From: a virus
Taxonomy: Duplodnaviria > Caudoviricetes
DNA: 64,000 nt
Virus record (IMG/VR): IMGVR_UViG_3300047319_000334
Span: 326 to 64,325 of that record
Reading direction: 5' to 3' (one strand)
Part shown: positions 1 to 64,000 of the stretch, piece by piece
How the letters are laid out: every line of letters starts with the position of its first letter
Numbering within the stretch: position 1 is the first letter of the stretch
The notes under the pieces: generated by a model
The model's database searches: none
What the model saw: the letters and a program-made list of their open reading frames with translations, nothing else
Told to the model about the DNA's origin: nothing
Translations under genes and position numbers: made by a program

Positions 1-820
1 GCGGCTCAGGCGCCTTCGCTGGGAGCGTTTTGCTCTTTGCAGCCATCGCCGCCTTGAATGCATCCGATGCCGTGGCATCCTTCGCGGCGTTGATCTCCTT
101 CACCGCGCGCTTCCAAAGGGTGTCGAACTGATCCCGTGTCGTTACCGCGTTGGCTTCAGCAACGAGCTTGATACCCAGTGCGCTCAATACTGGTTCGCCC
201 GGCTCATCGTCGTGCCGATATTCTTCCGGCAAGTCTTCAATGTCCTGGGTGAAAATGTCCGACGCCGCAGTGACGTTTAGCGTCATGGCGATCTTGGCGC
301 GCTTGCAGGCCATCTTGAGGATGGTGTTCGCCTGGTCGGCAGACTCCGTGCGAATCTGCTGCTTCTTCTCGACCTTGTTGTTCCATTTGGCGAACTTCAG
401 GCGGCGCAGATTCTCTGGCGTGACCTCGAACTCCTCAGCGCAGATTGCGCCGCGCCACTTGTACTTTTCCTCATGGGATGAGCATTCGCCCATCCCCTCG
501 CCAAGCACGACGCCCGTCACCTGATGGATGCCGATGCAGCGAACGCGGAAGCGAGCCATGCCGTCGACAGTCAGGTCTTCGATCTCGTACTTGTCGGCGA
601 CGCGGAACGTCACACAGAGTACTTCCGCGCCCGGCTTGTACAGTGACGGCTTCTTGGTGCCCGGGATCACGCCATAGTGTGTCTCGCTCTTCATGATTGA
701 GCGCATCACTTCCTGCACGAGATTCACCCGCTGGCGGATCTCCATCGCTGAAAACTGATGCACCTCACCGGCTACGATCCCGGCGCTTTCGCGCCGCGGC
801 ATTTCGATTACTTCGTTCAT
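1..820 (-). CDS. Putative single-strand annealing/recombination protein, 3' end outside window
   Basis: Homologue of 62931..63830, which sits directly upstream of a YqaJ exonuclease. Confidence 0.6.
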   Translation of the reverse strand, partial: MNEVIEMPRRESAGIVAGEVHQFSAMEIRQRVNLVQEVMRSIMKSETHYGVIPGTKKPSLYKPGAEVLCVTFRVADKYEIEDLTVDGMARFRVRCIGIHQVTGVVLGEGMGECSSHEEKYKWRGAICAEEFEVTPENLRRLKFAKWNNKVEKKQQIRTESADQANTILKMACKRAKIAMTLNVTAASDIFTQDIEDLPEEYRHDDEPGEPVLSALGIKLVAEANAVTTRDQFDTLWKRAVKEINAAKDATASDAFKAAMAAKSKTLPAKAPEP

Positions 821-990
821 GCTGCTTCCTTTCGATCAAAGCGCCGCTGAATGATCTCGCGATGCCATTTATTGAGTTCAGTAGATAGCGAATCGAGCGT
901 GTGGAAGACCGGCTCCGCATTGCCGCAGCACTCGCCATAGGCTTGACCGCAGCATTCCTGCCCGACTGGAATGGCGATCTCCTGCAACAC
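1..990 (+). repeat. Diverged direct repeat, copy A (partner 63011-64000)
   Basis: Colinear without indels at offset 63010; about 68 mismatches by manual count, mostly synonymous. Confidence 0.97.
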
Positions 991-2088
991 GTCTTCGAGC
1001 ATCCCCAAGCCGTCATTGGCGAAAATCAGGGATTGCAGGCGATCGACCTCGGCGGCTAGCGCAGCCCGCTCTACCTCTGCTGCTGCCTCGCGCTCCAGAC
1101 GTTCCGCTTCAGCCCGAGCCGCCGCCTCGGCCTCTTCCCGCTTCCGCTGCTCTTCAGCCGCAACGCGTGCGGCTTCGGCTGCAATCGCTGCCTGCTTCTC
1201 GCGCTCGACACGCGCGGCTTCGTCGGCCTGCCGTTGGCGCTCTGCGGCTAGTTCGGCCTGCTGTCGGTCGATTTCCCGTTGCTGGGCCAACATCCTTGCT
1301 TCGTGCTCGGCCTGTTGTTGGCACATCGCTGCCGCCGCCTGTTCCTGTGCTGCCCGTTGCTCAGCCTCGACCCGCTCACGTTCTGCCCGGTCTCGTGCTT
1401 CCTGCTCTGCTCGGGCTGCTGCGGCTTGGCGCTCCTGCTCCGCCAACTCCGCACGCTGCCGCTCAAGCGCCTCACGTTCAGCAGCGAGTCGGGCTTGTGA
1501 GGCTTCTCGGTCGACCTGCGCTGTCAGCATCTCCTTCAGCTTGACGACCGTCGCTGCCTGAGCCGCCTGCGCCTCACCAGCAAAGTCTCCGTATTCCTCG
1601 AGAGTGATTTCGGTCGTTTCCAGTTCGCTGATGGCTGATGCGAGTTCGCCAGATGAACGACCCATGCCAACGACCAGGCAATCTTTGATCTCGTCGATCT
1701 TGGCGCGGATGCTATTGACTCTGGCTCTGTCCGCAGCGGCTTTGGCAAGTCGTTCGGCCTCGCGCTCGGCGCCGTATGCATCACGCAAAGCCTGAAGGCG
1801 CCCTTCCTCGGCCGCAGTAATCGCGGTCAGCCGGTCGACTTCAGCAATTACCGCCTTCTGGAACGCGTTCGCATCCTCGCGTGCCACCTTGCCGGCCGTC
1901 GCAATCGCCACACGCGTGTTCTTCAGTTCCATGTAGGCGCTGTGGCACTGCTCACGCCCGGCCGGGTTGACGATCTTGGTGATGTCGGCGTACTTGGTTG
2001 CAAGCGCCAGCAGGTTCTTTTCATGCTCGGCAGTACCTAGCGCCAGCGCTGCCCGCTCGACTACAGTCAGTTCCGTGGACTCGCTCAT
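817..2088 (-). CDS. Long coiled-coil phage early protein (Ala/Glu/Arg/Gln rich) with Cys-rich C-terminus
   Basis: Long ORF with RBS; stop overlaps next start (ATGA). Confidence 0.8.
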   Translation of the reverse strand: MSESTELTVVERAALALGTAEHEKNLLALATKYADITKIVNPAGREQCHSAYMELKNTRVAIATAGKVAREDANAFQKAVIAEVDRLTAITAAEEGRLQALRDAYGAEREAERLAKAAADRARVNSIRAKIDEIKDCLVVGMGRSSGELASAISELETTEITLEEYGDFAGEAQAAQAATVVKLKEMLTAQVDREASQARLAAEREALERQRAELAEQERQAAAARAEQEARDRAERERVEAEQRAAQEQAAAAMCQQQAEHEARMLAQQREIDRQQAELAAERQRQADEAARVEREKQAAIAAEAARVAAEEQRKREEAEAAARAEAERLEREAAAEVERAALAAEVDRLQSLIFANDGLGMLEDVLQEIAIPVGQECCGQAYGECCGNAEPVFHTLDSLSTELNKWHREIIQRRFDRKEAA

Positions 2089-2276
2089 GCAAACTCCCTC
2101 TGTTGTTCCTGCCACGCTGCGAACCTGGCCTCGTACACATCGAAGTACCCGGCGAACGTTTCGCGCAGCTTTGCTTTGTTGACTGGATCGGCCATCAGGT
2201 AGCAGTTGGCCAGTGACTTCACGAACGAGCCGCCTTGCAACTCCATGACGTGAAGAGCGTTGTCGTAGTGGGTCAT
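2085..2276 (-). CDS. Small phage hypothetical protein
   Basis: GGSFVKSLA..AD..N motif typical of small phage proteins; coupled to next gene. Confidence 0.7.
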   Translation of the reverse strand: MTHYDNALHVMELQGGSFVKSLANCYLMADPVNKAKLRETFAGYFDVYEARFAAWQEQQREFA

Positions 2277-2660
2277 GACAGCCTCGCGCCTGTTATCGGG
2301 TTGTACGTTCTGCGTGTCGGGGCGTGGACCGGATGCAGTGGGTGACGCTCATCTAGCCGATACCGGGACCACGCGCGCCGTTGTTGGCGGTTCAGATGCG
2401 ATCCGTACCGGCGCAAAGACTTGCGTAGAGACATTGCGGTCATCACGAATTCCTTATCAGGGCTTCAACGAACATGCCGATACAGCACATAACAATGCCA
2501 AGACCCGAGCCAATCAGAATGGCCGTATGAACGGTCGGAGTCCTTCGAAGGTTGCGCATGATCTCGTTGTCGTTCTCGGCACGCCATAGGCCCATGCCGC
2601 GGTCTGATATGACTACCGTCACGCCGTCGTCTTCGTAGTAGGTTGCTGACATGTCGTGCC

Positions 2661-3080
2661 TCAGTCCGTATATGCGACGTACTTGAACTTGCCGTCACCG
2701 AAGTATTCGAATCGACCGCCAAACGTGCCGCGCACCTTCTCTTCGACTTCTGCGCGCGTCATGACCGGCGGATAGACGCCCTCTTTGATCATCGAAGAGT
2801 TCGAGTGCGCCTTGTTGTGCCAATCCAGCTTTGTCGGATCAAGCGGGCGCGGTGTCCATGCCTCGTACACGCGGCTTTTCGTGTTGACGGTGACTACGTA
2901 GTCGTTCAACACGTATTTCTCCGCCTCCCAATCGCAATCAGGGCAGTGAAGATATGTGTTCATGCACGCGTGGCATGGCGGTGAAATGTGGCAGGAACAG
3001 TTGTCGGGCTTCGTGAATTCGATCCGCCCGGCACAACCATCTCTACCGCAGACTTCGCCTTCTTCGTGGCCAAGGTTCAT
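2661..3080 (-). CDS. Cys-rich phage hypothetical protein (probable Zn binding)
   Basis: CSCHISPPCHAC and CPDC motifs. Confidence 0.7.
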   Translation of the reverse strand: MNLGHEEGEVCGRDGCAGRIEFTKPDNCSCHISPPCHACMNTYLHCPDCDWEAEKYVLNDYVVTVNTKSRVYEAWTPRPLDPTKLDWHNKAHSNSSMIKEGVYPPVMTRAEVEEKVRGTFGGRFEYFGDGKFKYVAYTD

Positions 3081-3714
3081 CCCACCCTCCCCATCTCACC
3101 CCACACATACCGCCCCGCCCCCACATACCGCGCCGCAGCGTCAAGCCGCTCCCAGTAGGAGTCATCCCATGCCGCTGCCTTTTCTTCCTCGGTCAGTGGT
3201 GGATCGTTTTCAAACGACTCGTCTTGCTTCAGACGGTCGATACGCTGGAATTCGTTCCAGGCCTGCTGATTCGCTGATTTGCCCACGGTTATCTCCATAG
3301 GACTGCTATTCATTAAGGATTGAACCCTGGCGACTGGCTACGACTCGCGATGCCACGCGTCAGAGCAGTCCCTTGCGGGGACCAGTCGGGCCTCTCCACA
3401 CCCACTGGAGCACTGTCTTAGGCAATAAATCTCTGTCACATGCCCGTCACGGATTCGAACCGTGTCCTTCACCAGATCTCGGCCAGCGAGCCGGAATCGA
3501 ACCGGCCTGCCTGAGAGCGCTTTCGCGCAATTCTTGGCCCGAATCCCACGGACCTCGGCAATCTAGAAAATGAACCAGCGGCCGTCGCTTCGCATTCAAT
3601 CAAACGGCCCCAGTACCTTCGCGCGGAATCGGAGCCACGCGAGCCAGTCAGCCTGCTTCTGGCCGCCCAGCACTTCATTGGCGACTTCAGCCCAGTAGGA
3701 CCATGCGCTCGTGT

Positions 3715-3969
3715 TCATGGCAGGAATCCCGCAACGATGACGACTGCGCCCTCTTTCACAAGATCGACCGGGAACTTGTCGACGAACGTTGCAATCTCTC
3801 GCCCGCTGTCGTCGTAGATCAGATTAGAGAGGCGATTGACGTCTTCCGGCTCCTGAAGACTGTTGTTGATGTAGACGCCATCCAGTTCGCTGTAATCGCC
3901 GTCGAGAATTGCGAACTTGATATCGTCCTGGCCGATTTGGTCCCAGATGACTATCGTCTTTGTGCTCAT
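3715..3969 (-). CDS. Acidic phage hypothetical protein
   Basis: GAGGA RBS, ATG, operon orientation. Confidence 0.65.
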   Translation of the reverse strand: MSTKTIVIWDQIGQDDIKFAILDGDYSELDGVYINNSLQEPEDVNRLSNLIYDDSGREIATFVDKFPVDLVKEGAVVIVAGFLP

Positions 3970-4275
3970 TTTTATTCCTCACCAAAACTTGCTGACGAAG
4001 TGCCAGAGCGTGTACAGCAGGCCCGCGCTGACGGCCAAGCCCGCGAGCCCAGCCAGAACGAACACCAGTTCGAAGGCAGTAAATCCGCGCTGTTTCTTCA
4101 TGACGACGCCCCCAACTTAGTTTTCCGCTTCGGCGCCTCACCGCGGCGTTCGTCTGCGCCACGCACAAACATTACGAGCAGCACGTCAGCGAGAAAGATG
4201 ATGGCTATCCAGTGGTAGATGTTCATGATTGATCCGTATATGAGTCGCAAAGTGCGTTCGTGATGCGTTTGTGAG

Positions 4276-4494
4276 TCAGCAGTAGCCATAAATCTCGTTG
4301 ACCGCCTCGGCGTTAGCCTGGGACTTGGCCGTCTCGAAACAGCCGGCGCACGATTTGAGCTTGATCGACCAGCGCGGGTAGTAATTCGCTGCCTCGCGCG
4401 TTTTGACGTCGTCTTTCAACGTGCTGCAGCCGTCGCAATGCTCAAGGGTGCGAACTGTGAGGGGACGGTTGCGCCAGGCGTCTGAGGTGGCCAT
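4276..4494 (-). CDS. Small CxxC-CxxC phage protein
   Basis: CDGC and CAGC motifs. Confidence 0.5.
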   Translation of the reverse strand: MATSDAWRNRPLTVRTLEHCDGCSTLKDDVKTREAANYYPRWSIKLKSCAGCFETAKSQANAEAVNEIYGYC

Positions 4495-4647
4495 CGTCAG
4501 CACCAGCAGATTTCGTCGAAGTCCACGCTAGCGACCAACTGCGAGTTGCAATACATGTCGAAGTGGCGCGCAAACGTCAGGAAGTAATTGCTGATTCGCG
4601 GCACGTAGGCCCGGAATCCGAATTCTGCGTAGAACATGGTGGGCTCC

Positions 4648-4902
4648 TTACTTGGCGTGATTGCGATAGCATTCGTCCCACGCTTGCTTGTATATGCTGC
4701 CTGGGCGCTTCTCACATTCGTCATAGCAGGCATCAACCATCCAGTGCCAGTCGGCTCGCGGATTGTTGTTGCACCGGGCTGAGTGGTAGATCATCTGGTA
4801 GGCCTCGGACGACAACTTCTCGTCATCCATCGCCGCGATCTTGGCGAGGTATTCCGACTTTGGGCGCCCGTAGTGATCGTTCCCGGAGTATTTCGAATCC
4901 AT
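4648..4902 (-). CDS. Phage hypothetical protein
   Basis: AGGAG RBS and ATG. Confidence 0.65.
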   Translation of the reverse strand: MDSKYSGNDHYGRPKSEYLAKIAAMDDEKLSSEAYQMIYHSARCNNNPRADWHWMVDACYDECEKRPGSIYKQAWDECYRNHAK

Positions 4903-4929
4903 TTCAGTCTCCTGCGTAGTGGAGCGAGG

Positions 4930-5133
4930 TCAGGCAGCCTGTTCTGCTTCGCGCTGGCAAATATCTGCATGAATCGCCTGCATCTTTGCAATCACGCTCT
5001 CGCGGCCCTTCGCATCGAGCATGTAGATCACATCTGGCAGCGCCGATCTGAGCGGCCCATCGATGTCCATCGTCATGCTCGATGTACGAACTTTCGCTTT
5101 CAGCCAGTCAGGCTTTGCTTGCTTGGTTGCCAT
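4930..5133 (-). CDS. Phage hypothetical protein
   Basis: GGAG RBS and ATG. Confidence 0.6.
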   Translation of the reverse strand: MATKQAKPDWLKAKVRTSSMTMDIDGPLRSALPDVIYMLDAKGRESVIAKMQAIHADICQREAEQAA

Positions 5134-6267
5134 GATTGCTCCGTAGTAGTACTTATCGGTATAAACGCCGCTTCAGATACCCCTTATCGCTACCGACTCG
5201 CTGAATCGGCAGATGTAAGGAGAATCGGGCTGGGTGTTCAAGGGATGGGGCTGGGGGTGAAGTTCCAGCTTGCCGACCATATCGGGACCTATCTGGTTTT
5301 GTGAGCGGCAACCCGCCTGTCGCGCATCACCACTGCGCCACCCATCCTCTCAACATCCAGCGTTGTAACTCTCAGGTCGTGGCGACTGTTTCTTGAGGCT
5401 GGCCACCCACCGATGGTGCCTGCACCCGCAGCGCGGGCAATCGCCACGCCTGAAAGTCCCGGTTACTCTCGTCCGGGGACGCGCTCATCACTGGCGCCAG
5501 GTCAACCGTACTTTCCGGTCTGTCAGTGCGTATCGCTATCACACCGGCGCCACGTCATCGCCGCGCTTCGCAAGGGACGTGGACCTTTGCGTTGCGCCGC
5601 CCTATATACCGGGCGCTCAGGGATTCAGCACTCAAGAGAACGCATTCCGCTATGCCAGGGAGCTTCCTACTGGTGTACGTGCCATGAAGTCGCGGCTAAA
5701 ATCCGTCGACCAAGCAGCGCCTTACGCCGGATTACTTTGGCAGGGAGCAAATGCGTTCGCCTCAGTGCTGCAGTGTTCTAGGGTGGCGACTGGAAACCGT
5801 TCGCTACCAGCACTTTCGATATGGTCATTGCCGAGGGGTTGAGCCCCGCAATCGCCACACTAGAAAACTGCTTGGCCGCACCAATCCGGCTACTCCCAGC
5901 TATGCTGGCTCCGGCCTAGGTGCGGCGGTTATCAATCAGCGATCCGTTCTATAGTCGAATCTGTCGACCAGGCGGATAACTGATAGGCGCCGATCTTTTC
6001 CGGGGTAGCGCGTTGGCCCCGCCATTACTGGTATGCCTTCTATTGCAGTGGTTCGAATGTGATCAGGGCTGGCGACTATCATGGCCAACTGCTCGTCATG
6101 TTCCGCGTACGGACACAAGCCGCCAGCTCTGATCACACTTTCACTGCGTTGTTAAAGATCACTTGCCCCACCAGGCGACGCTATGCGCCTGTGTTTCTCT
6201 ACTGCGGTGATTCACGGTCTCGTCAGTTAGCGCGTTACGCTAAGACCGCCGGAGCGGTTTCGACCTG

Positions 6268-6513
6268 TTAGGCGGCGAGCTTTTCAGCCTTCGGCAACTT
6301 GTCAGCCAGCTTCGCTCGTTGCTTCGCGCCGAAATGCGGCATGTACTTCGACGCATCGAATTCGGCGCGCAGACGTTCGCTCGACGTCGACTGCGGGACC
6401 AGAATCGGACCTTTCGGCGTACGGATCTCGCGAAGAACGCGAACTTCCTGAATCGGTTGTTGACGCTTTGCGAGGATTTCTGCGCGGGTACGTTGTTCGT
6501 GCTTCTTGCCCAT
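6268..6513 (-). CDS. Basic protein, first gene of the leftward operon (lambda N position)
   Basis: GGAG RBS; Arg/Lys-rich N-terminus; directly after the left operators. Confidence 0.6.
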   Translation of the reverse strand: MGKKHEQRTRAEILAKRQQPIQEVRVLREIRTPKGPILVPQSTSSERLRAEFDASKYMPHFGAKQRAKLADKLPKAEKLAA

Positions 6514-6567
6514 GTCTGCTCTCCGGTTAGTGGTTGGTGCGGTGTTGCTTGCTTCGATGGATGAACA

Positions 6568-6604
6568 ATAGCAAACGCTCTCGTTTAACGCAAGCAAAAG
6601 CTAT
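6568..6604. promoter_or_regulatory. Left operators (two sites) at PL
   Basis: ATAGCAAACGCTCT (6568-6581) and CAAGCAAAAGCTAT (6591-6604) match the near-palindrome ATAGCAAATGCTAT found four times between cI and cro. Confidence 0.8.
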
Positions 6605-6670
6605 CGCTTGTTGATAAATTTTTTTATCGCTGCCTGCGGAGCTAGACTGGGAGTCGGATAGGAGCTAGAT

Positions 6671-6871
6671 ATGACGCCAGCAGACGTGATCACCATCTTC
6701 GAGCGGCTGAACATCGAAGGCCGAGCTGACGTGCCGATTGACGACGCATGCGCAGGCTTCGCGGGCTGGCTTGCGCAAAATTGGGAGAGCTTCGAGGGGG
6801 ATGACCTGGCGCTGCTGACTTCTGTCGGTGCTACGTTGTGGCGGGAGGGGTTCGCCCAGAGGCGGAAATGA
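6671..6871 (+). CDS. Small hypothetical protein in the immunity region
   Basis: AGGAG RBS; ends at a terminator. Confidence 0.65.
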   Translation: MTPADVITIFERLNIEGRADVPIDDACAGFAGWLAQNWESFEGDDLALLTSVGATLWREGFAQRRK

Positions 6872-6895
6872 AAAAGCCCAGCGGGGCTGGGCTCG
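6871..6895. terminator. Intrinsic terminator between convergent genes
   Basis: AAAAAGCCCAGC-GGG-GCTGGGCT hairpin. Confidence 0.7.
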
Positions 6896-6900
6896 GCGTG

Positions 6901-7416
6901 CTACTTTTTGATGTGTTCAATTGGCCTCTTTCTCCAACGCTCGGCCAGCACCTCGACATCCTGGAAAATAGTGTCAGTTCCGGAAATCTTGCGCAACTCG
7001 GCCACAAAACCAGCAGATAACCTCCAGACCTTTAGAACGTTCGAGCACTGAAGCTGCTTGTAAATCTGCTCGTCGAACGCGCCGGTGCGGATTCCGACCG
7101 CAATGAACTCGTGATTATTGAGAACCATGAGTATCGCATCGCGCTCAGCTCCGCTTCTAGCCTCCGGGGCATACTCGCTGAAGTGATTGCCCGCTCGACC
7201 TAGCTTGTAGACCAGTTTCGTGGCCTCAATGAGGTCTTTGTTAGTCTTCTGCTCTACGATTAGGTCAATCAGCGCCTTCGATCGCCCTTGTTTTCCGTTG
7301 TAATAGATGACGGCGACACCAGCGACGGCAGAAATTAAAAAGGCTCCTGTTTGTATCCAGAAGCCCCAAGTTTCCCCGAGCCAGCCGACCGTCTTCGCGA
7401 TCTGCTGGCAATCCAT
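6901..7416 (-). CDS. DUF4760-like membrane-anchored protein
   Basis: N-terminal TM helix, then LNxxEFIAVGIRxGAFDEQIYK and a FxxxExLAxRW pattern. Confidence 0.75.
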   Translation of the reverse strand: MDCQQIAKTVGWLGETWGFWIQTGAFLISAVAGVAVIYYNGKQGRSKALIDLIVEQKTNKDLIEATKLVYKLGRAGNHFSEYAPEARSGAERDAILMVLNNHEFIAVGIRTGAFDEQIYKQLQCSNVLKVWRLSAGFVAELRKISGTDTIFQDVEVLAERWRKRPIEHIKK

Positions 7417-7449
7417 TTAGCCGTCCCAGCCTTCAAAGAATTTACCCAT
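7417..7449 (-). CDS. 10-aa micro-ORF MGKFFEGWDG coupled to the DUF4760-like gene
   Basis: AGGAGAGG RBS before ATG; its TAA abuts the next ATG. Confidence 0.55.
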   Translation of the reverse strand: MGKFFEGWDG

Positions 7450-7650
7450 GGCGAGCCTCTCCTGTTGGTGACTTTGGCGGGTTGCCTCGGTCCTTCTTGC
7501 TGCTAACACTTTGACGACATCCCGGCCCAAAAGTTTAGGACGCGATGTATCAGGATGCTGATATCGGATTCTACATCCATGGCGCCGAATGTGTGTGCAT
7601 CTGTCACGGCGGCCGTCCAACGAGACCTCGTCTAGTAGTCCAAAAATGGA

Positions 7651-8448
7651 CTAAAGCACGCTGTCCGTCCAAACCGCACGGCCGGCGATGCGCGTCCGAT
7701 CGTCGGGCGGCAGAATCTTATCGGGAAAGGTCGTCTTGTCCGGATTGTCGCTCTTGATGACCCAAACTTCCGCGCCGACCTGCGGGTGATATTCCCATAC
7801 AAGGCGCTTCAATACGAGCCCATCATGCGGCATGCATATAGCGTAGACCTTGCCATCCTCGGGCTCGATATCTGCGGTATTTATGAGGACGTCACGTCCG
7901 TCCTGAATTTTTGGCCACATGCTCCCGCCTGCGGCGACAATAAGTCTCGCTGCGTTTTCTGGAACGCCCAGTTCGCGCAACTTAGAGCGCTTGAACGCCA
8001 TTCCGCCCTTGACTACCACGTGGTCTTCAAACCGGCCGTTGCCGCAGGCCGCAGCGATATCTAATTGGGGCACGAAAGCGAACTCATCGGATGTTGGATT
8101 GGGTAGTTCTCCTTCATCCAGACTACCGGTGGCCACACTTTTTGATTGACCAATGTTGCCCGTGTTTGGTGCGCTGATTAATGCATCAGAAATATTGGAA
8201 ATATGCTGAGAGGCAATAGCGCTCTCAAGCCCCAAGTCGAAGTAAGGGTGGTCAAGCCCGAGTGCCGTCTCGAGATTTCTTGCTGCCCCCTCACCAAAGC
8301 CTCTTCCGTTGCGATAGGTAGCGCTTAAGAGCTGCCTGATCCGCGTTGCGTCCAGATTATGTTTCCGTGCAAATTCTGCGGCCGTTCCGTCTGCCTCTTT
8401 GTCGACAAGCTCTTGGAGCCTGTTCCGGCGATGTGCGTGGATATCCAT
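7651..8448 (-). CDS. cI: CI-like repressor (HTH plus S24 peptidase)
   Basis: N-terminal HTH; GGSMWP serine motif, LKRL lysine, AACG cleavage region; divergent from cro. Confidence 0.92.
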   Translation of the reverse strand: MDIHAHRRNRLQELVDKEADGTAAEFARKHNLDATRIRQLLSATYRNGRGFGEGAARNLETALGLDHPYFDLGLESAIASQHISNISDALISAPNTGNIGQSKSVATGSLDEGELPNPTSDEFAFVPQLDIAAACGNGRFEDHVVVKGGMAFKRSKLRELGVPENAARLIVAAGGSMWPKIQDGRDVLINTADIEPEDGKVYAICMPHDGLVLKRLVWEYHPQVGAEVWVIKSDNPDKTTFPDKILPPDDRTRIAGRAVWTDSVL

Positions 8449-8468
8449 GGCCAAATTAAACCCGAAAA

Positions 8469-8541
8469 CTAGCATTTGCTGTGATAGCAAATCCTATTGT
8501 TTTGCGAGCAAGTGCTTGCGCTTTGCGAGAGCAAATGCTAT
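8469..8541. promoter_or_regulatory. Right operators (four sites) in the cI-cro gap
   Basis: 14-bp near-palindromes at 8469, 8484, 8505 and 8528, consensus ATAGCAAATGCTAT. Confidence 0.85.
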
Positions 8542-8551
8542 CGTTAAACCC

Positions 8552-8872
8552 ATGGATACCTTTCACACCTACTTCAAAGGACTGGCCAAGGTCGAGCGCG
8601 ATGCGTTCGCCACTAAGGTCGGAACTTCCGTCGCATATCTCTGGCAGATCGCCTACAAGCAACGTCGGTGTGCTGAGTCTTTGGCCATTGAGATCGAGAA
8701 GGCTTCTGCGGGTGCGGTTCGAGTCGAAGACCTGCGTCCCGATGTCGATTGGGCCTACATCCGCAGCTCGGCGCAGTCGATCGCCGATAGCGACATTGTA
8801 GAGCGAGTCAAGGCCAGCGACGACGCCCAAAACAATCCGGGCGGAACTGTTGACGACGACAGCAAGGAATAA
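8552..8872 (+). CDS. cro: Cro/YdaS-like HTH regulator
   Basis: FAxxVGTSxxYLxQ HTH and IEKASAGAVRVEDLRPD motif. Confidence 0.88.
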   Translation: MDTFHTYFKGLAKVERDAFATKVGTSVAYLWQIAYKQRRCAESLAIEIEKASAGAVRVEDLRPDVDWAYIRSSAQSIADSDIVERVKASDDAQNNPGGTVDDDSKE

Positions 8873-8897
8873 GTAGTTCGGTTTCAAAGTTTTCTCA

Positions 8898-8922
8898 AAG
8901 GGGGCTTCGGTCCCCTCTATTT
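8898..8922 (+). terminator. tR1-like terminator
   Basis: AGGGGGC-TTCG-GTCCCCT hairpin followed by T-rich bases. Confidence 0.6.
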
Positions 8923-8985
8923 GACCCCATGAGTCAGTCGTAACCCCGTTCGTAACTACATCGTATTTTTAAAAGGGAGTCTCAG

Positions 8986-9384
8986 ATGCAAACGCAATAC
9001 CCCTCGCATGAGGAAGCGACAAAAGCTTTAGCGGTCGAATCGCGCGGGTTTACTCCTTCGCCCGCGCGTTTTCTCCCGAAGGAGGCAATCGCTGCCTGCG
9101 TAACTTATCGTGATGCCGTGCGTCTCGCCTGGGAGAACCGGGCCATGCGCGGCATGACGCAAAGAACGCTGGCCGAGCATCTGGAAATCCCCGGGTCTCA
9201 CCTGTCGAACATGCTGTGCAAAGACGGCGTGGACGCTAACGGCAAGCCTCGCCAGGACTTGCCGGCTCGACTGATTGCAGATTATCAACGTGTTCTTGGG
9301 AACTGGGCCGTCTCGCAGTGGATGAACAGGCAAACCCGGTTGACGATCATGGAAGAAGTAATCAACTCACAGGGGAATCTATGA
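8986..9384 (+). CDS. CII-position HTH regulator
   Basis: MTQRTLAEHLEIPGSHLSNML helix-turn-helix; position after cro. Confidence 0.7.
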   Translation: MQTQYPSHEEATKALAVESRGFTPSPARFLPKEAIAACVTYRDAVRLAWENRAMRGMTQRTLAEHLEIPGSHLSNMLCKDGVDANGKPRQDLPARLIADYQRVLGNWAVSQWMNRQTRLTIMEEVINSQGNL

Positions 9385-9385
9385 A

Positions 9386-9577
9386 ATGACAGATGACGAG
9401 GCGCTCCAGATTAGCCGCAAGGCTGCACAGGACGCCCGGAAGCGGGTGGGGGTAGACGATAAGGAAGCACTCGATAAGGAGTTCGAGTCGATAGCGGAGA
9501 CAGACCCGAGGGTAGCTCAGGCGTTGTCGATAGTCAGCCTGACAATCCTGGAGTCGCAGCAGGAAACGAAACACTGA
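9386..9577 (+). CDS. Phage hypothetical protein
   Basis: Coupled to upstream gene. Confidence 0.55.
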   Translation: MTDDEALQISRKAAQDARKRVGVDDKEALDKEFESIAETDPRVAQALSIVSLTILESQQETKH

Positions 9578-9731
9578 AGTAAGCGCCGGTCGGACTGGCC
9601 GGCGCCGCCACCCTGAGTAGTAGTACTAACCGCGAGGCAGGAGCATGAGAGCTGTCATTTTCTTCACATCGCTGGCTTGCCTATGCGCCGTCATCGTGTG
9701 GGGCCTTTGCGAACTGATTGTGAGGCTGTAA

Positions 9732-10586
9732 TTGATCGACTTGCCAGCACCGCCGTATCCCGCTGACACGCGAGCAAAGGGCTGGCGGTTTGAGCTCGAC
9801 CTTGAACGTGTCATGCAATCAGATACGTGGGCGCTTGCATCTCCGGACCAGCGCCCGTGGCTATTGATGCTCTGGACGGTCGCGTGGCAGCAAGTGCCGT
9901 GCGGCTCCATGCCGTCTGAGGACGCGCTGATAGCCGCTCGCCTTGGTATGAAGCCGGCAGCTTTCGGCAAGGCCAAGGACGTGCTTATGCGCGGCTGGCA
10001 GTCTGCAAACGATGGTCGCCTGTATCACTCGACGATCGTTGAGCGCGTACTGGACATGATGGGGCGCAAAGAAAGTGAGCGCAAACGCAAAGCAGAGTAC
10101 AGAGCACGGATGGAAGCAGGAAGAAAGACGCCGGACCAGTCTGGAGTCCCAACTATGTCCCATGGGACAGACGCAGGACAGACATGGGAATCCGATGGGA
10201 GAGACGCTACCGGAACCGGAACCGGAACCGGTTTAAAAACCAAAAACCTTTCCGTACCTAACGGTACGGACGCCAAGGCGTCGCAGGGAATGACGGCGCA
10301 CGAATCGATTTTTCGGATTGGAATTCCTTGGCTGGCAGATCGCGGCGCAAACGAGCGGAATGTTCGTTCGATGCTTGGCGGTGCTGTCAAGCAGCTTGGC
10401 GACGACGGTGCGTGGGGGCTCATGCAGGACTGCATGCGCGAACAGCCAGTAGAGCCGGTGGCTTGGATGGCGGCAGCGCTAAACGCCCGCCTGCCTGCTG
10501 GCAAGGGCAAAGGAAAGCAGAGCCGCCACAGCGGTTTTGACAAGGTTGACTACCGGGATGGAGTGAGCGATGACGGCAGTTTCTGA
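9732..10586 (+). CDS. Replication initiator (O-like, YdaU/DUF1376-type N-terminus)
   Basis: WQQVPCGSMP..D..IA and DGRLYH motifs; internal repeats; precedes DnaC-like ATPase. Confidence 0.75.
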   Translation: MIDLPAPPYPADTRAKGWRFELDLERVMQSDTWALASPDQRPWLLMLWTVAWQQVPCGSMPSEDALIAARLGMKPAAFGKAKDVLMRGWQSANDGRLYHSTIVERVLDMMGRKESERKRKAEYRARMEAGRKTPDQSGVPTMSHGTDAGQTWESDGRDATGTGTGTGLKTKNLSVPNGTDAKASQGMTAHESIFRIGIPWLADRGANERNVRSMLGGAVKQLGDDGAWGLMQDCMREQPVEPVAWMAAALNARLPAGKGKGKQSRHSGFDKVDYRDGVSDDGSF

Positions 10587-11352
10587 AATTTCGCGGATGA
10601 CGCGTGAAGGCCAGTGCGATAAGCACGGAGCGTTCGAGGAATCCGGCATGACGTTGCCAGTCGCCAGCAAGCGGACGATCTGGAGTGGTTGCCCGCAATG
10701 CGGCGCGGAGGCGCGAATCGTTGAAGAGCAACGACGTGTCGCGGAAGAGGAAGAACAACGCCAGCGTCGCATGGAACAACGCTTGAGCATGTCCGGCATT
10801 CCGCAGCGCTTCCGCGATCGTACCTTCGACAACTTCATTGCCGATACCGAACCGAAGCGCCACGCGTTGGCTGTCGCAGTCGAGTTCGCCGCCGAATTTT
10901 CAGATCACTATGAGCGCGGTACGACGGTGATCTTTTCGGGCAAGCCCGGAACTGGCAAGAGCCATCTCGCCCTGGCCGCTGCAATGTCCGTCATGAAGTC
11001 GAAAACGGCGCTCTACATCAACGCGCTGGATCTTATCCGCATGGTGCGTGACACATGGCGCCGCGACTCGGAAATGTCCGAAGTGAATGTGCTGAACGAG
11101 TTGAGCACGGTCGGCCTGCTTGTAATTGACGAGATCGGCGTCCAGTACGGCACGGATGGCGAGCAGGTGATTTTGTTCGACGTGCTGAACCGCCGCTACC
11201 GCGATCTGATGCCGACGATCCTGCTCACGAATCTGGGCAAGGCCGGCATGAAAGAGTTTCTAGGTGAACGCAGTTTCGATCGCCTTCGTGAGGGCGGAAT
11301 CTGGGTTGCATTCGATTGGGAGTCGCACCGCGGAACGAGGAAGGCAGCATGA
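10570..11352 (+). CDS. DnaC/IstB-like helicase loader ATPase
   Basis: Walker A GKPGTGKS, Walker B LLVIDEIG, PTILLTN; N-terminal Cys motifs. Confidence 0.92.
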   Translation: MTAVSEISRMTREGQCDKHGAFEESGMTLPVASKRTIWSGCPQCGAEARIVEEQRRVAEEEEQRQRRMEQRLSMSGIPQRFRDRTFDNFIADTEPKRHALAVAVEFAAEFSDHYERGTTVIFSGKPGTGKSHLALAAAMSVMKSKTALYINALDLIRMVRDTWRRDSEMSEVNVLNELSTVGLLVIDEIGVQYGTDGEQVILFDVLNRRYRDLMPTILLTNLGKAGMKEFLGERSFDRLREGGIWVAFDWESHRGTRKAA

Positions 11353-11503
11353 CCCCCGCCCAACTCTCCGAAGTACTAGACGAAATCGCAGGGTGGCCGT
11401 TAGCCGATCGACGCGCCTACATCGCCAATCTGGCGATGACGAATGCGGAAGAGGCGGAACAGGTGAAAGACGGGTTGAAGAGGCTGTGGGAGGCGAAGAA
11501 CAA

Positions 11504-11941
11504 ATGAACGGAATCACTTTCACGATCCCTGGTGTGCCGGTCGGCAAGGGGCGTCCGAAATTCTCGCGTCACGGCTCGCACGTGATGGTGCGCACGCCCG
11601 AGAAGACAGCGAACTACGAGAACCTCGTCAAGCTCGCTGCTGCTGAAGCGATGGCCGGCGCCGTACCGATGCAGCGCCCTGTCGCCCTGCTCCTGACCAT
11701 GCACATGCCAATCCCCGCGAGCTGGTCCAAGAAGCGCCAGGAACTGGCCGTGCGTGGGTTGATTGGCGCGACAGTGAAGCCGGACCTGGACAACGTCTGC
11801 AAGGCGATTGCCGACGCGATGAACGGAATCGTCTACAGCGACGACAAGCTGATCGTGAGCGCAACCATCGTCAAGCAATACGGAACCGTTCCGCATGTTG
11901 CGGTGCGGGTTCAGGAATATGCAGAGAAGGAGGCCGCATAA
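11504..11941 (+). CDS. rusA: RusA Holliday junction resolvase
   Basis: PVGKGRPKF and KPDLDNxxKAIADAMNGIVYSDD motifs. Confidence 0.92.
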   Translation: MNGITFTIPGVPVGKGRPKFSRHGSHVMVRTPEKTANYENLVKLAAAEAMAGAVPMQRPVALLLTMHMPIPASWSKKRQELAVRGLIGATVKPDLDNVCKAIADAMNGIVYSDDKLIVSATIVKQYGTVPHVAVRVQEYAEKEAA

Positions 11942-12250
11942 ATGTCCCGTCAAATCCAACCACGCGCAGTCGAGTTTCTGGCTGATCACCCGTACGGCGC
12001 GCACATATGGCAACTGGCCGAATACCTCGGCTCGAGCGTCGACACCACCATTCTGGCGCTGCGCCGCATGCAGGTCCGCGGCGAGGCTGTCATGACGCTG
12101 GATGCCGACATGCTGGCCAACACGGTCTGGTCGCTTCCGGCTAAGGCGACTCCGCCGATTTTCAAGGCGATGGAAACGTTGACGGCCATGCAGGTTGCCA
12201 CGATGCAACAACTTAAGAGCGCAAACAAACGGGAGGCCGTATGCGCATGA
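11942..12250 (+). CDS. Winged-helix-like hypothetical protein
   Basis: IWQLAEYLGSS HTH-like pattern; operon coupling. Confidence 0.6.
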   Translation: MSRQIQPRAVEFLADHPYGAHIWQLAEYLGSSVDTTILALRRMQVRGEAVMTLDADMLANTVWSLPAKATPPIFKAMETLTAMQVATMQQLKSANKREAVCA

Positions 12251-12795
12251 TCGTTTCCCAGATCAAGTCAATCAAGACAGCGATCGACCTGTTGAATCAA
12301 TGTGGTCCGCTGACGCTGATCCAACTGTCGAGACTCGCCAAGCATCCGAATCCGTCACGCCTGACGCGGTATTTGGTTCAGAACGGCTACGCAGGCCTTC
12401 TGCCGACCTATCCCATAAAGGCAGTCGCCACCGGGCGAGTGTTTGAAATGCCAGAACTGACGAAAACCATGATCGAAGTTCTGGCCGAGCTCAAGCGCCT
12501 TGGGCCTTCGTCGTCCGTCGACATTGCCAAGAAGATCGGCAAGACCCGCGAGACCGTTGACAGCTTCCTGCGCCAAGGCCGCGAAATGGACTTGTGCCAC
12601 GTCAGCGGCGATCGGCAAAGCGAGTTCGCCGCCAACATGCGCGTCTATGTCTGGACGGCAGGCCCGGGAGAGAACTTCGTCCGCGAGAAGTGCTCTGCCG
12701 GCCGGCCGCCGAAATCCGTCGCACCGGCGACAACAGTCATGACGAGCGCGCGGCGTGATTCTCTGACAGAGGCATTTTTCGGGAGAGCAGCATGA
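12241..12795 (+). CDS. Winged-helix-like hypothetical protein
   Basis: SSVDIAKKIGKTRETV HTH-like pattern; RRDxLTxAFFG tail. Confidence 0.6.
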   Translation: MRMIVSQIKSIKTAIDLLNQCGPLTLIQLSRLAKHPNPSRLTRYLVQNGYAGLLPTYPIKAVATGRVFEMPELTKTMIEVLAELKRLGPSSSVDIAKKIGKTRETVDSFLRQGREMDLCHVSGDRQSEFAANMRVYVWTAGPGENFVREKCSAGRPPKSVAPATTVMTSARRDSLTEAFFGRAA

Positions 12796-12973
12796 CCTGG
12801 AAAACCTGCGCAACGCCGCCAGAGCGCGACGGGCTATACGAGGTTCAGTGCCTCTTTCCAGATGGCGAGCCACTGACGGAGCCGGAGGTTCTGAAGTGGG
12901 AAGGAAGGTGGATCGGGAGTTTCGGGCTGGAAGTGATGCCGTATGACAGGTACAGAGAAATCGGGGGTGGGGA

Positions 12974-13645
12974 ATGAAAAAGTCGTGGCCACCAGAGGAT
13001 CTCGCATTGCTCGAGCGCGAATATCCGAATACGCATACGCCGACATTGGCAAGGCAAATGGCTCGCACGCCCTCTTCCGTCTATCAAAAGGCTCTCGGCA
13101 TGGGGCTGAAGAAGTCAGCAGAATACCTTGCTAGTCCGCAGGCCGGTCGAACGGACGGCAAGCGTGGCGGCCAATCGCGGTTCAAGCCGGGACACAAGAC
13201 GTGGAATGCCGGCATGAAGGGTTGGTCGCCAGCAGGAACGGAAGCGACCCGTTTCAAGAAAGGCGAAATGCATGGAGCCGCCCAGCACAACTATGTGCCT
13301 ATCGGCTCCTACCGCGTCAGCAAGGATGGCTACCTCGAGCAAAAGACAAATGACGATCACCCTACGCCGGCACGTCGGTGGGTTGGCGTTCATCGTCTTG
13401 TATGGGAAGCCGCAAACGGCCCCATCCCGCGCGGACATGTCGTGTGTTTCATGCCAGGCAGAAAGACCAGCGACGTCGACAAGATCACGCTCGACGCACT
13501 TGAGATGGTCAGCCGTGCCGAACTGGCCCGACGTAACCACCCCGTTTCGCGGTCACCCGAGCTGGCGAAACTTGTTCAGTTGAAGGGCGCTATCACGCGC
13601 CAGATTAACCGGATCGCCCGCGAGGCACAGGAGAAGCAATCATGA
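12974..13645 (+). CDS. HNH-signature protein (HNH_3 type)
   Basis: HRLVWEAANGPIPRGHVV motif; FKPGHKTWN repeat. Confidence 0.85.
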   Translation: MKKSWPPEDLALLEREYPNTHTPTLARQMARTPSSVYQKALGMGLKKSAEYLASPQAGRTDGKRGGQSRFKPGHKTWNAGMKGWSPAGTEATRFKKGEMHGAAQHNYVPIGSYRVSKDGYLEQKTNDDHPTPARRWVGVHRLVWEAANGPIPRGHVVCFMPGRKTSDVDKITLDALEMVSRAELARRNHPVSRSPELAKLVQLKGAITRQINRIAREAQEKQS

Positions 13646-13929
13646 GCACGATTACGGATATGCGCGAACACCTGATGGAAACGCTTGCCGCGTTGCGCGA
13701 CCGCGATAACCCGATGGACGTCGACCGTGCGCGCGCCGTTGCCCAGGTGGCCGGAGTGTTGGTCGATAGCGCGAAGGTCGAGGTCGATTACATCAAGGCG
13801 ACCGGAGCGGAAGGAGATTCACTCTTTATCTCTCCACTGAATAGCGATCCGGGGCGCCTGTTGGGGGGAGCTGAAAGCAAAGGAACGATTCTGCCGACAG
13901 CAAATGGCTTTGTTCACCGGATGAAGTGA
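13642..13929 (+). CDS. Small conserved partner of the HNH_3 protein
   Basis: RARAVAQVAGVLVDSAKVEVDYIK; ATGA coupling. Confidence 0.7.
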   Translation: MSTITDMREHLMETLAALRDRDNPMDVDRARAVAQVAGVLVDSAKVEVDYIKATGAEGDSLFISPLNSDPGRLLGGAESKGTILPTANGFVHRMK

Positions 13930-14119
13930 TTGGAGCCACATATGACCACCCTAGCCGCCCCCACCCAACTCGTAATCGGTCTCAGCCACCGCGAAATGAT
14001 CGACCTAATGGCAAACGCCGGGATCTTTTGCAGCGTAGACAAGTTCGCTCGAATCCTGCAGGACGCACAGCGTCGCGCTCTCGCCCACACCACGGAGAAG
14101 GAAGAGAAGGAGATCGCAA

Positions 14120-14737
14120 ATGAAGTTGCTCGTTAAACCGCTGCTGCGACTCCATGAGAGCGCCCGCAGCACGCCCTACTACGATCTGCCGGGTTACATG
14201 CTTCGCGACTGGGTTCTCGGCTATCGCAGCCCAGAGCGCAATGGCGATAACCCGCTGTGGAAGGCAGGCTTCAGCCCGAAGTCGTCGGCGCTTTACCGCT
14301 GGCTCTGCCGCAACGTCGCTATCCGCGCCCATACGATCCTGCGCAGCGATTCGGATCGCCATCTCCACGATCATCCGGCGTGGTCGCTGTCGATCGTTCT
14401 GGACGGCGGGTATTGGGAGGTGTTCGAGCCAACATCGTGGGCTGTCCAGCACGATGCCACCTATCGGCATCTCCTGAAGTGCATCGGCCAAGGAATGATG
14501 AATCACCACGATGCATGGGACCGTGACTTCTGCCAGCAATTCGGCATCTTCTGGCGTGGTCCGGGAGCAATCGTGTTCCGGCGCGCGAACTGTTTCCACC
14601 GCTTGATTTTGCCAGAAGGAACCATGGCCCGCTCGATCTTCACTATGGGCAAGAAGAGCAACGCTTGGGGCTTCAAGACGCCGGAAGGCAAAGTCTACTG
14701 GCGCACCTATCTCGGACTGGACAAGGAGCAAGCATGA
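14120..14737 (+). CDS. Cupin-like His-rich phage protein
   Basis: DxDRHLHDHP-W, GGYWE, HRL and WGF motifs. Confidence 0.7.
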   Translation: MKLLVKPLLRLHESARSTPYYDLPGYMLRDWVLGYRSPERNGDNPLWKAGFSPKSSALYRWLCRNVAIRAHTILRSDSDRHLHDHPAWSLSIVLDGGYWEVFEPTSWAVQHDATYRHLLKCIGQGMMNHHDAWDRDFCQQFGIFWRGPGAIVFRRANCFHRLILPEGTMARSIFTMGKKSNAWGFKTPEGKVYWRTYLGLDKEQA

Positions 14738-15321
14738 GAGACCTTCCGCAAGTTATCGCTTTGGTTGGCAACGCAGGCGCGGGTAAATCGACGGTTGCCG
14801 AATACCTTCAGAAAGTGCACGGCTACAAGCTAGTCAAGTTCGCGGGGCCGCTGAAGACTATGCTCCGCGCGATCGGTCTGGATGATGAGGAAATCGAAGG
14901 CTCGCGCAAGGAGGAGCCGTGCGACCTCTTATGCGGCAAGACGCCACGCCATGCCATGGTCACGCTGGGGACCGAATGGGGCCGTGACCTGATCGGCCCG
15001 GAATTCTGGGCTGGACTTTGGGAAGAAGAGGCTTGCGCCCATCTGAATAGCGGACAACGAGTTGTGGTTGACGACTGCCGCTTTCCCAACGAACTTGCCG
15101 CCGTGCGACGTCGACGCGGCGCGGTCTGGCGCATCCTGCGTCCGGAGCATGCAGGATCATCGCTTCCCGGCCACAGATCGGAGGGCGCACTCTCAGACCA
15201 CTACGACTCCATGCTCGAGTTCGTCAACGATAGCGACGTCACGACGCTGCATCTCAAGGTGTTCGATGCGCTGCGGGCCGCGTTGAATGCGGAGTATCTG
15301 GCTAGTGAGGTGGGAGCGTGA
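14734..15321 (+). CDS. Deoxynucleoside monophosphate kinase
   Basis: GNAGAGKST P-loop, FAGPLK, TPRxxMxTLGTEWGR, DDCRFPNE, HRSE. Confidence 0.92.
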   Translation: MRDLPQVIALVGNAGAGKSTVAEYLQKVHGYKLVKFAGPLKTMLRAIGLDDEEIEGSRKEEPCDLLCGKTPRHAMVTLGTEWGRDLIGPEFWAGLWEEEACAHLNSGQRVVVDDCRFPNELAAVRRRRGAVWRILRPEHAGSSLPGHRSEGALSDHYDSMLEFVNDSDVTTLHLKVFDALRAALNAEYLASEVGA

Positions 15322-15508
15322 GCGACAAGCGAATCACCGTCAGCAAGGTTCTGTTTCACCAGCCGCAAAACGAGCTACTTCGTCGCTGGTGCGAATTGGC
15401 CGCGGCGAACGGAGGAGCCTTCAGCATTGACCAGGCATGGACCGATCGCAACTGGTACACGACCTACACGATTGAATGGCCGGATAGTGTCCGGATTCCG
15501 GAGGGCGC

Positions 15509-15931
15509 ATGAACGACTCGAAACAAGTCTTCCGCCTCGTCCATCCGACCGCACGCCAGATGGCCAGCCGCGCATGCATCCAGGCACCAGATGGCTTCAT
15601 TGTCGAGATCAAGCCTCGCACCCGCTCTCTGGATCAGAACGCCAAGATGTGGGCGATGTTGGCCGACGTCTCGCGCCAGGTCAAATGGTACGGCCAACAC
15701 CTGACGTCCGAAGAGTGGAAGGACGTTCTGACGGCGGCGCTCAAGAAGCAAAAGGCCGTGCCAGGGATCGACGGCGGCTTTGTGGTGATCGGCGCCCGGA
15801 CTCGCAACATGACGATCCGCGAGATGGGCGATCTGGTCGAGTTGATGTACGCGTTCGGCGCGGAACAGAACGTCCATTGGAGTGAGCCTGCTGAGCAGGG
15901 ATACGAGGCGCTGGCGAAGGAGTTTGCGTGA
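15509..15931 (+). CDS. ninB: NinB recombination protein
   Basis: RSLDQNAKMWAMLADVSRQVKW motif. Confidence 0.92.
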   Translation: MNDSKQVFRLVHPTARQMASRACIQAPDGFIVEIKPRTRSLDQNAKMWAMLADVSRQVKWYGQHLTSEEWKDVLTAALKKQKAVPGIDGGFVVIGARTRNMTIREMGDLVELMYAFGAEQNVHWSEPAEQGYEALAKEFA

Positions 15932-16055
15932 AACACAGCCAAGTCTTTACCATCATCGCCGCAGTCTACATTGCGCCGCACGTCACACCGATTGTTGGAA
16001 TTTGGGCCGGCATCTCTTTTGGGGTGTGGGCTCTCTATCACGTGTGGCGCGAATC

Positions 16056-16499
16056 ATGACCCTAACCCGCAAAAAGCCGATGGCCCGCTCCGGCTTCAAA
16101 CGCAAAGAGCCAAAACCCTTTGCCCTGCCCGACCGCCAAACCCACGAGCGCAACCAGGAGGCTAAGAAGCGGGTTTCTCGCAAGAAGGCTGCGAACGCCG
16201 CCGAGAAGCGCCACATGGATGCAGTCGTGCGCTTGGGCTGCATCGCTTGCCGCAATCTCGGTCTGGGTGAGACGCCGTGCGAAATCCACCACGTCAGGTT
16301 TCTGGCTGGTGCGGGCCAACGGGCGGGCCACCTGGACGTGCTAGGCCTCTGCCCACCACATCACCGCACAGGTGGTCACGGCGTTGCGATTCACGATGGC
16401 CGGGAGACATGGGAAAGCATTCACGGTACAGAAGCCGATCTGCTGGCGCAAACGAAGCGCGAGACGGGTGTTGAACAACAAGAGATGGAGGCGGTGTGA
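16056..16499 (+). CDS. Ref-family HNH recombination enhancement nuclease
   Basis: GCIACR, EIHH, LCPPHHRTG..AIH. Confidence 0.85.
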   Translation: MTLTRKKPMARSGFKRKEPKPFALPDRQTHERNQEAKKRVSRKKAANAAEKRHMDAVVRLGCIACRNLGLGETPCEIHHVRFLAGAGQRAGHLDVLGLCPPHHRTGGHGVAIHDGRETWESIHGTEADLLAQTKRETGVEQQEMEAV

Positions 16500-16948
16500 T
16501 CAAACGAAAGCAACTTTTCAGGCACCGCCCTTCCGAGGGAACCATTGGCGATTGTCACCGCACAGCTATCGCGTGCCTTCTCGATCTGGAGCCGGAAGAA
16601 GTGCCGCATTACGGAAAACTCTACTTCAATGATCCCGATGGTTCGAGGTTCAACAAGGCATTTGAAGACTGGTTATCGGGGCGCGGTCTCAGAACAGCCG
16701 TCATCGTCTATAACGGCGACTCGCTCTCAGATGTACTGGCGTCAATTGGAGCTCAGAACAAAAGCGCTTATTACCTGCTTGGTGGCACCAGCAAGACCGG
16801 CGTGAACCATACCGTGGTGTGCTGCGGCGACGAGATTGCACACGATCCATCGCCCGATGACGCCGGCATCATTGGGCCATGCGACGACGGATATTACTGG
16901 GTGACGTTCCTTGTGCCGGCCAACATGTACGCCAGGGAGGCAGCATGA
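16496..16948 (+). CDS. Hypothetical protein with a papain-like Cys-His-Asp pattern
   Basis: GDCHRTAIACLL, NHTVV, HDP. Confidence 0.6.
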   Translation: MIKRKQLFRHRPSEGTIGDCHRTAIACLLDLEPEEVPHYGKLYFNDPDGSRFNKAFEDWLSGRGLRTAVIVYNGDSLSDVLASIGAQNKSAYYLLGGTSKTGVNHTVVCCGDEIAHDPSPDDAGIIGPCDDGYYWVTFLVPANMYAREAA

Positions 16949-17313
16949 CCAAACCCCAAAGATACGGCACCAGCGCTGCCCCGCGCGATGACGGCATCTT
17001 CTGTCTCTACGCGGAGTATGAAAAGGTGGTGGCGGAGTTGGAGAATCTGCGACTAAATGAGCGGTCTGACGCCCCACGCAGAGCCGTGCAATTCGCACTG
17101 GATTTGCAGGCGGACAGCATCGAAGCGCTTTGCTCGGCACTCTTCAACCTGTCAAATCAGATCGCAGCGCGAGATATGAGCCGCACATGCACGAGCGGAG
17201 GATATGACTCGGGCTATACCTACCGACTCGCAGTCAGTGAAGGTCCGACGCATGATGAATACGCGGAGCAACTGAATACGTACCTTGAATTGCGCGCCAA
17301 GGAGCAAGCATGA
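16945..17313 (+). CDS. Phage hypothetical protein
   Basis: ATGA-coupled at both ends. Confidence 0.6.
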   Translation: MTKPQRYGTSAAPRDDGIFCLYAEYEKVVAELENLRLNERSDAPRRAVQFALDLQADSIEALCSALFNLSNQIAARDMSRTCTSGGYDSGYTYRLAVSEGPTHDEYAEQLNTYLELRAKEQA

Positions 17314-17627
17314 TCAACCTCAGCCTGTTTCTCGTCGGCTTCATCCTGGGCATCTTCTCACTAAGCCTGCTCATCTTTCTTGTCGTACTGCACCGCCCGC
17401 GCTACGAAGCACCGACACTCAGCCGGAGGAGGAATCGGGATAGGGTTCCGGAAGTAATCACGCCGGAGCGGGAATCGCCACCGGAGCCTGTGTACATGTA
17501 TGGCGTTACGGGGCTCGAAGAATGATCGCAACTTGCTGATTGACAATGCAGTAAAACTGGTACATGTAGTACTTTTCCAGTAAAATAGGATGCCTAATTG
17601 TAGTTCTATCGGTAAGCGGGGTTCGAC

Positions 17628-18116
17628 GTGAAAGAGATACCTTTGAGTCGTGGTCTGGTTGCCTTGGTTGATGACGAAGACTACGCGGTTCTGTCGCGGC
17701 ATAAGTGGTCTGCATGCCCGAGGGGGTACGCAAGGCGTCGGCTGAAGAACAACGAGAATCCGACCGGAAAATTCCAGTTGGTCTACATGCACCGGGTGCT
17801 CATGCAGTTGACGGCTTTCGACGGCAAGCAGGTTGATCACATTGACGGCAACAAGGCCAACAATCGAAGATCGAATTTGCGGCTGTGTAACCCGTCACAG
17901 AATCACGCCAATGTCGGCCCAAACAAAAGGAACAAGTCGGGCTACAAGGGCGTTTGCTTCCACAAGAGATTCAACAAGTGGACGGCGAGTATCGCGGCTG
18001 ACGGGAAGATCAAACATCTGGGATATTTCAGCACCCCGGAGGCTGCAAATACCGCGTACTGCGATGCTGCGAAAATTTATCAAGGCGAATTTGCTCACTC
18101 GGGAGTGACGGCATGA
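17628..18116 (+). CDS. HNH-AP2 homing endonuclease
   Basis: MHR..VDHIDGNKANNRRSNLR HNH; SGYKGV..W.A.I..LGYF AP2 domain. Confidence 0.93.
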   Translation: MKEIPLSRGLVALVDDEDYAVLSRHKWSACPRGYARRRLKNNENPTGKFQLVYMHRVLMQLTAFDGKQVDHIDGNKANNRRSNLRLCNPSQNHANVGPNKRNKSGYKGVCFHKRFNKWTASIAADGKIKHLGYFSTPEAANTAYCDAAKIYQGEFAHSGVTA

Positions 18117-18481
18117 GCTCTGCAAACTGGGTTGATTTTGAATTGCGCAACTGGGCGCGATGGGCCAATTCCGGGCCCGACGATTGCCCGGTTCTGCCCG
18201 GCAGTTTCCTCGAAAGCTGGATCATTCCGGAGCCACTGGCTGGCGGAGACGATGGCCGGCCGCCGCCCATTCATGAGGACAATGCCAAGCGCGTGCAAAA
18301 AGTATTCGACGTGGCCATCACCATCGAGCGGAAGGTATTGCAGGCCGAATACCTTTCGCCGTGGAAGTATGGGCGATTCAAGGGTACTGCCGCTGCGGCG
18401 CGTGCGCTGGAGATTAGCGAGCCATCATATGAGACGATTTTGACGGTGGTGAAGCGACGTGTCGAACAGGTGTTCTCTTGA
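18113..18481 (+). CDS. Q-like late antiterminator candidate
   Basis: LRNWARW N-terminus, C-terminal HTH, position before the late region. Confidence 0.6.
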   Translation: MSSANWVDFELRNWARWANSGPDDCPVLPGSFLESWIIPEPLAGGDDGRPPPIHEDNAKRVQKVFDVAITIERKVLQAEYLSPWKYGRFKGTAAAARALEISEPSYETILTVVKRRVEQVFS

Positions 18482-18810
18482 AGTACGCGAAAGAGACTAT
18501 GGACTTGCTGGCTGCATTTCCGGGCCGTAGATTCCGCATGGTCCATATCGTCAATTCCATTTGCGGAAAGAACGCTTCAATCAAGGAGAAGAAGCAGGTT
18601 CGTATGGGCGTATGGCGCGTTCTCAAAATGCTAGAGGAGTCCGGGCATATCGATGTTGAAGCGCAGGAAGGCCGAGGCGCATCAGCTCAATATGCCTGGA
18701 AGGCCTTTGATGCAGATCCAAAAGTGTTACATGAGAATTCGCAAAGTGCATCTGGATGCGCTACATTTGGGCCTGAAGACGTGCGCCCGCACGAAACGCA
18801 ACCCGCCTAG
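18478..18810 (+). CDS. Winged-helix-like hypothetical protein
   Basis: MKYAxExMDLLAAFPGRRFRM; ends in terminator. Confidence 0.6.
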   Translation: MKYAKETMDLLAAFPGRRFRMVHIVNSICGKNASIKEKKQVRMGVWRVLKMLEESGHIDVEAQEGRGASAQYAWKAFDADPKVLHENSQSASGCATFGPEDVRPHETQPA

Positions 18811-18826
18811 AGCGGGTTTTTCTTTT
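18800..18826 (+). terminator. Intrinsic terminator
   Basis: AACCCGC-CTAGA-GCGGGTT plus T tract. Confidence 0.8.
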
Positions 18827-19933
18827 GGTGCTGCCATGTCGTCCATTACCTTCCAATCGCGCACCTACGGGCTCGATCCGGCGAAGGCATTGGAGCAGAA
18901 GCAAGCCGCCGAGGCGCGCCAAGCCAAGCGCCCCATTCTCTCGCTAAAACGCGAGATGAGAATGGTTGGAGCCCGGCTCGCCAAGCAGCAGAACAACTTT
19001 TCGATCTCCCGCCGCACCGAAGCAGGTCAAACGGTGCTTGACACGCAATGTGTCTCGACCCGGGAGTATGCCGGGAAGAATTCAGAGGCAGTAATGGAAG
19101 CACAACAGCTAATCGACAGCATCGAGCAGGACATTCAGCGCATGCGCATAGACGAAGCGCTGAAGGCGTCGCTTGTGGCGAGGCTGGACGAGCTGAGGAC
19201 GGCGGTGAAATGAACCCGCTCACCGCATGGATGCTTTGGCTATCTACCGTTCACATTGGACTGGCGCAAGGCTATACAGAATGGGCAGACTGGCTTATCG
19301 ACGTCTCCGAGCCGTGAGGTGCTGGTGGTGCGCACGTGAGTTAGTAGATGGGCGGCAGTGCTGCAAGCCGGAAGATTACTTATTTTGAGGTAGCGATGGC
19401 CTATTTCTTTGTCGCAGGGGCCTTTGTCCTCGGCGCATGCTTCGGCTGGGCGATTGGGTTCATCGTTGCGAGTCCGTCTAACTGCTTCCGCCGTCAGCCG
19501 ATAGGATCGGAATGCTGTTATACGGGCGGCGGAAGCACCTATTACTAGCCTCGAAGCTCGGCGCGAGTATGGGCGGTGTCCCTTCGCGTTGTAGCCCGAG
19601 TGCGGCACGATTCGCCTAATTGGCTGATTCGGTAGCCCGCACGCGACAGAAAACCGCCGGTAGTACTCGGGCGTGGTCCACCCCTACGGCACAACGGACT
19701 GCTTTCATGTTTGCTGATTGCATCGCTACGGTAAAAGGCCAAAATTCCGGTGCCGGCGAGATGCACCGGCATCACGCAATCGGCAATCATGAGGGTGAAC
19801 CGAAGAGGCCGCGCGAGTCGATAGACTGCCACTGCGCCATGCGGGCCGAACGCTGTAGCTCTCGCCTTCCCCTACTTGGCCCTTCGTCAAGTTTAGATGC
19901 CGCCTAACGCGGCTCTTTTTATTGAGTACGCCG

Positions 19934-20146
19934 ATGGCATCGCGAAAGAAAGCCGAACCCGTCGAGCGCACAGAGATTTGCCGGGAGTGCCGATTCGCGC
20001 ACATGAAAAGGGGTGACGGGCTGTACTGTCACAGGTTTCCGCCCACATTTGTCTACGATCCGTCCACAGGCATATCGTCGCCACAGTCTCCGGAGACAAA
20101 TCCAGATCACTTCTGCGGCGAATTTCGTGGGCGCCTCAGCTCATAA
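19934..20146 (+). CDS. Small Cys-rich phage protein
   Basis: CREC..CHRFPP..CGEF. Confidence 0.65.
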   Translation: MASRKKAEPVERTEICRECRFAHMKRGDGLYCHRFPPTFVYDPSTGISSPQSPETNPDHFCGEFRGRLSS

Positions 20147-20237
20147 GTTTCATTAAGCGACGGCTAGGAGGCATCCGAACGCGGTCTATCCAGCCGCTGC
20201 CGTCGCCCCTCCATGGATATTGGTCGGGAGATCAAGG

Positions 20238-20705
20238 ATGAAAGAAATATCGCTCACGCGAGGCCACGTCGCGCTTGTTGATGATGACGATTACGAACTG
20301 CTATCCGCATTCAAATGGCATTTGGATGGAAGCGGGTACGCCTCTCGCGACGCACAGATTGCGGGTAAGCGGATAAAAGTCCGCATGCATCGCGTTCTAA
20401 CTGGGCTGGAGTGCGGCGATAAAAGGCAGGTAGATCACATCAACGGAAATCGACTTGATAACCGGCGCGAGAATCTCCGCATAGTGTTGCAGTCCGAGAA
20501 TCTGCTGAACGTTCGCCGCCACCGGGATAACAAATCTGGATTCAAAGGCGTGAGCCTGCACAAGCCGACCGGCAAATGGATAGCATTCATTATGGCGGCC
20601 GGCGCTCATAAATACCTGGGGCTGTTTGCTAGTCCTGAGTTGGCGCACGCCAAATACTGCGAAGCCGCAAAGTTGCTTCACGGTGAATTCGCTAACAATG
20701 GATAA
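20238..20705 (+). CDS. HNH-AP2 homing endonuclease (paralogue of 17628..18116)
   Basis: VDHINGNRLDNRRENLR; SGFKGV AP2 domain. Confidence 0.93.
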   Translation: MKEISLTRGHVALVDDDDYELLSAFKWHLDGSGYASRDAQIAGKRIKVRMHRVLTGLECGDKRQVDHINGNRLDNRRENLRIVLQSENLLNVRRHRDNKSGFKGVSLHKPTGKWIAFIMAAGAHKYLGLFASPELAHAKYCEAAKLLHGEFANNG

Positions 20706-20714
20706 GGGGAAACC

Positions 20715-21884
20715 GTGGCACGACAATTTGACCCGCGTTTGCGTGAATTTGCCGATGCCAGGGAAACCTCCTTCCTCGAGGCGATCGAGAAGCACGGCAA
20801 GCCCACTCACGCAGCCAAGGCGCTAGGACTGCATCACAGCGCCGTAATCCGCGCTCTGGACAATCTGGAGAAGCGGGCGGCGAAGATGGGGTATGCGCCG
20901 GACTTCGGTATGACCCACGCGGTGCCCGATGGATTTCGGGTCCGCGGCGTGTCGACGATGTACACCGACGACGGTATCGCTGCTCAGTGGGTGAAAAGCG
21001 AGATTGACCCGGCACGACAGCAAGAGATCTTCCGCGCTGCCTGTGAGGCGATGTCGGAGACGCTGCCCCGCGTCAAAGCGGCGCCCGGCCCGGCAAAAAC
21101 TGACGCCGCGCTGTGCAATCTCGCCGTTTTCAGCGACTACCATATAGGCATGCTCGCCTGGGAGCGGGAAGGCGGAGCCAACTGGGATCTGAAGATCGCC
21201 GAGAATCTGTTGCTCGCGAGCTTCATCCACATGATCGAGTCGGCGCCGAAGGCGAAGACCTGCGTGCTGTGCCTTCAAGGTGATCAGCTACACGTCGACT
21301 CGCTTTTGCCGGTTACCCCCGCACACCATCACGTCCTGGACGCCGATGGACGATTCTCGAAGATCGTTGGCGCCGCTGTCCGAGTTATTCGCCGGCTGAT
21401 CGACCACGCGCTCGCCAAACATGAACACGTGCATCTGATCATCTGCGAAGGAAACCACGACGAAAGTGGTTCAGTCTGGATGCGCCACATGTTCGCCGCG
21501 CTGTATGAGAATGAGACGCGGCTGAGTGTCACGGACTCCGAGTTGCCGTTCTACGTCTATCAGCACGGCGAGACGATGCTTGCCTTCCACCACGGTCACA
21601 AGGTGAAGAACGAGCAACTGCCGATGCTGTTCGCTGCCCAGTTCCCGAAGGTCTGGGGCGCAACCACTAAACGATTCGCCCACTGCGGCCATCGGCATCA
21701 CGTCGACGAAAAAGAATACGCCGGCATGACGGTTGTGCAGCACCCCACTCTGGCCGCTCGCGATGCCTACGCAGCGCGTGGCGGGTGGATCTCCGATCGC
21801 GCCGCTTCAATCATCACGTATCACGAGAAGTTCGGCCAGGTCGCACGGAATGTCGTGTGCCCGGAGATGTTTGAAGCCGCATAG
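20715..21884 (+). CDS. HTH plus calcineurin-like metallophosphoesterase
   Basis: SDYH, GDQLH, GNHD, HHGH and GHRH metal-binding motifs. Confidence 0.85.
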   Translation: MARQFDPRLREFADARETSFLEAIEKHGKPTHAAKALGLHHSAVIRALDNLEKRAAKMGYAPDFGMTHAVPDGFRVRGVSTMYTDDGIAAQWVKSEIDPARQQEIFRAACEAMSETLPRVKAAPGPAKTDAALCNLAVFSDYHIGMLAWEREGGANWDLKIAENLLLASFIHMIESAPKAKTCVLCLQGDQLHVDSLLPVTPAHHHVLDADGRFSKIVGAAVRVIRRLIDHALAKHEHVHLIICEGNHDESGSVWMRHMFAALYENETRLSVTDSELPFYVYQHGETMLAFHHGHKVKNEQLPMLFAAQFPKVWGATTKRFAHCGHRHHVDEKEYAGMTVVQHPTLAARDAYAARGGWISDRAASIITYHEKFGQVARNVVCPEMFEAA

Positions 21885-21908
21885 TAGTGACAAACACACA
21901 GGAACACC

Positions 21909-22550
21909 ATGGCGCAGCCAAAGAAAGCCGCGCCGGACTGGGAGCGCATTGAAGCCGACTACCGGGCCGGCCTGTTGTCGGTTCGGGAGATAGCCGCATC
22001 CCAAGGAATCACCCACGGCGCCATCAACAAGCGCGCCAAGCGGGACGGATGGGAGCGAGATCTCTCCGCACGCATACAGGCGAAGGCCGATGCACTGGTA
22101 TCCAAGCGCGAGGTATCCAGTCAGGTATCCGCGGAAAGAGTGGTTACCGACCGGCTGATCGTTGAGGCGAATGCCGAGGTAATCGCCGGTATCAGGCTGG
22201 CGCACCGCACGGATATAGCTAAAAGCCGACGAGTGGCGATGTCGCTGCTGGAAGAGCTGGAGAGCGTCACCGACAACCGCGACCTCTTTGATGAACTGGG
22301 CGAAATGCTCAGGTCTGAAGACGACAAGGGGCAGGACAAGCGAAATGACCTATATAACAAGGTTATCTCAATGTCGGGGCGAGTCAGCAACATGAAACAG
22401 CTTTCTGACACCCTGAAGACGTTGATCGCATTGGAGCGCGAGGCTTACGGCTTGGCGACCGCTCAGCCATTACCGCCGCCGGACAAATCCGGGCCTCCTG
22501 CAGATCAGGACTGGCTTGGATTCCCAATAAGCAATGGCGAGCAAATTTGA
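21909..22550 (+). CDS. terS: Terminase small subunit
   Basis: PDWERIEADYRAG HTH N-terminus; immediately upstream of terL. Confidence 0.8.
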   Translation: MAQPKKAAPDWERIEADYRAGLLSVREIAASQGITHGAINKRAKRDGWERDLSARIQAKADALVSKREVSSQVSAERVVTDRLIVEANAEVIAGIRLAHRTDIAKSRRVAMSLLEELESVTDNRDLFDELGEMLRSEDDKGQDKRNDLYNKVISMSGRVSNMKQLSDTLKTLIALEREAYGLATAQPLPPPDKSGPPADQDWLGFPISNGEQI

Positions 22551-23781
22551 TGGATTACGTAAGCGCGCGCCATATAAGGTTTTCTACGGCGGCCGGGGAG
22601 CTGCCAAGTCGTGGGCATTCGCCAGGGCGCTAGTCACCTTCACAAATATGTGGGGGTTACGCGTGTTGTGCGTGCGCGAGTTCCAAACCAGTATTGGCGA
22701 TTCGGTGCATCGGCTGCTGGCAGACCAGATTGCATTGCTTGGCCTCTCGGACCGGTTCCAGGTTCAGGAAAAGACGATACGCAACCTGTACACGGGCGCT
22801 GAGTTCATCTTTAAGGGCCTGCACAACAATGACAACGGCATCAAGTCCACCGAAGGCATAAACATATGCTGGGTCGAGGAGGCCCAGTCTGTTAGCGCCC
22901 GAAGCTGGCAGGTTTTGCTGCCGACAATCCGGACGGTGAATGCCGAAATATGGGTATCGTTCAACCCGGACGATGAGAACGACCCGACATATCAGAACTT
23001 CGTCATCAATCCGCCGCCCGGTGCGATTGTAGAAAAGGTTGGATGGGAGGATAACCCCTACTTCCCGGAGGTTCTGGAGCGTCAACGTCAGCACATGCTG
23101 GCAACCGATCCGGAAGCCTACGAACATGTTTGGGGCGGCTCGCCGCGCAAGATCGGCGAAGCCATCATCTTTGGCAAGCGGGTGTCTTTTGAGACATTCG
23201 AAACGCCGCAAGGTGTGCGCTTCCATTTCGGTGCCGACTGGGGGTTCGCTAACGACCCAACAGCGCTGATCCGGAGCTTCATACGGGACGATTGCCTGTA
23301 CATCGATTACGAAGCATTTGGATATGGCGTCGAACTGGATGACCTGTGGAAGCTGTTCTCAGGAAAAGACGGCGCAACTCCAGAGCAATTAGCGCTTTGG
23401 CAGCCCGGCGATGATGCGAAGTATCCGGGTGTCCCCGGTGCGCGTCTGTGGCCGATCAAGGCCGATTCTGCTCGGCCGGAGACGATCAGTTACATGCGCC
23501 GGCATGGCTTCAATATCGACGCCGCCGAGAAATGGCCGGGATCGGTTGAAGATGGCGTCGCTCACCTGAAAGCATTCAAACGGATCATCGTCCACGAGCG
23601 CTGCAAGCATATCGGACAGGAATTCCGCCTCTACTCGTACAAGGTCGACAAACAGAGCGGCGACATCCTGCCAATCATCGTCGACAAGCACAACCACGGT
23701 CTGGATGCGTTGCGCTACAGCCTTGATGGCTACATACAGCGTCGCGGGTCTATGGGTGTGTGGGCCAAGCTAGCAAGCTAA
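22534..23781 (+). CDS. terL: Terminase large subunit, PBSX family
   Basis: GGRGAAKS, WVEEA, SFNP, DWGF..DP, NHGLDALRY. Confidence 0.95.
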   Translation: MASKFDGLRKRAPYKVFYGGRGAAKSWAFARALVTFTNMWGLRVLCVREFQTSIGDSVHRLLADQIALLGLSDRFQVQEKTIRNLYTGAEFIFKGLHNNDNGIKSTEGINICWVEEAQSVSARSWQVLLPTIRTVNAEIWVSFNPDDENDPTYQNFVINPPPGAIVEKVGWEDNPYFPEVLERQRQHMLATDPEAYEHVWGGSPRKIGEAIIFGKRVSFETFETPQGVRFHFGADWGFANDPTALIRSFIRDDCLYIDYEAFGYGVELDDLWKLFSGKDGATPEQLALWQPGDDAKYPGVPGARLWPIKADSARPETISYMRRHGFNIDAAEKWPGSVEDGVAHLKAFKRIIVHERCKHIGQEFRLYSYKVDKQSGDILPIIVDKHNHGLDALRYSLDGYIQRRGSMGVWAKLAS

Positions 23782-23824
23782 TTCTCCCAACGGCATTCGA
23801 GCCACAAGCAAGGATTTACTCAGA

Positions 23825-25273
23825 ATGTCGCGAAAGAGCAAACAGCCTAGTCGGCAAGTTGCTGTGCCGGTGCGGACCAATGACTCGTTCGCGAACGCGC
23901 AAGCTCAACTCGGCTGGGGTACTAACAACCAGTCGTCCGCATCGACGTACACACTGACGTACCAGAGCCGCAACCGCATCCAGCTTGAAGCGGCTTACCG
24001 TGGTTCGTGGATCGTCGCTGCTGCAGTCGATGCCATTCCCGAAGACATGACCCGTTGCGGGATCGAAATGTCCGGGCTCGATCCCGACGAAGTGACGGCG
24101 ATCGAGAACGACATGACGAACCTGGGCATCTGGGATCGTCTGTGCGAAAACGGCAAGTGGGCACGGCTCTATGGTGGCTCGCTGGCGGTGATGCTGATCG
24201 ATGGCCAGGATCTGTCTACGCCGCTGCGGCCGGAAACGGTCGGCAAAGGCCAGTTCAAGGGCCTGCTGATTCTCGATCGGTGGATGGTTTCTCCGCCAGT
24301 TGGCGAGGTTGTGACCGAATACGGTCCCGACATGGGCCGGCCGGTCTATTACAACGTCATCGCCGACTACTCAGCAATCCCGAAGGCGAAGATCCACTAC
24401 AGCCGTGTGATCCGCATGGAGGGCGCCGATCTGCCCTTCTATCAGCGCGTCGCGGAGAATGGATGGGGCCTGTCTGTGCTCGAGCCGCTGTGGGATAGGC
24501 TAATTGCCTTCGACAGCGCTTCCGTGGGCGTTGGGCAACTCGTCTATAAGGCTCATCTAAGAGTCACAAAAATCAAGGGGCTGCGCGACATCATTGCCGC
24601 CGGTGGCCCCGCTCTTGCGGGACTGCGGGCCCAGATGGAGTTCACGCGTCTTGCACAGACTAACGAGGGCATGACTGTCCTTGACGTCGAAGACGATTTC
24701 AGCACGCACCAGTATGCGTTCTCAGGTCTGTCCGATGTGTTGATCCAGTTCGCTCAGCAGTTGTCTGGCGCGACCGGCATTCCCCTTTCTCGCCTGTTCG
24801 GCCAATCGCCTTCAGGTCTGAGCGACACCGGTGAAGGTCCGCGGCGCCAGTATCACGAGAAGGTGCATCAGCGCCAGGAAAAGGAACTGCGCACGCCGCT
24901 GCAGCGCCTGCTTTCGGTGATGAGCATGTCCACGCTTGGCAAGCCGCTCGACGACGGATTCCAGTTCGCATTCCGCACGTTGGACGATGCGCCTGAGAGT
25001 GAGAAGGCAGACATCGCAACGAAGAAGACTGATGCTGTCGTGAAGGCTGTCGACGCCAATCTCATCAAGCCGTCGACCGGCATGAAGGAGCTGAAAGCCT
25101 CCGCTCCTGTGACTGGCATGTTCGGCAACATCAGCGATGATGACATCCAGGAAGCCGAGGAACAGGAAAAGAACGCCCCGCCTCCTGGCGAGATGGACTT
25201 GCCTGATGTGTCGAAGCTGACCGGCGATTCGGGCTCTGCGCTCGACTGGCTTAAACGCTGGCGTAAAAAATGA
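23825..25273 (+). CDS. Portal protein (DUF1073 type)
   Basis: RLYGG, WGLSVL, IPLSRLFGQSPSG; synteny. Confidence 0.88.
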   Translation: MSRKSKQPSRQVAVPVRTNDSFANAQAQLGWGTNNQSSASTYTLTYQSRNRIQLEAAYRGSWIVAAAVDAIPEDMTRCGIEMSGLDPDEVTAIENDMTNLGIWDRLCENGKWARLYGGSLAVMLIDGQDLSTPLRPETVGKGQFKGLLILDRWMVSPPVGEVVTEYGPDMGRPVYYNVIADYSAIPKAKIHYSRVIRMEGADLPFYQRVAENGWGLSVLEPLWDRLIAFDSASVGVGQLVYKAHLRVTKIKGLRDIIAAGGPALAGLRAQMEFTRLAQTNEGMTVLDVEDDFSTHQYAFSGLSDVLIQFAQQLSGATGIPLSRLFGQSPSGLSDTGEGPRRQYHEKVHQRQEKELRTPLQRLLSVMSMSTLGKPLDDGFQFAFRTLDDAPESEKADIATKKTDAVVKAVDANLIKPSTGMKELKASAPVTGMFGNISDDDIQEAEEQEKNAPPPGEMDLPDVSKLTGDSGSALDWLKRWRKK

Positions 25274-26007
25274 TCCTCACTCTAGACCGCAAGCGTGATC
25301 GCAACCCGGTCAAGACGCGAGGCGCAGAGCTTCGGTATGGCTCGCAGCTAAGGAAGGTCGCGCGGCAGGTAGGCGCGATCATCCAGCCATTTACGCCCGG
25401 CGACATGTCACAGGTGCCGACGATAGAGCACTTGCTGAACGCCTACGCCGACATGCTCAAGGGTTGGGCGACGCAGACGGCAAGCAACATGCTGATGGAT
25501 GTCGCACTGCGTGATGAGCAGTCTTGGAAGACGCTGGCTAAAGACCTGTCGCGCGGACTGCGGGAAGAGATTCGCAATGCGCCAACCGGTGCGGTGATGC
25601 GTCAGTTGTTGGCTGATCAGGTTGACCTGATCCAGAGCATTCCGCGTGAAGCGGCGCAGCGGGTGCATCGGCTGACGCTTGAAGGGCTGGAGAACAGCAC
25701 GCGGTTTACTGAGATTGCGAAAGAGATCCAGCGTACCGAGGAAGTCACAACCAGCCGGGCGATTCTTATTGCGCGGACCGAAACCTCGCGTACGGCTACG
25801 ACGCTCATGCAGGCCCGGGCCGAATCCATCGGCAGTGAAGGCTATTTCTGGGAGACCAGCCACGACGGTACTGTGAGGCCATCCCATAAGGCCATGCAGG
25901 GAAAGTTCGTGAAATGGTCGGAGCCGCCAACGCTCGACGGCATGACTGGGCATGCAGGCTGTTTTCCGAACTGCCGATGCTGGGCCCGCGTCGCCATCCC
26001 TGATTGA
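25270..26007 (+). CDS. Minor head protein (SPP1 gp7/MuF)
   Basis: LIARTE, DGTVRPSH, PNCRC. Confidence 0.9.
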   Translation: MILTLDRKRDRNPVKTRGAELRYGSQLRKVARQVGAIIQPFTPGDMSQVPTIEHLLNAYADMLKGWATQTASNMLMDVALRDEQSWKTLAKDLSRGLREEIRNAPTGAVMRQLLADQVDLIQSIPREAAQRVHRLTLEGLENSTRFTEIAKEIQRTEEVTTSRAILIARTETSRTATTLMQARAESIGSEGYFWETSHDGTVRPSHKAMQGKFVKWSEPPTLDGMTGHAGCFPNCRCWARVAIPD

Positions 26008-26048
26008 TCACCCACCCGCCCCGCGCGGGTTTTTTTACGCCCATACCC

Positions 26049-27476
26049 ATGTCCCACGCGTGCCAATGCAAAGCGTGCGTGAGCAAGCGCGCGCCGACGA
26101 AAGACTCGGTTACCACGGCGGGATTTTTCGCTGAAGAAGAGTTGAGCCCCAACCAATACTTCACGCCGGAAGGTTTTCTCGTTTGCGAAGCGGTCCCAAT
26201 CGCGCGGATTGGAACTCAGGAATACGCCGACATCGAGCTTCCTGATATCGAGGCCGGCAAAGATGGCCTGATTGTCGTCGAGCGCACGCCTGAAGTGGTG
26301 TTTGCGCCAGAGACGCTGGCCAGTCTGCTCGGCAAGCCAGTCACGATCGGCCATCCAAAGGAGGAGGTAACGCCCGATACCTGGGCGCTCCTCTCGAAAG
26401 GATCAACGTTCAACCCGCGCCGCGGCGAAGGCGATCAAAGCGATCTGCTGCTAGCCGACCTGATGATTCAGGACAAGGGCGCAATCAATGAAGTCCGCAA
26501 CAACGGCCTGAAGGGAATCTCGGTCGGATACGACGCGGACTACGAGCAAATCGCGCCGGGACGGGCGCGGCAAACGACCATCGTGGCAAATCACGTTGCG
26601 TTGGTCAGGAACCCGCGCTGCGGGACAACCTGCTCCGTCCAAGACTCAAAACCCTCCATAGGAGATTTACCCATGGCTGTTAAGAACGGCGCCGAGTCCA
26701 TCAAGGATAAGTTGCGCAAATTGTTTATGACGCGCGACTCGGAAGCCTTCGAGAAAGCGTTGTCGGAGGAAGTAAAGGACGAGGCTGGCATGGCTGAAAA
26801 CGTGCCGGCGATCCACATTCACATGCCCGGCGCCGAAAAGGCCAATGCATCGGAAGAAACGAAGGACGACGAGTCCGAAGCCGATCCGATGGCCAAGGTA
26901 CTGGCCGCAATCGACTCTGTCGCCCAGTCGGTATCCGCAATCGGCGAACGCGTTTCCGCTCTTGAGTCCGGCAAGACCAACGACTCGGAAGAAGAGAAGA
27001 AGGACGAAACCAAGGACGGCGACGGTTCGGGTGACGACGAAACCGAAGAAACCATGGATTCCGACGAATCCGAGGAAAAGAAGGACGACGATAAAAAGTC
27101 GACCAACGATTCCGCTTCGTTCCGCGATGAATTCCAGGACGCCAAGTCCCGCGCCGAAATCCTCGCCCCGGGCGTGAAGCTGCCGACGTATGACTCGAAG
27201 GCTGAAGGCAAGAAAACTGCCGACGCTATCTGCGTGCTGCGACGCCGTGCTCTTCGTGCCGCACTGACCAATGACAACGCCGATCTGGTCCGCGCGATCA
27301 CTGGCGATGCCGATGTGTCGAAGATGACCTGTGACGCTGCAAAGATGGCTTTCCATGCCGCATCCGAGCTCGTCAAGCAGAAGAACAAGACTGTCGCGCG
27401 CAAGACGACCGACGCAGCAGACGAAGCCACAGACATCAACAAAATCCACGCCGATTTCTGGGCGAACCGTAAGTAA
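26049..27476 (+). CDS. Prohead protease/scaffold (DUF2213)
   Basis: TPEGFL..PIARIG, TIGHP, SVGYDADY, NHVALV; acidic C-terminal scaffold. Confidence 0.88.
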   Translation: MSHACQCKACVSKRAPTKDSVTTAGFFAEEELSPNQYFTPEGFLVCEAVPIARIGTQEYADIELPDIEAGKDGLIVVERTPEVVFAPETLASLLGKPVTIGHPKEEVTPDTWALLSKGSTFNPRRGEGDQSDLLLADLMIQDKGAINEVRNNGLKGISVGYDADYEQIAPGRARQTTIVANHVALVRNPRCGTTCSVQDSKPSIGDLPMAVKNGAESIKDKLRKLFMTRDSEAFEKALSEEVKDEAGMAENVPAIHIHMPGAEKANASEETKDDESEADPMAKVLAAIDSVAQSVSAIGERVSALESGKTNDSEEEKKDETKDGDGSGDDETEETMDSDESEEKKDDDKKSTNDSASFRDEFQDAKSRAEILAPGVKLPTYDSKAEGKKTADAICVLRRRALRAALTNDNADLVRAITGDADVSKMTCDAAKMAFHAASELVKQKNKTVARKTTDAADEATDINKIHADFWANRK

Positions 27477-27485
27477 GGAGCCGAC

Positions 27486-27992
27486 ATGCCCTCGTTGCAA
27501 GCTTATCAATTCCGCATGCCGGCTGGTTTCGCCGGTGACCTTCAGCGCGCCGAAGTCGCGACGATCGAGACTCAGCTGATCGATTCGGCAACGCCGCCGA
27601 CCGTATTTGGCGTAGCCGTCAAATACGTTTCCGGCAAGGTGCAGCCGATCAACAACTCGGCCGACACCGCGGCGCTCGTGCAAGGCGTGAATCTGCGCCC
27701 CTACCCGATCCAGGGTAACGGCACCGACCCGCTTGGCACGTCAACGCCGCCGACCTCAGGCGTCACCGACATCCTCAAGCGCGGCTACGTGATGGTCTCG
27801 CTCGGCGGCGTTGCCACTGCGGCCAAGGGCGGCACCGTCTATGTGCGTGTCGCTACGCCGTCCGCTGGCAAGCCGCTGGGTGGCTTCGAAGCCGCTTCGG
27901 ACACGACTAACACGGTTGCCATGCCGTCGAACTGGTACTTCACCGGTCCTGCAGATGCTTACGGCATTACCGAAATCGCGGTCAACATCTAA
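27486..27992 (+). CDS. Head decoration/cement protein
   Basis: Between scaffold and capsid genes; beta-rich. Confidence 0.75.
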   Translation: MPSLQAYQFRMPAGFAGDLQRAEVATIETQLIDSATPPTVFGVAVKYVSGKVQPINNSADTAALVQGVNLRPYPIQGNGTDPLGTSTPPTSGVTDILKRGYVMVSLGGVATAAKGGTVYVRVATPSAGKPLGGFEAASDTTNTVAMPSNWYFTGPADAYGITEIAVNI

Positions 27993-28061
27993 ATCCCCGG
28001 CGCCTAACCGCCTTTAAGACCCCGCTTCGGCGGGGTTTTGCTTTTCTGGAGCAAAAACTCA

Positions 28062-29123
28062 ATGGACATGTCTGTTCAAAAATTCCTGAAGCGCCGGGAA
28101 ATCGCTGAAGCGTCGCGCAAGTTCGCCCGCCACTTCACGACCGATGGCATGATGACCTACGATCAGATGACGATCGACTCGACCGGTGCATTCCTGATCG
28201 GCCAGCTCGAACGCCTGGATCAGACGCTCAACGAGCCGCTGGTCGAATTCACCTGGTCGCGTGACGTCGCAATCCGCACCGACGTTTCGCCGGCTGACGA
28301 ACTCGCTTCGTTCACGAACTCGGCGTTCGCAATGGCTGGCGGCATGACGCCGGGCGGCATCAACTGGATCTCGAACGAAGGCAACGCGATTGCCGGCCCG
28401 TCGCTGGACATCGGCAAGACCGCTCAGGCGGTGCGGCTGTGGGGTGCTGAAGTCAAGTACACCGTGCCCGAACTGGTGAAGGCGCAAGCCCTCGGCCAGC
28501 CGGTCGACGCGCAGAAGGTCGAAGCAATGAACCTGAAGCGCAACATGGACCTGGACAATCTGGTCTATTTCGGCGATGCGACGATCGGCACGTCCGGCCT
28601 GGTCAACTCGACGTCGATCATCACACCGACGAACGTCCCGACCGGTGGATCGGGCACGCAATGGACGACGAAGACGCCCGCCCAGATCCTGGCTGACGTC
28701 AACGAAGTTCTGACGACGACCTGGCAGAACGCTGGCTGGAAGGTCATGCCGAACCGTCTGCTGTTGCCTCCGGCGCAGTATGGCTACCTCGCGGCAACGA
28801 TGGTCAACACCGCGGCGAACTACTCGATCCTGACGTACCTGCTCGAGAACAACATCTGCACGAAGTCGGGCACTAAGTTGGAAATCCTCCCGCTGAAGTG
28901 GCTGATCGGCGCGGGTGTGGGCGGCACGCCGGGCGTGCTGGGTACCGTGGACCGTATGGTCGCGTACAACAACGACAAGAAATACGTCCAGTACCCGATG
29001 ACGGAACTGCAGCGCACGCCGCTGGAGTATCGTTCGCTCTACCAGATCACGACCTATTGGGCGCGCTTTGGTCAGGTCGAATTCCGCTACGCAACCACGT
29101 TCGGTTATCGCGACGGCATCTAA
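28062..29123 (+). CDS. Major capsid protein (DUF2184 type)
   Basis: FLIGQLERLD..LNEPL, DRMVAY; synteny and size. Confidence 0.88.
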   Translation: MDMSVQKFLKRREIAEASRKFARHFTTDGMMTYDQMTIDSTGAFLIGQLERLDQTLNEPLVEFTWSRDVAIRTDVSPADELASFTNSAFAMAGGMTPGGINWISNEGNAIAGPSLDIGKTAQAVRLWGAEVKYTVPELVKAQALGQPVDAQKVEAMNLKRNMDLDNLVYFGDATIGTSGLVNSTSIITPTNVPTGGSGTQWTTKTPAQILADVNEVLTTTWQNAGWKVMPNRLLLPPAQYGYLAATMVNTAANYSILTYLLENNICTKSGTKLEILPLKWLIGAGVGGTPGVLGTVDRMVAYNNDKKYVQYPMTELQRTPLEYRSLYQITTYWARFGQVEFRYATTFGYRDGI

Positions 29124-29179
29124 GCGGCTGCCGGGAGCCGTTGCAATCGACGCCTCCCGGCGAATTCCCGGAGCATAAT

Positions 29180-29362
29180 ATGACCCGTATCGCCAATCAG
29201 GATTTCACCCTGACCCGCGACGACTACCGGCCACTGTATTTCAAGGCCGGCGAAGCTATCCCGGCAGAGTACGAATCGCACTGGTTCGTGCTGCATCACA
29301 CAGACGAAGCGCCCGCTGTCGAAGTAGAACAGCGAAAACCCGGCCGACCCGCTAAATCATGA
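29180..29362 (+). CDS. Small head-completion region protein
   Basis: GGAG RBS; HWFV motif; RKPGRP tail. Confidence 0.6.
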   Translation: MTRIANQDFTLTRDDYRPLYFKAGEAIPAEYESHWFVLHHTDEAPAVEVEQRKPGRPAKS

Positions 29363-29754
29363 CCGTCACCCCCGCCCAGCTACGTTCTGACTTTCCGGAG
29401 TTCTCCGATGCAACGACCTATCCGGATTCGTTGATCCAGACGTGGCTGACGGTGGCTACATCGCTCGTCAATGCTGACCGATGGGTGGAGTTGACCAACA
29501 TCGGTATCGAGCTGGTTACGGCGCACCATCTGGCGCTGTCGGTGCGTGACCAGACGGCGGCGGCAGTTGGCGGTGTGCCAGGCACGATGACCGGCCCGAC
29601 GTCTGCGAAGGCAGTCGATAAGGTCAGCACCAGTTACGACACAGGAGCCGCCTCGCTGGATGGCGCCGGCTTCTGGGCACTTACGTCGTATGGTATTCGC
29701 TACCTTAGCCTCGCCCGCATGATGGGCGCGGGCGGACTCCAGATCAACTGTTGA
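29359..29754 (+). CDS. Head-tail connector (DUF4054 type)
   Basis: RxDFPEF, TAHHL, WALTSYG. Confidence 0.85.
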   Translation: MTVTPAQLRSDFPEFSDATTYPDSLIQTWLTVATSLVNADRWVELTNIGIELVTAHHLALSVRDQTAAAVGGVPGTMTGPTSAKAVDKVSTSYDTGAASLDGAGFWALTSYGIRYLSLARMMGAGGLQINC

Positions 29755-29761
29755 GAGCAAC

Positions 29762-30328
29762 ATGAAATCAGGCGTAACGATGACGGCCGATAACATGCAG
29801 GCCATCATCGACGCCATCAATAAGCTCTCTGGCAAAGATGTGCTGGTCGGTATCCCCGACAGCGCGCCCGAGCGCACCGACACGCCGATGACGAATGCGC
29901 AGATCGGCTACGTGATGGAAACAGGCTCGCCAGCTCACAACGTACCCGCCCGCCCCTTTCTCGTCCCAGGTGTTGCAGACGTACAGGATCAATGCGCCGA
30001 TCGGCTTGGAAAAGCCGCAGACGCAGCCTTGAGTGGTAATCAGGCGGGTGCCGAGCGACAGATGAGCAGCGCCGGCATGATCGCCTCGCAGTCGGTCAAG
30101 AAGAAGATCGGCAGCAACATTCCGCCCGCACTCTCCCCCGAGACGATCCGCAACCGGTATAAAAGCCGGCAGACGAAAAGCATGCGCGCCGATGAAAAGG
30201 AATATCTGAAGGCAGTCGACTCGGGCACCGACCCAGCGCAGGCTCAAAACGAAGCGGGCATCATTCCGCTTATCAACACCGGATCGCTCCGCAACTCGAT
30301 CACCTACGTAGTCCGCGAGAAAAAGTAA
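29762..30328 (+). CDS. Neck/tail completion protein
   Basis: VGIP, PARPFL, PLINTGSLRNSITY. Confidence 0.8.
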   Translation: MKSGVTMTADNMQAIIDAINKLSGKDVLVGIPDSAPERTDTPMTNAQIGYVMETGSPAHNVPARPFLVPGVADVQDQCADRLGKAADAALSGNQAGAERQMSSAGMIASQSVKKKIGSNIPPALSPETIRNRYKSRQTKSMRADEKEYLKAVDSGTDPAQAQNEAGIIPLINTGSLRNSITYVVREKK

Positions 30329-30708
30329 TGCCGCTACTTGACGTTTCCGAAATCCTGCTCGATCCGGATTTCGTGGATAGCCTCGTCTGTGCGCGGCAAA
30401 CACAGGTCGTGGATGACAACGGTATCGCGACAGACTCCGCGGTATCCACGCCCTTCTACGGTGTCGTGACCAACAATACTGGCGACCTGCTGATGCGCCT
30501 GGCGGAAGGCTCGCGCATCAATGGTTCGATCACCGTGCATAGCCGATTCCTGTTGCAGGCAGGTAGTGATGGACAGGATGCTGACATCGTGACATGGAAC
30601 GGTCGCCGCTACACGGTGACCAACGTCGGCGACTGGTCACGCTTTGGTATCGGCTTCACGGCAGCGAACTGCGAACTGATCCCGCTTTCTGGAGGTTCCA
30701 GTGGCTAA
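30328..30708 (+). CDS. Head-tail adaptor
   Basis: LDVSEILLDPDF; synteny. Confidence 0.75.
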   Translation: MPLLDVSEILLDPDFVDSLVCARQTQVVDDNGIATDSAVSTPFYGVVTNNTGDLLMRLAEGSRINGSITVHSRFLLQAGSDGQDADIVTWNGRRYTVTNVGDWSRFGIGFTAANCELIPLSGGSSG

Positions 30709-31282
30709 TGATTCCAGCGTTGCGGGCTATCTTCAGCCAGTTGGGGCATCGCCGCCCGAAGACGCAGATCTCGATGCAATCTTCCAGAAGCTGGTGATCG
30801 GGATTACTGGCCTTCCCGGAAACATGGTTCGCCCGCGGTGGCAAGCCACGGTGCCGAAACAGCCTGAGCCTTCGACGAACTGGTGCGCTATCGGCGTAAC
30901 GGGTATAGAGCACGACGCCAACTCATACGAGCAGCACAACCCGGCTGGTAACGGTTTGGACACCTTCATTCGGCATGAAGTCGTTACGGTGTTGTGCAGC
31001 TTCTACGGTGCCAACGCACTGAGCTACGCCACGCAGGCCCGCGACGGCATGTACGTCGCCCAGAATAATTCAACCCTCGACCAGTACGAAATGGGACTGG
31101 TAGAAGTGGAATCGATCGTGACCGCGCCGGAACTGGTCAACCAGCAATGGATTCGCCGGTTCGATCTGAGCATGCGGATCCGTCGACGCGTCGTGCGCAC
31201 CTACCCGATCCTCAACATCCTGTCCGCCGAGGCGACAGCGAAGTCTGAAACACAGACCGAGCCGATCAACGTCACTCAGTAA
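30701..31282 (+). CDS. Tail terminator/neck protein
   Basis: VRPRWQ, PELVNQQWIRRFD; precedes sheath. Confidence 0.75.
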   Translation: MANDSSVAGYLQPVGASPPEDADLDAIFQKLVIGITGLPGNMVRPRWQATVPKQPEPSTNWCAIGVTGIEHDANSYEQHNPAGNGLDTFIRHEVVTVLCSFYGANALSYATQARDGMYVAQNNSTLDQYEMGLVEVESIVTAPELVNQQWIRRFDLSMRIRRRVVRTYPILNILSAEATAKSETQTEPINVTQ

Positions 31283-31345
31283 CACCTCACGCAACGCTTT
31301 CCGAGCCCGCCACTGTGCGGGCTTTTTTCATTGGGATATCCACAA

Positions 31346-33160
31346 ATGACGACGAGTCAACTTCCTATCTCTCGCCTGATTCAGGGGACAGTGAATCTGT
31401 CGCCGAACGCGGCACAGGCGCAGAACCTGAATACCGAGTTGATTCTGGGCTCGTCGCCTGTGATCGATGTCGCTTCCCGGATGCGCGAGTACTTCAGTTC
31501 GTCGGCAGTCGCCGCGGACTTCGGCACGACGGCGCCTGAATACCTCGCATCGGTGGCATGGTTCGGTCAGTCGCCGCAACCCGCCAACGTGCTGATCGGT
31601 CGCTGGGCTCAGACCGCGACGGCGGCGCAACTGTTCGGCGCAACGCTTTCGGTGGCGCAGCAGGCCATCGCCAACTTCACGGCCATCACGTCCCCAGCGT
31701 TCTCGATCACGATCAATGGGACTCCGTACACGATCTCGCCAGCCAGTTTTGGCTCGTCGACGAATCTGAATGGCATCGCAGCGCTGATTCAGACTGCCCT
31801 TGCTTCGGCCGTCCCAGGCTCGACCTGCGTATGGAACTCGAGCTTCGCACAATTCCAGATCACGGACGGCACAACCGGCGCAACGTCGACGCTGAGCTTC
31901 GCGTCGGCTCCGACTGCATTCGGCTCAGTCACTTACTCGGTGAATCCTAGCGCAGCCGCAACAGTGACGATCGGCGGCACAGTTGTTACGTTCGTTTCCT
32001 CACTGACGACCGGCAACCAGATCCTGATTGGCGCTAATCTGGCTGCCACCCTTCAGAACGCCGTCACCTTCCTGAACCAATCGGCGGATACGAACCTATC
32101 GAAGGCAGTCTATTCGGTCAACCAGGCTGGCACAGCGCTTCAGGTCGTCTATAAGACCCCTGGCACGGCGGGCAACGCGTTCACCCTCGCTGCGTCTGTC
32201 GGCACGGTATCGGGCGCGACGCTCTCGGGCGGCGCTGGTACGGATATCTCAGCACTGATCGGCGCAACTGCTGCATCGTCAGGCGCCTACGTCGCGCAAG
32301 GCGTTGCCGCTGAATCTGCGGTAGCAGCGGCAGCTCTGTTCGATAACCAGTTCGGCCAGCAATGGTACGGGCTGACTGTTCCGCAGGCTACAGATTCCGA
32401 TCACCTCGCACTCGCAGCATTCATCGAGTCGACGAACAACAAGCACTTCTACGGCGTGACGACGCAGGAAGCCGGTGTGCTCAACTCGGTCACGACGACC
32501 GACATTGCCTCGCAGCTTCAGGCACTCGGCTTCAACAAGACGTGTAGCCAGTTCTCGAGCAACAGCGCGTATGCAGTGAACTCGCTGCTCGGTCGCCAGT
32601 TGACGGTGGATTACACCGGCAACAACACGGTGATCACGCTGATGTACAAGCAGGAGCCGGGGGTGGCTGCGGAAACGCTCAACGCAACGCAGATGTCGGC
32701 TCTCGAAGGCAAGAACTGCAACGTCTTCGTCGCGTACAACAACGGCACGACGATCATCGAGCCGGCCAAGGTCGCATCGGGTGAATACATCGACACGATC
32801 GTCGGCATGGACGCGTTCTGTATCGACGTCCAGACAGCACTGTTCAACGCGCTGTTCACGACCACGACGAAGATCCCGCAGACCGACGCCGGTATGCATG
32901 CCCTCGCTACCGTCATCGAAGGCGTCTGCCAGCAATACGTCAACAACGGCCTGTTCGCGCCAGGCGTCTGGAACAGTGGCGGCTTTGGCACGCTGAACCA
33001 AGGCGACTTCCTTGCAAAGGGTTATTACGTCTTCCAGCCCGCGGTTGCGTCGCAGAGCCAGGCAGATCGCGCTGCACGTAAGTCAGTGCCGTTCCAGATC
33101 GCTGTCAAGCTGGCTGGCGCAGTCCACACGATCGATTTCGCAGTAAGCGTCAACCAATAA
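31346..33160 (+). CDS. Tail sheath (DUF3383 type)
   Basis: IGRW, YKQEPGV, KIPQTDAG, RAARKS..LAGAVH. Confidence 0.9.
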   Translation: MTTSQLPISRLIQGTVNLSPNAAQAQNLNTELILGSSPVIDVASRMREYFSSSAVAADFGTTAPEYLASVAWFGQSPQPANVLIGRWAQTATAAQLFGATLSVAQQAIANFTAITSPAFSITINGTPYTISPASFGSSTNLNGIAALIQTALASAVPGSTCVWNSSFAQFQITDGTTGATSTLSFASAPTAFGSVTYSVNPSAAATVTIGGTVVTFVSSLTTGNQILIGANLAATLQNAVTFLNQSADTNLSKAVYSVNQAGTALQVVYKTPGTAGNAFTLAASVGTVSGATLSGGAGTDISALIGATAASSGAYVAQGVAAESAVAAAALFDNQFGQQWYGLTVPQATDSDHLALAAFIESTNNKHFYGVTTQEAGVLNSVTTTDIASQLQALGFNKTCSQFSSNSAYAVNSLLGRQLTVDYTGNNTVITLMYKQEPGVAAETLNATQMSALEGKNCNVFVAYNNGTTIIEPAKVASGEYIDTIVGMDAFCIDVQTALFNALFTTTTKIPQTDAGMHALATVIEGVCQQYVNNGLFAPGVWNSGGFGTLNQGDFLAKGYYVFQPAVASQSQADRAARKSVPFQIAVKLAGAVHTIDFAVSVNQ

Positions 33161-33172
33161 GCGAGATAACAC

Positions 33173-33616
33173 ATGAGCACGTATAGCTTTCAAGACTTTG
33201 CGCTCACGCTGACGGGCCCTGGCGGTTCGATCACGTTGGGCGACGGCGCTGGTGATGCAAAAGAAGGCGTCACCTTCGAATTCGTCGAAAACGCCAACAC
33301 GATGGTCATCGGCGCCGATGGCTCGGTCATGCACAGCCTGAATCCAGGCAAGGGTGGGAGAGCCACAGTTCGCCTGCTGAAGACATCGCCGACGAACGGC
33401 AAGCTGTCGGCGATGTACAACTTCCAGCGCACGAGCTCGGCGAACTGGGGGCAAGGCGTGATGGCAGGCTCCGACATCGTCCGCGGTGAGCAGTATTCCT
33501 GTCAGCAGGTCGCGTTCTCGAAGTTCCCGAACAACACCTTCGCAATGGAAGCCGGCACGATCGAATGGGTGTTTGACATCGGCGTGATGGACCCGGCACT
33601 CGCGATCGGGGTGTAA
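33173..33616 (+). CDS. Tail tube protein (DUF3277 type)
   Basis: TYSF, IGADGSVMHSL, LLKTSPTN. Confidence 0.88.
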   Translation: MSTYSFQDFALTLTGPGGSITLGDGAGDAKEGVTFEFVENANTMVIGADGSVMHSLNPGKGGRATVRLLKTSPTNGKLSAMYNFQRTSSANWGQGVMAGSDIVRGEQYSCQQVAFSKFPNNTFAMEAGTIEWVFDIGVMDPALAIGV

Positions 33617-33619
33617 CCC

Positions 33620-34003
33620 ATGAATGACATCGTAGAAGTCGGCGGACAGAAGTATCGTATCGGCCGCATCGACGCGCGCAAGCAGTTTCACGTTGCTCGC
33701 CGGCTGGCTCCGTTGCTGGCTGGCATGAGCAGCGTTCCGGACAAGAGCGCGGGGTTTGCTGCATTCCTCGGTCCGCTCACTGATGCGCTTTCCGGTATGT
33801 CGGATGAAGACGTCGACTACATTCTCGACATCTGCCTCGGCGTCTGCCAGCGAATCCAGCCGAACGGCCAAGGCGCTCCGGTAATCGCCCGCGGCGGCAG
33901 CCTCATGTTCGAGGATATGGACATGGGCCAGATGATCCAACTCGCCGTCAAGGTGATTCAGGAGAACCTGGGTGGTTTTTTTCCCGCAGGGGCAGCGGCG
34001 TAA
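33620..34003 (+). CDS. Tail assembly chaperone
   Basis: QFHVARRLAP; between tube and tape measure. Confidence 0.85.
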   Translation: MNDIVEVGGQKYRIGRIDARKQFHVARRLAPLLAGMSSVPDKSAGFAAFLGPLTDALSGMSDEDVDYILDICLGVCQRIQPNGQGAPVIARGGSLMFEDMDMGQMIQLAVKVIQENLGGFFPAGAAA

Positions 34004-34212
34004 TCGCGACTTCAACGCCGAGCACCGCCCTGCTCTGTCTGCCTGATGGCGAGGACTGGCTGCTTCAGCCGGTCATGGAGCGTCTGTGCAAGTACGAATC
34101 GCTGATAGACGGAACGCTGGGTCTCGAGGACGTGGCGCTTCTTAATGACGCAATCGCCGTTCGCTCGGCCAACGAAGAAATACTTAGACAGCAAGCGGAG
34201 CGCAACAGATGA
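33976..34212 (+). other. -1 frameshift site (T TTT TTT) and extension frame of the chaperone
   Basis: Seven T at 33976-33982; the -1 frame is open (..LPDGEDWLLQPVMERLCKYESLIDG..) to TGA at 34212. Confidence 0.8.
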
Positions 34213-35945
34213 GCGATAACGTGCTCCGGGAGTTCCTGGTTTCATTGGGCTTCAAGATCGACGAAGCGTCGATGAAGAAGTTCACGACCTCCGTCGAGAG
34301 CGTCACTAAATCGGTAATGCAAGTCGGCGCGGGCGTCGCTGCTGCCGCAACCGGGATTGTGGCCGGCGTAAAGATCATCTCCAATCAGATGGAGAACCTT
34401 TACTACGCATCGCAACGGACTGGCGCGACGGTCGGCAATATCATGGCCTTGCGGTATGCCGCCGGGCAGATCGGGCTGACGGCAGATCAGGCACAAGGCG
34501 CGCTTGAGAACTTCTCGCGCACATTGCGGCTGAATCCCGGCTCAAGCGGCCTGCTTGATTCGCTAGGCGTCACGGGCCGTGATCCGGCCGAAAAGTTCGA
34601 CAGCTTCATCGGCAAGGCGAAGCAAATGCAGCCTTATGTGGCGGCTGCGTATGCCCAGTTGTTCGGAATCGATCCCGACACTCTGCTGATGCTTGAGCAG
34701 GGGCAGGACAAGCGGCTGGCGGCGGAACAGCAATATCACCAGAAGCTCGCCGCGTTCGGCATTGATCCGGATCAGGCAGCACAGGCTGGCGTCGACTTCA
34801 ATAACTCGATCCGCTCCGTCAAAGACACGTTCACCGACCTTTGGATCGTCATCGAGTCGAAGCTGGCGCCGGTCCTCACGCCGCTCGTTGCAGAGTTCGA
34901 GAAGTTCGCCGAGAACCATGCTGGAGAGGTTGCACAGGGCATTGCTGATGCCGTGCAAGCCCTCGCTAACTGGATCCAAAGTGTCAACTGGGAGAAGGTT
35001 GGCGACGACATCGCCAGTGTCTACCAGGCAATCGGCGGCCTGAAAGGTGTGCTGATTGCAATTGCAGCGATCCAGTTAGCGCCGTTGGTGACGGGCATCC
35101 TCAACCTGGTAGCTGCGGTTACGCGTCTCGGTGCTGTGGCTGCTGGTGGCGCCATTGGCGGCCTGCTAAAAGTGCTGGGCCCTATCGCCCTTCTCTTTCA
35201 CAGCGAAGACCTTAATGCTGGCGAAGACGAACAGGTCAAAAAGAAGCAGGCGGCAGCAGGCGCGATCGATCCCGCAACATTCGATTTCAACGGGCCAGCA
35301 AATCGCGGCGGCAAGGCTCCGGCACAAAAACCGGGGAAGCCGGAGGACGGCTCGTTCGGAACGATCATAGAATTGCCCCCTGAACATGCTACGCCATCGA
35401 GTAATGCTCCCCGCGGCATCCGGAACAACAATCCCGGCAACATCATTTATGGTGGCTTCGCCAAGAAGATGGGGGCGACTGGTTCTGACGGCCGATTCGC
35501 AGTGTTTCAGTCGATGGAGGACGGAATAAAGGCTGCGATCAAGCTTCTCGAAGGCTATGTTTCGAAAGGCTACGACTCGGTTCGCAAGATCATTTCGCGC
35601 TGGGCGCCGCCGGGCGAGAACAATACTTCAGCCTATGTTGATGCTGTCGCGAAGAAGCTCGGCATTTCTGCCGACACAAAACTCAGCGGCGATCAACTCG
35701 GCGGTGTCGCCAATGCAATTTTCCAGCATGAAAACGGTCGCGCGTTTGGGAATGTCAGCGCAATGAGCGACGCACGTCTCGGTGCCGGCGGCGGAAGTTC
35801 ATCCCCGAGCATCAACATCCAGCAGCAGAACACGTTCCATATCCCCGGCTCGTCCGATCCTCGGGGAACGGCACGCGCTGTCGGTGGCGAACAAAGCCGC
35901 GTCAATGGCGACCTCGTAAGAAACTTCGCTGGAGCATTCAGATGA
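34209..35945 (+). CDS. Tape measure protein with C-terminal lysozyme-like domain
   Basis: EFLVSLGF start, helical Ala-rich body, RGIRNNNPGNI..RWAPPGENNT domain. Confidence 0.88.
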   Translation: MSDNVLREFLVSLGFKIDEASMKKFTTSVESVTKSVMQVGAGVAAAATGIVAGVKIISNQMENLYYASQRTGATVGNIMALRYAAGQIGLTADQAQGALENFSRTLRLNPGSSGLLDSLGVTGRDPAEKFDSFIGKAKQMQPYVAAAYAQLFGIDPDTLLMLEQGQDKRLAAEQQYHQKLAAFGIDPDQAAQAGVDFNNSIRSVKDTFTDLWIVIESKLAPVLTPLVAEFEKFAENHAGEVAQGIADAVQALANWIQSVNWEKVGDDIASVYQAIGGLKGVLIAIAAIQLAPLVTGILNLVAAVTRLGAVAAGGAIGGLLKVLGPIALLFHSEDLNAGEDEQVKKKQAAAGAIDPATFDFNGPANRGGKAPAQKPGKPEDGSFGTIIELPPEHATPSSNAPRGIRNNNPGNIIYGGFAKKMGATGSDGRFAVFQSMEDGIKAAIKLLEGYVSKGYDSVRKIISRWAPPGENNTSAYVDAVAKKLGISADTKLSGDQLGGVANAIFQHENGRAFGNVSAMSDARLGAGGGSSSPSINIQQQNTFHIPGSSDPRGTARAVGGEQSRVNGDLVRNFAGAFR

Positions 35946-36655
35946 GCGCAATTGGGAACGCGGTTGCGGCGGGGCAGATCCTGATCCAACTGCTGACCCA
36001 TAAGCAGAAGCGTGGGTTTGATGATGGATCAGGATCGTTGTTCGTTCCAGACGCGACGATCGAGGAAGTGCATAGTGACGACCTTGAAATCACCGACCAT
36101 CCCGTAGAACAGGGAACCGTGATTTCCGATCACGCGTTCAAGCGCCCGTCAGAATTGATCATCACGGCAGGCTGGTCGGATAGCCCGAACAATTCAGGTT
36201 TGGCTAACCAGATCGTCGGCGCCGCAGCAAACACAAGCCCTGCCCTGCAAACCATTCTCGGTGCAACACGGACTATTGGCGGCATTGTGAATATGTTTGC
36301 GAGCAATGGGCGAGGCTCACCTTCTCAGGCGGCGTATCAGCAGTTGCTTGCCATGCAGGCAAACCGGTTGCTGTTCGCGATATTCACCGGGAAGCGCGTC
36401 TATCAGAACATGCTGGTCAAGTCGCTTGCAACGACGACGGACGCGAAGACCGAAAACAGTCTGGTAATCCGGATTGGATGTCGTCAGCTTTTGATGGCGC
36501 AGACGCAGACCGTGACGGTGCCCGACTCATCGGTCATGAAGAATCCGGAGCAGAACGGGGCGGCGCAAAACTTTGGCGTAAAGTATCCCCTGCCCTCGCC
36601 GAACATCAATGCGACCGCTCTGCCTCAGTTCAATTCGTCGGGCCAGCAGGTATGA
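35942..36655 (+). CDS. Baseplate/tube initiator protein
   Basis: ITDHPVEQG..DHAFKRP. Confidence 0.8.
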   Translation: MSAIGNAVAAGQILIQLLTHKQKRGFDDGSGSLFVPDATIEEVHSDDLEITDHPVEQGTVISDHAFKRPSELIITAGWSDSPNNSGLANQIVGAAANTSPALQTILGATRTIGGIVNMFASNGRGSPSQAAYQQLLAMQANRLLFAIFTGKRVYQNMLVKSLATTTDAKTENSLVIRIGCRQLLMAQTQTVTVPDSSVMKNPEQNGAAQNFGVKYPLPSPNINATALPQFNSSGQQV

Positions 36656-36966
36656 CGACCTATTACGAAATCCCGCTTTCGCCTGAGCCGCAGACGTTCA
36701 ATATCGCTCTCGCTGGCGTGACCTACGGATTTACGGTTCGATGGAATGTTCCTAACGATAGCTGGGTGATCGATATTTCGGACGCGAGCGGCAACCCCGT
36801 CGTGTCGGGTATTCCGATGGTGACGGGTGCAGACTTGCTCGAGCAATTCGGTTATCTCGGTCTCAACTTCGCTTTGGTAGCCCAGACCGATAACTCGCCG
36901 GACACGGTCCCGACATTCGATAACCTCGGCACAACCGGGCATCTGTACGCCATTACCAATCCATGA
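36652..36966 (+). CDS. Baseplate plug-type protein
   Basis: EIPL..PQTF, GADLLEQFGYLG. Confidence 0.75.
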   Translation: MTTYYEIPLSPEPQTFNIALAGVTYGFTVRWNVPNDSWVIDISDASGNPVVSGIPMVTGADLLEQFGYLGLNFALVAQTDNSPDTVPTFDNLGTTGHLYAITNP

Positions 36967-37928
36967 ACCAGTTCGGACGAAAAGCAACGCTGGTCGTCTC
37001 GACGGGCACGGTTGGGCTCGATCTTTCGGATTTCCGCTTTACGTTCCGCACGACGAACTCCGATGCGCAGACACCAAACACGTTGTACGTCCGGGTGTAC
37101 AACCTCTCGCCGCAAACCGTCGCGAAGATCGGCACGAACACCAGCACTGAGTTCAGCACTATCACCCTACAAGCCGGGTATGAAAACGGTAACTTCGGAA
37201 TAGTGTTTACCGGGTCGATCAAGCAGACGGCAACCGGTCGTGAGCGCAATGTCGACAGCTATATCGATATATGGGCCGCCGACTCCGACCTCTGGTACAA
37301 CTTCTCGGTCATCAGCCAATCGATCGTCGCCGGCCAGAAGCCGGAGCAGGTAATCAGCTCAATCACGGGGGCTGCATCGTCCAACGGTACGCCTCCGATC
37401 AAGTTTGCGACCGATGCCAGCGGCCTGATTGCTGGCTCAGCAGCCGGAACCGCAAACGCCCTCTCGAGGGGGAAGGTGCTTTTTGGGATGTCCCGCGATT
37501 ACGCGAGAGACTGGGCCGACAAGTACGGCTTCCGATGGTCGATCCAGAATGGCGAGTTCGTGCTGGTGCCCATTACTGGCTATCGACCGGGCGAGGCGGT
37601 TGTGCTGTCATCGACGACTGGGCTTGTCGGTGTGCCGGAGGCGACGCAGGATGGAGTGCGAGTACGCGCCCTGCTCAATCCGCTGATCCGAATTGGCTGT
37701 CTTGTGCAGATCGCGCAGTCCGATATCAACCAGATCACGACTCAGCAGCAAGGGTTGAAGTACGACACTGCTATTGCGACGGTGGTGACGGCTGCGGGCA
37801 CGTACCGCGTTATGACTGCAGAGTTCAGCGGTGACAGCCGCGGACAAGATTGGTATGTCGACATGATCTGCCTCGCAGTAGATGTGTCGGCGAGCAATCA
37901 GAACCAGTCTGTAGCGGCGACCGGTTAG
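36963..37928 (+). CDS. Baseplate hub protein
   Basis: VYNLS, LQAGYE, WSIQNG, LLNP, GDSRGQDWY. Confidence 0.82.
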   Translation: MNQFGRKATLVVSTGTVGLDLSDFRFTFRTTNSDAQTPNTLYVRVYNLSPQTVAKIGTNTSTEFSTITLQAGYENGNFGIVFTGSIKQTATGRERNVDSYIDIWAADSDLWYNFSVISQSIVAGQKPEQVISSITGAASSNGTPPIKFATDASGLIAGSAAGTANALSRGKVLFGMSRDYARDWADKYGFRWSIQNGEFVLVPITGYRPGEAVVLSSTTGLVGVPEATQDGVRVRALLNPLIRIGCLVQIAQSDINQITTQQQGLKYDTAIATVVTAAGTYRVMTAEFSGDSRGQDWYVDMICLAVDVSASNQNQSVAATG

Positions 37929-38416
37929 CGATCAACCATGTTTGGAATCGTGACGCCTGCAAATGGACGCCCATCCTTCAGCTTTCCCGAAACGACAGGA
38001 ATAACGCCCATCTCCATCCGGACATTCATCGGCGTCCCCTCTGGCACGAGTTGACACTGGTAGTCGGACGGCTTCGGTTCCGCGCCATAGTCGTAGCCGT
38101 TGAGCAATGCGCCCTGCTTCCTCAATTCCGGCGATAGCGACTGCCGGGCGTGCCGGGCTTCGTTGATCCGGCTGTAGAGCCAATTCGCCTCATCCATTGA
38201 CGGGCACACGATTGCTCCGTCGACCAGATCCATTCCTTTGGCCGTCGGTTGCCTCGGTTCCGGCTTGGATGTGAGAGCTACTTGAGCAGAGGGGGACTCG
38301 TGGCCGCTAAATATCTGCTCCTTCTTGGATTGGTATAGGCGAGAAGCGTAGTCATCCGTCTGCCCTAAAGCAGGTATGGCGATCAACGTCGTAAGTGCAA
38401 AAACAGCAATTTTCAT
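37925..38416 (-). CDS. Secreted hypothetical protein (moron, antisense within the tail operon)
   Basis: Signal peptide MKIAVFALTTLIAIPALG; GAGG RBS; two Cys. Confidence 0.7.
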   Translation of the reverse strand: MKIAVFALTTLIAIPALGQTDDYASRLYQSKKEQIFSGHESPSAQVALTSKPEPRQPTAKGMDLVDGAIVCPSMDEANWLYSRINEARHARQSLSPELRKQGALLNGYDYGAEPKPSDYQCQLVPEGTPMNVRMEMGVIPVVSGKLKDGRPFAGVTIPNMVDR

Positions 38417-38426
38417 CTGATACCTC

Positions 38427-39170
38427 ATGCTCCAGTTAGAACGCGTAAATGACAGTCAGGAAGCGCTTCGCCTGGCTCTGGACGGGCATCAGGCACAGGT
38501 CTGGACGGCGCTGCCAGGGATTATAGAAAGTTTCGACGCCATCGCCGTGACGTGCGTCGTACAGCCGGCTATCAAGGCCGAAGTAAGGGCGCCAGATGGT
38601 TCGACGCAATGGGTCGCACTTCCATTGCTGCTCGATTGTCCGGTCGTATTCCCTCGCGGTGGCGGTTGTACTCTGACCTTCCCTATCGCGCAGGATGACG
38701 AATGTCTCGTCGTGTTCTCATCGCGCTGCATCGACGCGTGGTATAGCGCAGGCGGCGTCCAGGTGCAATCCGAGTTCCGGATGCATGACCTGTCGGACGG
38801 CTTCGCGCTACCGGGACCGTTCTCGCAGGCGACGAAGATCAGCGGTATCAGCACGAGCAGCGTGCAGCTCCGCAGCAATGACGCATCGACCTATTTCGAC
38901 CTGAACCCGACGACGCAGAAAATCAAGATCGTCGCGCCTGGCGGCTTCGAGGTCGACGCACCGACAAACCTTTTCACGGGCTCCGTGACGATTCAAGGGC
39001 TGCTCACGTGGCTTGCTGGCATGGCCGGAAGTACCGCAAGCGGAGTCGCAGCAACCATCACCGGGATCATCAACTTCATCGGCTCGGTTACATCGAACGG
39101 GAAGGCGATCGATAGCACGCATACCCACCATGAGAACGGTGCGGGCAGCAACACCAATCCTCCGAACTGA
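38427..39170 (+). CDS. Baseplate spike (Gp138 type)
   Basis: PVVFPRGGG, RMHDLSDGF, C-terminal HTH(H) metal motif. Confidence 0.88.
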   Translation: MLQLERVNDSQEALRLALDGHQAQVWTALPGIIESFDAIAVTCVVQPAIKAEVRAPDGSTQWVALPLLLDCPVVFPRGGGCTLTFPIAQDDECLVVFSSRCIDAWYSAGGVQVQSEFRMHDLSDGFALPGPFSQATKISGISTSSVQLRSNDASTYFDLNPTTQKIKIVAPGGFEVDAPTNLFTGSVTIQGLLTWLAGMAGSTASGVAATITGIINFIGSVTSNGKAIDSTHTHHENGAGSNTNPPN

Positions 39171-39171
39171 T

Positions 39172-39525
39172 ATGCGCTATCGCACTCTCGACGCCAACGG
39201 TGATTACACGTTCGGGCAGAACGCAGCCAATTTCCTCGTCGACTCTCCTGCCGCTGTCGCTCAAGCCATCCAGACCCGCCTCAAGCTTATTCGGGGTGAA
39301 TGGTTCCTCGATCAGACGGCGGGTACACCCTACAACACGCAAATCCTCGGCGCCGGAACTGAAGCGACACGCGACCTCGCAGTCCAGACCGTGATTCTCG
39401 AAACGCAGGGCGTGACTGAGATCGTCGACTACGCAAGCCACCTCGATCCGTCCACGCGCGCCTTTACGGTCGCCGCGACAGTGAATACGCAATTCGGCCA
39501 AACGACTATTACCCAGGTTCTCTGA
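39172..39525 (+). CDS. Baseplate wedge/sheath initiator (gp25-like)
   Basis: GDYTFG, TRLKL..GEWFLD. Confidence 0.8.
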   Translation: MRYRTLDANGDYTFGQNAANFLVDSPAAVAQAIQTRLKLIRGEWFLDQTAGTPYNTQILGAGTEATRDLAVQTVILETQGVTEIVDYASHLDPSTRAFTVAATVNTQFGQTTITQVL

Positions 39526-40958
39526 TGGCAACACTTCCGCTTTCGACGTTGGCGGCTGCGATCGATTCGACGGGTATTTCGGCGCCCGACTTCGCGACGA
39601 TCCTCGCCAGCCTGACTGCATCATTTCAGAGCATTTACGGCAGTGACATATATGTCCAGCCTGACGCGCAAGATGGTCAGTTTTTGGCATTCCTCGCTCA
39701 GATCGTCAACGACGGCAATCAGGCCGACGTCACCACGTACAACGGCTATTCGCCCTCCTTCGCCCAAGGTGCGGCGCTCTCTAGTCAGGTCAAGATTAAC
39801 GGTCTGCGCCGCGATGCATCGAGCAATAGCACGGCAGTTGTGACGCTGGTTGGTCAGGTCGGCACGCCGATCAACAACGGCGTTGCGCAGGACACGAACA
39901 AGAATCTGTGGAACCTGCCGGCCTCTGTCGTCATCCCGGTTAGCGGCACTATCGATGTCACTGCAACTGCGCAGCAGCCCGGCGCGATCACGGCTATTGC
40001 TGGCGCGATCAATGGGATTAATACGCCGACGCGCGGGTGGCAGTCGGTGACGAATGGCGCTCCAGCTACACCGGGCGATCCGGTAGAGACTGACTCGGCA
40101 CTTCGCCAGCGTCAGGCTACATCAACTTCGCTTGCTGCGCTGACGCCCCTGCAGGCGATCAAGGCTGCGGTCGGAAATGTGCCTGGTGTTGGTCGATTCG
40201 AAGTCTATGAGAATCAGACTGGCACCACGGATGCCAACGGTGTACCGGGTCACTCGATCGCCGTCGTTGCCGAAGGTGGCGACATCACGACGATCGCCCA
40301 GACCATCGAGGCGAAGAAATCGCCAGGAACAGGTACGTTTGGCACGACTTCTGTCACTGTCACCGATCCTGCTGGAGTGCCGATCACGATCAACTTCTTC
40401 GAGATGACCGAAGAAGCGGTGCTAGTTCAGGTCAAGATTGTTCCGTTGACGGGATTCGTGTCAACAACGTTCGCCCTCATCACGAATGCACTGGTGACGT
40501 ACCTGACCAGCTTCGCCATCGGTCAGGACTCGTTGCTCGGAAAACTGTTCGGTGCTGCGAACCTGTACGGCGACGCAGCGACTTCTAGCTCTGGCCTGAC
40601 TCAGGCCCAGCTCGACGTGCTGAGCAACACCTATAACCTGCCGGTCACGAACATCTTTCAGGGCCGTGGCGACATGCTGGTGACGGGCGGACCGTACAAC
40701 GCAGGCGTCAGCACGATCAGTATCGCAAACGTCGCAAGCCTCGCAATTGGACGATCGATCATAGTCAATCAGACAGATGGATCGCAACTGACGGCCGCCA
40801 TCACCAACATCGTCGGCAATGCAGTGACGTTCACGCCGGCGATAGCCGCAGGCAAGACTATCAACGCAGGCGCGCAAGTGCTGGTGAATGGCGACCTGGT
40901 TCTGGCGTTCAATGAAGGCGCGCAATGCGTCGCTGCCGACATCAACGTGACGACATGA
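39525..40958 (+). CDS. Baseplate J-like protein
   Basis: ETDSALRQRQ, YENQTG..GVPGHSI. Confidence 0.88.
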   Translation: MATLPLSTLAAAIDSTGISAPDFATILASLTASFQSIYGSDIYVQPDAQDGQFLAFLAQIVNDGNQADVTTYNGYSPSFAQGAALSSQVKINGLRRDASSNSTAVVTLVGQVGTPINNGVAQDTNKNLWNLPASVVIPVSGTIDVTATAQQPGAITAIAGAINGINTPTRGWQSVTNGAPATPGDPVETDSALRQRQATSTSLAALTPLQAIKAAVGNVPGVGRFEVYENQTGTTDANGVPGHSIAVVAEGGDITTIAQTIEAKKSPGTGTFGTTSVTVTDPAGVPITINFFEMTEEAVLVQVKIVPLTGFVSTTFALITNALVTYLTSFAIGQDSLLGKLFGAANLYGDAATSSSGLTQAQLDVLSNTYNLPVTNIFQGRGDMLVTGGPYNAGVSTISIANVASLAIGRSIIVNQTDGSQLTAAITNIVGNAVTFTPAIAAGKTINAGAQVLVNGDLVLAFNEGAQCVAADINVTT

Positions 40959-41629
40959 CGGCATTAATATCCGACTACACATCGCTCATCACGTCGGAGC
41001 ACCAGTCAGCGCCCCGCTTCATGGCGATGGTATCGCTGCTCGCTCAGTGGGGCGTCGATCGTCGCAATCTGCTGGCGTCGATTCCAGAGCTTTACGACAT
41101 CGATACGGCAGTCGGCCAGCAGCTTGACCGGATCGGAGAATGGGTTGGCGTCTCGCGCAACCTGTCGCTGCCGCTGACTGGAGTCTATTTTAGTCTCGAC
41201 ACGACAGGCCTGGGCTTCGATCAAGGTACATGGCTCGGGCCATTCGATCCGACAACAGGACTGGTGGCGCTGCCGGATGATCAATTCCGGATTCTGCTGT
41301 ACGCGACGATCGCAGCGAACAATTGGGATGGAACCGTCCCGAGCGCCTATGACGCGTGGAACACGATTTTCGCGCCGCTCGGTTATTCGGTTCTGATTGC
41401 TGACAACCAGGATATGACGATGAACGTCGTTCTGGTGGGGCCAAGCCCGGATGCTGTGACGCTGGCGCTGTTCACCGGCGGCTATCTCAACCTCCGGCCC
41501 GCTGGCGTGGGAATCACGAATTACTATTTGCCCAGCGTTCCGGACTCTCCTGTATTCGGCCTAGACGTCGAAAATTCGGCAATAGCCGGTTTCGATATAG
41601 GGGCATGGGTAACGCCGCTCCCGCACTAA
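40955..41629 (+). CDS. Baseplate protein (DUF2612 type)
   Basis: LITSEH, DTAVGQQLDRIGEWVG. Confidence 0.85.
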   Translation: MTALISDYTSLITSEHQSAPRFMAMVSLLAQWGVDRRNLLASIPELYDIDTAVGQQLDRIGEWVGVSRNLSLPLTGVYFSLDTTGLGFDQGTWLGPFDPTTGLVALPDDQFRILLYATIAANNWDGTVPSAYDAWNTIFAPLGYSVLIADNQDMTMNVVLVGPSPDAVTLALFTGGYLNLRPAGVGITNYYLPSVPDSPVFGLDVENSAIAGFDIGAWVTPLPH

Positions 41630-41687
41630 TCACTCACCATCACAAGATAAGCCGCCTCTGTGCGGCTTTTTGCTTCGTGGAGCCCAA

Positions 41688-42683
41688 ATGTCCAATGATT
41701 TTATCCCGTTCGCAGTAGGCGGCAGCGCGAACGTTACGCCCCAAGCTACATACGCTGCGAACACAACGCTGACGCAGAACGGGTTTGTGGCTGGCATCGC
41801 CAAATCCACCGATTTGAACAAGGTATGGCGCCAATCGTCGATCATGTCGGCAGTTCTGGCTCAGTTCATCACCAACACGACCGGCCAGAACTCGGTAGAT
41901 GACGGCACGACGGCGACGCTGTTGTCCAACCTGATTGCTGCCGTCAGCGCTCAATCTGAATCGGTTATTGGTGGCGTCCGCAACCTCGCAATGAGCGTCG
42001 TGACGGCGTCGGCAACGGCAACGATGACGGCAGATGAAATCATCGTCGGTTCTGCGCTTGGAGGCCTGAAATACACTCTCGCCAGCTTCAGCAAGACCAT
42101 CAATCTCGCGACGACTGGTGCGGGCGGGATGGACACTGGTACGGCGCCGGTGTCCGGCTATGTCGCGCTGTACGCGATCTACAACCCGACGACTGGTGTT
42201 AGCGCACTGCTGGCAACGAATACGACGAGCGCGGTTGCGCCGAATGTGTACGGCGGCGCAAATATGCCTAGCGGGTACACGGCGTCGGGGCTTGTGGCTG
42301 TCGTCCCCACCAATGCGAGTAGCCAATTCCCGATTTGCTATGTGCGTGATCGGCACGTCATCATTGTGCGGACAGTTGCTTATACTGCGACTACGAACCA
42401 TTCCACGATGACTGCAGTCTCGCTGTCTGCTGTGGTCCCCAAAAATGCTGTACGCGTCTGGGGTGATTCATTCTACAGTAGCTCGGTTTCGGCTGACAGC
42501 CTCTTATGGAGCGTTGGGGCTGACGCCTCGCAAGCCGGCACGACGTTCTTCCGTGCTGGCGCTAGCAACGGGCAATACCCGTATGTATCGGATATGCCGA
42601 CCATGCAGACCGTGTATATCACGAACACTGGTGTGACCGGCACCATCACCTTTAACGTGAACGTCACTGCATACGACTTCTAA
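41688..42683 (+). CDS. Tail fibre protein
   Basis: NDFIPFA..NKVWRQSS N-terminal baseplate anchor; Thr/Ser/Ala-rich beta body. Confidence 0.85.
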   Translation: MSNDFIPFAVGGSANVTPQATYAANTTLTQNGFVAGIAKSTDLNKVWRQSSIMSAVLAQFITNTTGQNSVDDGTTATLLSNLIAAVSAQSESVIGGVRNLAMSVVTASATATMTADEIIVGSALGGLKYTLASFSKTINLATTGAGGMDTGTAPVSGYVALYAIYNPTTGVSALLATNTTSAVAPNVYGGANMPSGYTASGLVAVVPTNASSQFPICYVRDRHVIIVRTVAYTATTNHSTMTAVSLSAVVPKNAVRVWGDSFYSSSVSADSLLWSVGADASQAGTTFFRAGASNGQYPYVSDMPTMQTVYITNTGVTGTITFNVNVTAYDF

Positions 42684-42693
42684 TGGCGAAACT

Positions 42694-42891
42694 ATGACGA
42701 CGCTAAATGTCCAGTTCACCGATGCAAGCGAAGAGACGATCGAATCGTACTTCGCGGGCCCTCAAGACGGATATGTATTCTCGAATCTTGGCACGGTAGA
42801 GTCGAGCGATCCGAGGTGGAAAACGTACTACGATCAAATGACCGCTGCTGGCGTCATTGGGCTGCCAGCGCCTCAATCGTCTGGTTCGTAG
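42694..42891 (+). CDS. Small tail-fibre-associated protein
   Basis: Directly after fibre; SDPRW motif. Confidence 0.6.
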   Translation: MTTLNVQFTDASEETIESYFAGPQDGYVFSNLGTVESSDPRWKTYYDQMTAAGVIGLPAPQSSGS

Positions 42892-42944
42892 GGAGATGTA
42901 AAGCCACGTCCCGCGTGGAAAGCGTGGGCGTGGCTTTGAATCGG

Positions 42945-44213
42945 TCAAAGTTTGAATTGGACTTTGACTGAGCCCGACTTCTTGTCGTTGGCAGTTTGAA
43001 ACGCAAGCGGAGCATCGGCGATCCGAAATTCATGCGTGATCAATTTTCGGAGTCGCTCGCCATTGAGTGCTAGATTCTCGATTGCCACCTCAAAATCGTG
43101 CTTGCCATCCAGGTATCCATAGCAAGTCGAGTAGAGGAACGTCAGCTCCTTCATCAGCGCCGGGTAAGCCTCGACCACTTTGATACCGGGGCCAGTCGCA
43201 CCCACTATCCCCACCCGACCGCGGGGCGCAAGAAATCTCGTCGCCTGATCGATGGTCGCTTGGCCGCCTCCAACGGCCTCGATCACGAAGTCTGCGCCAT
43301 GGGGGGCGACTTCTCTGATCCGATTGATCGCTGACCCGATATCGTCCGGCAGTATGTCCGTCGCTCCGATTGCCAGTGCGAGCTCGCCCTGAAAAGCATG
43401 TCGTGCAACAACGAAGACATTTGTGGCCCCGGCGTGTAGTGCAGCGGCGACTGCGCAGAGTCCGATAGTTCCGGCGCCGATAACGACCCCAGTCATTCCC
43501 GGGCGAACACCAGCCAATCGCACTCCATGAGTGCTTACAGCGAGCGGTTCGACGAAGGCCCCGAGGGCATCATCAATCGAGTCGGGTAGGTCAAACGTCG
43601 CCGAGTCTTTAACGCGCACGTATTCAGCGAAGCCACCAGATCGGAACGGAAGCGCTTTATTGACGCAATGATAGGGATGACCGCTTGTGCAGAACTGGCA
43701 CTTCCCGCACATGGCATTCAGGAACAGATCGGCAGTAACACGCTTGCCAATGCGCTCGCGCGAGACGCCTTCGCCGACCTCGACGATTGTCCCGGCAAAT
43801 TCATGGCCATGCGGAAGGTCGTGGCTGTTTGGATCCTGCCTATATGCGCGCAGGTCGGTACCGCAGATTCCGGAAGCGCCAACCTTTACGATGACGGTCC
43901 CAGGCAGAGATTCAGGCCTGTTTATCTTGGTGACCTCCAGTTGGCCGATCCCGCGATGGAGCGCGGCCTGCATCGGAGCGCCATTATCTTCGGTGGACGT
44001 AGGTGCGGATGCGGGGGCCAAATCGGAGAGTGACAGACCAGCTTCAACCAGTCGAGGAAGTCGATTCGTCCGGAATTCGTCCGAACCCATAAGACCCTTG
44101 ACGAGATCCAGCGTGTGGTAGACGTTCTCCATCCAGTACTCAGCGGCACCGGGCTCGGCCGGGCGCCCGAGCAGCAGCAAATATGCGGATTCGACGTCCT
44201 GTTTGGTAACCAT
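42945..44213 (-). CDS. Zn-dependent MDR-family dehydrogenase with DUF4214-like N-terminal domain
   Basis: GICGTD, GHEFAG, CxxCxxC..C, GAGTIG; N-terminal AYxxLLGRxAEP..YW..SDEF. Confidence 0.9.
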   Translation of the reverse strand: MVTKQDVESAYLLLLGRPAEPGAAEYWMENVYHTLDLVKGLMGSDEFRTNRLPRLVEAGLSLSDLAPASAPTSTEDNGAPMQAALHRGIGQLEVTKINRPESLPGTVIVKVGASGICGTDLRAYRQDPNSHDLPHGHEFAGTIVEVGEGVSRERIGKRVTADLFLNAMCGKCQFCTSGHPYHCVNKALPFRSGGFAEYVRVKDSATFDLPDSIDDALGAFVEPLAVSTHGVRLAGVRPGMTGVVIGAGTIGLCAVAAALHAGATNVFVVARHAFQGELALAIGATDILPDDIGSAINRIREVAPHGADFVIEAVGGGQATIDQATRFLAPRGRVGIVGATGPGIKVVEAYPALMKELTFLYSTCYGYLDGKHDFEVAIENLALNGERLRKLITHEFRIADAPLAFQTANDKKSGSVKVQFKL

Positions 44214-44293
44214 CAGAATTTCCTTGTCTCTCGGTATTTAAGCGTGCCGGCGAGTATATATGATGGCCCGGCGTTTTCTGCCCGGAGGCATGT

Positions 44294-45349
44294 TCACCAC
44301 CGATAACCCAAAGTCACCATGTGTGCCGCCCTGAAACCGAGCGGCACATTGCTGTTGCTGACGTTCTTCGACGGCGTGCTGATGTAGGTGTAGCGCACGG
44401 TCACCTTCTTGTAGGCGACTGATGCGCCGGCCACCCATGTGAGTTGTGGCTTGGGGTCATGTGCGAGTGTTTCGACGGAGCCGCGCGGCCCCCAAGGACT
44501 CGTTTCAGACATCACGGTCATCGTCGACGTCCATGTGCCTTTGAAGACTGCCGGGCCGCCCTCGACGCTAAACCGCCAGTTCCCGACCTCGTAGTAAGGC
44601 TCGATGGTTAGCGCAATGGCCTGGAGCGAACCACCCGTGTCGAAGTAACGCATCGGGCCGCATGTGCCGTTGCATGCCTGCTTCTGCGGGTTGTAACCGC
44701 CGACACCATCAGTGTAGTCCGAGGCATCTGGCACGGCATCGCCCTGGATCTTGGCTGTGCCGAAGTACATGTACGAGAGGTTCAAATCGACGCCGGGCAG
44801 CCACGAGCCGCGAGTATATGGGAGCGCGGTCAAGCCAACGCCGATGCGGCCCGCAGGAACACGGAGCTTGAGGTGATGGCTGAAGCCCTGCTGGTAGTAC
44901 ATTCCATCGCCCATCGCTGTAAAGTTCGTGGCGCCAAGGCCCGCTTCAGCATGGAAAAACGACTCAGCGTGCGCGCCGGCCGCGGCGCAGCCGAGCGTCA
45001 TAGCTACGGCTGCGGCTCTCCATCCTGCTCCGGGGCAGGATCGGCGTTGGGGTCTAGCACCGCTCCGGCCTCTCGCATCGCGTCGTACACGGTCTCGATG
45101 TCTTTCTGCTTGAGCACGCGGTGCGCCATAGCCCAGAACAGCATGTGCATGCTCACCACACGAGGCTTCTTCCCGCCCGTGTATTTCCGATACTGTTTGT
45201 CGCTGGACACGCCCAGCAGCTTTGCCATCTGGGCACCGGTAAAGCCGAGCACCTTCTGAAGGCGCGCCAAGTCTTCGGTCGTGAGAGCCTTGTAGAGCAT
45301 GAAGGGTTCGTCCAATTGTGCGCGCGGCGGCACGAAAAGAGTATTTCAT
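44294..45349 (-). CDS. Outer-membrane beta-barrel protein; start uncertain (45349 or 45001)
   Basis: AHA signal cleavage site, alternating beta strands, C-terminal LGYRW; strong RBS only at 45349. Confidence 0.7.
   Translation of the reverse strand: MKYSFRAAARTIGRTLHALQGSHDRRLGAPSEGARLYRCPDGKAAGRVQRQTVSEIHGREEASCGEHAHAVLGYGAPRAQAERHRDRVRRDARGRSGARPQRRSCPGAGWRAAAVAMTLGCAAAGAHAESFFHAEAGLGATNFTAMGDGMYYQQGFSHHLKLRVPAGRIGVGLTALPYTRGSWLPGVDLNLSYMYFGTAKIQGDAVPDASDYTDGVGGYNPQKQACNGTCGPMRYFDTGGSLQAIALTIEPYYEVGNWRFSVEGGPAVFKGTWTSTMTVMSETSPWGPRGSVETLAHDPKPQLTWVAGASVAYKKVTVRYTYISTPSKNVSNSNVPLGFRAAHMVTLGYRW
45004..45300 (-). CDS. XRE-like HTH regulator nested in the OM-protein frame
   Basis: LGFTGAQMAKLLGVSS..YRKYTGG helix-turn-helix. 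Confidence 0.75.
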   Translation of the reverse strand: MLYKALTTEDLARLQKVLGFTGAQMAKLLGVSSDKQYRKYTGGKKPRVVSMHMLFWAMAHRVLKQKDIETVYDAMREAGAVLDPNADPAPEQDGEPQP

Positions 45350-45515
45350 GATTCTTCCTTTCGGAGATGACGGGTTGCCGGAAAGGCCTCCCTGTGTTGA
45401 AAATATTAGCCCCATTGGGGTTGAAAAAGCAAGGGGAATTTCATGTGTTGTCTAGGCCGCATACTGTTACATACTCATGCTTGACGGTAGTAATGCGGCG
45501 CACTAGCATTCCTAC

Positions 45516-45794
45516 ATGATCCAAACCTTCCGATGCCCCGACACCGCCGCGCTATTTGCCGGACAGCGCGTCGCCAGGTTCGTGAACTTTGAAAAAGTCG
45601 CGATGCGGAAGCTTGCCATGTTGCACCGGGCACAAACGCTGCATGATCTGCGCGTTCCGCCCAATAACCAACTGGAAGCGCTCAAGCGCGACCGTGCTGG
45701 GCAACATAGCATCCGGATCAACGATCAATATCGAGTGTGCTTCCGGTTCGATCAAGGAAGTGCATTCGACGTTGAGATCGTCGACTATCACTAG
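45516..45794 (+). CDS. higB: HigB toxin (RelE/ParE family)
   Basis: DLRVPPNNQLEAL..RAGQHSIRINDQYRVCF..EIVDYH. Confidence 0.95.
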   Translation: MIQTFRCPDTAALFAGQRVARFVNFEKVAMRKLAMLHRAQTLHDLRVPPNNQLEALKRDRAGQHSIRINDQYRVCFRFDQGSAFDVEIVDYH

Positions 45795-45806
45795 GAGGTG
45801 CCGCTT

Positions 45807-46109
45807 ATGCCACGTGAAATCCCCTACCCCCATCCGGGGGAAATCCTGTCGGAGGAATTCTTGACTCCGATGGGTATCAGTGCGTACCGGCTCGCCAAAG
45901 ATATTCGTGTTGACCAAACGCGCATCAGTGACATCATCGCTGGCCATCGCGCCATCACCGTGGATACTGGTTTGCGCTTGTCCCGCTACTTCGGAACCAA
46001 TGACGAATTCTGGACGGGCCTGCAACTCGACTACGAAACAGCCGTGCACAAGGCCGAGATAGAGAGGCAACTTGAAGCGATACCGCGCTTCGAACCGGAA
46101 GCCGCCTGA
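45807..46109 (+). CDS. higA: HigA antitoxin
   Basis: HPGEILSEEFL, ITVDTGLRLSRYFG..FWTGLQ. Confidence 0.95.
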   Translation: MPREIPYPHPGEILSEEFLTPMGISAYRLAKDIRVDQTRISDIIAGHRAITVDTGLRLSRYFGTNDEFWTGLQLDYETAVHKAEIERQLEAIPRFEPEAA

Positions 46110-46130
46110 TACCTTCAAAGCATCAAAACT

Positions 46131-46199
46131 AAACCGCCCGACGAGGCGGTTTTTTTACGTCCAGACCAAACCCAAGGCCGCCCACTGAGGCGGCTTTTT
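46131..46199 (+). terminator. Two tandem intrinsic terminators
   Basis: AAACCGCC..GGCGGTTTTTT and GCCGCC..GGCGGCTTTTT. Confidence 0.75.
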
Positions 46200-46219
46200 C
46201 CATTTCCGGGGCCACTCCT

Positions 46220-46522
46220 TTGAACCATCCACACCCGCACGGCGATGACCGTATCACCGCCCTGGAGCAACGCATGAGCACGATCGAGCAACAGATCTTT
46301 GACTGGCGTGGCGAGCTATCAGCAAACACTGAGGCGACGTTACGCGTCGAGTTGAACACTCAGGAGTTGGTCGAACTGCTGAAGCTTGCCAAGGGTGGGA
46401 TTGGATTCTTCACAGCGACTGGTCGCGTCATGCGGAAACTCGTGGTTTGGTTCGGGCCTTTCCTGACGGTGGCGGGCGCCATCTGGGCGCTGGCACATGG
46501 AAAGTTTCCGGGGCAAGGATGA
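46220..46522 (+). CDS. Holin/antiholin candidate
   Basis: Coiled coil plus C-terminal TM; overlaps the endolysin start. Confidence 0.6.
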   Translation: MNHPHPHGDDRITALEQRMSTIEQQIFDWRGELSANTEATLRVELNTQELVELLKLAKGGIGFFTATGRVMRKLVVWFGPFLTVAGAIWALAHGKFPGQG

Positions 46523-46965
46523 ACACCACACTTCTCGAGGCCGAACTGCGCCGCGATGAAGGCGTGCGCTACTGGCCATACAAGGACACAAAAGGCATTC
46601 AGACAACTGGCGTCGGCCACAACCTGCAAGCCAAGCCTTTGCCGTCGAACTGGGCCTACCCGCTGACGCCAGCACAGGTCACCCAACTGCTCGAGCAAGA
46701 CATCGCCGACACGTTCGCCAATCTGGATCGCAACCTTCCTTGGTGGCGCCAGCTTGACGACGTTCGTCAACGCGTCGTCGCGAACATGTGCTTTAACCTC
46801 GGTATCGGCAAGTTACTCGGCTTCAAGAACACGCTTGCGGCCATGCAACGCGGTTCGTATGCCATCGCTGCGGCGGGTATGAAGGCCAGTGATTGGCATG
46901 GCCAAGTGGGCGCTCGAGCGGTGCGCCTGTGCTCCGCCATGGAAACCGGCGTCATGCCCGCGTAA
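46519..46965 (+). CDS. Endolysin, T4-lysozyme-like (GH24)
   Basis: DEG..YKDTKGIQTTGVGH catalytic E-D-T motif; NMCFNLG. Confidence 0.92.
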   Translation: MNTTLLEAELRRDEGVRYWPYKDTKGIQTTGVGHNLQAKPLPSNWAYPLTPAQVTQLLEQDIADTFANLDRNLPWWRQLDDVRQRVVANMCFNLGIGKLLGFKNTLAAMQRGSYAIAAAGMKASDWHGQVGARAVRLCSAMETGVMPA

Positions 46966-47058
46966 ATATCTGTCAAACGAATAAACGTCAAATATTCGTC
47001 TCACGCATAAAACTCATAAGGCCCGCCTAGTGCGGGCGTTTTCGTTTCTGGAGCCCGA

Positions 47059-47472
47059 ATGGCATCGAACCTGAAGTACTCGGCTGCACTGAAGACCTCG
47101 CAACAGGCGGCGATCAGCACCGCCGCCGGCACGTCGGCGATCCTCACCTTGTACAGCGGCACGCAGCCCGCGTCGCCCGACACGGCGGTAACGTCGCAGG
47201 TTGCGCTTTCGACCCATACGTGTGCCGCGACATTCGGTGCTGCGTCCGCGGGTGTGCTTACCGTTGGCGCCATCGCAAACGGCACTGGCACGGCCGGCGC
47301 GGGCGCCGGAACCGCAGCCACCTGGTATCGGCTTACGACCTCGGGCGGCACGGCTCTGATTGACGGCAGTGTTGGCACCTCTGGCGCCGACCTCAACCTA
47401 ACTGGCTCGACGTCCATTGCAACAGGACAGACGGTATCCATCACGTCGTGGACGCTGACGAACGGCAACTAA
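47059..47472 (+). CDS. Virion fibre-module protein
   Basis: YSGTQPASPD, TAATWYR, DGSVGTSGADL; Ala/Thr/Gly rich. Confidence 0.7.
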   Translation: MASNLKYSAALKTSQQAAISTAAGTSAILTLYSGTQPASPDTAVTSQVALSTHTCAATFGAASAGVLTVGAIANGTGTAGAGAGTAATWYRLTTSGGTALIDGSVGTSGADLNLTGSTSIATGQTVSITSWTLTNGN

Positions 47473-47492
47473 GGCAGTAACCGGGGGCGAAC

Positions 47493-48935
47493 ATGGGAAG
47501 CCTATCCGGCTCCACTGCTGTAAATTCATCCGCCGTCAATCTCAGTTCGCCAGTACAAACCGACTGGATTCAGTTTCCGCAGAGCGCAACAAGTCCGAAC
47601 CGAAAGAGCGGCGGCGGTTCGACCATCTCTTTGCCTACCGCTATCGGCACGGGCGTTACGCTTGGCGGATACGGACCAGACGTACGCAGCATCACGTGGA
47701 CAGATGGCACGCCGACGGCCAGCGCTACTAGCGGGGATGGCATCTTTGCGCCTGCGTCAGGTTCGGCGGTTGTCGGTAATGGCTTTCAGTTCACCGTTCC
47801 TGCAGATACCACGACACGCACAGTTGTTATTGCGTGGGGAATGTATGGCGGAGACACTGGGGCGAACACTGCTGCGGCGAAACTGGTCGCCACACTGTCA
47901 GACGGCAGCGCTACTGCGGTTACGCACACGCCGGCCGGTGTCGTTGCTGGCGCATCTACCGACTATCTAACGACGCTCACGTACAGCGCGAACAGCGCGA
48001 GCCAAACGCTCACTCTTGCGGTCACGCTGACGACAGTCAATGCTGGCGCCGGGAATTTCTGCAACATCACGTTGCAGACGGCCAAGTATCTCGCGAGCTC
48101 CAGTCCGGTTACTGGCTCAGGCGCATCGACACAAGGGCCCAACGTCTCGTCTGCTGCCGGCGCAATCTCACTTTCGGGATCGTCGGCAAGTATGCAGGCC
48201 GTCAATGCCTCGTCTGCTTCAGGCGCCATCCGCGTAACTGGTGCGGCTGCATCGACCCAAGCCACGAATACCAGCGTTGCCGTCGGGAAGGTCGTTGTAG
48301 GCGGTGCCGCGGCGTCGAATCAGGCGCCTAACACTGCCAGCGCTGCTGGCTCTGTTCGCGTTTCCGGATCGGGCTCGTCCACGCAGTCGCTGAATGTATC
48401 GGCTGCCTCCGGCTCGGTTGCAGTCGCCGGCGCAGCATCAAGCACCCAGGCGCAGAACGTCTCAAACGCTTCAGGCGCGATCGGCAACGTCGTTCAGGGG
48501 AGTGCCGCCAGTACCCAAGCGCCGAACGTTTCTGCGGCATCGGGCAGCATCGCTGTGTCGGGTGCCGGCGCTTCGATGCAGAGCAAGAATGCCTCGCTGT
48601 CTGTGGGCTTGGTTGCTGTCTCCGGCTCGGCTGCATCGGTTCAGGCGGCCAACTCCACCTCGGCTAGTGGCGCTGTTCTTGTGTCGGGCGCCGCGGCGAG
48701 TGTGCAGCAGCCCAATGCGGCCAACGCTACTGGTGAAATCATTCTCGAGCCGATAGTCGGCTCGGCAGCCAGCACTCAGCAGCCCAACGTCTGCGTTGCG
48801 ACCGGCGTCATCACCTCAGCCGACGTCAACCCGGCTATCTACCACGTCTACGCAGAGAACCGCCTATTTACGGTCGCTGGCGAGACGCGGACATACGTTG
48901 TGCTGCCTGAAACGCGAGTGTTCAAAGTCGGATAA
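47493..48935 (+). CDS. Fibre-like protein with eleven ~21-aa repeats
   Basis: GxxASxQxxNxxxAxG repeats at about 48111-48811. Confidence 0.8.
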   Translation: MGSLSGSTAVNSSAVNLSSPVQTDWIQFPQSATSPNRKSGGGSTISLPTAIGTGVTLGGYGPDVRSITWTDGTPTASATSGDGIFAPASGSAVVGNGFQFTVPADTTTRTVVIAWGMYGGDTGANTAAAKLVATLSDGSATAVTHTPAGVVAGASTDYLTTLTYSANSASQTLTLAVTLTTVNAGAGNFCNITLQTAKYLASSSPVTGSGASTQGPNVSSAAGAISLSGSSASMQAVNASSASGAIRVTGAAASTQATNTSVAVGKVVVGGAAASNQAPNTASAAGSVRVSGSGSSTQSLNVSAASGSVAVAGAASSTQAQNVSNASGAIGNVVQGSAASTQAPNVSAASGSIAVSGAGASMQSKNASLSVGLVAVSGSAASVQAANSTSASGAVLVSGAAASVQQPNAANATGEIILEPIVGSAASTQQPNVCVATGVITSADVNPAIYHVYAENRLFTVAGETRTYVVLPETRVFKVG

Positions 48936-48960
48936 CAGGCCACATGGCCAGGAACTCACT

Positions 48961-49245
48961 ATGGTTGGCCTTCCAAACAATCGTATCTCGCCGAAAGACC
49001 CGATAGCGAACCTTCCCTATGCATTCGAATGGGCGGCTGAGTTGGCGCCAGGCGCAACGCTAGTCACTGCAACGATCACCGTTCCGACCGGCATCACGCT
49101 ATCTCAAGCTGGCGTCATCGAAGGAACGCAAGTCGTGTTCTGGCTGTTGGGTGGGACTACCGGCGTTGCCTACGAAATCGCATGCGTCATCACTGATAGC
49201 ACTGGCGCCACGAATCGAAAGTGGTTCCTGCTTCAGGTCACCTGA
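48961..49245 (+). CDS. Fibre adaptor protein
   Basis: KDP....Y.F.W and WLxGG..G..Y...C motifs; AGGA RBS. Confidence 0.7.
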   Translation: MVGLPNNRISPKDPIANLPYAFEWAAELAPGATLVTATITVPTGITLSQAGVIEGTQVVFWLLGGTTGVAYEIACVITDSTGATNRKWFLLQVT

Positions 49246-49295
49246 TCCCGTCACACTTCTTATGAGGCCCGCGTTTGCGGGCTTTTTTTATGCCT

Positions 49296-49727
49296 ATGAA
49301 AATCGCACACGAACATGAGCAGAAGCAAACGCTGACGTTCTCGATCTTCTATCCGGACCATCCGCCCCGCACCGAGTCAGCATTGTTCCGCAAGACAAAG
49401 CATCACCTTGTGGCTGTGATTGACACGCCTTGCTGGGTTTGCGGGACGAAGGAAAAACGCGAGGTACACCACTGGCACGCCGAGTGGGCGGATAGCGACG
49501 GCATTGACTGGGACAAGATGCGCACGCTGCATCCTGACTTCGACTGGACGACCTTCAAGGAGCCGTCCGACTTCATCGACAGTGAATACAACATGCGGAT
49601 TCTCTGCGAGAAGCATCACCGCGGCATTAATCACGGCATTCACATGATTCCATTGCCCGTTTGGGAAATGCAGCGCATCAAGCGAGACGATTTCATCTTT
49701 AGCGAAGACGAACAGGAGCAAGCATGA
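49296..49727 (+). CDS. HNH-fold-like protein
   Basis: CWVCG..EVHH..N..LCEKHH..GIH. Confidence 0.65.
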   Translation: MKIAHEHEQKQTLTFSIFYPDHPPRTESALFRKTKHHLVAVIDTPCWVCGTKEKREVHHWHAEWADSDGIDWDKMRTLHPDFDWTTFKEPSDFIDSEYNMRILCEKHHRGINHGIHMIPLPVWEMQRIKRDDFIFSEDEQEQA

Positions 49728-49906
49728 ACACTTATCTAAAAGTCGGCTGTTATGCGGGCCTTATGGCTGCGTGGGGCGTTTTCGCCTTCTTCGGAAAGAC
49801 GCCGGTTGACGGATTCATCAACGCGATCGGCAGCGCTCTGTCGGTGCTTGGCGCCGTGCACGTGATCGGATCGAAGAACGCTGCAGCAACGCCGCCCGCG
49901 CAATGA
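49724..49906 (+). CDS. Small two-TM membrane protein
   Basis: Two hydrophobic segments; ATGA coupling. Confidence 0.65.
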   Translation: MNTYLKVGCYAGLMAAWGVFAFFGKTPVDGFINAIGSALSVLGAVHVIGSKNAAATPPAQ

Positions 49907-50211
49907 AGGCCGCCGCGCTACTGCTGGCCCTATCGCTCACCGGCTGCGCTGGCACTGCCGTCTACGACGTCCATCCGTACGTCGATGCGCCGACGGGACA
50001 GGTCTTGTGCTGCGAGGCTCGGGTGTTATCCCGGCGTGACATCGGCAATGTCAACGTGCACGTGTCGAAAGTGGGCAATGACTACGTGATCGACTTTTCT
50101 GAATCTGCAGTTGTCGCTACTGCCCCCATCGCCGCCGAAAGTGCCACGGTTTCTGCCGTCGCTGGCGCTGTCACTCAAACGGCCATTTCGGCCGCCCAAA
50201 TCCTAAAGTAA
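49903..50211 (+). CDS. Lipoprotein
   Basis: Lipobox LTGC. Confidence 0.75.
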   Translation: MKAAALLLALSLTGCAGTAVYDVHPYVDAPTGQVLCCEARVLSRRDIGNVNVHVSKVGNDYVIDFSESAVVATAPIAAESATVSAVAGAVTQTAISAAQILK

Positions 50212-50220
50212 GGAATCGTC

Positions 50221-50643
50221 ATGCGTAAATTTATGCTGCTTGCGGCAGGCCTTGTCGCGCTCATTTCCGGCTGCGCTACCACTGGCATAGTTCAAACTCC
50301 AGCGCAGGTCGCCGCTCAGGTTTGCCCGCCAACCCAAACTGCCATCGCATCGTTGCAAGCCGTTGTCGGCCTGAGCGATGACGCAAAGGCCAAACTTGCC
50401 GAAGCCGCCCCGGTCGTCGCCGCCGTCTGCTCGGCAGGCTCCAGCGTCAATGTCGCTGACTTGAAATCTCTCGGTTCGACTGCGCTGCCGGCTGTTATGG
50501 CCGTCGTCAACGCATCGCCGCTTTCGGACCAGGATAAGACGAAGATCGGCATTGACCTCACGGTTGCTCAAATCGTTCTATCGAGCGTCATCGCTGCGCT
50601 GCCGGCTACCGTGGAACCAGCATCGGCGGCGAGCGGCGTATGA
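50221..50643 (+). CDS. Lipoprotein with hydrophobic C-terminus
   Basis: Lipobox ISGC; AAGGA RBS. Confidence 0.75.
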   Translation: MRKFMLLAAGLVALISGCATTGIVQTPAQVAAQVCPPTQTAIASLQAVVGLSDDAKAKLAEAAPVVAAVCSAGSSVNVADLKSLGSTALPAVMAVVNASPLSDQDKTKIGIDLTVAQIVLSSVIAALPATVEPASAASGV

Positions 50644-51026
50644 GTGCGTTTCTGACCGATCTGCAGGTTGAGCTCGTCAGCGACGCGACAAACAGCGGGC
50701 GCGGGACATGGCGCCTGACTGCGCCACTGGTGTATCAATCGGATGTGGCGAAGCAGACCTTCGCAATGCCCGCAGGCAGCTTGACTGATTTTGCGTCAGT
50801 GCCGCGGGTAATGATCGCTTTTCTACTGACCGGCGATACCGCGCACGAAGCCTCGGCCCTGCACGACTGGTTGTATGGATCGCATGTCGTTCCACGCAAC
50901 GTGGCCGATGCAGTCTTACGCGAAGCAGCGCTGGTTTCCGGCGTTCCGGCTTGGCGCGCCTTCCTTTTATGGGCTGGCGTGCGCATTGGTGGCGGCGGAA
51001 GCCACTGGAACGGCGCTGCCGCCTGA
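50640..51026 (+). CDS. DUF1353-family protein
   Basis: TDFASVPR, ALHDWLY, AD..LREA, VRxGG. Confidence 0.88.
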   Translation: MSAFLTDLQVELVSDATNSGRGTWRLTAPLVYQSDVAKQTFAMPAGSLTDFASVPRVMIAFLLTGDTAHEASALHDWLYGSHVVPRNVADAVLREAALVSGVPAWRAFLLWAGVRIGGGGSHWNGAAA

Positions 51027-51119
51027 TTCCAGTCGTAATTTCAGTAGTAATCCTATTTAATTTAACTATGACGACAGGCTTGCGGCTGTAAACACGCTTA
51101 ACAAGTGGTGGTCTGTACG

Positions 51120-51212
51120 TGGAGTGAATGCCTAGGAGACGTCCTAGACAGGTCTGGTATGCGAGGTCATAGGACTAGCTTCGCTCGCCGGTTCGAATCC
51201 GGCCACTCTGCA
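51120..51212 (+). ncRNA. tRNA-like RNA (non-canonical or pseudo-tRNA)
   Basis: GGAGTG/CACTCT acceptor-like stem adjoining a perfect T arm GCCGG-TTCGAAT-CCGGC; no normal anticodon arm. Confidence 0.5.
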
Positions 51213-51283
51213 TCTGTTGTATCCCGTCCGAGGCACTGCTGCGCGCTTCGGACGCACCCCTCTATTCTCGCCATCGGCGACGA

Positions 51284-51535
51284 TCAATCCACCGTTACCC
51301 GAACATAAACCGTCGTCCCGCTCGCTTCGACATTGAAGTGAACGTAATAGCCGTTGTCGTCCATCGGCCCATGGCTCACATCGATGTTGTAGACGTCGAA
51401 ATGGCCGCGTCGAATTTCGTTCGTTATCTTGTTGGATGCGTGCCTAACTGCGCCGTCATCGAACTCAGGAAACTCTTCGCGAACACGCGATTGAATCGCC
51501 GCGAAGTGGTCTCGCTCCAGAATTAACATACCCAT
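51284..51535 (-). CDS. Hypothetical protein
   Basis: In a three-gene leftward operon. Confidence 0.55.
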   Translation of the reverse strand: MGMLILERDHFAAIQSRVREEFPEFDDGAVRHASNKITNEIRRGHFDVYNIDVSHGPMDDNGYYVHFNVEASGTTVYVRVTVD

Positions 51536-51537
51536 CC

Positions 51538-51780
51538 CTAGCCCAGCCTAGCTGGCGCGTCTTTAGCCGAATCCGGCACCTCTCCGAATCCCGATTCATC
51601 GTAGCACCGCCGAGCCGCCTCAAGCTCGGTATCGCCCGTCCAATACTGGCCGTCGCTGGACCTCATCCCGCCCGCCGTCCGCTGCCCGATGCACGCGATA
51701 TATCGCCTGCCGAGTTCCGAATCCTCGATGTAGGCGGTCACGATACCAAACTGGTTCAAGTCATCTAGCGTCATGTTCAC
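51538..51780 (-). CDS. Hypothetical protein
   Basis: GGAG RBS; coupled to upstream gene. Confidence 0.6.
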   Translation of the reverse strand: MNMTLDDLNQFGIVTAYIEDSELGRRYIACIGQRTAGGMRSSDGQYWTGDTELEAARRCYDESGFGEVPDSAKDAPARLG

Positions 51781-52079
51781 CTCCGTTCGTTCTTCCGCCG
51801 TTCCTCTATCCTGCGCACGCTCTCATCAATGCGCCGCTGCTGCCGCGGTGTCGGCAGATCGCGGAGGCACGGTTCAGTATCTAGCTCGCGCACGAAACAA
51901 TCCCACACCACCTGAGCAACAGGCGCACACCCGGCGCACATCTGCCGGATCTGATCGGCCCGACGCACAATCCCGTGCAGCCTTCGTATCTCGCGAAGAA
52001 GTTGCAGGACTTCGGGAGCCGGATTTCGATCGTAGATTTCCGCAAGTTGGGCGGCGGTTAGGGGTGTGCGGTCAGGCAT
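51777..52079 (-). CDS. Small SOS-linked phage protein
   Basis: PLT..L..I..RN..V..LLxEIxRL pattern; LexA box just upstream. Confidence 0.7.
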   Translation of the reverse strand: MPDRTPLTAAQLAEIYDRNPAPEVLQLLREIRRLHGIVRRADQIRQMCAGCAPVAQVVWDCFVRELDTEPCLRDLPTPRQQRRIDESVRRIEERRKNERR

Positions 52080-52087
52080 GGCTAGTA

Positions 52088-52103
52088 CTGTATGAATGTA
52101 CAG
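52088..52103. promoter_or_regulatory. LexA (SOS) box
   Basis: CTGT-ATGAATGT-ACAG between divergent genes. Confidence 0.85.
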
Positions 52104-52166
52104 TAGTATAGCCAGGATTCGGCTGAGCGCATCTGGCACTATCATGGAACATCCGCGGAGGTTTCC

Positions 52167-52832
52167 ATGTGCACTAACTACCGACCACTTGAGGCCGATC
52201 TGTTTGAGGCGTTCACCGATTTCCCTGTTCCGCGGTTCGACTATCCGCCGGAGACCTACAAGGATTATGTCGCTCCGATTTTGAGGCGAGTAGACGGCGC
52301 GTCATCCACCGACCCCGACACGTTCGGCCTTGTGCCGTACAAGCACATTCCCGCTCACGTAAAGAAGTTCGACACGATGAACGCGCGGGCGGAGACGATC
52401 GGCGAGCGTCGCAGCTTCAGCGGTGCGTGGAAGAAGTTGCAACTGTGCCTGATCCCCTGCGCGAACTTCTACGAGCCGAACTGGGAGACGGGTAAAGCCG
52501 TGAGATGGCAGATTGGAATGCCTGACCGCAAGCCGTTCGCGATTGCCGGCCTATGGCGCTCATGGGAAGAGCCTGAAGGCGTAGCGCTGTCATTCACCAT
52601 GTTGACCGTCAACGCAGACGAGCACCCATTGATGCGCCGGTTTCACCGACCTGGTGCTGAGAAGCGATCTGTCGTAATCCTGCGGCCAGAGGAATATCAC
52701 GATTGGTTCGGCGCGCGATCGACCGACGAGGCGCGGTCGTTCCTCAATCTATTTCCGGCTGAGGAGATGGCTGCTGAGCCGAAGCCGTTGCCTCCGCGGA
52801 AGCCTCAGGCGGAAGCTGATCTGTTCGAGTGA
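52167..52832 (+). CDS. SOS response-associated peptidase (SRAP/YedK family)
   Basis: N-terminal MC, NARAET, FYEP, IAGLW, H..KRSVVIL. Confidence 0.93.
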   Translation: MCTNYRPLEADLFEAFTDFPVPRFDYPPETYKDYVAPILRRVDGASSTDPDTFGLVPYKHIPAHVKKFDTMNARAETIGERRSFSGAWKKLQLCLIPCANFYEPNWETGKAVRWQIGMPDRKPFAIAGLWRSWEEPEGVALSFTMLTVNADEHPLMRRFHRPGAEKRSVVILRPEEYHDWFGARSTDEARSFLNLFPAEEMAAEPKPLPPRKPQAEADLFE

Positions 52833-53014
52833 GTAGGCTCGTCATCGGCGCCGATGCAGCGTAGCCAATGAACGCATCCGCGCTCTGGCATCGCTTGCAC
52901 ATATCGTCGGCCGCCTAGCACGCATAACGCGTGTGCTGCTCCCGCGATTTCGCCGCCCCAATGCTCGCAGAGACGGCAGGGGCGATCGCATGAGTAGTCG
53001 GTGAAGAGGCCCAT
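52805..53014 (-). CDS. Small Cys-rich SOS-linked protein
   Basis: CRLCEHW..C..GC..GADDE; LexA box 8 bp upstream. Confidence 0.65.
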   Translation of the reverse strand: MGLFTDYSCDRPCRLCEHWGGEIAGAAHALCVLGGRRYVQAMPERGCVHWLRCIGADDEPTHSNRSASA

Positions 53015-53022
53015 GGCGTGCA

Positions 53023-53038
53023 CTGTATATATGAACAG
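53023..53038. promoter_or_regulatory. LexA (SOS) box
   Basis: CTGT-ATATATGA-ACAG. Confidence 0.88.
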
Positions 53039-53065
53039 TACATTCTCGCACTTTGGCAGTCGCCA

Positions 53066-53339
53066 GCGTAGCTTTATATTGGCGTAGCTTTTGGCGTAGG
53101 TTTTAAATCCGAGCCATGTCAGGAGCGGCAGTGACGTTGTTCTGCGAGCATTAACGTATTCTTTTCGTGATCCGTCGAAAAGCCTTGCCCAGCATGGCTC
53201 CCTTGCCGTCATACCCTTTACTGGCGGGCGGCTCACCGCCATGCAGAAAAATTCTTTGAGGCATCAACAGACATCGACGGATTGCAAAAGTTTGAGTCTT
53301 GGCGTAGCTTTGCGCTTCCGAAATCAAAAAAGCTACGCC
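53066..53339. repeat. attP-like region with five integrase arm-type repeats
   Basis: GCGTAG(C/G)TTT at 53066, 53082, 53094 and 53302, inverted copy at 53329. Confidence 0.75.
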
Positions 53340-53340
53340 G

Positions 53341-54618
53341 ATGAAATTCTCCGCGAAAGCCGCCAAGGAGCTAGCGCCAGGGGCGCACATCATTCTCCCT
53401 GATTTTCCCGGCTTACGGATCGAGGCATCCACCAGTCGGAGAAGCTGGATATACAGATTCAAATCCCCAGTGGATAGCCGGATGCGCCAGCTAAAACTTG
53501 GTGAGTGGCCGGCCATGTCGTATAGCGCCGCGATCTCGGCATGGGAGGATGTGCGCTCAAGACGAGATGCCGGCGAAGACCCGGTGCTCTCGAAAAAATC
53601 AGCCAAGACGGTGAGCAAAAAATCGTCGGTGGAATCATACACGGTGCGGCAATTGTGCGAGGACTTCATCGCCGGTCACATTGAGCGCCACAGAACGGCT
53701 CTCGGTGCCCGTCAGACTAGAACAAGGATGCTCGCGAAAATTGCTCCGATTGCTGACCTGTCGGCCGCCAGCATCACGCGCGGGCAGGCATTCGCCCTCC
53801 TAGAGGGAGAGAGCGGATCACCAAGAAACGCAGCGATCCTCCGAGCCGAACTCGGAGCAGCCTGGGATCACGCGCTCGACGCAGACAGAATCCCCGACAA
53901 CACGCCGAACTGGTGGCGCCAAGTGATGCGCGGCAAGCTCAGAAGCGCTGGGCGCAGCATTGACGGGGAAAAGCAACTGATCAAGCGCGTGCTGACGGCC
54001 GACGAACTGAAAGTGTTGATTCCGTGGCTGCCAACATATCCTTCGACGACTTCCGATGTGCTTACGCTCTACCTATGGACGTGTCTGCGCGGAGGCGAGT
54101 TGGTCATGATGGAGGGGCGCGAAGTGTCGGAGGAGCAGGACGGACTGTGGTGGACGATTCCCAAGGCGAAAACGAAAAACAAAAACCGCAAGGAGGCAAC
54201 CGATCACCGCGTCCCGCTCGTGGGTCGCGCAGAAAAGATCGTGCGTGACAGGATCGAGGAGTTCGGCGACTCCTGGCTATTCCCGACCAATACGAATAGC
54301 CACATCCCGCAACGGAGTATCAATAAGATTGTGTGGGCCCATCATTCCTATTCCCAAAAGCCGAATGCGATTCCGCGCGCTGTCTGCCCGGTTGGACGTT
54401 GGGCGCCGCACGACCTACGCAGAACTTCCAGAACGCTTTTGGCGGCACTTGGGTGCCCCCGCGAGGTAGCCGAATCGCTCTTGGGGCACATCCTGCCGGG
54501 CGTGGAAGGGATATACAACAGACACAAGTACGATGCCGAAAAGCGCGAATGGCTTATGCGGCTTTCTGACCGACTTGAGACACTAGCCCGAGCGAAGGAC
54601 CAGGCGGAAGAAGATTAG
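53341..54618 (+). CDS. int: Tyrosine integrase with arm-binding N-terminal domain
   Basis: TCLRGGE (R), KTKN (K), HDLRRT, LGH, YNRH. Confidence 0.95.
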   Translation: MKFSAKAAKELAPGAHIILPDFPGLRIEASTSRRSWIYRFKSPVDSRMRQLKLGEWPAMSYSAAISAWEDVRSRRDAGEDPVLSKKSAKTVSKKSSVESYTVRQLCEDFIAGHIERHRTALGARQTRTRMLAKIAPIADLSAASITRGQAFALLEGESGSPRNAAILRAELGAAWDHALDADRIPDNTPNWWRQVMRGKLRSAGRSIDGEKQLIKRVLTADELKVLIPWLPTYPSTTSDVLTLYLWTCLRGGELVMMEGREVSEEQDGLWWTIPKAKTKNKNRKEATDHRVPLVGRAEKIVRDRIEEFGDSWLFPTNTNSHIPQRSINKIVWAHHSYSQKPNAIPRAVCPVGRWAPHDLRRTSRTLLAALGCPREVAESLLGHILPGVEGIYNRHKYDAEKREWLMRLSDRLETLARAKDQAEED

Positions 54619-54793
54619 ACTTCGGGCGAGCCTCAGCCCAAGCCTCCACTTCACGAACCAACCAAGCCACTCGGCGTCCCGATAACATACGGGGCTCCGG
54701 GAATTGCTTTTCGCGGACCAGTTTCTTGACGTTCGATTCGGACAAAGACACTGCCTCGGCGACGCCTCTTAAATCCAGATAAATCGGTTTCAC
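54554..54793 (-). CDS. AlpA-family excisionase
   Basis: FPEPRMLSGRRVAWLVREVEAW; GGAGG RBS before GTG; convergent overlap with int. Confidence 0.88.
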   Translation of the reverse strand: MKPIYLDLRGVAEAVSLSESNVKKLVREKQFPEPRMLSGRRVAWLVREVEAWAEARPKSNLLPPGPSLGLVSQVGQKAA

Positions 54794-55151
54794 TCGATAC
54801 CTCCAAACCAAACCCGCCTAGTGGCTTCAATTACCCGTTGTGCTGCCGCTTCCATACCGCTTAACGTCCTCATAAGATCGCCACATGGCGATCGCCTCTG
54901 TAATGTGTTGTTCGGCGAATCCCCTTTGTACCAGGATTCGTTTCAGGGTTGATAGGCAACGGATATTCTGGTCGCGTGCAATGGCGATGGCCGCGCGCAA
55001 AGCGTCGAAGCTTTGGTCGGTCATGCCTTCACCTCTTCCTCAATAGCCTCAAGCGCTTCGAGTGCCCAGCGTAGCGCCGCCTCAGTCCGCGGGCGGTCCT
55101 CGTTGTTAGCGATGCTCCATTGGAGTTCGTCTTTCAGTTGCTGAAGGTCAG

Positions 55152-55658
55152 TCATGCTTGGCTCTTGACTAGATTCGATTCGACCCACTGCCGCATACGC
55201 TTCCAGCGTTGCGGTCCCAGCACCTCGGCGGGAATGGCTACGCGTACGGTGCCGACGTGTTTCTCCCAATGCGGGTATTGAGGGCGGATAGGCCCGCACA
55301 AAACGAATTCGACCCACTCGTAGTCGGAGAGGCCTTCGTCGTTTTCGTAGACGATCTCGCGGACCATGGCGGGTGCGATATTGAAGGCCTTCGCAACTGC
55401 CTCCCAGTCTTCCGGGTCGATGGGATTCATGTCGATTCCGCGTGCCTGGCCAAGGACTCCAAGCGTACAGAACTCGCCATCCTCCGTCACAAGCGACTCA
55501 GCCGCGAGCACCTTTTCAGGCATTGCGTCCATGGCTGCCGCCAATTCTTTGAGGGCCGCTTGGCCGCGCTTGCCGCGAATCGCCGTCATCACCGCCCCGC
55601 GCCAGAGTCCACCCGTACCGTCTTCGTCGTAATCATCGCTATAGCCGCTTCTGCTCAT
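55152..55658 (-). CDS. Conserved phage hypothetical protein
   Basis: MSRSGYSDD..WRGAV..AIRGKRGQ, EIVYENDE. Confidence 0.75.
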   Translation of the reverse strand: MSRSGYSDDYDEDGTGGLWRGAVMTAIRGKRGQAALKELAAAMDAMPEKVLAAESLVTEDGEFCTLGVLGQARGIDMNPIDPEDWEAVAKAFNIAPAMVREIVYENDEGLSDYEWVEFVLCGPIRPQYPHWEKHVGTVRVAIPAEVLGPQRWKRMRQWVESNLVKSQA

Positions 55659-56134
55659 CGCCCCTCCCTGCCACAAAGAATTCGCACCATCAAAGCGCAC
55701 CGAACCGGTTGATTCGGAAACCGCACGAATAGCCAGTCGATCATGCGTTGGGTTTCAGTCATCACGCCCCCCTGCCCACAACCGGCTCACGCACAACCCG
55801 CATGCCGACCGGCAGCGCAAGTGCCACCGGGCCACCCAACAGGTCCGCTGCCATCTGCGTGAATTTCCCACAAAGGTCTTGCACCTGATACATGGTCGGT
55901 TGCTTCGCCAGAGAGAACGCGCGGTGAGAGTCTTCGTAGGCGCGGCGACTGTCGATTCGGTTCATGCGGGGACTCCCTCCCATGCGTACGCCTCGTTGTC
56001 GACAAGCCACTGGATGGCCTGCAAGTCAAGGGGCGTAGGCTCGTAGCCGGGTCGCGCTTTGATTCGTCCGTTGCTCCAGCGGAAAGATCCCTTGATCCAC
56101 TCGATGGCGGATTCACTGTCCCATGTCTTGGCCA

Positions 56135-56479
56135 TTAGTTTGCCTCAAACAAATCGATGGTCTTGGTGTCGCGCTCGGGCTCCGTCTCGCCACCGGCAGC
56201 TCCAAGCCCAGCGTATTCCGCGTAATCCGGCCAGTACTGCGCCAAACTAGCAGCATGACTGTGCGGACCGCTGTCCCACTTAACGACAACCGCCGCGATA
56301 GTCGGCCAATGATCCGGGTTACGCCCTTCTGCGACAGACGTCGCACGCTGCTTCGCGAGGTATTCGCCCCAGTAGGCGTTGAACGCCGCCGCGGCCCTGT
56401 CGGCCTCGTCCTTAGACGGAGCCGCGACAACATCATCCGGGCCTTGGATATGAAGCATCCAGAGTTTGGTGTCGGTCAT
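56135..56479 (-). CDS. Phage hypothetical protein
   Basis: AGGAG RBS; coupled. Confidence 0.6.
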   Translation of the reverse strand: MTDTKLWMLHIQGPDDVVAAPSKDEADRAAAAFNAYWGEYLAKQRATSVAEGRNPDHWPTIAAVVVKWDSGPHSHAASLAQYWPDYAEYAGLGAAGGETEPERDTKTIDLFEAN

Positions 56480-57039
56480 GCCTTCTCCTTGGCAATCTCG
56501 CCGTCGATCTGATCGTCCAGGAATTCGCCGGTCGGACCTTCGTCTTTGAGCAGCGTAATGGTCGTCACCGTTTCATCGGAGCAATCCACCATTACGGCGC
56601 GTCGGCGAAGCCACCGATAACGGCGCGCGTCGCCTTCGAGCCCCTTCGCATACACGCTAATGCCGCGCGCAGTCCAGCCGCCGTCAATAGCATCTTGTGG
56701 CAGGCCGTCGAGAATTTCGCAGGCCTTTTTGATGGCCGAGAGGTCGGCTTCATGCAGCCGCTTAATCAGGTCACTCATGCTTTGTCTCCCTTGGCAAGCG
56801 CGCGTATGTCATCGGCAGTCAGAACGCATGCGACATATCCGGATGCCGTTTCCTTCGAGTCTTTGAGCTTCGCTGCGTTGGCATTGCAGATAGTCCAGGC
56901 TTCCTCCAGCGCAGCGCGGCGGGATGCTTGCCAGCAGGCAAATCCAAATTCCGCAATCCATTGATCCCAATGATGGAAGTAGATCGGCCCTCTGAAATCC
57001 TTCTTCCACGCTTGATAAGCGGCCCATTCCTTTTCGCGT

Positions 57040-57687
57040 TCAGTCATGGTCGGCTCCGCTTGCCGGACGCGCGGTGGTCAGAAGGGCTCGGAGTGCCCAT
57101 TCCGCCTTGCCGGGCGCCGCGAGTGTGTAGCCTGGTCTGTCGTCGGGCAATTCCTCTAAGGCATCAAGCGCATCAGACATCTCGTCGAACTCTGGTCCGC
57201 CGATGGCATGAAAGCGGCCATCATCGCCAGTGCATTCTTCGCTGTTGTCGAGCGCGTGGTACGTGGTGCGCGCGAGGTTGATCAGCATCGTAATGACGGC
57301 GCGCGCGTCATCGGTCATCGCCCGCGTCTGCTCCACAGGTTGCGCGACTGGTTGCGGGGATGCGGCGCGGACTAGCTCGCCATAGGCGTTCGCATAGCCC
57401 TGCATCTGATGCTCGGTGAAGTACGCGTGCCCGGCGATATGCGCGAATGACTCGGGGAAGGCCGGCAACGGTGGCCGCTCAAACGCTGCCCGCTCATCGT
57501 CCATCGACGCGGCAGGCTTGCTTGCAGATAGCAGGGCGCGGGCTTCGGTCGCGACTTTCTTGGCGTCGTCTTCGTGTCCATGCAGCGACAGCATGCCGAC
57601 TGCGAGCTTCAGCGCCTCGAACAGCGGATTGGATTGGAGTTCATCGGTCAGCATCACGTCTCCGTCGATGGTTGTGGGGGCGGTCAC
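57040..57687 (-). CDS. Mosaic phage early protein
   Basis: Coupled ORF with low-complexity linkers. Confidence 0.55.
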   Translation of the reverse strand: MTAPTTIDGDVMLTDELQSNPLFEALKLAVGMLSLHGHEDDAKKVATEARALLSASKPAASMDDERAAFERPPLPAFPESFAHIAGHAYFTEHQMQGYANAYGELVRAASPQPVAQPVEQTRAMTDDARAVITMLINLARTTYHALDNSEECTGDDGRFHAIGGPEFDEMSDALDALEELPDDRPGYTLAAPGKAEWALRALLTTARPASGADHD

Positions 57688-58380
57688 AGGTCATCCTCGT
57701 TGATTGAAGACGTATATTTCGGCGTGTAGCCGCCGCGCACGTAGTACGACTGACGACACAGCGCAGCCGGGCAGGCGACCTTGGTACGCTCCTCTTTCGG
57801 CGCGAGCCCCCAGAGATCGTCGCCGTCATCGCCAGGCGTGTACCGGTTGCCGCTCATCTCGTCATCGGTCATGGCGTGGCCGCAGTGCGGGCAAGTGGGC
57901 TCAGGGCGCTCGTAAGTGTTGATTTCGCTCATGCCTGATCCCCGGCAGATGAAGCAGGGGCAGCGACGAGTGCGCGCACCTCGCAGCGAGGGCCGTTTTC
58001 ATAGCCAGCGTACCGGCCAGTAGAAAGCGTCGCGTCGTACAGATCTTTCGTGCAGTTCTCCCACTGGATCGGGACGCCATCAATCCGGTCGTCAGCCCGT
58101 CGAACTTGCCACGCGACAGCCTCTGCCCGCTCGGCGGTGGGTGCGCTCAAAATACCCACCGACTTATCCACTGTTTCTGTGGATAACTTAGCGGTTGCCT
58201 CTGCCTGCTCGGCGGTGGGGGTGAGAGCCGCGAGCAGATCACGCGTCGCGATAATCAGGCTCGTAGAGGCGTCGAAATAGTCCGCGCCGGGGGTGTTCGC
58301 TGCGACACAACAGGAGTCGATGCGGCGTTGAACTGTCTCGGCCAACGCCCGAATTTGCCCTGCGTCTTTAGTGTTCTGTG

Positions 58381-58878
58381 TCATATCGTCCTCGATTGCT
58401 TCATGAATACGAGCCAATGCGTCATTCCGCTGCGGCCACTGACCTGGCCGAACAGAGGGCTCGCGGGCGTGAGCGCAAGCACTTCGTCGAGCTTGACCTG
58501 TGTCTCATTCCATTTGAAAACGAGAACGCCGTGGTCTTCCAGAACCCGGAAGCACTCGGCAAAGCCTTTGCGGATGTCCTCGCGCCAGTCGGTGCCAAGC
58601 TTTCCGTACTTCGCTGCAAGCCAGCTACGCGGGCCCGCGCGCACGAGATGCGGCGGATCGAACGACACGAGCTTGAAAGACCCATCCGGGTACGGCAGCG
58701 CGCGGAAGTCCATCAACACGTCGGGCTCGATGAGCAGCGTCCGCGTTCCGTCTTCGCGGTGCGATCGGTCAGTCACGGTGATCGTCTCGTGACGCTGATC
58801 GCCAAATACAACGTTCGGGTGCTGCCGGTCAAACCAGAACATTCGACTGCCGCAGCACGGGTCCAAAATCAACTTCAT
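58381..58878 (-). CDS. SAM-dependent methyltransferase (probable DNA amino-MTase)
   Basis: ILDPCCGSRMFW motif I and FDPPH motif IV. Confidence 0.88.
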   Translation of the reverse strand: MKLILDPCCGSRMFWFDRQHPNVVFGDQRHETITVTDRSHREDGTRTLLIEPDVLMDFRALPYPDGSFKLVSFDPPHLVRAGPRSWLAAKYGKLGTDWREDIRKGFAECFRVLEDHGVLVFKWNETQVKLDEVLALTPASPLFGQVSGRSGMTHWLVFMKQSRTI

Positions 58879-59336
58879 ATCGTCCTCACTTGTTCGATTG
58901 CTTCGCCAAACAGGTCGCCAACAGCAAGCCGGGAGCGCCGCGTCTGGCGCGCTGTCTCGGCATGGTGCTCAGCGTCATAGGCAAGGTGGCAGCGCTGACA
59001 TAGCGCCTTCAGGTTGTCGTCGTCGCAGTGCTCGGGAACGTGATCCAGATGGGCTATCGTCAGCACGACACGCGTCCACTTATTGCCGCAGTATTCCGAA
59101 GCCTTGCAGCGGCCAAGCAACCGCCCATCGTCGGCTGCATAAACCTCGCCGTCGCCTTCGAAACGCTGGAACGTGCCCGCGTCTTTGTCGATGCCGCGAA
59201 CGATCGTGTCGCCGTTCGCGACACGGCATTGCTCGCAGCAGTCACCAGCCCGCTTGAGAATCCGGGCGCGAATCGCTTTCCAGTTCGACGGGTAGCGGGC
59301 CTTGTTTTCCGGTTTGATTGGCATGGGGGGCATCAC
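58875..59336 (-). CDS. HNH-like nuclease
   Basis: CEQC..LTIAHLDH..NLKALCQRCH. Confidence 0.8.
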   Translation of the reverse strand: MMPPMPIKPENKARYPSNWKAIRARILKRAGDCCEQCRVANGDTIVRGIDKDAGTFQRFEGDGEVYAADDGRLLGRCKASEYCGNKWTRVVLTIAHLDHVPEHCDDDNLKALCQRCHLAYDAEHHAETARQTRRSRLAVGDLFGEAIEQVRTI

Positions 59337-59373
59337 TCATTGTTCGATTGCTTCGCGCGCTGCGCGGATGGGG

Positions 59374-60132
59374 TTAGGCGGATACTCGCTTGAACTCGAC
59401 GACCCAGACCCACGGGTCGGCGTCCCATGATTCGGCGCCGTTGATCGATTCCCACAGGCAGCGAAACGAGCTGCGCGGCGAATACGTGCCATCCACGCCG
59501 CTGCGGCCGTATGTGCTCCAGAAGCCGGCAGGCGTCTTGCCGATGCCTTCCGCAATGGCGTCTTGCTCGCTGATGTCCTGCAACCGCTCGACGCGCACGC
59601 CAGTGACTTCGAGCGTGATGCGCGACGCCCAGCGCGGCATGTGGATTGAGGGGCATGCCTTGGCGCCATAGCTCAACAGCGCGGATGAGCGGGGGCAGCC
59701 GGCGACGTTGTAGCTGGCACCGGGTGCGCGCGTTTCCTCGACCCAGTAATCTCCGATCGTCGGCGTGGTCGAGACGTCGTGGCGAAACAGGCCCGGTTTT
59801 TCCAGCACGCCGCGAAGCTTGCTGATTACGCCGCTCTCGCGCACCCACAGGCGGTCGCCGGGTTGCCCATGCGGGCATTCGAAGCCATAGCCGTCTTTCA
59901 TGATGTGACGACCGTCGTATTCGCCAGGCTGCTCGAATTGCAGGTATGCACGATCACCGCGGCTGGACATGTGCTTGTCGCGTGCCGGCCAGTAGACCTT
60001 CGGAAGATAGCCGTCTTGAATTACAGCGGGCGGCTGACGTTTCATGACGCGGCGCGTCTGCGTCTTGCTGCCGTCGAGCAGAGCGCGCACCATCGGGCCG
60101 CTGAAGAGGATCGGACGTTCTTTGATGGTCAT
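59374..60132 (-). CDS. ASCH-like phage protein
   Basis: ERPILF..KTQTRR, GDRLWVRE, PSIHMPRWASRI, PWVWVVEF. Confidence 0.8.
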   Translation of the reverse strand: MTIKERPILFSGPMVRALLDGSKTQTRRVMKRQPPAVIQDGYLPKVYWPARDKHMSSRGDRAYLQFEQPGEYDGRHIMKDGYGFECPHGQPGDRLWVRESGVISKLRGVLEKPGLFRHDVSTTPTIGDYWVEETRAPGASYNVAGCPRSSALLSYGAKACPSIHMPRWASRITLEVTGVRVERLQDISEQDAIAEGIGKTPAGFWSTYGRSGVDGTYSPRSSFRCLWESINGAESWDADPWVWVVEFKRVSA

Positions 60133-60280
60133 TTGCTGCCCCGATATGTTTTGGTCAAAGCCTGGTTGACGGCGTGGCCGCGGCGTCGCACTGCGTTCGC
60201 TAGCGTCGCGCGGTCGTGGTGGCTGCTTGGCGCTTGACCCAGCAGGCCGAAATAGCTGTTCGAGACAGGCCGAAAATCTC
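60129..60280 (-). pseudogene. C-terminal remnant of a DGR reverse transcriptase
   Basis: SNSYFGLLGQAPSSHHDR..LA resembles the thumb-end SYxGxL motif of DGR RTs; lies where the RT should end, coupled to the next gene. Confidence 0.65.
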
Positions 60281-61151
60281 GGATTACGCGACGTGCTTCC
60301 AGATTTCCCGCTTCACGATGCGCTGAACTGTCTTGACCGACACGCTCAGTTCCCGTGCCAGAGCGCTCAGGCCATGGTCTGGGTCGCGGGGCACGTGACG
60401 CCGACGAATCTCCGCAACCTGCGCCTCGGTGAGTTTGTTGCTGTGGTGCTTTGTCCCAACCACCTTGGTTCCATGCTCGGCCTTGTCGGCTTCGTTCTCC
60501 AGCGGCGTTCCATAAGCCAGATTGCCCAAACTCGGATCGCTGTTCTTGCCGTCCAGATGCCGAATCACAAGACCGCGAGGACGTGGACCGAGAAAGGCCG
60601 CAGCGACCAACTTGTGCACAGCGACTTTCTTGGCCCTCCCATCCACCCAGAAACTCACGCGCGGATAGCCGTCGCCATCCGGCGTGGCCTTTCTGATCCG
60701 CGCGCCGCGCCTCACTCGCCCCAAACTGCTGACCTCGTATCCGACGAACCCCACTACCGGCAACCATTCTTCTGATTCCATGTGCATCTCCTTGACCTCC
60801 ACGAAGCGGGCGATGTGCGGCGTTCTTCCACCCGTTGGCCTGCTTCCCGATGCTGGTCGTCTGCTCGACGGACCCGGCGTACGCCTTACGCGAGATAAGG
60901 CGCTTGTCCATACCAAGGCGCAAGAGCAGTTCGATCACCTGAAGGCGTTCGAGCAACTCGGTCAGGTGCGACGCCTTGTCGACTGCCACGTTCGCGCGAA
61001 ACACCAGAACCATGATCTCGATGCATTCCGTGCTGATCTTCTCGCCGATGGAGCGTTTGAAGTCGCGCGGCATGTTCTTGACCATGTCGGTGACGCTATC
61101 GAGCAGCGCATAGGCCGCTCGATAAATCGGAAGTTGGGTGTGCAGGGCCAC
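60129..61151 (-). CDS. avd: Avd (DGR accessory four-helix bundle, first ~120 aa); stop lost, reads through to the RT remnant
   Basis: LPIYRAAY.L..MPRDFK..G..I..AN..LLLRL..D..LIS..Y..IGKQANGW. Confidence 0.85.
   Translation of the reverse strand: MALHTQLPIYRAAYALLDSVTDMVKNMPRDFKRSIGEKISTECIEIMVLVFRANVAVDKASHLTELLERLQVIELLLRLGMDKRLISRKAYAGSVEQTTSIGKQANGWKNAAHRPLRGGQGDAHGIRRMVAGSGVRRIRGQQFGASEARRADQKGHAGWRRLSAREFLGGWEGQESRCAQVGRCGLSRSTSSRSCDSASGRQEQRSEFGQSGLWNAAGERSRQGRAWNQGGWDKAPQQQTHRGAGCGDSSASRAPRPRPWPERSGTGTERVGQDSSAHREAGNLEARRVIRDFRPVSNSYFGLLGQAPSSHHDRATLANAVRRRGHAVNQALTKTYRGSK
60284..60787 (-). CDS. NUMOD4-HNH homing endonuclease with C-terminal HTH
   Basis: EEWLPVVGF..YEVSSLGRVR (NUMOD4), VHKLVAAAF, RHLDG..NLAYGT..EN; AAGGAG RBS. 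Confidence 0.92.
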   Translation of the reverse strand: MHMESEEWLPVVGFVGYEVSSLGRVRRGARIRKATPDGDGYPRVSFWVDGRAKKVAVHKLVAAAFLGPRPRGLVIRHLDGKNSDPSLGNLAYGTPLENEADKAEHGTKVVGTKHHSNKLTEAQVAEIRRRHVPRDPDHGLSALARELSVSVKTVQRIVKREIWKHVA

Positions 61152-61165
61152 GATGGTTTAAATGA

Positions 61166-61630
61166 TCAAATTACTGAAGGGATAAATCTGCGGACGGCGC
61201 GGGCGCGGAACTCGTAGCTCTGGTGGTCGTAGTGCTGACTGCCGTCGTCGAAGTACTGACACCAGGCCCAGCCGGACTCCGATTCATGCGCCTCGGTCGA
61301 CCAGTACGCACGCTCTTCGAACTCGCCCTTCAGGTTCGCGAAGAGCAACGATTGCTCGCGACGGGTCGGGAGTTCGCCGCCTTGCTCGACTGCCCATTCC
61401 TTGGCCGCCGACCACGAGACATCGTCCACGTCGCCGGGCAGCAGGATCAGGTGATGCGACAGCACGCCGTCCTCGCCGAGCACGACACCTGCGTAGCGCT
61501 CACCCGGCGCGAGCGGAATCGTTGCCGCCGGAATGCGGAGTTCCGTTGCACGCGGCTGCTTCTTGAACTCCGCGATCAGTTCACTGATGCGGGACTGTTC
61601 GGCCTCGATGGCTTCAAGCGTGATGGTCAT
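61166..61630 (-). CDS. DGR target 2: DUF1566/CLec-fold protein with N-terminal coiled coil
   Basis: LPTRREQSLL, YWS, AW..F..G.Q..RARAVRR. Confidence 0.88.
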   Translation of the reverse strand: MTITLEAIEAEQSRISELIAEFKKQPRATELRIPAATIPLAPGERYAGVVLGEDGVLSHHLILLPGDVDDVSWSAAKEWAVEQGGELPTRREQSLLFANLKGEFEERAYWSTEAHESESGWAWCQYFDDGSQHYDHQSYEFRARAVRRFIPSVI

Positions 61631-61933
61631 TGCGATGCTCCGTTGTAAATGGGCAAAGGGTTAAATGGACAATCTGCGGACGGCGCGGGCGCGGAACTCG
61701 CTGGTCTGGCGGTAGCAGTACTGACCGCCGCGGTCGAAGTCCTGATACCAGGCCCAGCCGGACTCCGATTCATGCGCCTCGGTCGACCAGTACGCACGCT
61801 CTTCGAACTCGCCCTTCAGGTTCGCGAAGAGCAACGATTGCTCGCGACGGGTCGGGAGTTCGCCGCCTTGCTCGACTGCCCATTCCTTGGCCGCCGACCA
61901 CGAGACATCGTCCACGTCGCCGGGCAGCAGGAT
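61185..61933 (-). repeat. 263-bp direct repeat (61185-61447 and 61671-61933) containing two variable regions
   Basis: Identical except 12 mismatches within 61215-61260 / 61701-61746. Confidence 0.95.
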
Positions 61934-62020
61934 GGTGTGCGTGACATCACCGGTTGCGTTTACGAAGCCGCCGAGATAGATTTCGCCTTCTGCGAGCGGG
62001 GGAAGCTGAACTTGTTGCAT
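61661..62020 (-). CDS. DGR target 1: DUF1566/CLec-fold protein
   Basis: Same domain as target 2; AGGA RBS. Confidence 0.88.
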   Translation of the reverse strand: MQQVQLPPLAEGEIYLGGFVNATGDVTHTILLPGDVDDVSWSAAKEWAVEQGGELPTRREQSLLFANLKGEFEERAYWSTEAHESESGWAWYQDFDRGGQYCYRQTSEFRARAVRRLSI

Positions 62021-62166
62021 GAGTTTTCCTGTGAAAAAGAGCCGCGCATACTGGCCGGCTAAGCGCACGCTTGCGGAGACCACCGCAAGGTTTAGGGGCG
62101 CGCCAACAGACTTACTCAGAGATTCACGCCGGAGGCTTCATCTGATGCTGGTGGACGCGTGAGGGT

Positions 62167-62934
62167 TTAGGCGGCCTCCTGACGAAGCACCTTTTCGTAC
62201 TGAGCGACCAGCATGGCGAATTCCCAGAGATCCTTTTCGAGCGCTTCGATGTAGTCCTCATCGCGCTTGAATTCCTGATACCAGAACTGCTTTCCGGCGG
62301 GCTCCAGCGCCGGGCAGTACAGGCAGTTATGCCACCACTTCCGGCCAGAGATCCACATGCCGCCCATGGACTGATCATGGACGTCAGTGAAATCGCCGTC
62401 GATGTAGATTGAGCGGAGGCGATCGGGAGCAACGAAACACTTGTACTCGCTGCCGCCGTCGTCATTGATCAATCCGTCAACACTGACGCCAAAGAGCCCA
62501 TCGTCCGTTTTCATGAACCCGCAGCGCTGCACGAACAAGCCTGTGCGAGCTTCGTGCTCCATGCGCGCGGACGGCTCCAGATCATGTCCGCGGCGCATCT
62601 GCCAAGTCTCGAACCCCTCGTCAAGCGGCTCTCCACTAATGCGCTCGACCGCAAGCCGGAAAGCGTAGTCCTTGGCTTTATCCGAGTAGTCGCCGACCTT
62701 CTCGCCGTTGAGGGCCCGGGTGATGATGTCGGACTTCGGCAGGGCCTTGTATCCGGCTGCCTCAGCAGCGGCCTTCTCGGGCGTGCCGGCCAGACGTAAA
62801 TTGACGAACTGCTGCTGACGGTCATCCAGGCATCCGACCTTGCTGCGAGCGGTCGCAAACATACTGGCAGTAATTACGCCCGCGCGCGCCCGATGCCATT
62901 CCGGTGAACCCTGTTCGCATTCGACAATAATCAT
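62167..62934 (-). CDS. YqaJ/lambda-type exonuclease
   Basis: QGSPEWHRARAGVITAS, GHDLEP, SVDGL, EYKC. Confidence 0.92.
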   Translation of the reverse strand: MIIVECEQGSPEWHRARAGVITASMFATARSKVGCLDDRQQQFVNLRLAGTPEKAAAEAAGYKALPKSDIITRALNGEKVGDYSDKAKDYAFRLAVERISGEPLDEGFETWQMRRGHDLEPSARMEHEARTGLFVQRCGFMKTDDGLFGVSVDGLINDDGGSEYKCFVAPDRLRSIYIDGDFTDVHDQSMGGMWISGRKWWHNCLYCPALEPAGKQFWYQEFKRDEDYIEALEKDLWEFAMLVAQYEKVLRQEAA

Positions 62935-63830
62935 TGCGGGCCTCCTTCGGCGGCAAGCTGACGTTGAAACTCCGCTTCCATTTCGGAGTCGTCTGCGCCA
63001 GGTTCACGTTGCGGCTCGGGCGCCTTCGCTGGGAGCGTTTTGCTCTTTGCAGCCATCGCCGCCTTGAACGCATCCGATGCAGGCGCATCCTTCGCTGCGT
63101 TTATTTCCTTGACAGCGCGCTTCCAGAGCGTGTCGAACTGATCTCTCATTGTTACTGCGTTGGCCTCGGCAACGAGCTTGATACCCAGTGCGCTCAATAC
63201 TGGCTCGCCCGGCTCATCGTCGTGCCGATACTCTTCCGGCAAGTCTTCGATGTCCTGGGTGAAAATGTCCGACGCTGCGGTGACGTTGAGCGTCATGGCG
63301 ATCTTGGCGCGCTTGCAGGCCATCTTGAGGATGGTGTTCGCCTGGTCGGCCGACTCGGTGCGAATCTGCTGCTTCTTCTCGACCTTGTTATTCCATTTAG
63401 CGAACTTCAGCCGGCGCAGGTTTTCCGGCGTGACCTCGAACTCTTCGGCGCAGATTGCACCGCGCCATTTGTATTTTTCCTCGTGGGATGAGCACTCGCC
63501 CATCCCCTCGCCCAGAACGACGCCAGTCACCTGATGGATGCCGATGCAACGCACGCGGAAGCGCGCCATGCCGTCGACAGTCAGGTCTTCGATCTCGTAC
63601 TTGTCGGCGACGCGGAACGTCACACACAATACTTCCGCGCCCGGCTTGTACAGCGACGGCTTCTTGGTGCCGGGAATCACGCCGTAGTGCGTCTCGCTCT
63701 TCATGATGGAGCGCATCACTTCCTGCACGAGATTCACCCGCTGGCGAATCTCCATCGCTGAAAACTGATGCACCTCACCTGCAACGATGCCGGCGCTCTC
63801 GCGCCGCGGCATTTCGATTACTTCGTTCAT
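62931..63830 (-). CDS. Putative single-strand annealing/recombination protein
   Basis: HYGVIPGTKKPSLYKPGAE, NTILKMACKRA; coupled to the exonuclease gene. Confidence 0.65.
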   Translation of the reverse strand: MNEVIEMPRRESAGIVAGEVHQFSAMEIRQRVNLVQEVMRSIMKSETHYGVIPGTKKPSLYKPGAEVLCVTFRVADKYEIEDLTVDGMARFRVRCIGIHQVTGVVLGEGMGECSSHEEKYKWRGAICAEEFEVTPENLRRLKFAKWNNKVEKKQQIRTESADQANTILKMACKRAKIAMTLNVTAASDIFTQDIEDLPEEYRHDDEPGEPVLSALGIKLVAEANAVTMRDQFDTLWKRAVKEINAAKDAPASDAFKAAMAAKSKTLPAKAPEPQREPGADDSEMEAEFQRQLAAEGGPQ

Positions 63831-64000
63831 GCTGCTTCCTTTCGGTCAATGCGCCGCTGGATAATCTCGTTGCGCCATTTATTGAGTTCAGTAGATAGCG
63901 AATCGAGCGTGTGGAAGACCGGCTCCGCATTGCCGCAGCACTCGCCATAGGCTTGACCGCAGCATTCCTGCCCGACTGGAATGGCGATCTCCTGCAACAC
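63011..64000 (+). repeat. Diverged direct repeat, copy B (partner 1-990)
   Basis: About 93% identical to 1-990. Confidence 0.97.

Follow-up and report, generated by a model that had tools for sequence, protein, structure and literature searches.

How does a phage DGR come to lack its template repeat (TR) and reverse transcriptase (RT), and what part in the loss is played by an endonuclease gene that stands in their place? The question is raised by a soil phage locus that reads, on the minus strand, target1, target2, avd, a NUMOD4-HNH gene and the last ~48 codons of a DGR RT. In bacteria and phages, DGRs are, to our knowledge, the only natural machinery known for targeted hypermutation, and their loss has been little studied. 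The window analyzed here (64,000 nucleotides) comprises bases 326–64325 of a virus record of 64,325 bases, which is 100% complete according to CheckV. The phage is temperate and of the Burkholderia/Pseudomonas phage type. All positions are those of the window, and all features given with coordinates lie on the minus strand. The gene order given in a preliminary description of this DNA was recovered in the ORF list and the Pfam matches. The absence of TR and RT, which had been stated for the window, extends to the complete record: Pfam gave no RVT_1 match anywhere in the 64,325 bases, a BLAST search of the record with 165 bases of the target2 3′ end (including its variable repeat, VR2) returned VR1 and VR2 only, and a repeat search yielded two repeat copies and no third. 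Our reading, to which we assign a probability of roughly 0.7, is that the DGR engine was replaced by an HNH cassette which homes into RT-bearing relatives.

Gene content of the locus

The ORF list contained two DGR targets, target1 (61661–62083; GTG at 62083, likely ATG at 62020; 120–140 aa) and its paralogue target2 (61166–61630; 154 aa). Both C-termini matched Lcl_C weakly and under the Pfam gathering score (E 7.4e-5 for target1, 2.7e-5 for target2); the FGE-sulfatase matches of the targets were also under the Pfam cut-offs. The target1 homologue in Burkholderia phage Magia, for which a literature search gave no match, carries the annotation "lectin fold domain protein" and is marked there as a potential DGR target. 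A 263-nt direct repeat with 95% identity is common to the two targets, in which the mismatches cluster in the final ~60 nt. Genes for RecT and a YqaJ-type exonuclease (Pfam) are located 1–2 kb upstream. No promoter-like or minus-strand terminator-like sites were found in 59900–62300.

The native part of avd (60790–61151) was identified by its match to bAvd (PF22296, E 5.4e-13, residues 14–110). It lacks the last three codons and the stop: intact alleles end in GQGHHD and a stop codon, while the gene of the window runs to GQG and then into the cassette. The avd frame continues for ~220 codons past the native part to the next stop at 60129, resulting in a read-through ORF of 340 codons (60129–61151) that consists of avd, the HNH gene read out of frame and the RT tail. 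Because alternative-frame ORFs of 150–180 aa are common in this region of ~60% GC, the read-through ORF probably arose by accident with the junction and is probably not meaningful. The HNH loci L083 and L192 have kept their own avd stop.

The HNH gene (60284–60787) is I-HmuI-like and lies in another frame than avd. Its product, 167 aa from the ATG at 60787 or 165 aa from the ATG at 60781, contains a NUMOD4 and an HNH_3 domain (Pfam, 2.8e-8 and 4.4e-8), and a weak Pfam match to HTH_38 agrees with a C-terminal helix-turn-helix. It also matched PHROG 59 (HNH endonuclease, 2.5e-38) and PDB entry 1u3e ("HNH homing endonuclease", E 4e-9). The gene is preceded by a ribosome-binding stretch, GGAGG..AAGGAG, which up to 60790 is common to the intact alleles, the last two bases being contributed by the cassette. 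In 22 HNH sequences, H77 and N98 were invariant and N89 was conserved in at least 90%. These residues align with those of I-HmuI, and we take H77, N89 and N98 to be candidate catalytic residues.

The RT remnant (60129–60280) comprises the last ~48 codons and the stop and is read in the avd frame. Its homology to RT is certain from 60268 down; positions 60272–60278 agree with the intact alleles at six of seven bases, which may be microhomology or belong to the junction. The peptide, which ends ...SNSYFGLLGQAPSSHHDR...TKTYRGSK before the stop, was placed in an alignment of about 70 RT C-termini, and in tblastn it was 88–90% identical to the last 48–49 residues of the RTs of the intact alleles L003, L005 and L031, so that its identification as an RT tail was confirmed. 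In blastn, the DNA of the tail and the 3′ end of the RT gene of Magia were 70.7% identical. The downstream gene (59374–60132; 252 aa) belongs to PHROG 874 (unknown function, 6.9e-73); its start codon shares bases with the stop of the RT gene (ATGA), an arrangement also present in the intact alleles L005 and L031.

A cassette in place of template repeat and reverse transcriptase

The junctions were mapped against the intact alleles L003, L005 and L031 and the HNH allele L004. In this alignment, the left junction falls at 60790|60789, four codons ahead of the avd stop, and the right junction at 60268–60280, approximately six codons ahead of a conserved NSYFGLL motif. The inserted cassette (60269–60789; 510–521 nt), as delimited by the five-way DNA alignment and by contigs of run X3, amounts to ~0.52 kb and occupies the place of ~1.2 kb in the intact alleles. 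The displaced segment comprises the last codons and stop of avd, a spacer, the TR and approximately the first 88% of the RT gene. A TR and a full RT at fixed spacing follow avd in 70 of 75 avd-anchored IMG/VR loci, and none of these 70 has an HNH gene; the Burkholderia phages Magia and vB_E192a carry TR and full RT in the same interval. The earlier proposal that a ~0.5-kb cassette replaced the avd stop, the TR and most of the RT was borne out, with junctions mapped to the base, and the structural replacement of TR/RT by an HNH cassette is close to certain.

The right junction was also considered as a conserved recognition site and rejected; in 66 intact alleles, the DNA conservation of the NSY region was ordinary (0.74–0.75) and outside the top 12 windows.

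An exchanged patch and the distribution of both alleles

An 866-nt block (60219–61084), which is made up of the 3′ part of avd, the cassette and the first part of the RT tail, was identical in the window and L004. It reaches 295 nt to the left and ~50–57 nt to the right of the cassette. Outside the block, the left flank of L004 was 66% and the right flank less than 50% identical to the window, and the target2 proteins of the two were 58% identical. Inside the block, the window agreed with L004 at 31 informative sites and with L031 at none; beyond it, agreement was with L031 at 80 sites, with L004 at two and with neither at one. The block is a laterally exchanged patch, as judged from these site patterns. 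Its extent fits co-conversion of the HNH flanks, and general recombination could give the same pattern. A second L004-like block of 94–100% identity is found at about 62000–62150, away from the cassette; together with the RecT and exonuclease genes and the mosaic nature of the phages, it indicates that general recombination could have moved the patch.

Both alleles were recovered from run X3. In one X3 contig with the intact allele, the 3′ end of avd was identical at 88 of 88 bases up to 60790, after which 154 other letters and a TR copy follow. Another intact X3 contig was identical to the RT tail at 174 of 175 bases and departs at 60268 into RT sequence. The result is a presence/absence polymorphism with near-identical flanks: the HNH gene is present in the window, L004 and runs X2 and X3, and the intact form in L003, L005, L031 and X3.

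Recurrence of the replacement and a second HNH family

Among 148 loci with HNH homologues, the HNH gene directly follows a DGR target, with or without avd in between, in nine. An RT tail comes after the HNH gene in seven of these nine (no RT tail was detectable in L111 and L109), and avd is kept in four and lost in five. When other HNH ORFs from DGR contexts were put to Pfam, HNH_3 was found in 7/7 and NUMOD4 in 6/7. The nine DGR-context proteins formed one clade (SH-aLRT 98) with 20 database proteins, which entered the tree without known genomic context, and none of the 131 rows from other contexts fell inside. The placement of L109 is unsure because of its long branch; its HNH protein (37% identity), obtained from genomes of the order of G001, comes after three targets. 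In 400 further genomes of this order, no HNH of the clade above 41% identity was found beyond G001 itself, and the one metagenome scanned gave a single short contig (L084, 44% identity) in which no DGR parts were detected. Isolate genomes also showed the architecture with HNH for RT, namely those of Pseudomonas caricapapayae and, as a complete chromosome, of Pseudomonas gorinensis.

The start of the RT remnant varies across the clade from six codons before to 12 codons after the NSY motif (tblastn alignment starts), which fits independent events or later erosion. The HNH ORFs are of full length and their candidate catalytic residues are conserved across 37% to 100% identity, which points to selection on the enzyme; the available DNA pairs were identical or, with a protein identity of about 60%, saturated. 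The HNH lineage of the window appears to be specialized on this DGR family. In L077, an unrelated HNH gene (PHROG 3377, E 4.8e-39; BLASTP E 2.4 against the HNH protein of the window) stands in place of the avd 3′ part, the TR and the RT 5′ part. Relatives of the L077 protein with 71% identity follow a whole or truncated avd in L274 and L275, where no RT is found. The replacement is recurrent, and two HNH families arrived at it independently within a single DGR family.

The N-terminal extension of protein P0007 is similar to what the 3′ end of avd encodes in the HNH frame, which is a hint only. An intron between avd and HNH was considered for L083 and discarded; the region holds a match to a C4 antisense RNA instead.

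Proposed mechanism and the alternative of passive loss

We propose that the HNH gene encodes a free-standing homing endonuclease, which would cut or nick a co-resident RT-bearing relative within the TR-RT segment. The HNH allele would be immune, since this segment is absent from it. The break would be repaired from the HNH allele with avd (or the target 3′ end) and the RT 3′ end as arms, and the recipient would lose TR and RT and gain the endonuclease gene together with co-converted flanks. The preliminary description had suggested a frozen-DGR allele that could spread by cutting RT-containing relatives. The frozen allele stands, as neither TR nor RT is present. For spread by cutting, the signs are indirect, namely the identical patch, the two alleles in X3 and the clade-specific association of HNH genes with DGRs; they incline us slightly towards an endonuclease-driven spread of the HNH allele. 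More tentatively, and below even odds in our estimate, the two unrelated HNH lineages might be dedicated DGR parasites that recognize TR-RT DNA, cut co-infecting phages and overwrite the engine as a gene drive. The DNA recognized by such parasites would perhaps be the TR or the conserved element just after avd.

Alternatively, TR and RT might have been lost passively by illegitimate recombination that happened to bring in the HNH gene as well; the allele would then have persisted by descent and moved only through general RecT mosaicism, with no involvement of the enzyme, and the endonuclease may then be inactive or have another role. The RecT and YqaJ-type exonuclease genes nearby and the near-identical L004 block away from the cassette agree with such a course, as do the varying right junctions, the loci L074 and L075, in which an ORF of 246 aa that matches nothing in Pfam or PHROG comes after a truncated avd, and L038, in which the RT match is divided between two frames. 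However, chance would not readily place nine of nine context HNHs in one clade with none of 131 outsiders, and the same replacement by a second, unrelated HNH family in three loci is left unexplained. HNH ORFs that remain full length with conserved catalytic-type residues over such a range of identity also speak against it. Furthermore, RT tails are still readable in seven of nine loci although they have no known function, and repeated recent transfer accounts for this better than long descent. We therefore consider passive loss unlikely.

If the HNH gene acts as a drive, the loss of the DGR would be driven and not neutral: hypermutation would be switched off, and the linked variable-repeat alleles would be locked in, carried along and swept through the population by hitch-hiking as frozen target alleles. 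The loss observed here is clean, recent and recurrent, a replacement rather than a slow decay, and offers a case in which conflict between two selfish or semi-selfish kinds of element can be put to the test. The allele pairs with the engine on or off, which have near-identical flanks and occur in the same samples, lend themselves to measuring the value of hypermutation for a phage. The candidate HNH endonucleases may recognize conserved DGR DNA and are possible DGR-specific tools.

State of the variable repeats

VR1 (61672–61762), at the 3′ end of target1, matches the TR of L031, L005 and L003; VR2 (61186–61276), at the 3′ end of target2, was compared with the L031 TR. For the adenine test, L031 and L005, as the closest intact relatives, supplied the reference TR. 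Over 88 columns, all 12 differences between VR1 and the L031 TR fell on TR adenines. For VR2, this was the case for 9/9 differences, with none at the 63 non-A positions. Compared with the more distant TR of Magia, 14 of 19 (VR1) and 11 of 16 (VR2) differences were at adenines. Since the repeats differ from the TR of the relatives at adenines only, the loss of TR and RT is taken to be recent, and with both absent from the genome, the two VRs are frozen as the DGR last wrote them.

The locus would still be active if a DGR of the host or of a co-resident prophage supplied TR and RT in trans and diversified both VRs, a possibility that had been raised in the preliminary description. Remote targets of DGRs are known, avd is kept in four of the nine HNH loci, and the adenine-only pattern of the VRs is still clean. 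Against this, the complete virus record contains neither an RVT_1 match nor a TR copy, and a DGR RT query in five locus-bearing bacterial genomes (one a complete chromosome) detected essentially RT tail remnants, the one exception being an ORF of 569 aa, unrelated, that matched at 39% identity along 99 residues. RVT_1 was absent from G001. Moreover, the avd of the window has no stop of its own and is prolonged by 220 codons, and avd is gone from the other five loci. Borrowing in trans is thus highly improbable.

Physical support for the junctions

The window is a metagenome-derived contig, and both allele types co-occur in at least one run, which might suggest that two strains were fused in assembly and that in no real molecule does HNH separate avd from the RT tail. 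In X1, the probable source run, contigs leave 60128–61185 uncovered, though a gap proves nothing. However, identical junctions, the recurrence of which had been proposed as a check, were present in the IMG/VR contig L004, a separate data set, and in a 2,252-base contig of run X2 that bridges both junctions at a depth of 85. From X3, one contig of the HNH allele bridges the HNH gene and the RT tail (right junction), and another contig crosses the left mosaic breakpoint (61085) free of mismatches; in X4, a contig is exact over 60282–60783. X1 may be the source sample of the window and X2 that of L004, so that these data sets are not necessarily independent. As the HNH allele was found in L004, X2, X3 and X4, and the same architecture in the isolates P. 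caricapapayae and P. gorinensis, an assembly chimera is scarcely credible for the allele itself, and improbable for the window contig.

Comparison with known systems

The closest solved relative of the HNH protein, I-HmuI of Bacillus phage SPO1 (PDB 1u3e), is similar over residues 5–110, which include the N-terminal NUMOD4-like strands and the HNH core. The gene of I-HmuI sits in a DNA polymerase gene, inside a group I intron, and the enzyme nicks a single strand. The HNH gene of the window is free-standing, in contrast, and no intron was detected. That it might lie in a self-splicing intron or intein whose removal restores a product, as the common frame of avd and RT tail and the intron-encoded I-HmuI could suggest, can be dismissed, since 59900–62200 gave no match to any Rfam family, those of group I and group II introns among them, at E values up to 1, and removal of the cassette would merely join avd to the last 48 RT codons, with TR and catalytic RT absent from the DNA.

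The free-standing endonucleases of phage T4 are described as promoter-less cassettes whose cleavage sites lie hundreds of bases away from the endonuclease gene; through them, flanks are co-converted and the markers of a rival phage excluded (PMC2988022). The present locus resembles the intronless homing of the T-even endonucleases SegF, SegG and MobE, as described there, in several respects: a promoter-less endonuclease cassette lies within an operon, it is present or absent among close relatives, the flanks form an identical patch as co-conversion predicts, and the endonuclease-bearing allele is devoid of sequence present in the rival allele (PMC2988022). It differs in that ~1.2 kb with TR and RT was displaced and a mutagenesis system abolished, rather than a gene being inserted between genes, and in that the phages are temperate and of the Burkholderia/Pseudomonas type, homing being proposed here from sequence comparison. 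In the openly accessible articles searched, mostly by title and abstract, no endonuclease gene inside or replacing a DGR was found.

With the intact DGRs of its family (Magia, vB_E192a, L003, L005 and L031), the locus shares two putative lectin-fold targets with VRs, an avd of 86–96% identity, the same RT C-terminus and an early-operon setting beside recombination genes; unlike them, it is missing the TR and the conserved element that follows avd, along with residues 1 to about 378 of the RT. In Bordetella phage BPP-1, the order of the canonical DGR is mtd-avd-TR-brt. The intact relatives show the corresponding order target-avd-TR-RT, and the VR/TR differences are confined to adenines as in BPP-1, whereas the targets are two early-region proteins of 120–154 aa and not a tail-fibre receptor-binding protein.

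Organization of the DGR locus and of its intact relatives

On the minus strand, a YqaJ-type exonuclease gene (62167-62934) is located upstream of the two small paralogous target genes of the diversity-generating retroelement (DGR), target1 (61661-62083) and target2 (61166-61630), whose C-termini show weak matches to Lcl_C. These are followed by avd (start at 61151; bAvd, E 5e-13), a gene encoding an endonuclease with NUMOD4 and HNH_3 domains (60284-60787), and a peptide in the avd frame, ...SNSYFGLLGQAPSSHHDR...TKTYRGSK*, which ends at 60129. A possible RecT-like gene without a supporting Pfam match (62931-63830, minus strand) occupies the same position as in Burkholderia phage Magia. The targets are part of an early operon and have PHROG matches of unknown function. 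They share a stretch of 263 nt with 95% identity, and on reading the sequence their differences are crowded into the last ~60 nt. The window comprises bases 326-64325 of a 64,325-base IMG/VR record rated complete by CheckV. Neither an RVT_1 match (Pfam search) nor a third repeat copy besides the two variable repeats VR1 and VR2 (BLAST) was detected anywhere in this record, which confirms the gene order and the missing template repeat (TR) and reverse transcriptase (RT) reported in the preliminary description.

A blastn search of phage genomes identified Magia, for which a lectin-fold target, a second target, Avd, and a reverse transcriptase are annotated, and phage vB_E192a with the same gene order. 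The Magia targets and avd align with window positions 62008-60790, the last 116 nt of its RT gene with 60254-60139, and its TR matches both window VRs. The avd protein retrieved 75 IMG/VR loci, in 70 of which a full-length RT follows avd at a fixed spacing. Relatives with these flanks do, as had been anticipated, carry a full RT in the interval, and Magia also a TR. The closest intact loci (L003, L005, and L031) encode an Avd 96% identical to that of the window. Their RT C-termini align with the tail peptide (88-90% identity), so that its earlier assignment to an RT holds. The gene overlapping the RT stop in L005 and L031 is also the downstream gene in the window.

Five of the 75 loci deviate: L004 has the HNH gene of the window, L077 has a different HNH gene, and the remaining three are L074, L075, and L038. 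In L074 (2378-3312) and L075, avd is cut to about 50-65 codons and followed by a 246-aa ORF (no Pfam or PHROG match) and no RT; they represent another kind of decay within the same DGR family. In L038 (6426-7723), the RT match falls into two parts that differ in frame (residues 1-277 and 282-424), suggestive of a frameshift, or of a sequencing error, in a DGR that is otherwise intact.

Junctions of the HNH cassette

The junctions were placed by a five-way alignment of the window, L004, L003, L005, and L031. The left junction lies between 60790 and 60789. Here, the intact alleles continue from ...GGAGGTCAAGG into CCxCCATGACTGA, and their avd ends with GQGHHD*; the window and L004 continue from ...GGAGGTCAAGG into AGATGCACATGGAA, the start of the HNH gene. 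Consequently, avd lacks three codons and its stop, and the ribosome-binding stretch of the HNH gene consists mostly of avd 3' sequence common to the intact alleles. This leaves an open frame of 340 codons running through the cassette, probably by accident, because alternative-frame ORFs of 150-180 aa abound here and two other HNH alleles retain an avd stop. On the right side, a few bases separate the HNH stop (60286-60284) from clear RT homology, which extends from 60268 downward; six of the seven bases at right-junction positions 60272-60278 match the intact alleles. About 510-521 nt stand in for about 1,200 nt of the intact alleles, a stretch that comprises the spacer, the TR, and all of the RT gene except roughly its last 50 codons. 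We put the probability of a structural replacement of the TR and most of the RT by the HNH cassette at about 95%; at base level, the junctions bear out the previous proposal that a ~0.5-kb cassette displaced the avd stop, the TR, and most of the RT.

Transfer between genomes and coexistence of alleles

The HNH proteins of the window and L004 are 100% identical, the target2 proteins just 58%. Both sequences are identical over 866 nt (61084-60219), a block that takes in the 3'-terminal 295 nt of avd, the whole cassette, and about 50 nt at the start of the RT tail. Identity to L004 drops to 66% in the left and to <50% in the right flank. Inside the block, the window sides with L004 at 31/31 sites at which L004 and L031 differ; outside, it agrees with L031 at 80 of 83 such sites, with L004 at two, and with neither at one. 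A short stretch (60133-60218) shows mixed affinity. By these alignments, the cassette has moved between genomes. Just upstream of target1, positions 62000-62150 are 94-100% identical to L004 (flanks 60-76%); it constitutes another patch of recent exchange, with no relation to the cassette.

Contigs of public metagenome runs were compared with the window. In run X2, the possible source of L004, a 2,252-base contig (depth 85) bridges both junctions, its loose ends entering L004-type flanks. A contig of run X3 bridges the HNH gene and the tail (60241-60390, 0 mismatches), and one of run X4 covers exactly 60282-60783; both runs derive from rhizosphere samples. The aligned contigs of X1, the possible source sample, do not cover the cassette. 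The junctions thus recur in L004 and X2, and the right-side bridge in X3, so that they are not an artefact of a single assembly. X3 also contains the intact allele: one contig leads from the avd 3' end (60877-60790, 0 mismatches), via 154 bases of other sequence, into a TR copy, and a second covers the tail (60094-60268, one mismatch) before entering RT sequence. At least one sample thus harbours both alleles side by side, with flanks that hardly differ.

An HNH lineage associated with DGR remnants

The HNH protein, 167 aa long and with a conserved histidine, resembles I-HmuI (PDB 1u3e, E 4e-9) and belongs with the I-HmuI-like HNH enzymes. Contigs of viral, genomic, and metagenomic origin, together with 401 genomes from a single order, yielded 148 loci with a usable homologue, nine of which are located directly after a DGR target gene. 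Besides the window and L004, these are a Burkholderiaceae MAG (L083, 60% identity), Pseudomonas caricapapayae (L192, 59%), a Paraburkholderia MAG (L193, 51%), the complete chromosome of Pseudomonas gorinensis (L194, 48%), two viral contigs (L111 and L112, 46-49%), and L109 (37%), in which the gene follows three targets. In a tree of 160 rows, the nine group with 20 database proteins of uncharted context in one clade (SH-aLRT 98) that leaves out all 131 rows from other contexts; the placement of L109, on a long branch, is unsure. Seven ORFs from the other DGR-context loci all matched HNH_3 and six of them NUMOD4 in Pfam. avd is kept in four of the nine loci, and an RT C-terminal remnant follows in seven. 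The left junctions vary (inside the avd end, 65 or 255 nt after the avd stop, or directly after the target gene); the RT remnant starts no more than about 20 codons from the NSYFGLL motif. The avd-HNH gap of L083 contains a C4 antisense RNA (RF01695; 4842-4927, 74.6 bits, gathering score 45), with weak isrK and RT-15 matches beside it (4740-4821 and 4669-4739); the window has no such element.

Possible spread of the HNH allele

The replacement, its recency, its different backgrounds, and its clade-specific association are observed steps. By analogy, the element would act in the manner of the T-even phages' free-standing homing endonucleases, and we give endonuclease-driven spread of the HNH allele slightly better than even odds. 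PMC2988022 describes free-standing phage endonucleases as promoter-less cassettes that cut the rival genome, possibly hundreds of bases from their own gene, upon which repair copies the endonuclease gene with its flanks and excludes the rival's markers. Here, the HNH enzyme would cut the allele of an RT-bearing rival, and repair would copy the HNH gene and flanks into the rival, displacing its markers. Since it lacks the rival's 1.2-kb segment, a carrier would be immune to a target anywhere within it. The DNA best conserved among 66 intact alleles falls within this segment and consists of the TR, a 24-nt element immediately behind avd, and RT motifs; conservation does not peak in the junction region itself. 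No promoter-like site was found around the cassette and no terminator-like site there on the minus strand. That general recombination moved the patch is a live alternative to endonuclease-driven spread: these phages possess recombination genes (RecT, with the possible RecT-like copy in the window, and an exonuclease), and the window and L004 have another near-identical patch in common, away from the cassette.

Consequences for the DGR

VR1 departs from the TR of L031 and L005 at 12 positions and VR2 at 9, every one a TR adenine; all 63 non-adenine positions agree. Adenine-only differences are the signature of DGR mutagenesis, and the lost TR therefore equalled the L031/L005 TR at every non-adenine position. 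The DGR of the window thus worked until recently. VR1 and VR2 are now fixed because the phage has neither TR nor RT, and the 220-codon extension has likely crippled Avd. Once part of the Magia-type DGR family, the locus has lost two features that define a DGR, RT and TR; the cassette has switched off a hypermutation system. The target genes are intact ORFs in all nine HNH loci after DGR targets. Continued service of the DGR in trans by a TR and RT from elsewhere is very improbable, given that none of the five bacterial genomes with such HNH loci contained a full RT of this kind.

The 24-nt stretch just after avd (L031 6386-6409; conservation 0.948 among the 66 intact alleles) ranks second in the avd-RT interval behind part of the TR (0.966) and may have a function in the DGR RNA. 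The HNH allele lacks it.

Other endonuclease insertions

None of the openly accessible papers listed, judged by title and abstract, describes an endonuclease gene that sits within a DGR or takes its place. In PMC12386605, one genome has homing endonucleases and a DGR in separate parts, and the HNH mention in PMC8867640 concerns retrons. The mobile endonuclease is of an already known kind; its DGR niche and its effect are new.

In L077 (2303-2938), a 148-aa ORF (PHROG 3377, HNH endonuclease, E 4.8e-39) separates codons 1-27 of avd from an RT remnant starting with HHDR, so that the replacement covers the avd 3' part, the TR, and the RT 5' part. This protein has no similarity to the window HNH (BLASTP E 2.4). 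Its two closest relatives (71% identity; 2464-3438 in both L274 and L275) follow a whole avd in L274 and an avd cut to about 30 codons in L275, with no RT detected within 3 kb in either. Among the matches listed, the other 78 homologues (≤53% identity) lack this context; in L280, targets are located 1.2 kb upstream of the homologue.

The window contains a second HNH gene (58875-59336, 153 aa, weak Pfam HNH match), flanked by a perfect 17-nt direct repeat (58890-58906 and 59340-59356). At this site, L004 and L005 lack the gene and have contiguous flanks with a single repeat copy. It is a further endonuclease with presence/absence polymorphism among relatives, located 1 kb downstream.

What the first reader, a model, noticed from the sequence alone, without database searches (positions are those of the whole stretch)
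61166..62020. DGR targets are tiny early-operon proteins, not tail fibres
Seen: 119-aa and 154-aa proteins with no signal peptide, encoded just downstream of the exonuclease in the leftward early operon. They are far from the tail genes, and the tail fibre shows no matching variable region. Known: the model BPP-1 DGR diversifies a receptor-binding protein. Inference: these are hypervariable intracellular binders, for example anti-defence or host-takeover proteins. The coiled coil of target 2 could oligomerise them.
Basis: inference. Interest (0 to 1): 0.7.

Follow-up and report, generated by a model that had tools for sequence, protein, structure and literature searches.

The report
Frozen targets of a dead retroelement
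Two tiny lectin-fold genes in a soil phage's early operon were once hypermutated by a diversity-generating retroelement, but a homing-endonuclease gene has replaced that element's engine, so their variable tips are now fixed.

Summary
The two genes exist as described: T1 (61661-62020, 119 aa) and T2 (61166-61630, 154 aa), minus strand, just downstream of a YqaJ-type exonuclease. They have no signal peptide and lie 18 kb from the tail genes. Each is essentially one C-type-lectin domain of the DUF1566/Lcl_C kind. Their last ~30 codons differ from each other, and from the template repeat (TR) of close relatives, only at TR adenines. That is the signature of a diversity-generating retroelement (DGR).

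This phage has no working DGR. The whole 64-kb record holds no TR and no reverse transcriptase (RT). A NUMOD4-HNH endonuclease gene sits where TR and about 286 RT codons should be. A 45-codon RT stub remains, and avd has lost its stop codon.

The intact cassette T1-T2-avd-TR-RT is already annotated in Burkholderia phage Magia. It occurs in 60 of 68 informative betaproteobacterial prophage loci. It always lies among recombination and integrase genes, and it is combined with at least three unrelated virion modules. This favours a non-virion, intracellular binding role, but the anti-defence idea is untested.

Verdict: a degenerate variant of a known cassette; moderate interest.

The parts
61661..62020 (-). 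T1: 119-aa stand-alone C-type-lectin (DUF1566/Lcl_C-like) protein and former DGR target. It is a chimera: residues 1-35 are T1-type, and residues 36-92 are a copy of the T2 body.
   Evidence: ORF. Pfam Lcl_C E 4.1e-5, 24.3 bits, below the 34.9 cut-off. AF2 pLDDT 94.8. VIA-align Z 13.5 to the Lcl C-terminal domain 8q4e. Chimera: 35/35 identical to L006 T1 in residues 1-35, and 23-25/57 to relatives' T1 in residues 36-92, a stretch identical to window T2.
61672..61762 (-). VR1, the variable repeat at the 3' end of T1.
   Evidence: Matches the TR of Magia at 79%. Over a 97-nt comparison with the TR of L004, 13 of 26 TR adenines and 4 of 71 other bases differ. All 4 non-A differences lie in the flanks outside the 91-nt core, as read from the printed alignment.
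61166..61630 (-). T2: 154-aa protein with an N-terminal helix (residues 5-24), a beta region and a C-type-lectin domain; former DGR target.
   Evidence: ORF. Pfam Lcl_C E 2.7e-5. AF2 pLDDT 92.7. Foldseek best hit 8q4e, E 1.4e-4. 1236 homologous clusters, named 'DUF1566 domain-containing protein' where a name is given. Scaffold dN/dS 0.11-0.30.
61186..61276 (-). VR2, the variable repeat at the 3' end of T2.
   Evidence: Matches the TR of Magia at 82%. Against the TR of L004, 9 of 26 adenines and 5 of 71 other bases differ; all 5 non-A differences lie in the flanks.
60813..61151 (-). avd (accessory variability determinant). The four-helix-bundle domain is intact, but the stop codon is lost, so the frame runs on to 60129.
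   Evidence: Pfam bAvd PF22296, E 3.9e-14, 53.5 bits against a cut-off of 40. In alignment A1 the TAA of Magia and E192a reads GGA in the window. The resulting ORF is 340 aa, 60129-61151.
60284..60787 (-). HNH homing-endonuclease gene (NUMOD4 + HNH_3 + HTH) occupying the place of the avd-TR spacer, the TR and about the first 286 codons of the RT.
   Evidence: Pfam NUMOD4 35.4 bits and HNH_3 33.7 bits, both above cut-off. phrog_59 HNH endonuclease, E 2.5e-38. PADLOC homing endonuclease, E 4.3e-13. Homology to Magia and E192a stops at about 60790 and resumes at about 60278. A 2252-nt contig of another metagenome spans 60142-61106.
60144..60278 (-). Stub of the DGR reverse transcriptase (last ~45 codons).
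   Evidence: tblastn with the E192a RT: residues 287-331, 64% identity, E 2e-12 and 3.6e-13. DNA match to the 3' end of the Magia RT at 60139-60254, 70.7%.
62167..62934 (-). YqaJ-type exonuclease immediately upstream (context: early recombination genes).
   Evidence: Pfam YqaJ, E 3.7e-11, 43.9 bits.
59374..60132 (-). 252-aa protein of phrog_874 (unknown function). In several relatives this gene follows the RT, and it marks the downstream edge of the lost segment.
   Evidence: phrog_874, E 6.9e-73. Homologues directly follow the RT or the RT stub in L003, L004, L006 and L091.

Best explanation
T1 and T2 are paralogous, cytoplasmic, stand-alone C-type-lectin-fold binding proteins. They belong to a conserved prophage cassette, T1-T2-avd-TR-RT, a DGR of the 'short DUF1566-only target' kind.

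In relatives, the RT copies the TR with errors at adenines and writes the copy into the last ~90 nt of both genes. This rewrites about 10-12 surface codons.

In this phage an HNH homing-endonuclease gene has replaced the TR and about 286 codons of the RT, and avd has since lost its stop codon. The two VRs are therefore frozen records of past mutagenesis. T1's scaffold was also overwritten by T2's through gene conversion.

Shown here: the anatomy, the loss of TR and RT, the adenine-only differences, the fold, the family-wide synteny, and purifying selection on the scaffold.

Inferred: the proteins act inside the cell rather than on the virion. They would be made with the early recombination and accessory genes, and would bind a variable host or rival-phage factor (counter-defence, takeover or exclusion). 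They stay useful as fixed alleles after the DGR dies.

My odds are about 0.9 for the anatomy and history, and about 0.55 for the non-virion intracellular role.
For: Loss of TR and RT:
- Only two VR copies exist in the whole record.
- No RVT_1 match at E<=1. Only a 45-aa RT stub remains.
- The breakpoints and the lost avd stop are seen in alignment A1.
- The HNH arrangement is bridged by a contig from a second sample.

DGR signature:
- VR1 and VR2 differ from the TR of L004 at 13 and 9 of 26 adenines. They differ at 4 and 5 of 71 other bases, all in the flanks.
- In 25 relatives with a TR (53 pairs), 612 of 1466 TR adenines are changed against 144 of 3782 other bases.

Fold:
- AF2 pLDDT 92.7 and 94.8.
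- Lcl C-terminal domain 8q4e: E 1.4e-4 and Z 13.5.

Non-virion reading:
- No signal peptide, membrane segment or lipobox in 57 of 57 sequences.
- None of 118 neighbouring ORFs in 11 prophages matched a head, tail or lysis PHROG; integrase was found in 7 of the 11 loci.
- Of 16 cassette-bearing phage genomes, 5 have the window's DUF3383 sheath and capsid, 6 have a Phage_sheath_1 sheath, and 5 have neither.
- Only 7 longer homologues were found against 1236 of similar size. None of the five read is a tail-fibre fusion.

Retained function:
- Scaffold dN/dS is 0.11-0.30, including 0.11 between two RT-less phages.
- All 7 RT-less genome loci listed show an open target frame; in L107 only the last 71 codons are on the contig.
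Against: - No expression, localisation or binding data exist for any member.
- The same fold forms tips of adhesive fibres and tail fibres elsewhere. Examples are Bdellovibrio Bd2740 (Z 12.9) and Mtd (Z 8.2), and a Peptidase_S74 tail-fibre-like protein. A virion role is therefore not excluded.
- Gene position alone does not fix the timing of expression. The simple scan found no promoter or terminator on the minus strand, which says little.
- T1 and T2 gave no PADLOC hit. PADLOC holds defence families, not counter-defence families, so this is weak either way.
- The VRs could still be rewritten in trans by a related DGR in the same cell.
Confidence: 0.6

Rival explanations
1. T1 and T2 are virion-associated adhesins, that is, accessory receptor-binding proteins that dock on tail fibres or the baseplate. 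They would function like Mtd despite being encoded far from the tail genes, because the DGR cassette is a mobile module that landed in the early region.
For: The characterised phage DGR (BPP-1 Mtd) diversifies a receptor-binding protein (Wu 2018, PMC5758913, passages read). Viral DGR targets are mostly classed as tail proteins (Roux 2021, PMC8144416, passages read). The CTLD fold of T1 resembles fibre-tip and adhesin domains: Bd2740 Z 12.9, InvE Z 9.2, Mtd Z 8.2. T2's helix plus lectin domain loosely recalls the neck-plus-lectin-domain trimers of collectins, but TM-scores are low at 0.32-0.43.
Against: The cassette keeps its position among recombination and integrase genes in 11 of 11 sampled prophages. 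It occurs with at least three unrelated virion modules, while the N-terminus of T2 stays highly conserved: T4 and E6 are invariant, and I3, L5 and I8 are conserved in at least 90% of sequences. T1 is nothing but the lectin domain, so it has no attachment domain. No tail-fibre fusion was seen among the five longer forms read.
Confidence: 0.2
2. The VRs are not frozen. A related intact DGR in the same host cell (another prophage of this family) supplies RT, Avd and TR RNA in trans and still retrohomes into T1 and T2.
For: The 3' ends of VR1 and VR2 match relatives' TRs exactly. DGRs can act on non-adjacent and remote targets (Wu 2018, PMC5758913, passages read). One species genome, Paraburkholderia caffeinitolerans, carries two cassettes, L036 and L038. 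A metagenome that holds parts of this phage also holds a contig joint that fits avd followed by a TR-like copy, which would be an intact relative; this is weak.
Against: TRs of different cassettes differ at non-adenine positions, and such differences would be copied into the VRs. avd here has lost its stop codon, as expected for a cassette no longer under selection to work. No host genome is known for this record.
Confidence: 0.12
3. T1 and T2 are relics on their way to loss, with no remaining function in this phage. The cassette is simply decaying after the endonuclease invasion.
For: avd has already lost its stop codon. T1's body has been overwritten by T2's. One contig of another sample fits a variant with a single target gene; this is weak.
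Against: Both frames are open. The T2 scaffold has dN/dS 0.11 between this phage and another RT-less phage, L003. All 7 RT-less genome loci listed show an open target frame (only the last 71 codons of it are on the contig in L107), and 8 of 68 informative loci lack a complete RT.
Confidence: 0.08

Closest known systems
DGR cassette of Burkholderia phage Magia (MT701587, genes 47-44) and of vB_E192a and vB_PL1
   Same: Same gene order: a 120-aa target, a 154-aa target and avd, in the leftward early region near RecT/nuclease and integrase genes. The window matches at 76% DNA identity over 1.2 kb. T2 is 70-71% identical and Avd 84-86% identical. The Magia record annotates gene 47 as a 'potential DGR target'. 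The genome announcement names a potential DGR with short target frames (PMC7883833, passages read).
   Different: Magia and E192a keep the TR and a full RT. The window has an HNH gene in their place, only a 45-codon RT stub, and an avd without its stop codon. The window's T1 carries T2's scaffold.
DGR target category 'd' of Wu et al. 2018 (DUF1566/DUF823/Fib_succ_major, CLec2 VRs; type example Legionella LdtA)
   Same: The variable region sits at the C-terminus of a DUF1566-type lectin fold. [quoted passage not shown]
   Different: According to that paper, LdtA is a surface lipoprotein. T1 and T2 have no signal peptide or lipobox and are phage early-region genes. I did not align these VRs to the CLec2 class.
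BPP-1 Mtd, the model phage DGR target
   Same: Adenine-directed VR at the 3' end of a lectin-fold gene, followed by avd. The fold resembles 1yu0: Z 8.2, 110 residues aligned.
   Different: Mtd (376 residues in chain 1yu0_A) sits at the tips of the BPP-1 tail fibres (PMC5758913, passages read). T1 and T2 are 119 and 154 aa with no extra attachment domain, and are encoded 18 kb from the tail genes.
Cytoplasmic DGR-diversified 'antigen sensors' of multicellular bacteria, and the DGR-immunity hypothesis
   Same: Precedent for intracellular lectin-fold DGR targets thought to act in biological conflict (Belalov 2023, PMC10053308, abstract and outline read; PMC10907252, only the start of the abstract seen in the listing).
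   Different: Going only by the abstract lines seen, those are targets of DGRs in cellular hosts, described as putative conflict systems. T1 and T2 are phage-encoded and consist of the binding domain alone (T2 adds one helix).
Free-standing HNH homing endonuclease genes of phages
   Same: NUMOD4 + HNH_3 + HTH architecture. Presence/absence polymorphism occurs at one site among otherwise collinear relatives.
   Different: Here the gene does not merely sit between genes. It replaces most of a retroelement (TR plus about 286 RT codons). Related or other HNH genes occupy the same place in L035, L048, L058 and L107. I did not search the literature for a homing endonuclease that replaces a DGR RT.

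Membership tests
Functional diversity-generating retroelement | DGR-type reverse transcriptase gene | tested here: not met
   PF00078 found no match at E<=1 in the whole record. tblastn with a relative's RT finds only residues 287-331 at 60144-60278.
Functional diversity-generating retroelement | Template repeat cognate to the variable repeats | tested here: not met
   BLAST of the VR region against the whole record at E<=10 finds two places only, the two VRs. The repeat search of the window finds no third copy.
Functional diversity-generating retroelement | VR at the 3' end of the target ORF, differing from the TR only at TR adenines | tested here: met
   Tested against the TR of the closest relatives (L004-L006), since the window has none. 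Adenines changed: 13 of 26 (VR1) and 9 of 26 (VR2). Non-adenines changed: 4 and 5 of 71, all in the flanks outside the 91-nt core. Family-wide: 612/1466 against 144/3782.
Functional diversity-generating retroelement | Accessory gene avd | tested here: met
   bAvd PF22296, 53.5 bits against a cut-off of 40. However, its stop codon is lost and the frame runs on for about 225 further codons.
Functional diversity-generating retroelement | IMH and the downstream hairpin at the VR end | not tested
   I only noted that the GC-rich 3' ends of VR1 and VR2 equal the TR ends of relatives. No fold or element search was run.
DUF1566 / Lcl_C lectin-fold domain | Pfam PF07603 match above the gathering score | tested here: inconclusive
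   24.9 and 24.3 bits against a cut-off of 34.9. Homologues at 85-87% identity carry precomputed PF07603 and are named DUF1566 proteins.
DUF1566 / Lcl_C lectin-fold domain | Fold of the Lcl C-terminal domain / C-type lectin | tested here: met
   T2 model: Foldseek best hit 8q4e, E 1.4e-4. T1 model: Z 13.5, rmsd 3.7, 112 residues aligned to 8q4e, followed by many C-type-lectin-like domains at Z 9-11.
Mtd-like tail-fibre receptor-binding protein | Encoded with, or fused to, tail-fibre genes or domains | tested here: not met
   The genes lie among early recombination genes, 18 kb from the tail module. The 119-aa T1 is one lectin domain only. None of the five longer homologues read is a tail-fibre fusion.
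Mtd-like tail-fibre receptor-binding protein | Presence in virions and a role in adsorption | not testable with these tools
   This needs virion proteomics and adsorption assays.
HNH homing endonuclease (for 60284-60787) | HNH nuclease plus DNA-binding modules, and presence/absence at a fixed site among relatives | tested here: met
   NUMOD4, HNH_3 and a weak HTH_38 match. Relatives have TR and RT at this site. The HNH form is seen in contigs of two further samples. Cleavage specificity is not testable here.

The most novel reading that the evidence does not exclude
A large family of temperate phages of Betaproteobacteria uses a DGR to keep a repertoire of minimal, cytoplasmic, antibody-like lectin-fold binders, not to retarget its tail. 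T1 and T2 would be expressed with the early genes to recognise fast-changing host defence or rival-phage proteins. In turn, HNH homing endonucleases repeatedly invade and delete the RT and TR of this cassette, so lineages alternate between 'diversifying' and 'frozen' states.
Probability: 0.3. Interest if true: 0.75.

Novelty: new variant of a known kind. Interest (0 to 1): 0.45.

Why it matters
Phage DGRs are usually explained by tropism switching of tail fibres. This cassette is found in 60 of 68 informative species genomes sampled across several families of Betaproteobacteria. It diversifies proteins that are too small to be fibres, lack export signals, sit among early genes, and travel with unrelated virion modules.

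If these proteins act inside the cell, they would be a phage counterpart of the proposed DGR-based 'antigen sensors' of bacteria. They would also be a natural minimal scaffold for evolvable binders.

The window adds a natural loss-of-engine variant, with targets kept and RT replaced by a homing endonuclease. That makes a clean comparison possible between diversifying and frozen lineages.

Tried and rejected
- T2 homotrimer prediction (complex prediction, three copies with alignment A2): no verdict, score 0.22 against a mark of 0.42. This says nothing either way.
- Search for RNA evidence: no RNA holder is listed. All 24 runs are DNA metagenomes kept as contigs, so nothing can be said about expression.
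- Read laying: only fragmentary contigs were available. They cannot show VR heterogeneity within a population. The single-target variant in X3 and the TR-like joint in X2 rest on one contig each.
- Simple promoter/terminator scan of 58800-64000: no promoter-like site, and 4 terminator-like sites, all on the plus strand, against 5.3 expected. Uninformative.
- PADLOC scan of 16 early-operon proteins: nothing for T1 or T2. The only hits were homing endonuclease, HNH and methyltransferase.
- ESM Atlas: the nearest named clusters carry InvE_AD at score 0.90 with only 109 shared features. This is a weak lead, consistent with a lectin-like fold and no more.
- Tail-fibre VR: the T1 hit at 42507-42584 (E 0.25) was read and rejected as chance.
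- Literature searches found only the Magia announcement for this cassette. In what those searches listed, and in the passages I read, I found nothing on the early-operon position or function of these small targets. Term searches of the vB_E192a paper (PMC12860723) found no mention of an RT or retroelement. Supplementary tables of Wu 2018 and Roux 2021 may list this cassette or its target cluster; I could not see them.
Full report
**What is at the coordinates**

On the minus strand the order is as follows:
- a 299-aa protein, 62931-63830 (phrog_10048, unknown function);
- a YqaJ-domain exonuclease, 62167-62934;
- T1, 61661-62020, 119 aa from the ATG;
- T2, 61166-61630, 154 aa;
- an Avd-domain gene starting at 61151;
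- an HNH endonuclease gene, 60284-60787;
- a 252-aa phrog_874 protein, 59374-60132;
- a further HNH gene and a DNA methyltransferase.

The integrase lies at 53341-54618, and the structural genes lie at about 22.5-43 kb.

Neither T1 nor T2 has a hydrophobic N-terminal stretch, a membrane segment or a lipobox. The same is true of the other 55 family members aligned. The maximum Kyte-Doolittle score is 1.55 over 10 residues in the first 35, and 1.22 over 19 residues.

The tail-fibre candidate 41670-42683 has no VR-like stretch.

**They carry the mark of a DGR**

T1 and T2 share a 263-nt direct repeat at 95% identity. The first 187 nt are identical. All 12 differences fall in positions 188-233, at first or second positions of about ten codons.

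Close relatives keep a template repeat. Over a 97-nt comparison with the TR of L004:
- VR1 differs at 13 of 26 adenines and 4 of 71 other bases.
- VR2 differs at 9 of 26 adenines and 5 of 71 other bases.
- In the printed alignment, every non-adenine difference lies in the two or four flanking bases outside the 91-nt core.

Across 25 relatives that keep a TR (53 TR-VR pairs), 612 of 1466 TR adenines are changed, against 144 of 3782 other bases. Part of the latter comes from local alignments that run past the repeat. Both genes are therefore genuine targets of adenine mutagenesis.

**This phage has no engine**

- BLAST of the VR region against the whole 64,325-bp record at E<=10 finds two places only.
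- PF00078 finds nothing at E<=1, while the control search rings in 4 of 14 reference genomes.
- tblastn with the RT of phage vB_E192a against the whole window finds only residues 287-331, at 60144-60278 (64% identity, E 3.6e-13). All other hits have E>=0.54.

The record is rated 100% complete. Its ends overlap: window 1-990 matches 63011-64000 at 93.1%. A whole genome circle is therefore covered.

Alignment with Magia and E192a (A1; BLAST) shows the following:
- Homology runs through T1, T2 and avd and stops just after avd, at about 60790.
- It resumes in the last ~45 codons of the RT.
- The roughly 1.2 kb in between (spacer, TR and about 286 RT codons) is replaced by about 0.5 kb that encodes a NUMOD4 + HNH_3 + HTH endonuclease.
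- The TAA stop of avd in the relatives reads GGA here, so the Avd frame runs on to 60129 as a 340-aa ORF.

The arrangement is not an assembly artefact. A 2252-nt contig of another rhizosphere metagenome spans 60142-61106 with 17 differences. A 502-nt contig of a third sample is identical over 60282-60783.

**The cassette is known and widespread**

Burkholderia phage Magia carries T1 (gene 47, annotated 'lectin fold domain protein; potential DGR target'), T2 (gene 46), avd (gene 45) and the RT (gene 44) in the same order, near RecT, nuclease and integrase genes. Its genome announcement mentions a potential DGR with short target frames (PMC7883833, passages read). vB_E192a and vB_PL1 carry the cassette too.

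Among 30 IMG/VR loci found with T2:
- 25 have T1, T2 (three of these carry a third target copy), avd, TR and a full RT;
- L003 has only an RT stub;
- L019 has an RT match covering only residues 2-169;
- L025 and L032 have no RT within 6 kb;
- L018 ends at the contig edge.

Among 73 loci from one genome per species:
- 60 have a full RT;
- 5 have only an RT stub (L035, L043, L048, L058, L084);
- 3 have none (L086, L099, L107);
- 5 stop at a contig end.

The record titles name genera such as Paraburkholderia, Burkholderia, Caballeronia, Cupriavidus, Pandoraea, Massilia, Janthinobacterium, Thauera and Sideroxydans. The family assignment of these genera is from my own knowledge.

Several IMG/VR proviruses probably come from the same isolates as the genome loci, because their identities are equal (for example L003 and L035). 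The two sets are therefore not independent.

The protein search gives 1236 clusters at E<=1e-3 among 1270 candidates of similar length. Where a name is given, it is 'DUF1566 domain-containing protein'.

Wu et al. 2018 already define DGR target category 'd' (DUF1566 type). They note that about half of its members are short and DUF1566-only (PMC5758913, passages read).

**Repeated loss of the RT**

In the RT-less loci the lost segment is filled in different ways:
- A 150-aa HNH gene follows T2 directly in L035/L003 and L048; avd is gone as well.
- Other HNH genes of 155-156 aa fill the site in L058 and L107.
- L043 has an HNH-like gene plus a HAD-like gene (both called by eye from sequence motifs; no family search was run on them) between avd and the stub.
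- L084 has a plain deletion that joins Avd residue 69 to RT residue 250.

Wherever a stub is left, it covers the last 45-82 RT codons. Together with the window, I read these as at least five separate events; that count is my inference. All 7 RT-less genome loci listed show an open target frame, although in L107 only the last 71 codons lie on the contig.

**What the proteins are**

- AlphaFold models are confident: T2 pLDDT 92.7, T1 pLDDT 94.8.
- T1 is a single C-type-lectin-like domain. Its best matches are the Lcl C-terminal domain 8q4e (Z 13.5, 112 residues) and Bdellovibrio Bd2740 (Z 12.9). Many animal C-type-lectin-like domains follow at Z 9-11, then InvE (9.2) and Mtd (8.2).
- T2 adds a helix (residues 5-24) and two hairpins in front of the same domain. 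Its best Foldseek hit is 8q4e, E 1.4e-4.
- Among viral models the nearest are small 'DUF1566 domain-containing' phage proteins of 115-185 aa, plus one Peptidase_S74 protein of 594 aa.
- Pfam Lcl_C matches stay below the gathering score.
- The non-VR scaffold of T2 evolves under purifying selection, with dN/dS 0.11-0.30. The value is 0.11 between the window and the RT-less L003.

**An oddity of this phage**

T1 residues 1-35 are identical to T1 of L006 (35 of 35). Residues 36-92 match relatives' T1 at only 23-25 of 57 positions, and over that stretch T1 is identical to the window's own T2 (alignments A2 and A3). T2's scaffold has overwritten T1's by gene conversion.

The two VRs nevertheless differ at 12 adenine sites. 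Either retrohoming went on after the conversion, or the conversion tract stopped at the VR border.

**Where the proteins act**

The evidence is indirect but consistent.
- In 11 prophages of 11 genera, I scanned 118 neighbouring ORFs within about 6.5 kb. None matched a head, connector, tail or lysis PHROG at E<=1e-5.
- The hits were Erf, RecT, RecE, SSB, Gam, NinB, ParB-like proteins, polymerase subunits, methyltransferases, repressors and, in 7 of the 11 loci, an integrase.
- Of 16 cassette-bearing phage genomes, 5 share the window's DUF3383-type sheath and capsid, 6 have a Phage_sheath_1 sheath, and 5 have neither.
- The closest T2 and Avd relatives (L004, L006; T2 79-86% and Avd 96% identical) belong to the second group.
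- The N-terminus of T2 is the best conserved part outside the lectin core. That is hard to reconcile with docking on such different virions.
- Only 7 longer homologues were found. The five I read are tandem T-T fusions or read-throughs into unrelated early-gene sequence, not fibre fusions.

I therefore favour a non-virion, cytoplasmic binder made with the early genes, at about 0.55. What it binds, and whether it serves counter-defence, takeover or exclusion, is inference.

Intracellular lectin-fold DGR targets have been proposed for cellular DGRs. I read the abstract and outline of PMC10053308. For PMC10907252 I saw only the start of the abstract in the listing.

**Novelty and verdict**

The cassette and the class of short DUF1566 targets are known, so the window is not a new kind of system. 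Three things are new here:
- the degenerate state, in which an HNH homing-endonuclease gene has replaced TR and RT while the targets are kept;
- the evidence that this loss recurs;
- the family-wide observation that the cassette stays in the early region whatever the virion module.

The anti-defence idea remains open. Interest is moderate.

Noticed in passing
window 1-990 and 63011-64000: The two ends of the window are 93.1% identical over 990 nt (one search showed 91% over the first 300). The record therefore seems to be one genome circle of about 63 kb plus an overlap taken from a slightly different strain, or the junction of two tandem relatives.
   Followed up: partly
window 61447-61276 and 61933-61762 (T2 and T1 scaffolds): T1's lectin scaffold is a perfect copy of T2's (187 nt with no difference), unlike T1 in all relatives. 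This indicates recent gene conversion between the two targets, while the VRs still differ at 12 adenine sites.
   Followed up: yes
L035/L003, L048, L058, L107, L043, L084 (downstream of the targets): The DGR RT and TR have been lost repeatedly in this family: 8 of 68 informative species genomes lack a full RT. In 4 of these an HNH-like gene follows the targets directly, and L043 has a further HNH-like gene (called by eye). Where a stub survives, it covers the last 45-82 RT codons. This suggests homing endonucleases that target this retroelement.
   Followed up: partly
window 12974-13645, 17628-18116, 58875-59336, 60284-60787: The phage carries four HNH-type endonuclease genes. Three have HNH_3 Pfam matches. 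The fourth has ZorE-like HNH matches in PADLOC.
   Followed up: no
window 60129-61151: Because avd lost its stop codon, a 340-aa ORF runs through avd, the HNH gene (in another frame) and the RT stub. By its size it could be mistaken for a reverse transcriptase gene.
   Followed up: yes
window 42945-46109: Between the tail-fibre gene and the lysozyme gene lie minus-strand ORFs of 422 aa (by eye, resembling a zinc-type alcohol dehydrogenase) and 373 aa, plus a small plus-strand pair at 45516-45794 and 45798-46109 that looks like a HigB/HigA-type toxin-antitoxin pair. These names come from reading the sequences. Of these ORFs only the 373-aa one went into the Pfam scan, and it gave no family.
   Followed up: no
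window 61106-62001, contigs of run X3: One high-depth contig pair in another rhizosphere metagenome fits a variant of this locus with the same HNH gene but a single target gene. The joints are 61106->61670, and 61274->62001 with 240 other letters in between. Each joint rests on one contig.
   Followed up: no
window 52167-52832 and 58381-58878: An SRAP-domain peptidase gene lies next to the integrase, as in Magia. A small type II-like DNA methyltransferase (PADLOC MTase_II, E 3.6e-81) lies in the early operon.
   Followed up: no
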